From Salpingoeca rosetta (lineage: Eukaryota > Protista > Choanoflagellata), in assembly GCA_033442325.1 (NCBI GenBank), contig JAWQFM010000010.1, positions 1,734,187-1,798,186 on the forward strand: a DNA stretch of 64,000 nucleotides, in the 5' to 3' direction. The translations under genes were made by a program, and so were the position numbers. The notes below the pieces were generated by a model. The model was not told where the DNA came from and did no database searches. It worked only from the letters and a program-made list of their open reading frames with translations. Of this stretch, positions 1 to 64,000 are shown piece after piece; within the stretch, counting starts at the first letter, position 1; every line of letters begins with the position of its first letter.

Positions 1-229
1 CCCCCCAAGGAGAACATCCGTTTTCAACAAATGCTCATTGTGCGATTCCGCCAATTGAATGTGTACTGTGATTGCATGTTCAATATTTACATGCATCAGG
101 CGAAGGGTTTTCAGCGCAATTTCGAAGGGCGTGCAGGAAATTCTGTCTACGGAGCATCACCCCCGCGATTGACCGCCTCGAACAGGCCCACGTCCTCGAG
201 AGATAACGCACTTAGTCGGTGTGGACATG

Positions 230-308
<79 letters not shown>

Positions 309-413
309 TGTTGCGTTGTGCTTGTTGTGTTGTGCGTTTGATGCATACGCTTACAAAACACCGCTGTTCTCCCCCTTTCCCCTTTCTTCTCCAAACGGTC
401 ATCACCACTTCAG

Positions 414-3220
<2,807 letters not shown>

Positions 3221-3558
3221 AGATGCGATGCTTCTTGTAGTCTGCAAGCAAGAGTTATGTTTTGTTGTTGCTGCTGCTTTGTTTTTGTTTTTCCTCGTTT
3301 TCTCGCTTGTTCCTTTTCATCCCCTCCTTCCTTCCTTCCTTTTCTTTCTCTCTTGCCTGTTATTGTGCAGACAACCCGCCATGTTTGTGTCTGTGCGCGT
3401 GCGTTTGTGCGTGAGCGTGATTGTTGTCCACGTTGACCGCCATGCCAGGCAAGAAGCAAACATGCACCCGAAAGCAAGCCCTGACAGTCATACTGCAGTG
3501 CATCGAGACCACCACAATCGTCATCCACGCAAGTCGTGTGGTGGAGTTCGTTGGGTGA

Positions 3559-3589
<31 letters not shown>

Positions 3590-5319
3590 GACTTGCGTCA
3601 AGCACAGCCTCGCATCCAATAAACTTGGCGACAGGCAGCAAGTTGCATAAAGGGGGAAGCGCGACATTCGCGCGCCCGTGCGGAATCGTTGAAGACTTCA
3701 ATGAAATTTCAGCATTGTATTGCTCACGCAAGCAAAGTCTTCATTGTGCCCCTCTGCATTTCGTTGTCTTGTTGTTTTGTCTGTGTGCGTGCCAGCAACA
3801 CACAAGAGCAACACCAACACACAGCCAAGCCGAGCGAAGCAAGGCAGAGCGACACTTTGGCTGAAAGACACACGCAAACCTTTGTTGTTGTGTGTGTCTG
3901 CTGCTCTCACTCCCACACACCCTCCTTTCTCCATCTCCCTGTTGTGTTCTTTGTAGCAAGAAGCACGCCAGCCAGTCAGTCACCTTTGCTTTGCTTGTTG
4001 CTGCGTTCATTCGTTCGTGGAGTTGCTTCACGCTTGTTTACACTTGCGTTTGCTTCACCAGCTCCCTCCTTTTCTCCCTTTGCTCCCTCATTCTCCCCTT
4101 CTTCTCTCCTTCTTCTTGCTTCTTCTCTTCTTCTTCTTCTCCTTGGCTTTCGTTGCACGCGTGCAAAGCTTGCGTCGGCGGTCGGTGTTTCTTGCCCCCG
4201 CCTTGCATCTTGCTTGTTCCCCTCAAGTGGTTGCATGTGTGTGCATGTGCGAGTGTGTCAACCCGGACACATCCCCACCCCCGCTTTGTTACGTTACTCC
4301 TCCTCCATACACACCCCACCCACATACGCAACCGCCGCGCTTGCATGGGCGCGCACGACACAGGCCTCTCGACTTTCTGCTGTGTCGTTTGCCGTTTGTC
4401 TCATCATTCACCTCGCAACGCCGCCACGGGCACGCCGCTACAACTGCTGTTGCTGCCTCTACTGCTGCCTGGTAAGTGTGATGATGGCCACCCACCCGTC
4501 GTCCACCCATCCATGTTTGGCTTTTGGCCTGTGATGGGCCGAACTTTCGTGAGCCAGCAACACGCATGCTGCGCACCACCACCACCATGTGCCCCAAAGC
4601 CCCCCCCCCCAGCAATCACATCAACACATCCAATGAATGCATGCCATCAATCTTGCTTGCTTGCCTGCTTGCTTGCTGGGCCATCACACACATACACCGC
4701 ACAACACACTGCACGAACACACACAACATGCACGCACGTACACCTGCTTGCCATCCCACCCCAACATCACACGCACACACAAGCAAGCATGACTGCGCAT
4801 GTGTCATCACTCCATTTACATTTCCGTTGCTGTGTCTGCCTTTTCGCTGTGTCGTTCCTTCCTTCCACAAACACACACACCACGAGTGTGCGACAAGCCA
4901 CTTTCGACAACCCACACACACTCACACTCTCCCACACACAGACACACACACACACTCTCTCTCTCTTTTTCTCCATTCCCTTACCCACCTCATCCACACC
5001 TTCCATACTTCCACCGACAAACTTTCCATTCACTCACACTGCTTCCCCTTTGTCGTACACTGCCATACCACCTCAGACCACACTCCACCGCCCGCAGCGG
5101 CTCTGGACGTGAATCAAATCAAAACACGACATCAAGCAACACACCCACCTTCCACCAGCACGGAACACAGCAAGCCAGTTACCAACCCACCAAGAGCAAC
5201 CAATCAGCCAACCCACGAAGCAACCGACCCATTCAGCCAACCCACGAAGGCTGGCCAGCACCACTTCCACTTCCACTCACACACGCCACCACCCCCCCCC
5301 TCCCAACATCAGCCACACC

Positions 5320-8205
5320 ATGCCACCAAAGTCTCCGCTGTCGCCGACGTCCCGCGCCAGCTCCATCAGCCAATATCTGGGCGAGGATGTCGGTGAGCGG
5401 CGCCGAATCATCCAACCAGACCACCTCAGCTTCACCCACTGCCTGGGCTCGGGCACCTTTGGCGAGGTGTTTCTGGCCGGGTGGAAGAACCGGTTGGTCG
5501 CTGCCAAGAGCATCTTCGACGATGAGCTGTTCCGCGAGGAGGCGGAGCTGCTCAGCGTCCTCTCCCACCGCAACATCATCCGCTACTACGGCGAGGTGCT
5601 CCAGTGCGACGCCGTCACCACCGTCACGGACGAGGTGTTCAACCTCAGGGGCCGCCACCTCCTCGTCACAGAGTACATGCCCGGCGGCACGCTGCACAAC
5701 CGCATCTACAGCGACGAGGCATACAAGCTCCACGACATGATCTCCTGGATGCTTGACATTGTCAGCGCCCTCGCCTACCTGCACTTTGACGGGCCCGCCT
5801 GTATCCTCCACCTCGACCTCAAGCCCCTCAACGTGCTGCTCACCCGCGGCGGCGTGTGCAAGCTGGCCGACCTCGGTGCCGCCATGCCCGCCATCAGCAA
5901 GAGCAAAGGCACCATCGAGCAGAAGAACAGCTCAGACAACCTCTCGCAGAAGGTGTGCGGCACCCCGCGCTACATGGCGCCCGAGGTCATTCGCGGCTCC
6001 CACTCCCTCACAGACCGCGCAGACATCTGGTCCTTTGGCGTCCTCTGCGCCGAGCTTGTTGCCCGCCAAACGCCCTTTCCCGAGCTCAGCAACAACTTCA
6101 CCATCTCCTTCCTCGTCGGCACCAGCTTCAAGCACCCCGACCTGCCCCCGACCATGACACCAACCCTGCGCTCGCTGCTCCTGCAGACGTGGCTGCCGCA
6201 GCCGCAGGACCGCCCCTCTGCACACCACATCCGGCACGAGCTCGAGACGTACCTGTGCAAAGTCGTCGCTCGCCATGAGGAGGATGTCACCATCAGCACC
6301 TCCGCCAGCAGGGGCGCGTCTGTGTCCGGGTCAGGGTCCAACGGTAGCGCCCGCGACTCCCGCACGCCAGATGGTGTGCGCGGTGGCAGCCTGGGGGAGC
6401 ACCTGTTCTCCGATGACGATGACGAAGAGGACCTGTCCAGCGGCCTTTCCTTCAACATTGGCCAGCACACGCAGCTCAACCGCCCACAACAACACCACCA
6501 CCACCACCACCACCACCACCACCACCACCACCTCCCACAGCGTGGCGACGTGGCTGCTGCACACAAACACCACCACAAACACCGCTACAGGCTGCGGCGG
6601 CAGCAGGCGCAGCACAGCGCCGGCGGTGAAGAGGAGGAGCACGTGGACAACGGATATGAGGAGGACACGGAGGACGGTGATGAGGAATTGAGAGATGAAT
6701 ACGACCCGGGCGTGCTTGCGCCGTCGCACGAAACAGCAGCAGCACAGCGCAGGAAGCCGCGTGGCAGCAGCGAAGGGGCCGAACAAGAAGAAGAAGAAGA
6801 AGAAGAAGAAGAAGAAGAAGAAGAAGAAGAAGAAGAAGAAGAAGAAGAAGAAGAAGAAGAAATCGTCAATGATGGCTGTATTGGTGTTGGTGTTGGTGTC
6901 AGTGTTGGTGACGATGGTGACGATGATGACGGCATTGATGGGAGCGGTCGTGCGACCACGGCCACCAGCATCAGCAGTCGAGGCGGCAGTAAGCGAACAT
7001 CCAGGGGCGGAAGTGCAAGCGGCGTGGAGGAGGACCGTGTGGGCAAGGCAAGTGAGAAACAGAGTGGAGACAGTGGTGAAGCCGCGCTGATTGCGTCTGA
7101 GGAATGGGATTCGTATCGCACAACGCCACCACCACCACAGCCGCGCTACCGCCGCCGCCAATACCGCCATCGTCTCGGCGACATTGCTGGCCACCGACCC
7201 TTTGCCCTCAACAACAACAAACACAGCAACCACATCCCGCACCCGCAGCCGTCACACGGCCACGAGCACCACCGCCACTTCGATGTGCAGGAGCTCCGCC
7301 AGCCGCTGCATTCGATTGGATCGCAATCAAGCGACCGCAGCAGCAGCATTGCAGATGGGGGCAGCGTTGGGCTGGAGCTTCCTCTTGGGAGGACAGGCAC
7401 GCTGCTGCCATCGCCGCTGGAAGACGACGACAACAAGCAAGTGAACAGCACCACTGCGCACGTTAGCCATGGAGATGGTGGAGTCGGTGTCGGTGATCCT
7501 GATCGTAATGGCGACGCAGACCCAGCGGCAGCAGCAGCTGATGATCATCGTGACAATGAAGAGGAGGAGGAGGAAGAAGAGGAAGAAGAGGAAGGGCTGA
7601 ATGTGCATCTCCTGACCAGCCAGGGTTCCTCTGGCTCTGTGTTTGAGCCTTACGACCACGAGAGCACCCATCCACTGCCGCACCCCTATGTTGAGTTTGG
7701 CAGCCCGCGCACGTCGCGTCGGCAGTCGATGGAGCACCTCCCCTTTCTCTCCCTAGCGTCCCCAACACCGCCGTCCCCGCCGCCGCCGCCGCCACCACCA
7801 GCAGCAGCGGAGGACCCGCACCGCACGGGCGCGGATGGAGACGAGGAGGACGATGCGACAGACGCGTCGCCGCTGTGCGTGACCACCAGGACGGTATCGC
7901 CACCCCACACGCCGCAGCCGTCGTCGTCACCGTCGCCATCAGCACCATCACGCATGGCGCAGGAGGCAGCGTCGCTACATGCCCTCGCCGCGCGGCTGAA
8001 ACTGTGGGAGCAGCGGCTGACGCAGCGAGAGCAGGAGCTGACGGTGAGGGAGGCAGCGCTGATGAGTAAAGAGGAGCAGGGCCTGCGCCCGAAGCGATTG
8101 AGTCGTGTGTTCAGCAGTGGCGACCTGTCGCTGTCAACATCGCACGGCTACTCGCCAACAACAACCACCAATGGCGGTGGCGGCGGTGGCAGCTGGAGGC
8201 AATAG
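5320..8205 (+). CDS. Intronless TKL-group Ser/Thr kinase, ZAK/MLK-like, with a long acidic/His/Pro low-complexity tail
   Basis: 961-aa ORF with GSGTFG, VAAK, EAELLSVLSHRNIIRYYG (close to ZAK EAEILSVLSHRNIIQFYG), HLDLKPLN, DLG, GTPRYMAPE and DIWSFG. C-terminal RLKLWEQRLTQREQEL resembles the ZAK leucine zipper. The kinase call is firm; the subfamily is less so. Confidence 0.88.
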   Translation: MPPKSPLSPTSRASSISQYLGEDVGERRRIIQPDHLSFTHCLGSGTFGEVFLAGWKNRLVAAKSIFDDELFREEAELLSVLSHRNIIRYYGEVLQCDAVTTVTDEVFNLRGRHLLVTEYMPGGTLHNRIYSDEAYKLHDMISWMLDIVSALAYLHFDGPACILHLDLKPLNVLLTRGGVCKLADLGAAMPAISKSKGTIEQKNSSDNLSQKVCGTPRYMAPEVIRGSHSLTDRADIWSFGVLCAELVARQTPFPELSNNFTISFLVGTSFKHPDLPPTMTPTLRSLLLQTWLPQPQDRPSAHHIRHELETYLCKVVARHEEDVTISTSASRGASVSGSGSNGSARDSRTPDGVRGGSLGEHLFSDDDDEEDLSSGLSFNIGQHTQLNRPQQHHHHHHHHHHHHHLPQRGDVAAAHKHHHKHRYRLRRQQAQHSAGGEEEEHVDNGYEEDTEDGDEELRDEYDPGVLAPSHETAAAQRRKPRGSSEGAEQEEEEEEEEEEEEEEEEEEEEEEEEEIVNDGCIGVGVGVSVGDDGDDDDGIDGSGRATTATSISSRGGSKRTSRGGSASGVEEDRVGKASEKQSGDSGEAALIASEEWDSYRTTPPPPQPRYRRRQYRHRLGDIAGHRPFALNNNKHSNHIPHPQPSHGHEHHRHFDVQELRQPLHSIGSQSSDRSSSIADGGSVGLELPLGRTGTLLPSPLEDDDNKQVNSTTAHVSHGDGGVGVGDPDRNGDADPAAAAADDHRDNEEEEEEEEEEEEGLNVHLLTSQGSSGSVFEPYDHESTHPLPHPYVEFGSPRTSRRQSMEHLPFLSLASPTPPSPPPPPPPPAAAEDPHRTGADGDEEDDATDASPLCVTTRTVSPPHTPQPSSSPSPSAPSRMAQEAASLHALAARLKLWEQRLTQREQELTVREAALMSKEEQGLRPKRLSRVFSSGDLSLSTSHGYSPTTTTNGGGGGGSWRQ
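6787..6861 (+). repeat. (GAA)25 coding microsatellite, poly-Glu
   Basis: Perfect GAA run inside the kinase ORF. Confidence 0.95.
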
Positions 8206-8793
8206 ATGACACGAATTGATGGCCACAGCTCATGCAGCCCTGCTTTTGCTGGGGCTAGTGTTTGTCCTTTGCACATTGTGTGCTGATAGTGCGCATATCA
8301 TTCATTCGTGACAACTCCGTGTGACGACATTACTCCCCCTTGTACATGAAGCGGTTTCACTTTCCTTTCCAGTGTGATATTCTCGTGTTACAACCTGACA
8401 TGACAACTCTGTCTTGTTTCGTTTCGTTTCTGTTCACATCAAACCACTGTTGCGTGTTCACGACTGGTGTGGTTGGTGCGTGACAGTGTTGTTACCGCCA
8501 ATGTGGTTGTAGGATTACCTCTGTATCAGATGTTATACTGCTGCTGCTAATGATGATGATGGTGGTGATGGTGATGTTGTTCTATTGCCATGTTAATCAA
8601 AGCGGGTGCTTGCGTTGCTCATTTGAACGAGCCAGTGTTTGACATGAGTTGACCTCCCTCAAAGAATAACCGATCATGACCAATTCAACATAGCCACAAG
8701 CAGAGAGAGGGAGAGTGTGTCTGTGTCTGTATGTCTGGGTGTTTGTGTGCGTTTGTGTGTGTGTCTGTGTCTGTATGTCTGGGTGTTTGTGTG

Positions 8794-8836
<43 letters not shown>

Positions 8837-8847
8837 CATCGCGATTG

Positions 8848-16644
<7,797 letters not shown>

Positions 16645-17371
16645 CGTGCTGACTGCGGCACTCTGCAGGAACACAGGCTGCAACAAACACCAACAAGCAA
16701 GCAAGCAAGGTGGGAGGTTGGTTGTTGGGAAGGCTGAGAGTGAGTGGTTGGTTGATCCGTCGCGCTTGGCTCGCAATTCAAACAAGGGCTCGAAGTCCGT
16801 CGAAACTCGTATGAAATCATTCACGAATCGCCAACAATGACACTGCTTGGGATACAGCAGTTGCTGCCGCCACAAAGACAAGGCGACACAAACGGCAATG
16901 GGAGCCGTGTCGGTGGTGTCGGTAGCAGCAGCAGCAGCAGCAGCGGCGGCGGCGGCGGCGGCAGGAGAAAGTCTGTGGCCGCCGAGGCTGCGGCTGCGGC
17001 TGCAGCAGCAGCAAACGCTGTGACCAGGCTGCAACCGCTTTTGTCAGACCACCGCCGTGAACTTTCAGAACCATCCATCGAACGAACCTACAAGCATGTG
17101 CTGCACACGCTCAAACGGCACACCCCAGCCCATCTTCGCCAACGTGAGCCACAGCGTGTGTGTGTGTCTGCATGTGTATGTGCGTGTGTCTGCATGTGTA
17201 TGTGTGTGTGTCTGCATGTGTATGTGTGTGTCTGTGAGTGTTGTGTGTCTGCTTCTGTCTGTCTGTCTGTGTGTGCATGCGCGTGTACCATTGCTACGTT
17301 CGATACGTTGTGCGTTCGGGCTTGGTCTTGCTCGTCCTCCTTTGCTCTCACCAAGCACTTTGCAATTCACG

Positions 17372-17874
17372 ATGGCAGAGGAACTGTTTGCCTTGGGGTT
17401 TGCGGGCATTGAAATCGCCAGGTGAGTGAGCTGGAGTACAGTTGTGCCAACACCTGGTACGACTTGCTGTTGCCTTGTTGTCTTGCCCATCGCTCCTCCT
17501 CCCATAGCGATTATGCTGTTGCGTTTGCTCAAGCTGTCCTCACACTTGTTTGCGCTTGTTTGCGTGTTTGTTTTGCGTACCATGTTGCGCTTGGACTCCC
17601 GGCCATCACATTCACACACACACACACACACACAGCTTCCTGGCAGGCGCTGCCATCTCATCTGCGTTTCAACTGTTTCGGCACTACGTTCTGGTGCGTG
17701 TGCAAGCGGCGTTGCGTGTGTGTGCTGCAACCTCGTTGACCCCGTTCCTTGCTGAGACCCCACTCACGACTAAACCTCGTCTCCCCACCAACGTTGCCTC
17801 TCCTCATCTGTTTGACTCGCCTCCACTCTTTGCCAGGCACCACGACTCAGACAGGACTTTTCAGACGTCGTTGT

Positions 17875-17912
<38 letters not shown>

Positions 17913-18086
17913 GGAGGCTTGAAGCCCATGTGTGTGGCCTGGCGTGTCTCTCACGGTTCGAGTGTTTGCTTCCTATTGCGGTGCAGTGGCTGGTCGTGCT
18001 TGGATCCGGCATTGTATGTGACGCCATCGTTGCATTTAAGGACGCCCACATCAAACTGCAGGTGCTGTTTGTGTGTGTGTCTGTGT

Positions 18087-18131
<45 letters not shown>

Positions 18132-19535
18132 TGTCTGTTTCTGTTTCTGTGTCTGTGTCTGTCTGTCTGTGTGTGTGTGTGTGTCTGTGAAGAGCAATCA
18201 CACGTTGCCTCTCGCTTGTCGTTGAGTTCTCCATGCCATCTGTCCTCTGCTCAACGCATTTTCCTCCTGCCCTCATGCCCGTTGCCCTTCGCCCCACTCC
18301 ACTCTGCATCACATGCTGCTCTATTCGCTCGGTGCAGGCATATGTTGCGCGTCGCTCCATCGTTGGTGATACATCGCCAAGCGTGTATGCCATGCTCACC
18401 CCCGCCGTATCCATGTCCCCTCTCTACGCCCTCCCTTACATCGCCATGGCCACGGTCTGTCTGCACTGCACTGTACCGTACTGTATTGTGCTGTACTGTG
18501 TGTGTCTGTGTGTCTGTCCTTTGCGTATCTGTGTGTGACTACCTGTGTGTCTTGCCCTCTGTGGCGTGTTGCCTGGTTCTCTGTACGCGTATATGAACCG
18601 ATATGTGTTCCCCCTCCCTCCCCTGCTGGATTGTCGTTCTCATGCCCCTCCCCCTCCTGCCGCTACTCCTGTGCTCAGGGCACCTACGACGCCAACACCA
18701 TTCTCGACGCCCTCGCCACCGAGCCGTGAGATGATCCGTGCCATTGCTGCTGGTGTGCTGTGCCCCTCACTGTGCCCGCCGCTCTCCCACCACAACATCC
18801 CAACACTCACTTACTTACTCACTCACTCACTCACTCACTCACTCACTCACTCACTCACTCACTCACTCACTCACTCACTCACTCACGCATTTACTGACTC
18901 ACGCACTCACTGACTCACTCACTCATTCACTCATTCACTGACGCCATTTGACATCACTCATGCACCCCATTCGCGCTGCCCAGTGCGGTGCTGAACGCGG
19001 CTGTGGTCATTGGCGCAGTCGACGTGGCTCTGCGCTCCCCAACGGTGGAGAGAATTCGCTGGCCCTCGCCCAACTCTCCCCCAGATATTCTCCAGGCGCA
19101 CACGCACTTCTTCCGCCGCAGCATCCACGACCGCGCCCTCCGCGCCAACTTGGTCCTCGTCCCCTTGCACGCGGTGAGCAGCGGGGAGGGGGTTGCTTTG
19201 CCGCGCGTGCGTGTGCTCTATCTGTGTCTGTGTGTGTGTGTGTGTGTGTGTGTCTGTGTGTCTGTGTCTGTGTGTCTGTGTCTGTGTGTGTGTGTGCACG
19301 TGTGTATGTGTGTGTATGTGCACGTGTGTATGTGTGTGTAGGTGCGTGTGTGTGTGTGTCTGTGTGTGTTTGCACGTGTGTATGTGTGTGTATGTGCGTG
19401 TGTGTGTGTGTGTGTGTGTGCGTGTGTACGTGGCTGTTTTGCCTCGGACGCATTGCTGCCATCCTGTTCCACACCTCATCGATCAGCCAATGCTCTTGCT
19501 TCTGTTCTCGCTCCTGTCTTGTCACCTCAATCTCC

Positions 19536-19576
<41 letters not shown>

Positions 19577-20265
19577 GGTGCTCAGGCGTTTGCTGTGGTC
19601 CTGCGTCGATCAATCAACGACGTGTGTGGTCCTGCCATTTGCCCTGAGACGTTGCAACAGCACCGAAAGCCGTGATGATATTGCTTGGTTCTTCTTCTTC
19701 TTCTTCTGTTGTTACACGCATGCATACGCGCTTTCACGCACACAAGCGCCCACAAGCACGACTGCATTCACCACGCAAACCCTTTCTCCTCATCTCCGTT
19801 GCCTTGTGTGTGTGCAGTGTCCGCGCGTGACGCACGCCACCTTTGTTGCCGGCATCTTTGCAGCAGCAGCAGCCGTTGTCGCCGAGCACGTGGCGGTCAG
19901 ATGTTGTACCACCGCCTGTGATTTGGTCGTGTGTGTGTGCCTGTGTGTGCCTGTGTGTGCCTGTGTGTGTGTGTTGTCTGTGTTTGTCTGTGTTTGTCTG
20001 TGTTTGCTTGCTCTTGTGTGTGTGTGTGTGTTCGTGTGTTCGTGTGCTCACTGGTCTGTTTCACCTGCGCCACACGCCCTCTGCTATTCACCCGCGCTCA
20101 TGCGCTGTCTGGCTGCTTATGTGCTGTAGATTGGGGTGCTGCTGTGGGCGGCGGCGGCGGCGACGAACCGGTTCCGGCGCGTGCTCGGATTGCCGCCCCC
20201 AATGTGGCGGGAGGTGCGCCCGCGCCACGAGGGGCAACAACAACAACAACAGCAGCAGCAGCAGC

Positions 20266-20329
<64 letters not shown>

Positions 20330-20420
20330 GCAGCAGCAGCAGCAGCAAGCGACGCCTCGCAGGCGCGGTGCTGTGCGACGGGCTGGTAGACACAGACACA
20401 GACGCAACAGATCAAGTTGA
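17372..20420 (+). CDS. Hypothetical multi-exon protein with hydrophobic segments and a C-terminal polyQ/Arg-rich tail
   Basis: ATG at 17372 (MAEELFALGFAGIEIA|gtgag). GT-AG-bounded exons encode FLAGAAISSAFQLFRHYVL, AYVARRSIVGDTSPSVYAML, GTYDANTILDALATEP, AVLNAAVVIGAVDVALRSP and IGVLLWAAAA...polyQ...RRNRSS*. Some junction phases are unresolved and I recognise no family. Confidence 0.6.
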
Positions 20421-20428
20421 TGCAATGC

Positions 20429-20466
<38 letters not shown>

Positions 20467-21084
20467 TGTGTGTATGTGTGTGCGTGCGTTGTGTACGTTG
20501 TGTTTGGTTTTTGTGTGGTGTTGCTTACGTGGGCTTGTCGGGCCAGCAGAGCAAGGCAGAGCCTCGTTCATCACCATGGTAGGTACTGAATTGAACCAAT
20601 AAATGACCGCTGTTTTGTTGTTGAAAGCGGCGTGGCCAGGGCATTCGAAATCAGGAAATCAATAACGTGCGTTCCGCCGTGTGGCGGGGAGTGCATCTGA
20701 GCGTGTCTCGCGCGCTGTCCTGTCGGCTCGAGGTTGATGGAAGTAACACAGTAGCGATAGTGAGCTAGTGAGAGTGTTGTATCAAGAAAAGCTAAGATGT
20801 CAGCAGCTGCACGTTGCTGTGTGGGAGGAATCCATGGGAAGGAAAGAAAATGACAAAAAAGGCAAGAGGAACATGACGAGAGAAGCACACACACACACAC
20901 ACACACACAACACACAACATACACAACCACACACACACACACAACCACACACACCACCACCACAAAGTTCAAATTTGGCGGCACGTGAAAAAAAAAAAAA
21001 AAACACCACAAGCCGACCAGTGTGCACTTCCTTTTCGCTTCGCTTTCTTCTCGTGTGTTCAGCAGCAGCACAGCAGCAGTCAAG

Positions 21085-22374
21085 ATGAGCGTGAGTGGTG
21101 CGGCTGCGTCGTCGTTGTTGTTGTGTGCGGTGCTGAGACTGACATGGCCAGCAATGCAACGCGCGGCCCTTGCCTTGCTTCTCGTACCCCTTGCTCCCCA
21201 TGTACACATTTACCCCTAACCTGCAATCCCACACAATTGCGCTTGTTCTGTTGCTGCTGCTTGGTTTTGTCGACTCAGACACCACCCGCACGCGACGAGG
21301 AACGTCCACAAGGTACCACTGTGCGCACCTGTCGTCCGCATGCCGTCTGTTCTTCACCGTCTCATCATAATCTGGCTCGTGCGCCCATGCCTGCTCTCAC
21401 AGCCTCCCCTCACATGCGCTCGCCTCTGTTCATTGCACCCCTGACAGAAGACGGTCGCCGCAGCCGCAGCCGCAGTCGTGACATGGACGACACCAGGTAC
21501 GGCTGGACATACTCAATGTACCGACGGGCAAGCCTTGCGTTGAGAAACCATACGCACAACCCTGCTCTGCCTCGAACATGGTACCATGGTGTGATTCAAC
21601 CTCACGTGACAAATCCACTCGTTCAATACAGGGATCGCAGCCGCAGCCGCAGCCCTGCACCGCGCAGCAGGAGCCGTAGCCGTAGCCCCGCGCCACGCAG
21701 CAGAAGTCGCAGCCGCAGTCCGACGCCAAGAAGTCGCAGTCGCACACCTCCCCCTCGCAGCCGCAGCCGCAGTCGGAGCATTAGCCGCAGCCGGAGCCCC
21801 ACCTACCTCGCAGCCGCAGCCGTAGCCCGTTTATTAGAGGCGGAATCCTTTAATGCAACTGTTAAGCTGAAACGGGTGGTGTCGGCACGCTCGAGCTAGC
21901 GCGTTTTTTGCAATCCTGCAGGGCACGCGCTGCGTTAACGGGGGTGTGATCACAGGTAGTTATGCGCCGTATGTTAGTCTCACGCCATCCTAGAAATCAG
22001 AATCAGGTCCCCAAGCGCCGCAACCGCAGCCGCTCCCGTGATCGTTCGCGCAGCCGCAGCCGGTCGCCTGCGCGGCGCCGCCGATACCGCAGCAGAACCC
22101 CACCCCGGCGGCGCTATCGCGACTCGCCGCCACGCCGCCGCTTCAGCCCCGAGGGCTCCCGCTTCAGGCCCCGGCGCGCCACGCAGCGTCAGCGCGTACG
22201 TTGGCGGCACAGCCTGGCGCCAATGCCGTGCGCAACCCACCTACACCCCTGCACCACCCTTCTTCACTTACTCGATACACATCCGCCCACATGCACGCAC
22301 ACATGGTTGCTGTACCTCTCCGTGCATTCGCACGTGTGTATATGTGTGTGTATATGTGTGTGTATGTCCATGTG

Positions 22375-22406
<32 letters not shown>

Positions 22407-22797
22407 TGTGTGTGTGTGCGTGTGCGTGTGCGTGTGTTCCCCTCTCTCTGCTTGTGTCCCACCTCTCTGACGCCCTGCCCCAAAACCACCCCCTGACACT
22501 GCCCACCTTTGTTGCAGGAGAACCCGGAGCCGTCGTGTGTGCTGGGGGTGTTTGGTCTGCACGACCGCACGGACGAGCATGCACTTGAGGAGTGCTTTGG
22601 CGAATTTGGCGACCTTGATCGTGTCATCATCGTCAGGGATAGGAAGGTGAGAGTCAACATCGTGAGGTTACCTGTGACAGACGTCTGACCTCTGCAGCGC
22701 CAAGATCTTGCCTGCATAAGTGTTGGTGTGCGCGTATCTGCGTATCTGTGCAAGTGTGTGTGTGTGTGTGTGCATGTGTGTGTGTGCATGTGTGTGC

Positions 22798-22833
<36 letters not shown>

Positions 22834-23320
22834 AAGTGTGCGCTCACGCGACTGCGGGTCTCATGCAACACACCACCACCGCCCCCCTCCACCCTACCAC
22901 CCGTCCGTTGCATGTGGAAAGACGGGCGAGTCGCGGCGGTTTGGGTTCATCACCTTCAAGCGGCAGGACGACGCTGATGCTGCCCGCGACAAGCTCAACG
23001 GCAGCGAGCTCGATGGCCGCAGCATCCGCGTCGATTACTCCGCCACCAAGCGGCCACACACCCCGACTCCCGGTGTCTACCTCGGCGGCGCAAGGTCTGC
23101 ATTTTGAACAGCCTGCTTGCTTGTTCGTTCGTTGGTTCGTTGGTTCGTTGGTTTGTCTGTGCATCGTGATGAGGGGAAGACATGCGTTCATGCGTTCATG
23201 CGTTCATGCGTTCATGCGTTCATGCGTTCATGCGTTCATGCGTTCACGCGACATGCACGTGCTGTGCTGTTGATTCCTACAGGGATCGCGGCCGCCCCCG
23301 CCGCAGCCGTTCTCGCAGCC
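21085..23320 (+). CDS. tra2: Transformer-2 SR-like splicing regulator (RS-RRM-RS); 3' end probably in or beyond the gap
   Basis: Exons 21085-21090 (MS), 21279-21312, 21448-21496, 21632-~21821, ~22007-22195, 22518-22646, 22922-23094, 23283-23320. [17 protein letters not shown]...RRFGFITF...[11 protein letters not shown] is followed by the Tra2-diagnostic linker [14 protein letters not shown]. Confidence 0.92.
23182..23245 (+). repeat. (ATGCGTTC)n octamer tandem repeat in a tra2 intron
   Basis: About 8 consecutive copies. Confidence 0.9.
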
Positions 23321-23351
23321 GTAAGCGCCAACCGCACACACATACGCACAG

Positions 23352-23445
<94 letters not shown>

Positions 23446-23626
23446 NNNNNNNNNNNNNNNNNNNNNNNNNNNNNNNNNNNNNNNNNNNNNNNNNNNNNNN
23501 NNNNNNNNNNNNNNNNNNNNNNNNNNNNNNNNNNNNNNNNNNNNNNNNNNNNNNNNNNNNNNNNNNNNNNNNNNNNNNNNNNNNNNNNNNNNNNNNNNNN
23601 NNNNNNNNNNNNNNNNNNNNNNNNNN
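23446..23626. other. Assembly gap (181 N)
   Basis: N run following a (CA)n tract. Confidence 0.98.
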
Positions 23627-24452
23627 TTTTCCCACCGCCTGCCCTCCCTCGCACCGTCACACCGCTTCCTTCTCCTTGCACCACACATACCCCAACACAT
23701 CCTCTCCGTTGCTTCGTCCCATGGACAACTGCACCCGGGCTTCAAGTCGCTTCCCAAACCCCAATCCCCAATCCAAGTCAAACCCTCCCCCCTCCATCAC
23801 CAACCAAGTCGATTCAAGACACCTCAAGTGGTTTCCCAATTGTTGGAACAAGTGCCCATCTCTCCTCCAAGATCCAAGCAATAGAACCCTCCATCCATCC
23901 ATCCATCCATTCCACTTCACGATTACAGCTTGCTCGCCGCTTGCTTGTTGCGTTGTTATGCACGCCGCGCCCACACCCACACCCGTTCGCGTCATATGCC
24001 TGCGTGCGTGCGTGCGTGCGTCATATGCCTGTGTGTGCACGGGCGTGTGCATGTGTGCATCAAAAGCGCCCCCCCCCACGCGTCATAGCGTCTCCCTGGG
24101 CGCGATCATTGCCACTCAGGTAAGAGCACCAGGTCCCCCCCCATATGCCATTGGCGTGGCAGCGTGTATACAACAGGGGGCGTCGCAAATGGAAGCACGG
24201 AATTTGACAGAAGGTACGTAAATGTAATGTAACAGACACGTAACAGCAAGCAGTGCGATTAACAGGAGCAGGCAGGAAGCAGCGAAGGAAGAGGAGGAGG
24301 AGGGACGCGGGGATAGCTGGTTTGAGAGGGATTATCACTTGGAAGAAGAGGCAGCAGCAAAGAGATGCGTGAACAGAACAGGTGATCACCACTACTAGCG
24401 GTAGCAGCACCAACCGCAGGGGACGTGCGTCACGACGACTGGATCATCACAG

Positions 24453-24530
24453 TCAGGATTCCGGCGCAGTCTTGGTGATGTCGCGGATGAGGCGGGATGG
24501 GTTCGCTGTTGGCAGCACACACACACACAC

Positions 24531-24587
<57 letters not shown>

Positions 24588-26268
24588 CAATTGTGAGGGT
24601 TGGTGCCAGTGTTACTGGTGTGCTGCAAGTGTGATGTGATGGCATGCTGACGTGTACAGTTGTTTCCACAGAGTGCGTGTGCACTGGTGGTCACATTATG
24701 TGCAATACAAACCTTGTTGCTCATCAGCTGTTTGGGCTGGACCGTAACATTGGCGACCAGCGACGCAGGAGAGACACGCGTGAGAAACAGATCAAAGGCG
24801 TTTCACACCACAACAGAACACACGCAGCAAACACGGCACAGCTGGCATGCAAGCACATCACAACCAACAACCATCACGATCAACAAGTACCCACGACCTG
24901 TTGCAAATACTCACCGACACCGGCTTGCTGCCGTGCAACAAATGTGCGCATGTGTTCGTCCACAGATCGAAAGATGCGTGCAGTCTGCTCCAGCACCTTC
25001 ACCTGCACGGTGGCGGTGAAGGAGGAGGGGAGGGAGGGAGGGGGATTACCAATACGGTGATGTGGTTGTGAGAGGATAACAGCGATGCGGCTGTGAACCG
25101 TGGAAGCGAAACAACACATGTCCACCCATGGATGGAGCGTGGCGCTACCTGGGCCTCCAGTTCCTTGAGCGGTTCGCTGTCCTTCTCCCTGTTCTCTTTG
25201 GAACCCGCATCCTAACATGGCAAACAATGGTGGTGATATTGGTTGCAGTGGTGACGACGAGGACGACGACGAAGTGGAAGTCATGCATAACCAACGCAGC
25301 CCTCGGACGCGCCTGCGCACACATACATACATACACATACATACACACATACATACATACATACATACATACACATATACATACATACATACACATACAT
25401 ACATACATATATACATACATACATGCGCACATCAGCACTCAACCTACCTGTGTGTCCTGTGTTGCATCAGTGAGTGTGTTGAGGCGGTGTGCGATGGCGG
25501 TGGCAGCGGCAACTGTTGCAGCAGCGTCACTGGTAGCAGTGGACCACTTGTCCTCCTCGGACGACAGCCGCGTGCGAGAGTTCTGGCACACAGGGGCGGC
25601 GGGTCACACGTGGTGTATATGCGTGTGTGTGTGTGCGTGTGTATGCGTGTGTGTGTGTGAGAGAGATGAAGTGTTGAGTGAGTCTACACGATTGCATCCA
25701 CAGATGCACACACACAACCACACACAAGCACAGGGGGTTGCGCACCTCGTAGAGCCTCAGGTTGCGTTTCATCTGTGAGTTCTTTGGGTTTGGCCTGTCA
25801 GCACCAGTACAATCGCACGGGCGTGTGAGACGGTCGTGCGCAGCTCACACACTGCCACGACACGAACACAGACACATGTTCAAGAACAATGCATGGACAC
25901 GAGCACACACAGACACACAGACACACACACACATACGCAGACACACAACAGCAAAGGCGACCTGAGAACGGGCGCCTCGACAGCAGCCTTATCCTCGCCA
26001 TCTTGCAGCAGCTCTGTCTTGAACGTTTCAGCCACCGCCTCCGCTGTGCATGTCAGCACAACAGGGACGCACGCACACGGGATACAGCACGTGAACAAGA
26101 AACGGCAACCGTGCCAGGTGCATGTGGGGCGACAAGACGTTGGTCCGAGACAAAAAGTCCAGGTGCACATTGTCTGCTCTCGGCTACACGACTCACCGTG
26201 TGTGTTGAAGCCCTTGAATGCGCTGGCATTGTTATTGGCCACGTTGGATATGGAGCGCTTTCAGCGGG

Positions 26269-26351
<83 letters not shown>

Positions 26352-26598
26352 TGTGTGTATGTGTGTGTATGTGTGTATGGAGTGTGAGGTTAGCAGAGAG
26401 TTGCTTCCGGGGGTTACAACTGCATCTAGCAGCGGCCTGCAACAGCAACACCAAGGGAGGCACCAGCCCCTCTCACCTCCAAGCACATGGATACGAGACG
26501 CATGAACCGCTCCTCTGACGGAAGATCGTCGCTTATGTCGGTGTAAATGGCAGCTATCGCGGGTAGGGGTGGATAAGTTGGTGTCACAGAGCATTGCA

Positions 26599-26663
<65 letters not shown>

Positions 26664-27604
26664 TGTGCGTGTGCGCATGTGTGTGCGCGTGTGTGTGAGG
26701 GATCGGGGTTGTGAGGTGCAGATCATGCAGATCACAACGCATCGTGGCATAGAGGGGAAAAGTCACAACTCTAAGCATGCACCATCCACACCGAGATGCA
26801 CATACATGGACACGCGTGCACAGGCACAGGGGTTCACAACAACAGCACACGAGCCACGTACTTGGGTCGAGGGACTTTGCGACTTCCATGTGAACGAGGG
26901 AGCGGCGTTCACTGCGACCGGTTGACTTTCGTCGATGCTCAGCCTGTGGATGCACGACAGTGGGACACACAAACACGAGCAAGTGCCAACACACAATTGT
27001 CAGTGAGTAGCACGCCCACTGTGCGCGCGCATGTTAGAGGACAGACATGGCGTTTGGAGTGTGCTGCAGAGCACGTACATCGTGTGTCTTTGGTCGCTTC
27101 AACTTTGGCATGTCCTCCTCCAGTGAGGCCCTGGACAAGGACAACCACAGCCATGCATATAAGAATCGCGTGTGGCTGTTGTTGTTGTTGTTGTTGTTGC
27201 TGCTGCATTCAGCAAACGCCAACTACAACAACACGCAACAGACATCAACGGGTGCAAGATGCAAGCGCTTGCTGGTTGCATGAAGCTACACATGGTTTGA
27301 ACACCGCGCCCAGGTTTAGCACGCCATCATCACCTTCATCACCATCACACACACAAACGCAAAGGCAAGTGCCATGCATGCAACAATGCGGCAAGGGCAG
27401 TGGTGATTGTTGTTGTAGTAGTGGTGGTTGAGCCAGCGCCGCTCGTGCGGCTGTGTGTACGTGTGTGATTGTTGCATTGTGTGCGTGCGTGCGGTGACCA
27501 ATGGGCAAATGGGCCAATGGGCAAATGGGTGGTGGTGGTGGTGATGGTATAACGACTCACCCGCTGCCCATGCGACTGCTGCTACTGCTCGCTCCGTTGC
27601 CCAT
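24453..27604 (-). CDS. Probable kinetochore Mis12-complex subunit Dsn1/Mis13
   Basis: About 12 small exons that join in phase: ...MPKLKRPKTHD|AEHRRKSTGRSERRSLVHMEVAKSLDP|KERFMRLVSMCLE|...|APVLRPNPKNSQMKRNLRLYE|NSRTRLSSEEDKW...|...ANPSRLIRDITKTAPES*. Basic RRxS motifs, a helical head and PNPxN followed by a coiled coil ending in W match Dsn1/Mis13 features. The start codon is uncertain. Confidence 0.6.
26272..26348. repeat. (GA)n microsatellite; reads (TC)n on the minus-strand gene and acts as a polypyrimidine tract
   Basis: Lies just 5' of the acceptor near 26258 on the minus strand. Confidence 0.85.
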
Positions 27605-28193
27605 TGTTGCTTCAGGTGATGATGATGATGATGATGATGTTGTGTTGTGTGATGTGCGCTCACCCCCATCAACAATGCACAATGCAACCCGCAACGGTCA
27701 ACAGGCAGCGACACCACAAAAAATCGACTGTCTCTCCCTCTGTTGGTTCGCCGTTGCCTGCCTGAGTTGCTGCTCTTGGTGTTCGACTAGCACTGGGTGT
27801 TACTTGATGCGACCAACTCCACGCGAGCGTGGCAAAGCGCACAGTTATTACAGCGACTGATCCAAGAAGCAGTCAGCAAACGAGTCTCGAAAGCTATGGT
27901 TACGAGCAGAGAAGGGGGGTAGTTATGCTGCAGCTACAACATCAAAACAAAGTGCGCTGGCGACATTTGATGCGCAAGGGATTCAACAAAGGAACAACAA
28001 ACACCGAATACTATCGCATATGTGCAGGTTACTTGGGAGGGAGTTGCGTACTTGGGTGGGAGGAAAGGGAAGATAAATCAACAAAAGGGTGGTGATGGTG
28101 AAAAAAGGTGAGGAGCAAGAAGGCTGGCAAGACAAAATCAAGGGCAAAAGAGTGGGAAGGAAGACATGAGGTTTGGGCATTTCAACCAACATA

Positions 28194-30278
28194 TCAAGAA
28201 GACGAAGAAGTTGTGTGGCCGACGACAGTGTTGGTGGTGCGTGTGGCGAGGGCGGTGGAGATGCGGCGCTGGTGGTGACGATGACGGTGGTGGCGGCGGC
28301 GGCCATGCTGTGCCTTTGATGACGATGCCGCACGCGTGGTGGCGCGTGCCTTGCTTCGTGTGGTCTTTGGCGCAGGGATGCTGGTGCGCGTTGCCCTGTG
28401 CTTGTGGTGGGTTCGGTTCTCCTGCTCGCTGTTGCTGTGGCGCTGGCAGAGAAAGGGCGTGTCGCTGTTGGCGGTCAAGCCGTCCGCGCCTCGGGCACTA
28501 AGGTCCCCATGCGGTGCCGCACACACGGCCGCAGGCAGCTGCAGCACGCGCGACTGGTGCTGGTGCTGGTGCTGGTGCTGCGCAGCGGATGGTGTTGTGA
28601 TGGAGGCAGGGCTGCTGGACTGGTGGCTACCAGCCATGGGTTGTTGCTGCTGCTGTTGGTGTTGGTGTTGTTGCTGCTGGTGTTGCCTTTGTTGTTGAAG
28701 TTGATGAAGTTGCAGCAGCAGCTGCTGCTGCTGTTGTGGTTGCGCTGTCGCGGCTGCTGCTGCAACGGCTGCCAGGACGGCAGCTGTTGGGGCCGTTGGC
28801 AGCGTCGGTGATGGTGCGAGCGGCAAAGGCACCGGCACCTGCTGTTGTTGGTGCTGCTGGTGCTGGAAGTGCTGCTGGGGCTGGTGCTGGTGCTGGTGCT
28901 CGCGCAGGTCGCGGTAGCCGATGATGTAGTCGATGAGGACTTGCTCGTCGCTGTATGCCACCAGCTCGGGTCCGTCGGCGACATTGCCCAGGACCGAGTC
29001 GAACCCTGCGGGCGGGGAGTGGATGAGCGGCGGGAAGATGGTGCGGTCTGGGACGCGGAAGATGCGGCCAGGGAGCACGCGCACGGCGAGCATGAAGCGG
29101 ATCTCGCCCGGCTGGGTCGTGCGCGCGCGCCAGTAGGTGTTGGCCTTGTTTGGCTCGAGCGCCGTGTAGATGCCGCGGCCAAAGCAGCCGATACGGGAGC
29201 ACTCCTTGCGCAGGCCAAACGCATGCACGGTGTTGATGTTTGGTGCAGACGTGCAGTGAAAGGCGCGCAGCTCCAGGTCCGGGTGCAGCACCATGGGCTG
29301 GTTGTCATCGCTGTTGTCGTCGTTGTTGTCGGACTTGTCGTTGCAATTGCTGTTGTTGCTGGGGACGGCAGCACCGGTGCCACTAGTGCTGTCCGTGACG
29401 CTGCCGGAGGTGCTGCATGTCTGCTCCGTGCCTGCTGCAGGCCTATGTGCCCGCTGTTGTTCCAGCTGCTCGAGAAGTGCTTGCCTGCGCTGCTTGTAAG
29501 CCTTTCTCAAGTGCGTGTTCTGCACACGGGCCTGTTTTAGGGGGAGGGGGGAGACAGGGAAGGGGAGTATGGTGAGTGGCAGTAAAACAGAGAAAGAAGC
29601 GGGGGGTGGGGGTGGTGGTGAAGGCAAGGGTGTGGTACACATGCGTGCGTGTATGCATTGGAGTGTATGCATGTGCGTGTATGTATTGGTGTGTATGTGT
29701 GTGCGTGTATGTATTGGTGTGTATTGATGTGTATGTGTTGTGCATGTATGCAATCAAAACAAGCATGCCAATGAGAACTACAGAGAACTACATGTACACA
29801 CACACACACACAGACACAGAAACACACACACAGACACAGACACAGAAACACACACACACACACACAGATACACACACACAGATACACAGACACACACGCG
29901 CGCAGGTGAACTCACCATGTTGATGACCTGCAGGTGTGGGGGGAAGAAGCGAGTGATGTGTTCTTGGACGGGGACGTCAATGACGTGACACCGCAGCTCG
30001 TTGTTGAGCATGACCTTGAGGCCTGAGATGGAGCAAGGCTCTGTTGGGTTGTGCTCGCACTTGCATCTGTGCCATGGATCGACCTCCCACAAAGGGGAAG
30101 AAGCTTCGTGGCAGTGTGCATGTGGTGCAGACGAGCAAGCCGGCGCATGCTCTGGTTGATGGTGATTATCGCAGTGCGGTTGCTGGACAGGCATGGTGGC
30201 TGCCGTCGTTGTTGCTGGTGGTGGGGCTGATGGGGCTGATAGGGCTGATGAGGGTGCTGGGATGTTGTTGCTTGACAT
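28194..30278 (-). CDS. PARP/ARTD catalytic-domain protein with H-Y-E triad and polyQ/His tail, about 566 aa
   Basis: Two exons, 30278-29916 and 29531-28194, joined in phase 0. Motifs RVQNTHLRKAY, AFHCTS, FGRGIYTA, KANTY, RFMLAVRVLPG, PPAGFDSV and PELVAYSDEQVLIDYII follow the PARP catalytic fold. Confidence 0.85.
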
Positions 30279-31388
30279 CGACGTGTGTGGTTTGGGGGAA
30301 GAAGAAAATGACAGGTTGGGGAACGTTGCGTCCGCAAGCCAAGGTCACCAATAGTGGTGGCGGCGGCGGCGGTGGTGGTGGTGGTGCGGGAAGCTTGGTT
30401 ACTTCGCTTACAGGCCGAGGACGAAAATGATGAAGCGACGATGAAGCGACTCAAACGCGATCTTGGTCACTTCTCAGCACACGAAGAAAGGGCAGAAGAC
30501 GACGATGCAATGACGTAAAGGTGGTGGATGTGTGGGTATGAAGACCAAGTCGTTGGTGGGGTTCCAAGAAAAGGAGAGGGATGGCGGCCGAAGAACACAA
30601 AGATGACCCGAAGAAGAGCAGCAACAAAGCAATGGACTACCACCCAAATCAAAACTTCAAACGTTGGCAGGTGCTAGGTATGTGCGAGAAGCAGGTGGTG
30701 GTTGGTGGTGGTGGTGATAGTGATGTGAGTGCTGCTGGCAAATTAATGTGCATAGCACCTGAGCCAGGCCTGTGGATGGTGGTGGTGGTGGTGGCGTGTG
30801 CAGGGGTGGGGAGAGGGTTCGGTGACGGTGGTGGTGGGCATTGAGGAAGGGAATGAAGGCGTTTGAGTTGCGTCAAGGGAAAAGACAATGGTCGTTGCCG
30901 CAACGTGGGGCTCACAAGGCCATCACACGCACCCGCGTGTGCCATGACGCCATTGAGGGCGTTTCAACCTTGACATTATTCACTTGCAGCAGTTGCAGCA
31001 AGCAAGCAAGCATCAAAAAAGCCCACAAGAGCAAACGAAGAGACACAACAAGAGCAAACACAAGAGCGTGCCTTCAAAACACCAGGTTGGTTGCCCACGC
31101 TCACGTTTCACAGGGGCGACCACAAAAGCGCACACAGTCTTGCGTCAAACAAAAGATGCCAAATTGATGACTTCGGGGCACCGAAGTCGTCGGGGTGAAG
31201 TCAGCAGTGGAGCGTGCTTTCGCAGAAATGAGTCGTGCCAACAACAACGAGTTCCAAGAAATCACACCCAACCACTCTGTGACGTCATTTCTCAGAAAAC
31301 GCCACCGCCTTGATTGTGTTTAGCGCACTTAAACGATTTTTGGCCAGATTGTTTATATTTTCAAACGATTTTCCAATTCCAAGACAAA

Positions 31389-33255
<1,867 letters not shown>

Positions 33256-33987
33256 GGAACGTGGCCCGTGGCCAGCTGCCATGCCATCTGTCCCCGCCCG
33301 CAACAATGTGTTCCTTGTTTCTCTGCCCTCATCATGCTTGGGTGTTACATTCTGCGACCACTTTCACACAGCCACTCGCTTAATCGAACCCCCTTCTCCC
33401 CCTCTCCTCAATGGTGATGTTGGACTGTGTTTGGTGCGCAGTTGTTGGCGTTGCGACGTTTGTGGTGGGGGGTTTTCGTTTCATTTCGAATACAACAACG
33501 ACATTGAGACACACACGCGCGCGCACATGTCAGCGCAAGTAGTCATCAAAGAGTGGGCACCGGACAACAGCACACGCACACACACACACACTCACATGCA
33601 CACACACACTCACATGCACACACACACACACATGCACACTCACATGCACATGCACACACACACACACACAGAGGTAAATGCCATGCGCACACGAGCAAGC
33701 ATGCATGCACGCACACACAGACATGTGCATGTCGTACAGCAAGCTTCAACACTCACGCCACCCAGAGTGGTGTGCTGGTTAACGACAACGACAACAGCAG
33801 CGACACTGCTATGACGAGGGCAGCAAGGCGCGACACAGGCAGGCTTCCGACACCATCTTGAGCCAAGCCAACAACAAAAGACAAGAAGAACCACAACAAA
33901 AACGAGGAAAAGCACAACATGAACAAGAACAAGAACGACCGCTACCACCAATATCACCACTGCCACCGCCGTGGGCGTGCGTTGCCA

Positions 33988-34974
33988 TCAGTGTGCGTCA
34001 CGCTCGCCGGGCTTGCCTGCCACGCGCTTGAACTCGGCCATGTTGGTGGTGTCGCGCGGCGTGCCAATCAGCTCAATGTAGTTGATTGCCGTCGTGTCCT
34101 CGCCACCGTGGTTGTCCACCACAAACAGCTGCAGCAGTTGATTGATTTTGATTGGTTGGTTGGTTGTGGTTGTTGTTATTGGTTGTTCATGAGTGTCGGA
34201 GCGAGGGGTTGAAGGGGCATTGGGCATTGATGGTTTGAGGGGCCGGGGAAGGAAAAACACACACGAAAAAACGCGTATGCCAAAAGCGCGGATACATGCG
34301 CAGGCACGCGGGCCGAGACAAAACATGGCCTCACCGTGACGCTGTTGACGTTCTGCAGCTTCACAAATCGCAGCTCAATCGGCTCGCCCTGATGACAGCA
34401 CACGTAATCGAGTGGTGTGCGGATATGGTGAGGGACACCAGCACGCCTCAGAACAAACACACGCATACACAACGAAACGAGCACATCAGAACTAACACAC
34501 ACACACAAAAAAAAAAAAGATCTCTGCACCTGGATTTGGCTCTCTGTGAGCGTGAGGGTCTGCACGGGCTCAATCTTCTCCGCATCGTCAAAATCCTGAC
34601 GTCCACACGCGGGTGAGTGAATATGAGTGAATATGAGTGCGTGTGGGTGATGCGTGTGAGTATGGTGATGCAAGTGTTGTTGGATGCAGAGAGATGCGAA
34701 TGGGAAAACACAGGGAAGGTATTGGAAGGAGGCGACAGAACAAACACGGCAAGTGCGCACAAAATACACACTGACAGCAAAGTAGACAACAAACACTGCA
34801 GCCCACGCCACGCTACGCCACGTAAGCACGTACGAGGCTGGTGGTTCTGTTCTGGAAGAGCTTGATGGTGAGCGGGGCGCGGCCATCGGTCGGGGCAACG
34901 ACGCGCATCGAGTGCAGCTTCACAGGAAGCGTGAAGTTGAGCGCAATCATCAGCTGTGGTTGTTGTTGGTGGCG

Positions 34975-35040
<66 letters not shown>

Positions 35041-36501
35041 GGGGTGAGCGAGGCGGAGGAAGAACAACGGGCATGTTGAGTGATGGAACACCCACAGGCG
35101 ACAAATGCAGTCGCGTCACACAAACAATGCCACAATCACACCAAACAAACACTCAAATACAGTCACTATACTGCACACAATGTCACATACACACACGTGT
35201 GAGTGAGTGAGTGTGTGTGTGTGTGTGGACCTGTTCGTCGCAGTCGCTCTCTAGGAACGTGTCCTCGTCATCTGTGAGCGCGTGCTCCAGCGGGTGGTCG
35301 TCGTTCTGGTTCAGGCACTCCATCTGCGCCTTGTTCACAAACTTGTTCAGCACCCACTATCGTATGTGTGACAATATGTGTGTGTGTGTGTGCGATTCAG
35401 TGTTGGCGTGTGTTTGGAAGGTGTTGGGAAGTTAAATTCGTTGTCAGGCAAGTGCGACGCGGCCTCATCGTTGCATCACCACACAACACGCCCCCCCCCC
35501 ACACACACAATTTCTGTGACTGTGCGTGCTCACCTGGCCCCGCACAACGCTGTCGGATTCGGCACCGCCGGATTCTGAGAGCAGCCGCTTCAACGTCTGC
35601 TCAAGGCGCTCGGGGTCTGCGCCAGAGAACGACTCCACCACTTGCGTGCCTTGCACAAACTTGAACGTGGGCATGGACGACACATTGTACACGCGCTTCA
35701 CCTCCTGTGTTTTTGTTGTGCCGAGAAGGTGACAGTATGAGGGTGGCGTGGGTGGTCGACAAATTGTGGCGGAAACAGACGCAAACGTGGCGTCAGTGAC
35801 CAAATGCAAACACACCCAACCACATGAACAACAACATCTCGAGCAAAACACGATGGAGATGCAGACTGAAGGCAAACAGACAACGCCATCATCGCGTCAT
35901 ACACACACACACACACCTTGAGTTTGTCGACGTCCACCTTGAAGAAGGCTGCATCTGGGTATTTGTCTGAGAGGGAGCTGAAGAATGGCGCAATCTGCCG
36001 GCAAGGGCCGCACCTGACGTTAGTGTGTGTGTGCAATTAGAAACAAACGAGAACAAGAAGAGGGGGAGGAAGAGGGGGAGGGGAGGAAAAGGGGAGGGGA
36101 GAAAGAGGGGGCAAAATGGTGGCGGTGGTGAGATGATGGCAGTGCTGTTTCAAGCAATACCGAACACACACAGGAAGAAGCACTAGCAACTTCCAGTGAA
36201 AGTACACAAGGCAGGCAAGCAAGATGGCAAACTCCACACACACACACACATACACATGCACATACATACATACATACATACATACACACAAACATTTCGT
36301 GGACAACGAAACAAAGCCATGAATGAAGACGATGCACATGTTTCCGTCCGTCGTCGAAGCACCACTTTTTGCACATACACGCATACACATACACACCATC
36401 ACTCACCACTCGGCGAAGAAGTCAATGACAATGACCTTCTGCGTTGATGCCTTCACGGCATCAAAGAACTCTGCATCTGTAGAGAACGTGGTCACGGGCA
36501 T
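33988..36501 (-). CDS. TXNL1: Thioredoxin-like protein 1 (thioredoxin + PITH domain)
   Basis: IDFFAEW|CGPC active site split by an intron; MPTF; PITH motifs [35 protein letters not shown]; C-terminus [16 protein letters not shown]. Confidence 0.95.
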
Positions 36502-36673
36502 GGTGGTGTTGCTTGCTTCGGTTGTTCTGTTGGTTGGACGAGCGAAACGGTTCCGTTTATGCAGTTTATGATGTTTGAGATCATATGACTGAATTCAGTC
36601 GCAGTTCTTCACGAAGGACTCATTGCTGTTCCTCAGCGCGCAACACATCATCCACTCACATTATCATCGCGCA

Positions 36674-36747
<74 letters not shown>

Positions 36748-36898
36748 CTCTCTCGCCGCTCTCCCCCTGAGATCGTCGTCTCATCATCGCTCAGTCAGCA
36801 CCACCAACATTCGACGCTACCTTATCCTCCTCCTGCTCTCACTCACTCTTCCACTCTTCATCACACACGTAGAGAGACAGAGCACTCGGAGCATCGCC

Positions 36899-39721
<2,823 letters not shown>

Positions 39722-40007
39722 CTGGTCTCTGACACACACACACACACAGGACACTCTGTCGTCACAAGCTTTTCATGTACACGTGTTTAAGTGTTTATTC
39801 CTCTCTGGTTTTGTTTTGGTTTCCGCTGGTTTGTGGTCCTAATATGCGGCGTGGAATTCACAGTAGACAGCGAAATTGCAAGCAAGAGAGCAAAAGTCTT
39901 CAATTCAGCACCCACACACACACACACACCACAACGTCAGCACCAGCGCTAGCCGCCACCAATCACCGCCACAGCAAGAACCACAACAATCACCGCCCTG
40001 CTCATTA

Positions 40008-40344
40008 TCAGCTGCTTCCTGTGGGTCTCCTCGTAGGTCCCCTATCCTTCACCTGACCACCACCACCACCACCGCTGCTGCTGCTGCTGTTACCAACACT
40101 CCTGCGCAGCGCCGCTGCTTTGGCCTCGCGCTGCAGGCCCGGCACCACCACGTCCGCGATGGTCGCAATCTCCGCAGCAGAGGGGTGGCCGTGGGCCTGT
40201 GGGACGAGAAGCGAGGGGTAGCGTTGGAAGTCAAGTGGGGTGGAGTGGAGGTCAATGGGCAGATACAAAGGCATGCACAGAAGCAAAGCAAAGTTGCGCA
40301 CAGAAGCGAGACACACACGGATATATACACACACACACATGCAC

Positions 40345-40379
<35 letters not shown>

Positions 40380-40692
40380 CATGTCGTACCCGCCATCGAA
40401 TGCGCCCGCGTGGATCGAGGATGAAGCAGAAGCACGTGTAAGGCGAAAAAAGCTGTATAAAGGAAGCGAATGGCAAGGTGAGGGCATGATGCGCACCGTG
40501 CTCAGAGACGAGACACATGTTCAGGCGCGCACACAGCACACACACACACGCACACACAGAGTCATCCGCTACCGAAAGCTCGTCTTTGATGCTGTCAACG
40601 TTGTCCTTCACAATGCATACATGGTCCTGTTCGCACAGCAAAGTTGCATGGACACATATGTGAGTAACGAGCAATGCATACACACGAACGCG

Positions 40693-40749
<57 letters not shown>

Positions 40750-42034
40750 GCATACACAGACATAGGCGTACGTGGTTCTCTGGCGGGTACTGCTTGGCCA
40801 TTGCCGCGGATACGGAGGAGGAGAACAGTGACTGAAGGCGGCCCTCCAGCGGAAGAAGCTGCATTGTACCCGTGTTGAGCAAGTGCAGCAGGCAGACAGA
40901 GAGGGTGGTGCACCGCGCACAGTGTGAGCCACGCGGTGGTGTTGAGATCAGGGGAGCAAGTGGTAATTGTTGCGGGTAGAGTGTGCGTAATGGGCTGATG
41001 GGTGACGCACCGTGAACGTGTCCAGGTCTGCATGTGACGCCTGGGCAGCCTCCTGCAGCGCCGTCTCATAAGCATTCACCATGGGCTGCGTGTTGGCATC
41101 GCACCACATTGCTTGTGAGGGCAGTGATTGGGGCAACTGAACCTTCGCACACACATGCACTCCTGCACGCGTGTTACCAAGGCGCACGCACAGACACAGA
41201 CACAGACACAGACAGACACACACACACACACAGACAGACAGACAGACACACCTTGCTGATCTCACGGAAGAAGATGAGGACTGCTGTGATGGCAGCTGGG
41301 TTTGCAGGAGGCAGAGCGACGGGCGACCCTGCAACACTTGTTCCCTTGACATGTGGGAACAACGGTGCCTCGGCCGCCTGTATCAGGCACAAGGAGTGAG
41401 ACGAAGATAGAGCAACGGGCACACGGAGACAGAAAGCGAGAAAGGAGAGAGACAGAGTGACGGAGAGTTATAGAGACAGAGACATAGAGACAGAGAGATA
41501 GAGAGACAGAGACAGAGACACCCCCCCAAAACACACGCTTGTACACATACCATGGCGAGCGTTGTTGGGGCCTCGTGCCGTTTGCCGCGGTTCTGCTTGA
41601 ACTCCTGCAGAGGGCTGATGGTCTTGAACTGGCTGATGATCGCCTGTCGCTTCTCCATGTTCTGGTGGGGCGGGGGGAAGAGATGGTTCGGGGTACGATG
41701 CGTGCAGAAGGGGTTGGACAATCAGCGACAAGGGAGGCACAGACAGGCGGGCAGTGAGACACACACACACACACACACACACAAACAGAGGTACAGACAG
41801 ACAGACACACAGACACAGACACACACAGACACACAGACACAGACAGACACAGACACACAGACACACAGACACACACACACACAGACAGACACACAGACAG
41901 ACACACACAGACACTCAGACACGCACACACACAGACACACAGACACACAGACACACAGACACAGACAGACACAGACAGACACACACACACAGACACAGAC
42001 ACAGACACAGACACAGACACAGACACAGACACAG

Positions 42035-42090
<56 letters not shown>

Positions 42091-42528
42091 TGCGCTTTCG
42101 CTCTTGCAGGGCCTCCTCGCCACCGAAGAAGCGATGCCACCAGCTCATGGTGCGCACAGTGGCCGTGGTCCGCACCATCATCGCGTGCGACACCCTGTGC
42201 ACAGCCAGTGCCTGCTTTCCCCAAATCATCCTCCCCTTGTGTGCGTTTGCTGTGTGTGGTTATGGGATGGTCCTTCCTGCCTTTCTTGGCCTTCTCTCAC
42301 TCGTCAACTATGATGATGGCGACGGCGGCTGCTGTGGTGCTGTTCGTGTGTACGTGGTGTAATGTAACAGTGCGTCCTAAGAGGCATGCAGGGCGGTCGT
42401 ACAGGCGAAAGGGGGAAAAGGGGGATCGTTGGTGTCTGAGTACCACATACGGAGCGAGCCCATGGAGCACGGAGTACACACCCACAGAGAAGCAAAGAAG
42501 CAACACAGCGTGCGGGTTGTTGCGGCAT
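40008..42528 (-). CDS. ATP10: Mitochondrial ATP synthase assembly factor ATP10-like
   Basis: Spliced product ...[20 protein letters not shown]|[12 protein letters not shown]...[11 protein letters not shown]|PMVNAY...|[18 protein letters not shown]|[21 protein letters not shown]|[10 protein letters not shown]. The hydrophobic-D-x-x-G-R-I-R-W-x-x-x-G motif is typical of Atp10. The start is uncertain (42528 or about 42181); the N-terminus is Arg/Thr-rich like a presequence. Confidence 0.75.
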
Positions 42529-42662
42529 GCGCACAGCGACAAGGACCTTGAACACAGGGGGCGCAGAAGCACAGATAGAGCTAGAGATATACGTGGGCGT
42601 GGGGGGAGGAAGGAAAGAAGCAAGACAGAAGCACAAGGCACACACCACGAGCATGTGCAGAC

Positions 42663-42709
<47 letters not shown>

Positions 42710-42730
42710 CACACACACACACACACACAC

Positions 42731-42768
<38 letters not shown>

Positions 42769-42791
42769 TACAGACACAGACAGACACGCCC

Positions 42792-43697
42792 TCAGATGGA
42801 TCTGTAGTGCTGGCCAGATGATGAGTCGCCGGCGCTGAGGAGCGCTTGCTTGAGGCCGAGGTTGAAGTTGCGGTGCACCTTGACGGCTAGTGCAACAACA
42901 ACGGCACGCAACAGGATGGCGACACAGCCCAGGAAGATGACCGGGTTGGTGGTATCCTTGTGCTTGTAGTGGTCCCAGTTGTTGGCAAACTCGACAAACT
43001 TGTACACGATGAAGGTGGGCTCCAGCGTGGAGAGGGCATAGAAGACGACCATGAACACGGTGTTCTCGCGGCGAGCGCCCGCGGTGCCGACCACAATCCA
43101 CGCCAGCGAGATGACCAGCCCGGAGATGGCCAGGCCAAGCTGGGGCTCCGTGAGCGTGTGCGAGAACGCGGCCAGCACCACCAGGGTGATGGCCACCATA
43201 AAGTCCAGGTCCAAGAAGGAGCGGAAGCGCGACAGCCAGTGGAACGCTTGCATGCGCTCCTCGTCGCAGCCGGCGATGTGCCACGCCAGCCAATCCATGT
43301 CCGTGAGGATGAAGTACGAGCCCACAAAGTCGATGGGGAGGCACACGCCCGAGATGATGAGGCGCGCCAGCAGCTCGTCTTTGCTCTCCCCAACATCCTC
43401 GTCGTCCCTGCCGCGCAGATACCTGTACAGGGCGTAGGCGAAGACGAGGACCGCGGCCACCAGGAAGAAGATGATGCGCCACTTCTGCTCGAAGAAGATG
43501 CCGTTGGCCACAAAGTACCACATGGCCACGGAGGTGAGCAGCAAGGAGATGGCGTACGCCAACGTGGCATTGCCGCTCGCCTTATCGTGCTGGTCAATCA
43601 CCGCCGCCGTGATGCCGATGATGGCAAGGATCTGCAGTGACACAAACGTGAAGAACAGCCATCGCTTTCGGTCCGGCCAGGACACCACAAGGCTCAT
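42792..43697 (-). CDS. Intronless multi-pass membrane protein (about 7-8 TM), UPF0658/DUF7789-like
   Basis: 301-aa ORF from MSLVVSW with repeated hydrophobic helices. Motifs WHIAGCD...FLDLDF, GARRENTVFM, FIVYK and RNFNLGLK resemble that family as I recall it. Confidence 0.75.
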   Translation of the reverse strand: MSLVVSWPDRKRWLFFTFVSLQILAIIGITAAVIDQHDKASGNATLAYAISLLLTSVAMWYFVANGIFFEQKWRIIFFLVAAVLVFAYALYRYLRGRDDEDVGESKDELLARLIISGVCLPIDFVGSYFILTDMDWLAWHIAGCDEERMQAFHWLSRFRSFLDLDFMVAITLVVLAAFSHTLTEPQLGLAISGLVISLAWIVVGTAGARRENTVFMVVFYALSTLEPTFIVYKFVEFANNWDHYKHKDTTNPVIFLGCVAILLRAVVVALAVKVHRNFNLGLKQALLSAGDSSSGQHYRSI

Positions 43698-44055
43698 CGC
43701 GACCAGGCAGGCAGCCAAGCTGAGGTTGCAAGGTTGAGGTGTTGTGGTGTGGTGGTGTTTCGCGTTGGTGGTTGGTGCTTCTTGCTGGATTGATGAATCA
43801 TCATGGCACATCACTTCTCCCACGTGCTGTTTGCTCCATGCACGCTTTCATTCATTTCATTCATTGATACATGCGTTCATCAGCATCGGACAGTCGGTGT
43901 GCACGCACGCACGCACGCAGCATGGCATGGCATGGTAGTGGTGGAGGTGCAGGAAGAAGACATATGCGGCAAGCAACACAGCGAAGAAAGAAGAGAGGGT
44001 AAGGGCAACACAGCAACAGCACAAGCACAAGCACAGGTGGCATGACAGGATTGAA

Positions 44056-44718
44056 TCATTTTGTCTTCTTGGAGGTGCCAGGTCCCTGAAATGTGTGTTG
44101 GGAGCACACAAGATGCACACATGGCGTTGGTTGGAGATGGAGGTGGGGGGGGGCGAAGGATTCAAACAGGGCTTGATGGGCAGCACAATCGTTCCACGCC
44201 CAAATGAGGGGAGAAACACACAGGCACAGACAGACACGAACGTAGACAGATGGGAGCCGACAAGACAGATGGGGAACACACAGCCACAGACACAGACAGA
44301 CAGACAGACAGCCAGCCACACACATACACACACAGACACAGACAGACAGACAGACAGACACACACACATACACGCACACACACACACACACACCTTGCGT
44401 GCGGTGTGGTCCATGATGAGGCCGAAGATTTTGCCAATGGGAACGAGCAGCGGGATAACAAGCAGCTCCAACATGGAGTTCTCCCGCGGCGCAACGCCCA
44501 CGGTCCCCTAATGACAACCCCACACCCACACACCCACACGCATACACACACGCATACACACGCGCACATGAGACAAGGGCAGATAGCTGCACGTTCCGAC
44601 ACACTCGCATACACACGCACACGCAGGTGCAGGTGGAAGCATCGGACTTACGATGCGGGCGAGCTCGGTCATGAGCTCGTTGGTGATGGAGTAGCTGCCG
44701 TTGGCCAGGCCTGAGGTG

Positions 44719-44761
<43 letters not shown>

Positions 44762-47279
44762 TGTGTGTGTGTGTGTGTGCAGGGCAGACGAGCAGACAGC
44801 ATGGGGACGGGAAACCCGTGGCGGCTCATGGCTGACCTGTCATGAGGTGTTCAGCTGCAACATCTGCGGTGATTAGGCTTGCCTGGCCCTCAATCTCCTA
44901 CATGCAGGTGCATGTGGAAGGAAGTGTGACACAGCGAACAATACCCGGCATCGCCAGCAACAAACACAAACAGACAAACAGCACCAGACAGACAAACAGA
45001 CAGAGGCAGACAGACGCGCGCACACAAACACAAACAGACAAACAGCACCAGACAGACAAACAGACAGACACACACACACACAGAGGCAGACACACACACA
45101 TACACACACAGACAGACAAATCAACATCCGCGCTGGCAAGGCTGACCTGTGTCTCAACGGGCTTTGTGCGCGTTTCCTCCTCGAAACCAGGCGTGTCCAT
45201 GTTGGAGGGATAGTACCCAACAACGCGAATGTTGTATGGCTGTGGCCACACTCGACAAGGTAGATGGGAGGGGGAGAAGGCACGCAATTGGGTGGGTGTG
45301 AGAATGCAGCAAGAAAGACGGGCAGAAAGGTTGACAACAGAACGCATACAGGCGAACAACTGCCTGACACAGACACACACACACACACAGACACAGACAC
45401 CGACACAGACACAGACACACCGACACAGACACCGACACCGACAAACACACAGACACAGACACGACACAGGCAGACACGCAGACCAGGAGTTCGTTGCGGA
45501 GGCAGTCGGTGAGGCCACGAAGGGCGTACTTGGAAGGAGCGTACTGGGAGTAGCCAACCATGCCTGCAAACACGACAGCCGAGCTGACAAACACCACCGT
45601 ACCGCCACCGCTCTTCTTCATGCTCGGCACTGCTGCCTACGTGGATCAGGGAGGCAAGGAGAAGGGGGGGGGGGAGGAGACAAGGCACACAGTATAGCAC
45701 TCGTGTTATGTGAGGAAAGCACAGTGCTCGCCAAAAGCGAGGCGAAAAGAGGGGCGAAATGAGAGGCGATGAGAGGTGAAAAGAGAGAGGTACACCACAC
45801 CCACCCACCCACACAGATACACAGACACACACACACAGACACACACACACACACAGACACACACACACAGACACGCACACATACAGACACATACACACCG
45901 CACCTTTGCTGCGTGAAGGCAGCCAAAGTAGTTGAGGTCCATCTGCTGGCGGTAAACGCTGGTGGGTGTCTCCAGGAAGTAGCCCGGCTTGGCGAGGCCA
46001 GCAGAGCAGATGAGGTACTTGACGGGGCTTGGCGGTGTGATGCGGCGGTGCAGCGTGCATACATCCGTGCAACCATGAGAGGAACAAAACGCAATGAGAA
46101 ACAAACGAGCACGCACAAGGGCACAGACATGAGCGCAGGAAAGGGAGGTCGGCAGTCGTCAAACCAACGTACCCAAACTGCTCGTCCGCTTGTTGCACGG
46201 CCTCGTTCATTTGCTTCTCGTTTGTCACATCACAGGGAAACCCTTGTGCCTGCGATGTGAGTGAGAGTATGTGAGTGAGTATGTGAATGAGTTTGTGAGT
46301 GAGTGAGTGAGAGTATGTGAGTGAGTATGTGCGTGAGTGAGTGAGTGAGTGAGTGAGTGAGTGAGTGAGTGAGTGAGTGAGTGAATGGTGACAGCAGACA
46401 CGTGTGCGCGTGTGAGGAACAGTCAGGGAACGATAATCAACACAGGCGAAAACTGATGGCGCAGTGACACTGTAGCACCTTGGCGGATGGCACGGCGTCA
46501 CGGATCGCCTTCAGTCCCGTATCCACGTTCTTCTGTGATCTGGACACGATTGTCACGCGTGCACCACGCTTCAAGGTGCGCCAGCATGTCGTGGCATGTG
46601 TGTGTGTGTGTGTGTCAGCGGGTGAGCAACTGGCCTGAACACTGAATCTGGTTGGCATTTTGTTGAATGTCATTGGTATTGGTTGTTGTCTCTCTGGTTC
46701 GCTTTTCCAAGCATGTGCCACGCGTGAGATAGGAGTTGAACATGTGCAAGACAAGGCTCTTCAATGGGAGATTTGGGGGAACACAATAACCTGGTTGCTC
46801 GGTATACCTTGGCAAACTTGATGGCGATGCCCAACCCCAGGCCCGTGGTTCCTCCCGTGATGAACACGTGCTTGTCTTTTGCGTCGATCCCTGGCGCCGT
46901 GATCTTGTTCCACAGCCAATTCACCTGAACAGGCGGCGGCGAGTGAGTGAGTGAGTGAGTGAGTGAGTGAGTGAGTGAGTGAGTGAGTGAGTGAGTGAGT
47001 GAGTGAGTGAGTGAGTGAGTGAGTGAGTGAGTGAGTGAGTGAGTGAGTGAGTGAGTGAGTGAGTGAGTGAGTGAGTGAGTGAGTGAGTGAGTGAGTGAGT
47101 GAGTGAGTGAGTGAGTGAGTGAGTGAGTGAGTGAGTGAGTGAGTGAGTGAATGAAAGGGTGGAATGAATCTTGTTGTCCAGCAGACACACACACACACAC
47201 ACATATGCACGCTCACCACGACAAGGACAGCAGCGCCCACTGCAGCCAGTGTCCAGCAGCAGCCACCGCAGCCAAACAT
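44056..47279 (-). CDS. KDSR: 3-ketodihydrosphingosine reductase (FVT1/TSC10)
   Basis: N-terminal TM, HVFITGGTTGLG, LICSAGLAKPGYF, QMDLNYFG, YSQYAPSKYALRGL (YxxxK), MDTPGFEEETRTKP, C-terminal hydrophobic segment, and terminal KKTK* (KKxx ER retrieval signal). Confidence 0.93.
46941..47150. repeat. (GAGT)n, about 52 units; reads (ACTC)n on the KDSR sense strand
   Basis: Perfect tetranucleotide array ending about 15 nt before the exon 2 acceptor. Confidence 0.97.
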
Positions 47280-48147
47280 CTTGCACGCTGTGGTTTATCC
47301 CGGTTTGCCCACTGTGGTAAAAAAAAAGTAAATTGAAATGCACGGAATGATGCATTTGGATAAAAAAATGTGGCATGCACCACCCCACAGCAGGAAACCA
47401 GGCAAACACACACACAACCAAACAAAACCTCGCCCGCCTGCTGCGTCTGCTCTGCTTTGCTTGCAGGCATCATCCCAACACCAATCAAACAACACAACAC
47501 ACACAACAGCGGCAAACAACACAACAACAAGCAAGAAGCAAGCAACAAGGAGGCAGCGCTGCGTCTCTGCTCAACCAACACACACACACACACACCACAA
47601 CACGACCTTGGCTTTGTTGTTGTGTTCCTTGGTGCAGTACCCGGCACTTCAGCAAGCTGCAAAAGTGCAAAGGCACTTGTTTGGCCTGCTTTGGTTGCTT
47701 TGGGTGCTCGCAAGCTGTCCAAGTGCGCGACAAGGCCCTTTCTGATCAGAGCAACACACACACACAGGCCTCAACAACACTCGCACAGGCAGTTGTTTGT
47801 GTTGCTGGCGTATCCTCTCTTTGCATCCAGCATCTTTTCACCACCGCTTCCAACCTTGCAGCCTTTCAGACAACCCTCTCTTTTATATTCTTGGCACTCC
47901 TTTCCCATCTGATTGCCGTCTTCGCTCTTTTCCCGGCTGCGGCGAAGAGTGCTCCTGGCACCCTCTTCTCGCCCCTTCTTGACCCCTGTGTGTGCACGAC
48001 CACGTGTAAACCAGCCACTGCAGCGACCTTCTTGTTTGTTGCAGCTCACAGCACACCATGGCGTGGCAAGCTCTTCGCTGCCGCTGCCAATCCCAGCGAC
48101 TCCGTCGCACCAACTCCAACTCCAACAACAACAACAACAACTGCGGC

Positions 48148-48399
48148 ATGCATGGCGCCACCACATCAGCAGTAGCCGCAGCCACGCGACAGCTTCGATC
48201 GCTGGCTGCTGTGCTTCTGCTGGTTCTTCTGACTTGCTGGGCTCCATTGTCCAGCGCCCAATGCGTGCCCCCAAGCGTTACCACCATCTCTCCACAGGTG
48301 CGTGCATGCGCGTGCGTGTGTGTGTATGTGTGTACGTGTGCGTGTGTGTGCGCGCGTTTGTTTGTGTGTGTGTGTATGTGTGTGTGTGTATGTGTGTGT

Positions 48400-48448
<49 letters not shown>

Positions 48449-51400
48449 TGCTCGTCGAGAATCGCATGTCAACACACTCTTCCTGTGGAAACCCACCATG
48501 CCCATGCTGCCTTGCGGCATTGACCAGCTCTGTCGCCTCGTCAAACACGCCACACACACGCCACACACGCCACACACACAGACACAGACACAGACACACT
48601 CACTCTCTCACACTCTCACACTCTCACACTCTCACTCTCTCACTCTCTCACACACACTCTCACACTCTCACACTCACACACACTCACATGCCCCACTCGC
48701 CACAACACACAAACCAACTTGAATAACACAGGACGGTGTGCTTGGTACTTATGTTACCATTACTGGCTGTGGATTGGGCAGCACAACGCTTGTGTCGCTC
48801 GCCCCTTCTGACCCCATGGCCTCCACTTACGACGCAAACGATGGTGCGCATATGTGTGTGTGTGTGTGGTTGTTGGTTGTGCGCATACATGAGCGCGCGC
48901 GTGTGTGTGTGCACGCATCAATGATGAACGCACTAGGACTGCCCCCGCTTTGTGAGCGTGTGTCTGCGGCCGCTGTTTCAAGCGCAACCGACACTCCAAC
49001 ACAACCGACACACCAACGCACTGAAAGCCGCATTTCCTTCCTCTGTCAGCTCACCCCTCTTCCTTTATTCCCCCTCCTCTCACTTCACGCTCTCCCCCTC
49101 TCATTTCCGTTTGTAGGTGGCGTGCACGCGGTAGTAAGCGCCGCAGCCACTGAGGTTGTGGTGCGCTCGTCTGGTGAAGACGTGCCGACATGCGGTGATG
49201 TGGTCCTCTTCTCAGACGCATCCACCGTCATCACGCGCTTCTCAAACGACACCCACAAGAGCAACCTCAACCCCTTTGAGGTGGGCGCCTACTGCTACAA
49301 CCCAGACAACCTGGAGATTTCAACGGTGTCCCCCACCATGGGCCAGGAAGGCACGGCCATCACCATCACGGGCCGCTTCCCTCCCCGCCATGGTGTTGCG
49401 TCAGCGCTGACAACAGCGCTCGTCGCGGGCAACAACGCCACCGTCGAGTCGTCGGGGTCCTTCTCCGCCATCATTCGCCTCGGCGCCGGTATGGAAGGGG
49501 ACACCGGGCCCGTGCGGGTCATGGCAGAGACGGGCGCCTTCGCCGTGTCAACTGTCAACGTCACGTATGTTGCCCCGGGCAACATCACAAACGTGACACC
49601 CACAGCCGGCCAGCACGGCACCCGCATCACCATCACGGGCACGGGCTTCTTTGGCCTCACAGGCACCGCCGTCACCGCCGTCCTCGTCGACAGCGTTCCC
49701 GCCATCGAAATCGTCATGCAGAACGACACGTACGTGGTGGCCCGCCTCGGCGCCGGCTCCGCAAACGCTGCGGCCGTCGTGCGCGTCGAGTCCGACGACG
49801 GGTCGTACACCCTGTACGGCGACACCTTTGAGAAGCTGGCGGACGGAACGGTTGCAGCCATCACCCCGGCAGCGGCCCAGCCCACCCGGACCATCTCCAT
49901 CACGGGCACCAACCTCATGGGCGACGGCACCACGTTCGTGTCCCACTTCCTCGGCACACACAACGTCACTGCCAACGTCGTGGGCACGCCAACGAACAGC
50001 CTCGTCGTCATCCAGGTCCCGGACGGCGTTGGCTTTGCCCAATACACGGCAACCTCGGAGACGGGCAGCATCGTGCAGTCTGGCGCACAGGGGTTTGCCT
50101 TTGCCAACATCACCAGCATCACACCAAGCCAGGGGCAGGCGGGCACGCGCATCACCCTGGCTGGGTTTGGCATGACCTCCGGCGCAATGTCTGCCAGCTC
50201 CGTCCTCCTCGGTACGGCCGCCGCCACCGTCGTCTCCAGTTCGGCAACCCAGATTGTCGCCACCGTGGGCTCCGCGTCGGCCGGCACCGTATTCCCCACC
50301 GTTGTCGGCACCAACGGCTACAACGTCTCCTCCACCGCCGTCAACTTCACCTACCTGCCGCCGCAGCAAATCAACGCCGTCACCCCCTACTTTGGCCAGC
50401 ACGGCACCCGCGTCAACATCTCGGGCGTCAACCTCCTTGGCGGCGGCAGCACCGTCGTCCAGGTCATGCTTGATGGCATCAACGCAACCATCGAGTCGCA
50501 GTCAGACACGGAGATTATCGTGCGCGCCGGCGTCAACGATCCCGGCGAGGGCGACGTCGTCGTGATCACCGACACGGGCGCGCGGGTCACCCGCACCGAC
50601 GGCTTCCTCTACATCTTCCCGGGCAGCATCACCACCATCAGCCCGTCCAGTGGCCAGGTCGGCACGCACGTCACGCTCTCGGGTACCTCCCTCATCGGCG
50701 GCGGCACGCAGCTGGCGTCTGCCACCGTTGCCGGCGTCGCAGCATCCATCCTCTCGGCCACGGACATCCAAGTCGTCGTGCAGCTTGCAGAGGGTGCCGC
50801 GACCATGGGCACCGTGCGCCTGACCGCCGACACGGGCGCCATCGTCTCCTCTGCGGGCATGTTCACGTACATTGAGCCTGGCAACATCACCGCCGTCTCC
50901 CCTGCACAGGGCGTGCTTGGCACGACGGTCACCATCACGGGCACCAACCTGCTCGGCGGCGCGATGACCCTCTCCAGCGTCACCATCGGCAACGTCTCTG
51001 CCACTGTCACCTCAGCCACAAACACGCAGGTGGTGGTGCAGGCTGGGCACAAGGCCGCTTCCATGGCACCCGAGGACATTGTTATCACCGCCAGCACGGG
51101 CGCGCGCATCAACGGCACCGCGCTCTTCACCTACCAGGAGCCCGGCGTCATCGCCCAGGTGCAGCCAAGCAGCGGCGCATTCGGTACGCGCATCACCATA
51201 ACGGGCACAAACCTGCGCACCAACGGCACGGCCGTCACCAACGTCACCCTCAACGGCGTGCAGGCCACAGTCGTGTCCGAGAACAGCACGCGCGTCGTTA
51301 TCACCGCAGGCTCTTTTGCCGGCGCGGGCGCGGGCGATGTCAAGGTATTCAGCAACCTCGGCACCTACGCCCTCCTCTCCAACGGCTTCACCTACGTCGG

Positions 51401-54400
51401 GCCGCCCCTCATCACAGACGTCAGCCCCGCAGTGGGCATCACCGGCAGCGAGGTCACCGTCACGGGCTCCTCGCTCCTCGCCGGCGGCACGCGCATCGTG
51501 CGCGCCACCCTGGCCAACGTCAACGCCTCGCAGATTCTGATTGGCAACCGCAACTTCATCGTCGTCCTGGTTGCTGGGCAGAACCCAAACCCGTCCGCCA
51601 ACACCACGGGCGACGTTGTGCTGTACACGGACACGGGCGCCGTTGTCACGCTGGCCGGCGCCTTCCGCTACCAGCCGGACGGCAACATCACCCGCGTCAC
51701 ACCGGCCATGGGCCAGGTCGGCACGCGCGTCACCATCCAGGGCACAGAGCTGCTGGGCAACCCGCCCTCGCAGCTGCAGTACGTGCTGCTCGGTGACATT
51801 CGCGCCACCATCGTGTCTGCCACCGACGCCGAGGTCATCGTGACGGCGGGCTCCTCTGTCGAGGCCGGCCCTGTCACCGTGCTCTTGCACACGGAGAGCG
51901 GCGCTGACATCACCCTCCCCTTTGGCTTCACGTACGTTGAGGAGGGTGCCATCTTCAGCATCACCCCGTCCAGCGGCCAGGTCGGCACCGTCGTCACTAT
52001 TCAGGGCAACAACCTCCTCTCCGGCGGCGCGGCCATCAGCACCGCGCTCTTCGGCTCCACGGCCGCCACGGTCCTCAACGCCACAAGCACGCGCGTCACC
52101 GTGCGCGTGCAGAACGCCACCGCCTCCATGGCGCAGAACGTGCGTCTCACTGCAGACACGGGCGGCTTTGTCCTGCGCGAGCGCATCTGGACCTACCTGC
52201 AGCCGGGCGTGGTCACGGCCGTCAACCCGCCCTATGGCCAGTTTGGCACCCGCGTCACCATCACCGGCGAGCGCCTGCTCTCTGGCGGCTCCTCCGTGCA
52301 GGCCGTGCGCTTTGGCAGCGTCAGCCACCACGCCATCGAGTCAGAGTCGCCCACGCAGATTGTCGTGCGTGTCGGCGACAACGAAGGCAACCTCACCGCC
52401 GGCAGCGACATCACCATTGTCGCAAACACGCAGGCCTCCCTCACCGCCCAGGATGTGTGGCAGTGGACCGCGCCCGGGAACATCTCCACCGTTCAGCCAA
52501 ACACGGGACAGTACGGCACACGCATCACCGTCACGGGCACAAACCTCTTTGGCAACGGCACCGCCCTGCAAGAGCTGCGCGTGGGCACCCTCAACGCCAC
52601 CGTCACCAACGCGACGTCCACCCGCGTCGTGGCATCCATCAACAACAACATGGCCACCACGGGCCCCGTCAACGTCATTCTCGAGTCAAACACGGGGGCG
52701 CTCGTTGTCCTTGGCCTCGGCTTCACCTACACCGCCGTGGGCGAGATCCTGAGCGTCTCCCCAGACAGCGGTGCGGCCGGCACCCTCGTCACCATCTCCG
52801 GCCAGCGCCTGCTTGGCGGCGCCGCGGACGTTGCCTCTGTCACCCTCGCCGACGTCTCCGCCACCGTGCTCTCTGCCAACGCCACCCAGGTCGTGGTCGA
52901 GGCAACGACAGCAGCGGCAGCCGGCGCCGGGGACGTGGTCATCACGGGCACGACTGGCGCCCTCGTCTCAAAGACGACGGGCTTCACCTACGTGGAGGCA
53001 CCCAACATCACTGACGTTACGCCCGCAGAGGGAACCTTTGCCACGCGCGTCACAGTCACGGGCACAAACCTCCTCGCCGGCGGCACCGCCTTTGTCACCG
53101 GCACCGTGGGCGGCATTCCCGCCATGCTCACCACCGCAGACAGCAACACGCAGATTGTGCTGGTCACCCCGAACGTCACCGCCCTCGGGGCTGCCCAGGT
53201 TGCCTTCACCACAGACACGGGTGCCGTGGTGCAGGCATCGAACCTGTTTACCTACCGTGCACGCGGCAGCGTCGCCAGCGTCACTCCCGTCTTTGGACAG
53301 GTCGGTACGCTGGTCACCATCACAGGCCCCAACCTGCGGTCGTACGGCGCCGCTGTCGATGCCGTCGCCTTCAATGGCACCGCCGCCACCATTTCCTCGC
53401 AGAACAACACCCACGTCATCGTGGCCGTGGGCGAGTCGTCCGTGGAGGGCCTCGTCAACGTGCGGCTCACGGCAGACACGGGCGCATACATTGACGCACT
53501 CAACGCGTTCACCTACGTCATGCAGGGGAACATCTCCCTTGTGTCGCCAAACTCTGGCCAGGTGCAGACGCGCGTCACCATCACGGGCACCCATCTCCTC
53601 GGCAACGGCACCAGCCTCGCCTCGGTCACGCTGGCCGGCGTGGCAGTCGATTCCATTGAGGTGCAAACCTCTTCCATGGTCGTCGTGCGTGCGGGCGCAC
53701 GTACAACCGCCATCACTGGCGACGTGGTCCTCACCGCAGACACCGGCGCCACCGTGACGCTTGAGAACGGGTTCTCCTACATCACCCCGGGCGCCATCAC
53801 GGGCATCAGCCCCGCGCAGGGTCAGCTCGGCACCCGCATCACCATCACAGGCACGGGCCTCTTTGGCGGCGGCTCTGCCGTGCAGAACGTCACGTTTGGC
53901 GGCGTGGACGCGCTCGCCATCCTGTCTGCGACAAACGCTTCTGTCGTTGCTCGTGCCCCTGTCATGAACGCCGGTGCCGTGGCCATCGCCATCATCTCGG
54001 ACACGGGCGCAACCACCACCTCAACTGCCGGCGCGTTCACGTTCGACGCACCTTCCGCCATCTCCAGCATCAGCCCAAGCTCCGGCACCGCGGGCACCCT
54101 GGTCACCGTGACGGGCACAAGCTTGTTTGGGGTGAGCAATGGCGCCAGCATCGTCGCGGGCCTTTTCGGAACCGCAAACGCCACCGTGCAGTCGTTCACA
54201 TCCACACAGGTGGTACTGGTGGCGCCACAATCCGCCGCGTCCAACGTCACCATCACCATTGATGCCGACAGCGGCGCGCGCACGGTGAGCACGGACATGT
54301 TTCGGTTCCTCGCCCCCGGCAACATCACCGACTTTGCTCCAAAGATGGGCGTGACCGGAACCCACGTCACCATCGTCGGCTCCAACTTGCTGGGCGGCGC

Positions 54401-57400
54401 ATCAACCGCCCAGTCGGTGACCGTGGCCGGCGTTGCAGCCTCTGTGGTCAGCGCCACGGCGTCCAGCATTGTCGCTGCTCTTGGCGAGGGTACAACCCAG
54501 GCTGGCCCCATTGTCGTCACGGGCGGCGAAGGCTCCCTGCTGCAGAGCGCAGCGCAGTTCCAGTACATCAACCAATCGGTGATTCTCAGCGTCAGCCCTT
54601 CCTCTGGGCAGTCCGGAACCGCTGTGCAAATCGTCGGCGAGGCCCTGCGTGCTGGCGGCGTCAATGTCTCCTCGGTCACGCTCGCTGGCATCGCTGCAAC
54701 CATCGTGTCCGAAAACGACACTGTGGTCTCGGTCACCGCGGGCGTGAACCCGTCTGGCAACGCAACCACGGGCGACGTTGTCGTGTCAGCGTCAAACGGT
54801 GGCCGCACCGTCCTGGCAAACGCCTTCTCGTACCAGCAGAGTGGAAGCATCGTGTCTGTGGTTCCTTCCTCTGGCCAAGGAGGTACATATGTCACCATCA
54901 CAGGCACTGACCTCCTGGCTGGCGGTACCAACCTCACCTCCGTGCAACTGGGCACCGTGCAGGCGACCATTGTCAGTGCTTCGTCAACAACGGTCGTTGT
55001 TCGCGCTGGCGACGGCCCAGCGGTGCAAACAGCGGTGGACGTCATGCTCACCTCAAACACCAACTCCTTCACCTCAAAGACCAACGGGTTCACGTACCTC
55101 AAGCCCGGTGAGGTGTTTGCCGTCGACCCCCAGCGCGGGCAGGGCGGCATTCAGGTGCGCATTGGTGGTGTTGACCTGTGCGGCGCTGGCTCTGTGAACC
55201 TCACATCCGTCACCCTGGCAAACATCAGCGCCACCATCGACTCGGAGGAGGGCTGTTTCCTCGTCACCGTCACGGCTGGCACCACAGACTTCAACACGTC
55301 CGTGGTTGGCGACCTGGTGCTCGTCGGCAACACGGGCTCCACGGTTCGCCTGCAGAACGCGTTCACATATGTCCCGTCCGGGCTCATCTCGTCGGTCAGC
55401 CCGGGGGTTGGCCAGGGCGGGCAGGCCGTGACGGTTCGTGGCCGTTCACTTCTTGGCGGCGGCAACAGCCTCACAGCTGCGTCCCTTGCGGGCGTCCCGG
55501 CCACGGTCATCAGTGCAAACTCAACATACGTGTCGCTGGTGGCCAACAGCGGTCCTATCTCCTCCACGCGCAGGGTGGGCGATGTCAGCCTGACTTCAGA
55601 CATTGGCGTGACTGTCACGGCCACAAACGGCTGGTCATATGCCGTCATCTCCTCCATCCAGCCAACCAGCGGCCAGGGAGGCACATTCGTCACCATCGCT
55701 GGGCAGGACCTTCTTGCTGATGGAGCTGGCATCACCGCCGTCACCCTTGCCGGCGTGCGCGCGTCATCCATCGTCTCGGCCAACGACACGCAAGTCGTTG
55801 TCCGCGCAGCCGCGCAGGCAGTGACTGTTAACCAGGCCGGCGTGGTGGAGCTGACAACAGACAATGGGCAGAGCGTCCTCTCAAGGTCAGGCCTCGACAA
55901 CAGCGACGTGCAGCGGTTCACGTACCGGCCACCAGGAGCGATTACCAGCGTGAGCCCGGCGCAGGGGCAGGCAAACACCACGGTGACCATCACCGGCACT
56001 CGCCTGCTCGGGTACGGCACAAGCGTGCAGTCTGTCACGTTTGGAAACACAACAAGCGGCACCGTCATCTCTGGAACAGACACGAAGGTTGTTGTGGTCG
56101 CACCAGAGTCCGCGGATGTCGGCGCAGTAAACATCACCATCACATCAAACACGGGTGCGATCGTTGAAACCGATGCCGCATTCACCTACGTTGCACAGGC
56201 AAGCATCAGCGGAGCAACGCCTGGTGTTGGGCAGGGTGGCACGCGGGTGACGGTGACGGGTGTGTCGCTGCTTGGCGGCGCGACGACGCTGCGGGACGTG
56301 ACGCTTGCTGGCGTGTCTGTGCGCGAGATTGTGTCGTTCAACGACACGCAGGTAGTGGTGGTTGCGGCAGCGCACGGGAGCGCGGTGTCTGGGGATGTTG
56401 TGGTGCAGTCTGCCAACGGGGCGTTTGTGAGCCTGGTTGGCGGGTTCAACTACAGCGAGCCTGGTGCTGTTGCGAGTGTGAGCCCCGACAGCGGACACGC
56501 GGGGACGCGCGTTGTGATTGAGGGCACACGGCTGCTCGGGAGCGGGTCGAGCCTTGTGTCTGTGACGCTGGGCGGCGTGAGCGTGGCTTCGATTGTGAGC
56601 GGGAACAACACGCGCGTTGTTGTGGTTGCGGCTGCTGGGAGCGCCGGTGCTGGGGACGTTGTTCTGACGGCCAACACTGGTGCGGAGGTGATTGCGACTG
56701 GCGGGTTCACGTATGTGGCCGCGGGCGCGATTGACCAGGTGCAGCCTGCGTCTGGCCAGTTTGGGACGCGCGTGACGATCAACGGGACGAACCTGCTTGG
56801 AGGCGGGTCGTCTGCTGCGACTGTGCGGCTTGGCGGCGTTGCGGCGATGGTTGTGTCTGGGACGTCGACGGAGGTGGTTGTTGTTGCTCGGAGCGGGAGC
56901 GCCGGTGTTGGCGACGTTGAGATTGTGGCTGACACGGGGGCTGTTGTGAGCAAGAGCAACGCGTGGGAGCAGCTTGAGGATGGCGTGATTACGAGCGTTG
57001 TTCCGGCGCAGGCGCAGAAGGATGCGCGCGTGACGATCCAAGGTGCGCGGCTGCTGGGCGGCGGCCAGGACATTGCGCGGGCTGTGCTTGCTGGCGTTGA
57101 TGCGACGTACGAGAGCGGGAGCGGCAGCGACACGGAGGTAGTTGTTGTGGCTGCGCTTGGCACGGCTGGTGCGAACGGCAGCGTGCTGCTTGTTGCTGAC
57201 ACTGGCGCCGAGGTGTCGCTTTCGCTCGGGTTTGAGTATGTTGCGCGCGGGAGCATCAGCAGCGTGGAGCCGAGCACGGGCTCTGCGGGGACGCTTGTGA
57301 CGATCAGCGGCAGCAACCTGCTGAGCGGCGGCGCGAGCATTGAGGGCGTGACGCTCGCTGGTGTTGCAGCTGCACAGGTTGTGAGCGGCAACGACACGGT

Positions 57401-60400
57401 GATTGTTGTTGAGGCAGGACAGCAGTCGAGTGCGGTGAGCGGGATGGTTGTGACGACCTCTGACACTGGCTCGACGAGCGTGCTGTCGAGTGGGACGGCG
57501 TTTACGTACATTGCGCCCCCGAGCATCGACACTGTGTCGCCTGCGAGCGGGCAGGAAGGGACGCGCGTGACGCTGAGCGGGCAGAACCTGCTGTGCGGCG
57601 GGTCGAGCGTGCGCACTGTGACGCTTGCGGGCGTTGCTGTTGGCACGGTTGTGAGCGAGAGCGACACGTCTGTTGTTGTTGACGCTGCGCCCGGTGCTGC
57701 TGGCAATGGCAGTGTGCGGATTGAGGCTGACACGGGGGCGTTTGTTGAGCTTGCTGATGGCTGGACGTACATTGAGGCTGGCAGCGTGAGCAGCGTTGAG
57801 CCTGCGACTGGGCAGCGTGGGTCTGTTGTTGTGATCCGCGGGACGAACCTGCTTGGCGGCGGCAGCGACGTGTCGAGCGTGACGCTTGCCGGCGTTGAGG
57901 TGACGTCGATTGACAGCGCCAACGCGACGGTTGTCGTTGTTGTTGCTGGCGGCCGGAGCACGGCTGGCGCTGGGGACGTTGTGCTGATGTCTGACACGCG
58001 GGCGACGGTGACTGCGAGCGGGGCGTTTACGTACCTGGAGCCTGGCAACATCACGAGCGTGAGCCCGAGCGTGGGCCAGGACGGCACGCGGGTTGTGATT
58101 GAGGGCGAGCGGCTGCTTGGCGACGGGGACAATGTGATGAGCGTGACGCTGGCTGGGGTTGCGGCGACGGTGACTGGCGCGTCGCAGAGCCAGATCAACG
58201 TGACGGCGCATGCGTCGACGGCCAAGACGGGCGACGTCGTTGTTGTTGGCAACACGGGCATCATTGTGAGCAGCACCAACGCGTGGACGTTTGGCACGCC
58301 TGGTTACGTTGAGGGTGTTGATCCTGGGCGTGGTGTTGCTGGCACGGAAGTGCTGATCTATGGCAACAATCTTCTTGGTTATGGTTCATCTGTGGCGAGC
58401 GTGACGCTCGATGGTATTGCTGCGAACATCACGTACCAAAGTGACGTGCTGATCAAGGTCATCGCAAATGACGGCGTTGCTGGTGCGGCCGGGGACATCG
58501 TCGTCACCGCCAACACGGGTGCTTTTGGGACTGCGGGGAACGCGTGGACATACGTCAGTGCACCCAACATTACATCAGTATCTCCTTCATCGGGCACCCT
58601 CGGAACCCTTATCACCATCCAGGGCACGTCCTTGCTCGCTGGCGCTGACAGCATCGACTTTGTGACGCTTGCTGGTGTGACAGCGACCATCACCTTCCAA
58701 AACGACACCCTCGTGGTCGTTCGGGCCGGAAGTGGCAGTGCCCGCACCGGCGATGTTGTGATTTCCACTGACAACGGTGCAACCATTCGCAATCGGAACG
58801 CTTTTACATTTGTTCAACTCGGCGAGATCCACAGCATTGAACCAACGAGCGGTATCGGTGGCACACTTGTCACGATCACTGGAAGCCAGTTGTTGCTCGG
58901 CGCACAAGGTCTTTCATCTGTCACGCTGTTCATGACCGCGGCGAGCGTGATCAGTGCAAGCAATAGCATGGTGGTTGTTCGTGCAGGCACTCCAACTCTG
59001 CCAGTAGTGGTTCAGAGCGCGGCGTCTGCCAACCCGACGACAGGCGACGTAATTGTCACCGCAACCAACGGTGCAACGATTCGGCGTACAAGCGGCTTCA
59101 CGTACATCATGTCACCGAACATCACTGACATCACACCGCCGAGCGGCCAGGTTGGGACGCGGGTGACGATTGTTGGCAGCGGTCTGCTTGCGGGCGGCAG
59201 CAGCGTGTCGAACGTGACGCTGGCCGGGGTAGCTGCGGAGAGCGTTGTGAGCGCCAACGACACGAGCGTCGTTGTAGTTGCAGGGAGCGGCAGTCCCGGG
59301 AACGGCAGCGTGACGGTGACGGCGGACACGGGTGCGTCGTACAGCAGCGACAGCGTGTGGACGTATGTTGAGGCGAGCACGATTGACAGCTTTGCACCTG
59401 TGACTGGCCAGGAGGGCACGTATGTGACGATCCGTGGGCAGCGGCTGTTTGGCGGCGGCAGCACGGTTTCGCGCGTTGTGCTTGCTGGCGTGGATGCTGC
59501 GGTGCAGGCTGGCGGCAACAGCACGTATGTAGTGGCGCGTGCAGCAGCGAGCGTTGCTGGCGCAGGCCGTGTTGTGGTTGAGAGCGACACTGGAGCGCGG
59601 GCTGTTGCGACGGGCGACTTTACGTATGCGGACGCGGGCGTTGTGACGACGCTGATGCCAGCGAGCGGGCAGCGCGGGACGCGTGTGACGATTGTTGGCG
59701 AGCGGCTGCTTGGCGGCGCGATGTCGCCGGCTGTTGTGCGGCTTGGCGGCCGCGCTGTGATGAGCGTTGTGAGCGCCAACTCGACCATGGTTGTGGTGCG
59801 GGCGTCGAACGGCACGGTTGGCACGGGCGACGTTGAGATTGAGTCTGTGAGCGGGGCCATTGTGCGCGGCGTTGGGCTGTGGGAGCAGCTTGCCGAGGGC
59901 CAGGTGACGGGCGTGTCGCCGTCGAGCGGTGCTGCTGGTACGCTGGTTACGCTGTTTGGCAGCTCCCTGACACTGGGCTCCAACACCGTGACGCTGCTGA
60001 GCGGTGGTGTATCCACGTCGGTTGTCTCTCGCAACGCCACCCATGTTGTGTTTGAGCTTCCTGCGTCTCTTCCCACCGGCTCCGTTACGTTTGCCTTGCG
60101 CGCAGACACGCTTGCAGAGGCGTCTCTCGTCGATCAGTTTACGGTGCTTGCATCTGGATCTGTCACGTCTGTGGTTCCGTCACCCTCTATCCAGGGGGCA
60201 CGGGTCACCATTCACGGCACTGGTCTGCTCGGTGGCGGTACGGCTGTAACAACAGCGTTGTTTGCATCCGAGGCAGCGACAATCCTCTCGTCCAGCGAGA
60301 CGACTGTTGTTGTGATTCTGCCTGGCCTCGATGCGCCAGGACCAGTGAACATCACACTTGTCTCCGACACTGGTGCGACCGTGTTCGTGACAAACTCGTT

Positions 60401-63400
60401 CTCGTACGCGTACTCCCCGTCCATTGACACGCTTGCGCCCACCAGTGGGCAGGAAGGCACCCGGGTTACGCTGCAAGGTTCGCTCTTGCTCGCTGGCGGC
60501 AGCAACATCACCCGCGTGTTGCTGGATGGCCGCGACGGCACTGTACTGACGTCAAACGACTCGATGGTGACGTTTGCTGTCCCAGCCAACGCACAGGGCC
60601 CTGCTGTGGTCCAGCTCATTGCAGACACGGAGGCCACCTACAACCTGACTTCGAGGTTCACGTACCTGCGTCGGCCGCGCATCAGTGCCCTTGCGCCATC
60701 GTCTGGCCAGTACGGCACGCGCGTGACGGTGAGTGGCGTGGAATTGCTTGGTGGCGGCTCGGGCGTTGCCTCGCTGACCGTGGCTGGTCAAGAGGCGCAC
60801 TCGATTGAGAGCGCTTCCAACGAAACGATTGTGTTCCGTGCCCCACAGGGCACGCAGGGCACGCAAGGCACGGTGGTGGTGACGGCCGACACGGGCGCAG
60901 TTGCGCGCGGCACACCAACGTTCTCGTATGTTGAGGCCGGCAGCATCAGCACCGTGTCGCCATCGACTGGACAGGCAGGCACCCTCGTGACTGTGACGGG
61001 CTCCAACCTGTTTGGTCTGCTGAATGGCACAGCTGTGGTGAACGCCACGCTTGCTGACATACCTGTGGCGGCGGTGGTGTCGTCCTCAGCCACGCAGGTG
61101 GTGCTCAAGGCTGCGTTGTCTGCGGTGGGCATGACGGGCTCTGTGTCGCTCGTGGCCGACAGTGGCGCGATTGTGGCCCGCTCTGCGGCTTGGACGTACA
61201 TTGCACCCGGTGCCATCACCTCTGTTGACCCCGGCGTGGGTCAGGTGGGCACCTATGTCACGCTTCGCGGCACCAACCTGCTTGGCGGCGGTGCCTCGGC
61301 GACGCAGGTGAGGTTTGGCGGCGATGCGGGCACCGTTGTGAGCGGCAACTCCACCGTGGTTGTTGCCCGCGGCGCCAATGGCACTGCAGGCACCGTGGGT
61401 GTTGCGATTGTGGCCGATACGGGGGCAACGGTGTCGCTGCCCGGTGCATGGCTGCGGCTGGCATCTGGCAGTGTGTCGAGCGTCGCGCCTGCCTTTGGAC
61501 AGGGCGGCACGCGAGTGACCATCACCGGCGTCGGGCTTCGTGGAAACGGCACCCGCGTGACCAAGGTGACGCTGCGCGGGCTTGAAGCCACCGTGATGAG
61601 CGAGAGCGACGATCAAGTGGTGGTCGCTGCTGCTGCCAGCCCAAGCGCTGGTGTTGGCGACGTGGTGCTTGAGTCTGACACGGGTGCGCAGGTGACCTCG
61701 ACGTCTGCTTGGGAGTATGTTGAGCCTGCACGTGTGGACAGCGTGTCGCCAGCCTCTGGCCAGCGCGGCACTCGTGTCACGGTGCTTGGCGCCGGCTTGC
61801 TTGCCGGCGGTGCAAACGTGACCCGCGCAAGCCTGGGCGGCACAAACGCCACCCTCCTCTCAGCCAACGACACCCGGGTTGTGCTGGCCGCGGGTGATGC
61901 TGATCCACAGGTCCTGGTTGGCCTGCGCCTGGAAATGGGCTCTGGCGCTGTGGTGACACACGCGAATGCCTTCACGTACCTGACGCGCGGCAACATTGAT
62001 TCCGTGACGCCTGCGAGCGCCAGTGCGGGTGCGCTGGTGACCATTACGGGCTCCTTGTGCGGCGGTGGCAGCTCGATTGTGGACGTGCTGTTTGACACGT
62101 TCAACTCGACCATCGAGGCGTCCAGCTGCAGCCAGGCGCGCGTGCGCGTTCCCGACACCGGCCTCAACACGTCGGTGTCTGTGAGCGTGGTGTCTGACAC
62201 GGGCAGCATTGTCGAGCTGGTTGGCGGGTTCACCTACCTTGCGGATGGCGCCATCTTGTCGATCTCTCCACCCGCGGGCCAGTCTGGAACCGTGGTTGAG
62301 ATTCGCGGCGTGAACATGCTTGGCGGGTCAGCCGGCATCTCGTCCCTCAAGCTGGCCGGCTCCAACGTGCTGGTGGATGTGGTGAGCGACACGTTCATCA
62401 ACGCGACCGTGCTCACGGGCTCTGGGCAGGGCGACGTGACGCTGGTGTCGCAGGCGGGCGTGACGCTTCGCCTGCGCAATGGGTGGACGTTCAGCCGCGT
62501 GCAGCAGCTGGAGCCGAACAGCGGCATGCGTGGCACGGTTGTCACAATCCGCGGCCTCGCACTGCTTGCCGGTGGGTCCCGCGTTGCGTCGGCGCGCCTG
62601 GGCGGCCAACCCGTTGCCAGCATCGTGTCCAACTCCTCCAGCGAGGTTGTTGTGGAGGCGGCTGCGAACCTGGTGACGGCGGACACACGCGGCGACGTGG
62701 TTCTGACGATGGACAACGGGCAGACGGTGTCGCGCTCCAACGTGTGGACATACAAGCCGCCGGGCTCGATTGACCTCGTTGAGCCTGGCAGCGGCCAGAG
62801 CGGCACGGTTGTCACGATTAGCGGCACCGAGCTGCTTGGGTACGGCACCAACTACACGTCTGTGTCCCTCTCTGGCGTTCCCGTGCAGTCGATCCTGTCT
62901 GCAAACAACACGCGCGTGGTGGTGGTTGCAGCGGCAAGCGCCACGCAGCAGGCCGGCGACGTCGTGCTTGTCTCTGACACGGGCTCGCGGGTTGTCCTTG
63001 CTGACGGCAACGCGGGCACGTTCCTGCAGGACGGGCTCTGGCAGTATGTGGCACCCGCAGAGCTGACGAGCGTGTCGCCGGCCGAGGGCCAGGTCAGCAC
63101 CCTCGTCACCGTCACCGGCACGGGCCTGCGCGGTGGCGGCAACGCCATCGACCAGGTGCTGCTGTCTGGTGTGGAGGCGGACGTGGTGAGCGAGTCCGAC
63201 ACACAGCTGGTCGTGCGGGCGCAAGCGGGCATGCCGACCGCCGTGGCCGGCAGCATTGAGATTCTGGCGGACACGGGCGCGCGCGCCGTGTTTGAGCAGG
63301 CGTGGCGCTACGTGCCTGCAGGCAACGTGTCGTCCGTGTCGCCGTCAACTGGACAGCAAGGAACGCTGGTGACCATTTCCGGCACGCGCCTGCGCGGCAA

Positions 63401-64000
63401 CTCCACGGCTGTCGAGCGTGTGCTGCTGGCTGGCGTGGAGGCGACGGTGCTGTCTGAGAGCGACGCCCTGGTGGTGGTGTCAGCGGAGGCCTCTGCCGGC
63501 ACCAGCGCTGGCGACGTGGTGCTGATTGGCAGCACGGGCGCCACGGTCACGGCCAGCACGGCGTTCAGGTACCTGACGCCGGCAAACGTGACGCTGGTGA
63601 GCCCGTCCATGGGTCAGCTCGGAACGCTGGTAACCATCACGGGCACGGCGTTGCTGGGCGGCGGCTCCAACATCTCGCGCGTGCTGTTCAACTCCACGTC
63701 CTCACTGCGGGTGCTGTCCGCAAGCGACACGGTTGTTGTGGCGGAGTCGCCGCGTTCTGGTGTTGCTGGCACGGTTGACCTGACGCTGATTGCGGACACG
63801 GGCGCCTTCACAGCAGTGACGGGCGGCTGGACGTTCCTTGAGCCCGGTGTTGTGGACAGCGTGGATCCCCCGCAGGGCCAGGTCGGCACATCTGTGACGA
63901 TCCGCGGACGCAACCTGCTGCAGGGCGCAATGAACGTGACGGCGGTGCGCTTTGGCGATGTGCTGACCCGCATCATGAGCTTCAACTCCACGCAGATTAT
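48148..64000 (+). CDS. Giant secreted or cell-surface protein with about 57 or more tandem IPT/TIG (Ig-like) domains; 3'-truncated by the window
   Basis: Exon 1 48148-48297 (MHGATT...[19 protein letters not shown] signal peptide), exon 2 48732-48843, exon 3 from 49117 to beyond 64000. The frame at 49119 equals the frame at 63960, and the ORF track lists no closed ORF in that frame, which fits one open frame of about 4960 codons. The ~86-aa repeat consensus is GxIxxVxPxxGQxGTxVTIxGxxLLGGG...GDVxxxADTGAxV...FTY. Confidence 0.92.

What the first reader, a model, noticed from the sequence alone, without database searches (positions are those of the whole stretch)
48148..64000. Giant (>5000 aa) secreted IPT/TIG-repeat protein encoded mostly by one exon of at least 14.9 kb, absent from the ORF track
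Seen: signal peptide, two small exons, then an unbroken frame of about 57 diverged ~86-aa repeats rich in NxS/T sequons (NIT, NVT, NAT, NGT), with no other domain and no end in the window. Known: IPT/TIG arrays occur in plexins, MET and PKHD1/PKHD1L1 with far fewer copies, and PKHD1L1 coats stereocilia. Inference: at about 4 nm per Ig-like domain this is a glycosylated filament over 200 nm long. It is a candidate for collar microvillar links, flagellar vane, extracellular matrix or prey capture. An intron-free exon this long is unusual where most neighbouring exons are 30-250 nt.
Basis: partly seen in the sequence, partly recalled or inferred. Interest (0 to 1): 0.8.

Follow-up and report, generated by a model that had tools for sequence, protein, structure and literature searches.

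The report
Giant secreted 59-IPT-domain choanoflagellate protein
This is a real gene, already annotated but never studied (most likely Salpingoeca rosetta PTSG_03923), for a 5,256-residue secreted protein that is only a signal peptide plus 59 plexin-type IPT domains, with a lone cysteine at each end and no membrane anchor; it probably forms a thin glycosylated extracellular filament.

Summary
Frame 48723-63998 (+) is stop-free for 5,092 codons (chance about 1e-57). With two small 5' exons it encodes a signal peptide and 57 head-to-tail IPT/TIG units (period 87-88 aa, Pfam PF01833 only).

The "absence from the ORF track" is a listing artefact, because ORFs that run off the window are not listed. 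The gene is almost certainly S. rosetta PTSG_03923 (5,178 aa as annotated). That model starts at an internal Met and lacks the signal-peptide exon. The full protein has 59 units and ends about 625 nt past the window, with no TM or GPI signal.

- **Selection:** differences from other DNA samples are 21 synonymous to 6 non-synonymous, with no indels (pN/pS 0.11).
- **Fold:** AlphaFold models of 2 and 4 units are very confident (pLDDT 97, pTM 0.85-0.87). The closest solved structures are plexin/MET IPT tandems.
- **New here:** a family hallmark of one Cys just after the signal peptide and one within the last 1-6 residues (8 of 8 complete C-termini), which suggests end-linking.
- **HGT label:** the published "bacterial HGT" call rests on orphan MAG contigs that look eukaryotic.

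Function (extracellular matrix, collar or flagellar-vane filament) is untested. Sense-strand RNA evidence is weak. The scan noted a 38-IPT paralog on another piece of this genome.

The parts
48058..48147 (+). Possible 30-codon N-terminal extension from an upstream in-frame ATG (A at -3, G at +4). It is Arg/Asn-rich, and the start codon is therefore ambiguous.
   Evidence: ORF 48058..48726; sequence read. No 5' RNA data.
48148..48297 (+). Exon 1: ATG, signal peptide (n-region with Arg, 16-residue hydrophobic core, S-S-A|Q-C), then the A strand of IPT unit 1. The conserved N-terminal Cys codon is at 48262-48264.
   Evidence: highest Kyte-Doolittle peak of the protein, 2.1. Both named relatives have the same layout. 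This exon is missing from the public gene model.
48298..48731 (+). Intron 1 (GT..AG), filled with GT and CA/CT microsatellites.
   Evidence: The IPT motif is restored across the junction (unit 1 = model residues 41-131, 43.8 bits).
48732..48843 (+). Exon 2 (112 nt, phase-1 donor): B-C strands of IPT unit 1. It contains the Met (48816) at which the public model starts.
48844..49116 (+). Intron 2 (GT..AG, 273 nt). It is stop-free and a multiple of three, so retention would keep the frame, but its product is low-complexity and unlike IPT.
   Evidence: The public model splices it out. RNA run X34 has low depth (0.27) in a bin lying wholly inside it.
49117..64000 (+). Exon 3, cut by the window end. 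By the annotated product it continues to about window coordinate 64625, 15,509 nt in all.
   Evidence: GC 0.648 and GC3 0.773 match the published values for PTSG_03923, 0.647 and 0.768.
49308..64000 (+). IPT/TIG units 2 to 57, head to tail with a period of about 88 aa. Units 58-59 and the C-terminal E-C-V end lie beyond the window.
   Evidence: AlphaFold pLDDT is 97 for 2 and 4 units.

Best explanation
This is a functional eukaryotic gene, almost certainly Salpingoeca rosetta PTSG_03923. Its true product is about 5,256 aa: a cleaved signal peptide followed by 59 consecutive plexin-type IPT/TIG domains and nothing else.

Shown: the frame, the domain array, purifying selection, the Ig-like fold, the absence of any other Pfam domain or hydrophobic anchor, the enrichment and positional conservation of N-glycosylation sequons, and membership of a choanoflagellate family of giant poly-IPT proteins.

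Inferred: the protein enters the secretory pathway and is heavily N-glycosylated, possibly also O-mannosylated on the IPT core motif. It is released as a stiff, thin rod. At roughly 4 nm per Ig-like domain (general knowledge), 59 domains give about 240 nm, with 516 kDa of peptide. With no head domain and no anchor, the array itself is the working part: a structural extracellular filament of the cell coat, matrix, collar or flagellar apparatus.

More speculative: the single conserved Cys at each end makes intermolecular disulfides that join rods end to end or tie them to a partner.
For: Frame and anatomy.

Domain identity: Pfam TIG only, over the whole length. The unit profile hits plexin-A IPT best among solved structures (1e-13).

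Fold: the 2-unit model has pLDDT 97.4 and pTM 0.87, and the 4-unit model 97.2 and 0.85. Foldseek's best matches for two domains are plexin-A and MET IPT tandems, TMq 0.6-0.7.

Selection: 27 exonic differences from other DNA samples split 21 synonymous to 6 non-synonymous, pN/pS 0.11, with no indel or stop.

Secretion without anchor: the only TM-like peak is the N-terminal signal sequence, and the product ends 1 residue after unit 59.

Family: S. rosetta PTSG_12890 and PTSG_13198, M. brevicollis MONBRDRAFT_29861, a EukProt transcriptome ORF and metagenome contigs all show the same 87-88 aa units and the same Lys and Cys poverty.

Conserved array: there is unit-by-unit collinearity with relatives. 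For example, shift -7 against P0006 gives 0.457 identity against a background of 0.386, sd 0.013.

Sequons: 102 against 48 +/- 6 expected, with a hot spot at unit column 48 in all three named proteins from two species.

Terminal cysteines: Cys makes up 0.1-0.9% of these proteins. Yet 3 of 3 known N-termini have a Cys 2-5 residues after the predicted cleavage site. And 8 of 8 complete C-termini have a Cys in the last 1-6 residues. Five of those eight were confirmed as true stops inside contigs.
Against: Sense-strand expression in this organism is not shown. Two RNA runs gave only 30 and 3 reads on the 5' 5.9 kb. All were in one orientation, which in the commonest stranded protocols would mean antisense RNA, and the library type could not be calibrated.

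The runs guessed to be RNA turned out to be DNA, because their contigs contain the introns.

The 3' end lies outside the window and was taken from the database gene call, not read as DNA. The signal peptide was judged by eye and hydropathy, not by SignalP. An upstream in-frame ATG (48058) could make it a signal anchor.

Rod length and stiffness are inferred from pTM and general domain size, because no coordinates were available. The disulfide-linking idea rests on conservation only. The N-terminal sample is three proteins.
Confidence: 0.72

Rival explanations
1. The gene was acquired from bacteria by horizontal transfer, as listed for PTSG_03923 and its paralogs by Matriano et al. 2021. On this reading it is in essence a bacterial-type giant adhesin.
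For: In supplementary file 2 of PMC7971027 it is scored 'FOREIGN'. The best hit is PHR02316.1 'Sulfitobacter sp.' at 37% identity (E = 0), against 31% (1e-99) for the sponge Amphimedon. It is intron-poor (1 annotated intron in 15.5 kb) with high GC3. Genuine bacterial isolates (Kineosporia) do carry 3,800-4,500-aa IPT arrays.
Against: The 'Sulfitobacter' protein (P0037) lies on a 7,653-nt MAG contig holding one ORF that is open from the first base to the last. It has a eukaryote-style Cys-rich furin-like module and no bacterial neighbour. The 'Planctomycetes' hit is likewise a 7.1-kb ORF-only contig. Both score like family members against the unit HMM (72-76 bits per unit, period 87-88). Kineosporia scores 17 bits per unit with period 85. 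Related metagenome contigs end in lower-GC, UTR-like 3' flanks. Among solved structures, the unit profile is closest to animal plexin IPTs. The Alien Index uses E-values, which grow with the number of repeats aligned.
Confidence: 0.08
2. It is a membrane receptor of the plexin / fibrocystin kind (the automatic GO label is 'semaphorin receptor activity'). Alternatively it is a type II surface protein held by an uncleaved N-terminal signal anchor, standing about 240 nm off the membrane.
For: IPT domains are the stalks of plexins, MET/RON and PKHD1/PKHD1L1, and the best structural matches are plexin and MET. If translation starts at 48058, a 48-residue Arg-rich segment precedes the hydrophobic core, which fits the positive-inside rule for a signal anchor. 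S. rosetta vane filaments are reported to be anchored in the flagellar membrane (PMC9671500).
Against: There is no Sema, PSI, G8, PbH1 or PA14 domain, no C-terminal TM segment and no cytoplasmic domain anywhere in the 5,256 aa. The hydrophobic core is only 16 residues and is followed by a canonical small-x-small cleavage motif. The same layout is seen in both named relatives, which have short n-regions.
Confidence: 0.1
3. It is an adhesin: a sticky, long-reach surface or theca component for substrate attachment, cell-cell contact in colonies, or bacterial prey capture, rather than a purely structural fibre.
For: Giant arrays of Ig-like domains commonly act as adhesins or capture filaments in bacteria. 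Foldseek lists the Aureispira grappling-hook protein GhpA among the 4-unit matches. The protein is acidic (pI 4.5) and glycan-rich. S. rosetta has several paralogs, as expected for surface proteins with divided roles.
Against: There is no terminal binding or head domain. pN/pS of 0.11 and unit-by-unit collinearity argue for conservative rather than diversifying evolution. Nothing here addresses binding.
Confidence: 0.2
4. The locus is a silent or decaying relic, and the RNA reads come from an antisense or read-through transcript.
For: All 33 RNA reads have the first mate on the + strand, which in dUTP-type libraries means RNA from the - strand. Depth is below 1x. Run X34 also shows low depth in a bin that lies wholly inside intron 2.
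Against: A 15.5-kb frame with no stop and no indels between samples, with 21 of 27 differences synonymous, is not compatible with decay. The family is transcribed in another choanoflagellate: P0007 is a complete ORF from a transcriptome assembly. The laid stretch is the 5' end of a roughly 16-kb mRNA, which oligo-dT or RT-PCR libraries cover poorly.
Confidence: 0.04

Closest known systems
Choanoflagellate giant poly-IPT proteins: S. rosetta PTSG_12890 (6,350 aa, partial), PTSG_12887 (3,425 aa), PTSG_13198 (partial), and M. brevicollis MONBRDRAFT_29861 (5,763 aa). All are uncharacterised.
   Same: Signal peptide followed at once by a Cys. Uninterrupted 87-88-aa IPT units and no other domain. 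Lys about 0.3% and Cys about 0.2%. A sequon hot spot at the same unit position. Few introns. A C-terminal Cys where the end is known.
   Different: Only 34-48% identical. The unit number differs (59 here, against at least 73, 64 and 38). This protein ends just after the F strand of unit 59 (E-C-V). M. brevicollis and several others end with a conserved W-T-Y-D-x-P-S-N-I-T-x-x-C stub.
Plexin-A, MET and RON ectodomain IPT tandems
   Same: Best sequence match (plexin-A2, 1e-13) and best fold match (TMq 0.6-0.7 over two domains). They share the G-x-x-[ILV]-T-[ILV]-x-G core, which in animals carries TMEM260 O-mannose.
   Different: Those proteins have 3-6 IPTs set between Sema/PSI domains and a TM plus cytoplasmic signalling domain. 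Here there are 59 IPTs and nothing else. The four-unit path differs from the curved plexin stalk (TMq 0.44). The Pro-to-Gly spacing upstream of the acceptor Thr is two residues longer than in the published sequon.
Fibrocystin (PKHD1) and fibrocystin-L (PKHD1L1, the stereocilia coat protein)
   Same: Very large extracellular glycoproteins rich in IPT domains (12 and 14). PKHD1L1 forms a surface coat on actin-based protrusions (abstracts).
   Different: No G8, PbH1 or PA14 region and no TM segment. It has four times as many IPTs. No fibrocystin chain appeared among the PDB sequence hits at E below 0.001.
Giant Ig-like-array filaments of bacteria (for example Aureispira GhpA grappling hook, Kineosporia IPT/TIG proteins) and titin-type Ig chains
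   Same: The working principle: dozens of short-linked beta-sandwich domains make a long, thin, stiff extracellular rod.
   Different: Not close kin: 17 bits per unit against 60-78 within the family. Bacterial examples carry anchors or head domains, and Kineosporia proteins carry extra N-terminal regions.
Gel-forming mucins and von Willebrand factor (a relative was auto-named 'mucin-19')
   Same: Giant secreted glycoproteins that polymerise through terminal disulfides. This is the analogy for the end-linking idea.
   Different: No PTS low-complexity region and no VWD, cystine-knot or other Cys-rich terminal domains. Here there is just one Cys per end. The Ser/Thr sit in beta strands.

Membership tests
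IPT/TIG domain superfamily (Pfam PF01833, E-set Ig-like fold) | Match to the Pfam TIG model above the gathering score | tested here: met
   225-272 bits per 1,000-aa piece against a cut-off of 20.9, with 8-11 stretches each.
IPT/TIG domain superfamily (Pfam PF01833, E-set Ig-like fold) | Seven-stranded Ig-like beta sandwich | tested here: met
   AlphaFold pLDDT 97 with 7 strands per unit. Foldseek probability is 1.00 to plexin and MET IPT domains.
Plexin / MET / RON receptors | Sema and PSI domains N-terminal to the IPTs | tested here: not met
   No family other than TIG passes a Pfam threshold in any piece.
Plexin / MET / RON receptors | Single TM segment and a cytoplasmic GAP or kinase domain | tested here: not met
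   The product ends 1 residue after unit 59, and there is no hydrophobic segment apart from the signal peptide. The 3' end was taken from the database model, not from DNA.
Fibrocystin / PKHD1L1 | G8 domains, parallel beta-helix (PbH1) repeats and a C-terminal TM segment | tested here: not met
   Pfam scan of the whole protein shows TIG only. Hydropathy scan.
Choanoflagellate giant poly-IPT family (PTSG_12890 / MONBRDRAFT_29861 type) | Signal peptide, then an uninterrupted array of 87-88-aa IPT units with no other domain, high unit-HMM scores, and Lys and Cys poverty | tested here: met
   78 bits per unit, 95% coverage, K 0.3%, C 0.2%, the same as the relatives.
Choanoflagellate giant poly-IPT family (PTSG_12890 / MONBRDRAFT_29861 type) | One Cys just after the signal peptide and one within the last six residues (a hallmark proposed here) | tested here: met
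   Q-C at mature positions 1-2 and E-C-V at the end. 3 of 3 N-termini and 8 of 8 C-termini in the family carry it.
Gel-forming mucins | Pro/Thr/Ser-rich low-complexity tandem repeats with VWD and cystine-knot domains | tested here: not met
   Folded IPT units throughout, and no VWD or CK match.
TMEM260 O-mannosylation substrates | Core acceptor context: Gly at -4, hydrophobic residue at -1 and +1, Thr/Ser at 0, Gly at +3 in the B strand of an IPT (bioRxiv 10.64898/2026.09.21.753134) | tested here: met
   44 of 59 units carry G-x-x-[ILV]-T-[ILV]-x-G, against 0.8 expected in shuffles. The motif is also the IPT core, so the match is expected of the fold.
TMEM260 O-mannosylation substrates | A TMEM260 (DUF2723) enzyme in the same organism, and mannose found on the Thr | not tested
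   No TMEM260 sequence could be obtained through the tools. [quoted passage not shown]
Bacterium-derived (HGT) genes of S. rosetta | Closest relatives are bona fide bacterial genes | tested here: not met
   The 'bacterial' best hits are ORF-only MAG contigs with eukaryote-like features. Isolate-genome bacterial arrays are far more distant. No phylogeny was made.

The most novel reading that the evidence does not exclude
This protein, alone or with its paralogs, is the subunit of the roughly 3.5-nm filaments of the choanoflagellate flagellar vane, or of the fine mesh between collar microvilli. On this reading, 240-nm poly-IPT rods are joined through their single N- and C-terminal cysteines into micrometre-long, glycan-shielded, protease-resistant fibres. 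The composition of the vane is an open question (PMC9671500). The filament there is about as thick as a glycosylated Ig-like chain would be expected to be (general domain size; not measured on the models), extends more than 1-3 um, and resists proteinase K. This protein is Lys-poor, has about 100 sequons and lacks any anchor or head domain.
Probability: 0.12. Interest if true: 0.8.

Novelty: new member of a known kind. Interest (0 to 1): 0.42.

Why it matters
[quoted passage not shown] A conserved family of secreted proteins made of 40-70 IPT domains and nothing else shows the domain being used as a building block of extracellular fibres before, or beside, its use in receptors.

The work here yields four concrete, checkable points:
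- The public model of PTSG_03923 lacks its signal-peptide exon.
- The family has a lone conserved cysteine at each terminus, which gives a simple handle for testing polymerisation.
- The automatic label 'semaphorin receptor activity' is unfounded.
- The published bacterial-HGT call for this family probably rests on misbinned eukaryotic contigs.

It also gives a short list of knock-out candidates for the unknown material of the flagellar vane and collar mesh in a species where CRISPR works.

Tried and rejected
- **Fetching the 3' end.** So the 3' end was never read as DNA.
- **RNA support from indexed runs.** The runs guessed as RNA (X8 and others) are DNA, because their contigs carry intron 2. 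The two true RNA runs gave 33 reads in one orientation.
- **The 'joint' 53800>49611.** This is only a 42/45-nt similarity between two units.
- **Recent tandem duplication or concerted evolution.** Rejected: TRF is silent, and units within the protein are no more alike than units between species.
- **Ciliary-gene promoter.** No RFX X-box lies near the start. The single one-mismatch hit in the window is at 13513, fewer than expected by chance.
- **ESM Atlas feature search.** It returned only generic IPT clusters.
- **Literature.** No paper text names PTSG_03923, PTSG_12887, PTSG_12890, PTSG_13198 or MONBRDRAFT_29861. One accession was a guess of mine and should be ignored.
- **Alignment A2.** The overlapping 4-unit windows came out of register and were discarded in favour of A3.
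- **Mucin and PKHD1/plexin membership.** Rejected on domain content.
Full report
**Observation**

The + frame from 48723 to 63998 has no stop for 5,092 codons. The two other + frames over exon 3 carry 155 and 83 stops. With the local base composition the chance of such a run is about 1e-57. GC rises from 0.55 at codon position 2 to 0.77 at position 3. There are no N runs in the region. The ORF listing omits this frame only because ORFs that run off the source are not listed.

**Gene model**

Reading 47700-49320 gives the following layout.
- An ATG at 48148 opens a typical signal sequence: Arg-containing n-region, 16-residue hydrophobic core, then S-S-A|Q-C.
- A GT donor follows base 48297. The intron is packed with GT and CA/CT microsatellites.
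- Exon 2 is 48732-48843 and ends in a phase-1 donor.
- A 273-nt intron follows, and exon 3 starts at 49117.

The spliced product has no stop. Its first IPT unit is rebuilt across both junctions: the self-HMM matches residues 41-131 at 43.8 bits. The database gene call P0001 uses the same exon 2/3 junction, but it starts at a Met inside exon 2 and so lacks the signal peptide.

An in-frame ATG at 48058, in good context, would add 30 Arg/Asn-rich residues. The start is therefore not settled.

Intron 2 is stop-free and a multiple of three. That is why the raw open frame begins at 48723.

**Domain anatomy**

- An HMM built from the protein itself finds 57 units in the window, 56 whole and one cut. 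Units are 81-94 aa long, linkers are mostly 4 aa, and no gap exceeds 20 aa.
- Every piece of the protein matches Pfam TIG (PF01833) far above threshold and no other family.
- P0001 carries two further units and ends one residue after unit 59.
- With exon 1 added, the protein is 5,256 aa. The mature chain is 5,219 aa, 516 kDa and pI 4.5. Lys is 0.3% and Cys 0.2%.
- The only TM-like hydropathy peak is the signal sequence, and there is no C-terminal hydrophobic tail.
- TRF sees no 260-nt DNA repeat.
- Units average 37% identity (maximum 60%). Neighbouring units are no more alike than distant ones.

**Which gene it is**

The word search returned a 100%-identical 5,178-aa protein on a 1.89-Mb contig with its source masked. 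It also returned relatives in S. rosetta (PTSG_12890, 39%) and M. brevicollis (MONBRDRAFT_29861, 34%).

Supplementary file 2 of Matriano et al. 2021 (PMC7971027) lists EGD83315 / PTSG_03923 / F2U798. The entry gives PF01833, a CDS of 15,537 nt, 5,178 aa, one intron, GC 0.647 and GC3 0.768. I measure GC 0.648 and GC3 0.773 on exon 3. I take the window to be S. rosetta and the gene to be PTSG_03923, with about 95% confidence.

The sequencing-run table fits a much-sequenced laboratory species, with studies from 2010 to 2026. That matches PTSG_12887, which is 10,278 nt.

By the annotated length, exon 3 is 15,509 nt and the stop lies near window coordinate 64625. In this genome the median gene has five introns and only 8.8% have none. 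The upstream neighbour, a short-chain dehydrogenase on the - strand, is indeed split into small exons.

**Is it a working gene?**

Contigs of two other DNA samples differ from the window at 27 exonic sites. Of these, 21 are synonymous and 6 conservative, giving pN/pS of 0.11, and there is no indel or stop. This is strong evidence of purifying selection on exactly this frame.

Direct RNA evidence is weak.
- The runs guessed to be RNA were DNA.
- Two genuine RNA-seq runs gave 30 and 3 reads over the 5' 5.9 kb, covering 15 and 4 of 30 bins.
- All reads have the same orientation. That argues against DNA carry-over.
- In the commonest stranded protocols, however, that orientation would mean antisense RNA. 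I could not calibrate the library.
- The laid stretch is the far 5' end of a roughly 16-kb mRNA, which many libraries cover poorly.

A family member from another choanoflagellate is a complete ORF in a transcriptome assembly (P0007).

**Fold**

AlphaFold2, using in-register alignments of units, gives pLDDT 97.4 and pTM 0.87 for two units, and 97.2 and 0.85 for four. Each unit has seven strands. A high pTM across four domains joined by 4-residue linkers suggests a defined, stiff arrangement. I had no coordinates to measure the rise per unit.

The best two-domain Foldseek matches are plexin-A and MET IPT tandems, with TMq 0.6-0.7. Bacterial SGBP-B proteins match one domain only. Over four units the best TMq is 0.44, to plexin-A1 IPT3-6, so the longer path differs from the curved plexin stalk. 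Titin I-band and the Aureispira grappling-hook protein appear as general analogues.

The unit profile's best sequence hit in the PDB is plexin-A2 at 1e-13.

**Glycosylation**

There are 102 N-x-S/T sequons against 48 +/- 6 in shuffles. A hot spot at unit column 48 (N-D/x-T before strand E) occurs in 21 of 58, 29 of 71 and 36 of 63 units of the three named proteins. A second hot spot lies at column 3 in this protein.

In 44 of 59 units the B strand reads G-x-x-[ILV]-T-[ILV]-x-G (0.8 expected). These are the core determinants reported for TMEM260 O-mannosylation of IPT domains. The Pro-Gly spacing upstream is two residues longer than in the published sequon, and the motif is also simply the IPT core. 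Whether S. rosetta has the enzyme was not tested. I record this as an idea only.

**Terminal cysteines**

Cys is very rare in the family. Despite that, the mature N-termini read Q-C, Q-P-C and D-L-A-P-C in the three proteins whose N-terminus is known.

All eight complete C-termini carry a Cys within the last 1-6 residues. This protein ends E-C-V and M. brevicollis ends T-E-C. The transcriptome ORF ends C-V-A-S. The five metagenome relatives end N-C-T-G-N, V-C-F, I-C-I, V-C-V-N-P-K and A-C-A.

For those five metagenome relatives I confirmed real stop codons inside the contigs. The 3' flanks that follow are 10-25 GC points lower than the coding sequence.

Six of the eight share a stub, W-T-Y-D-x-P/A-S-N-I-T-x-x-C. 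That is the A strand of a next unit, then Cys, then the stop. At 0.1-0.9% Cys, eight out of eight is far beyond chance.

A single free Cys at each end of an anchorless rod is most simply read as a site for intermolecular disulfides: end-to-end joining, or attachment to a partner. This is inference.

**Relatives and the HGT label**

Matriano et al. scored PTSG_03923 and its paralogs as 'FOREIGN' because the best hit was a 'Sulfitobacter sp.' MAG protein.

- That protein (P0037) sits on a 7,653-nt contig made of one ORF, open from the first base to the last. It starts and ends in the same Cys-rich furin-like module and has no neighbouring gene.
- A 'Planctomycetes' MAG hit is likewise an ORF-only 7.1-kb contig.
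- Against my unit HMM these two score 72-76 bits per unit with an 87-88-aa period, like choanoflagellate proteins (60-78). IPT arrays from Kineosporia isolate genomes score 17 bits per unit with an 85-aa period.
- A further large group of 2,400-2,600-aa relatives with growth-factor-receptor Cys-rich domains lies on a Mb-scale contig beside a Pre-SET/SET gene, which is a eukaryotic setting.

The bacterial-origin call is therefore probably an artefact of misbinned eukaryotic contigs, and of E-values that grow with repeat number. I did not build a tree.

Unit-by-unit collinearity with relatives shows that the array is old and that units keep their individual identity. The diagonals are P0006 at shift -7 (0.457 against 0.386 +/- 0.013), P0004 at shift -21, and PTSG_12890 at shift +7.

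**What it most likely does**

- *Shown:* a secretory signal, 59 Ig-like domains, no other module, no anchor, dense conserved sequons, conservation under purifying selection, and a family confined (as far as named sources go) to choanoflagellates and unnamed environmental eukaryote-like contigs.
- *Inferred:* a glycosylated, acidic, Lys-poor rod about 240 nm long that acts as a structural extracellular fibre, possibly end-linked by disulfides.
- *Unknown:* where it sits.

One concrete possibility is the flagellar vane. In S. rosetta the vane is a bilayer mesh of roughly 3.5-nm filaments reaching more than 1.2-3 um. It is resistant to proteinase K and of unknown composition (PMC9671500). The thickness and protease resistance fit a glycan-covered Ig-like chain. 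Against this, nothing links this gene to the flagellum, there is no RFX site near the promoter, and there are at least four paralogs. I put this reading at about 0.12.

**Comparison and verdict**

At domain level this is a plexin-type IPT protein. It is not a plexin, MET, fibrocystin or mucin, because every defining extra domain and the TM segment were looked for and not found. It works like the giant Ig-like-array filaments known from bacteria and from animal matrix or muscle.

The gene and its Pfam content are already public, and nobody has characterised it or its family. I classify it as a new member of a known kind. Interest is moderate (0.42), raised by four points:
- the terminal-cysteine hallmark;
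- the corrected 5' end of the gene model;
- the doubt cast on the HGT call;
- the testable link to the vane and collar question.

- Read laying was given 5,901 letters.
- Nothing resembling a human contig was met.

Noticed in passing
It would prepend 30 Arg/Asn-rich residues including an (AAC)6 run, and could turn the signal peptide into a long-n-region signal or a signal anchor.
   Followed up: partly
window 48844-49116: Intron 2 is 273 nt, a multiple of three and free of stops in the coding frame, so intron retention would not break the frame. RNA run X34 has low depth (0.27) in a bin lying wholly inside it.
   Followed up: partly
L002:1-7653 (NVUC01000185.1, labelled Sulfitobacter sp. MAG): The contig is a single ORF, open end to end, of 26 IPT units. 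The same Cys-rich furin-like letters occur at both contig ends. This suggests a larger gene made of super-repeats (Cys-rich module plus about 26 IPTs), and a eukaryotic contig binned into a bacterial MAG.
   Followed up: partly
L004:8001-15239 and about 100 similar proteins: A large set of 2,400-2,600-aa proteins combines about 20 IPT units with GF_recep_IV and furin-like Cys-rich domains. They lie on contigs of up to 3.35 Mb, here next to a Pre-SET/SET gene and further TIG ORFs. This is an unnamed eukaryotic lineage with many such genes.
   Followed up: no
PMC7971027 supplementary file 2: S. rosetta has a still larger IPT-containing gene, PTSG_11840: 8,549 aa, 29 introns, PF08007 plus PF01833. 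The automatic GO term 'semaphorin receptor activity' is attached to the pure-IPT genes without any Sema, PSI or TM domain.
   Followed up: no
window 45100-47200 (- strand): A short-chain dehydrogenase gene (adh_short match, with a T-G-x-x-x-G-x-G motif near 46800) is split into small exons by microsatellite-rich introns. These include a 208-nt CTCACTCA-type repeat at 46941-47148, which reads as T-H-S-L repeats in ORF lists.
   Followed up: partly
window 5113-8202 (+) and 42792-43823 (-): A 1,030-codon open frame with a protein kinase domain (Pkinase, 1e-43), and a 343-aa multi-pass membrane protein with DUF7789 (4.5e-22).
   Followed up: no
whole protein and relatives: Lysine is almost absent in every family member: 17 Lys against 177 Arg in 5,256 aa here, and 0.1-0.8% across the family. 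This goes beyond what GC content alone would suggest. It would blunt Lys-directed proteases and Lys-based cross-linking.
   Followed up: partly
L003:22-13776: A metagenome relative is called as three consecutive + strand IPT ORFs in different frames (1664-6574, 6532-9678, 9682-13776), so the gene is at least 12 kb, interrupted by frameshifts or short introns. A further TIG-matching ORF at 22-1644 is called on the - strand. The last + ORF ends with the family's S-N-I-T-x-x-x-C stub.
   Followed up: no
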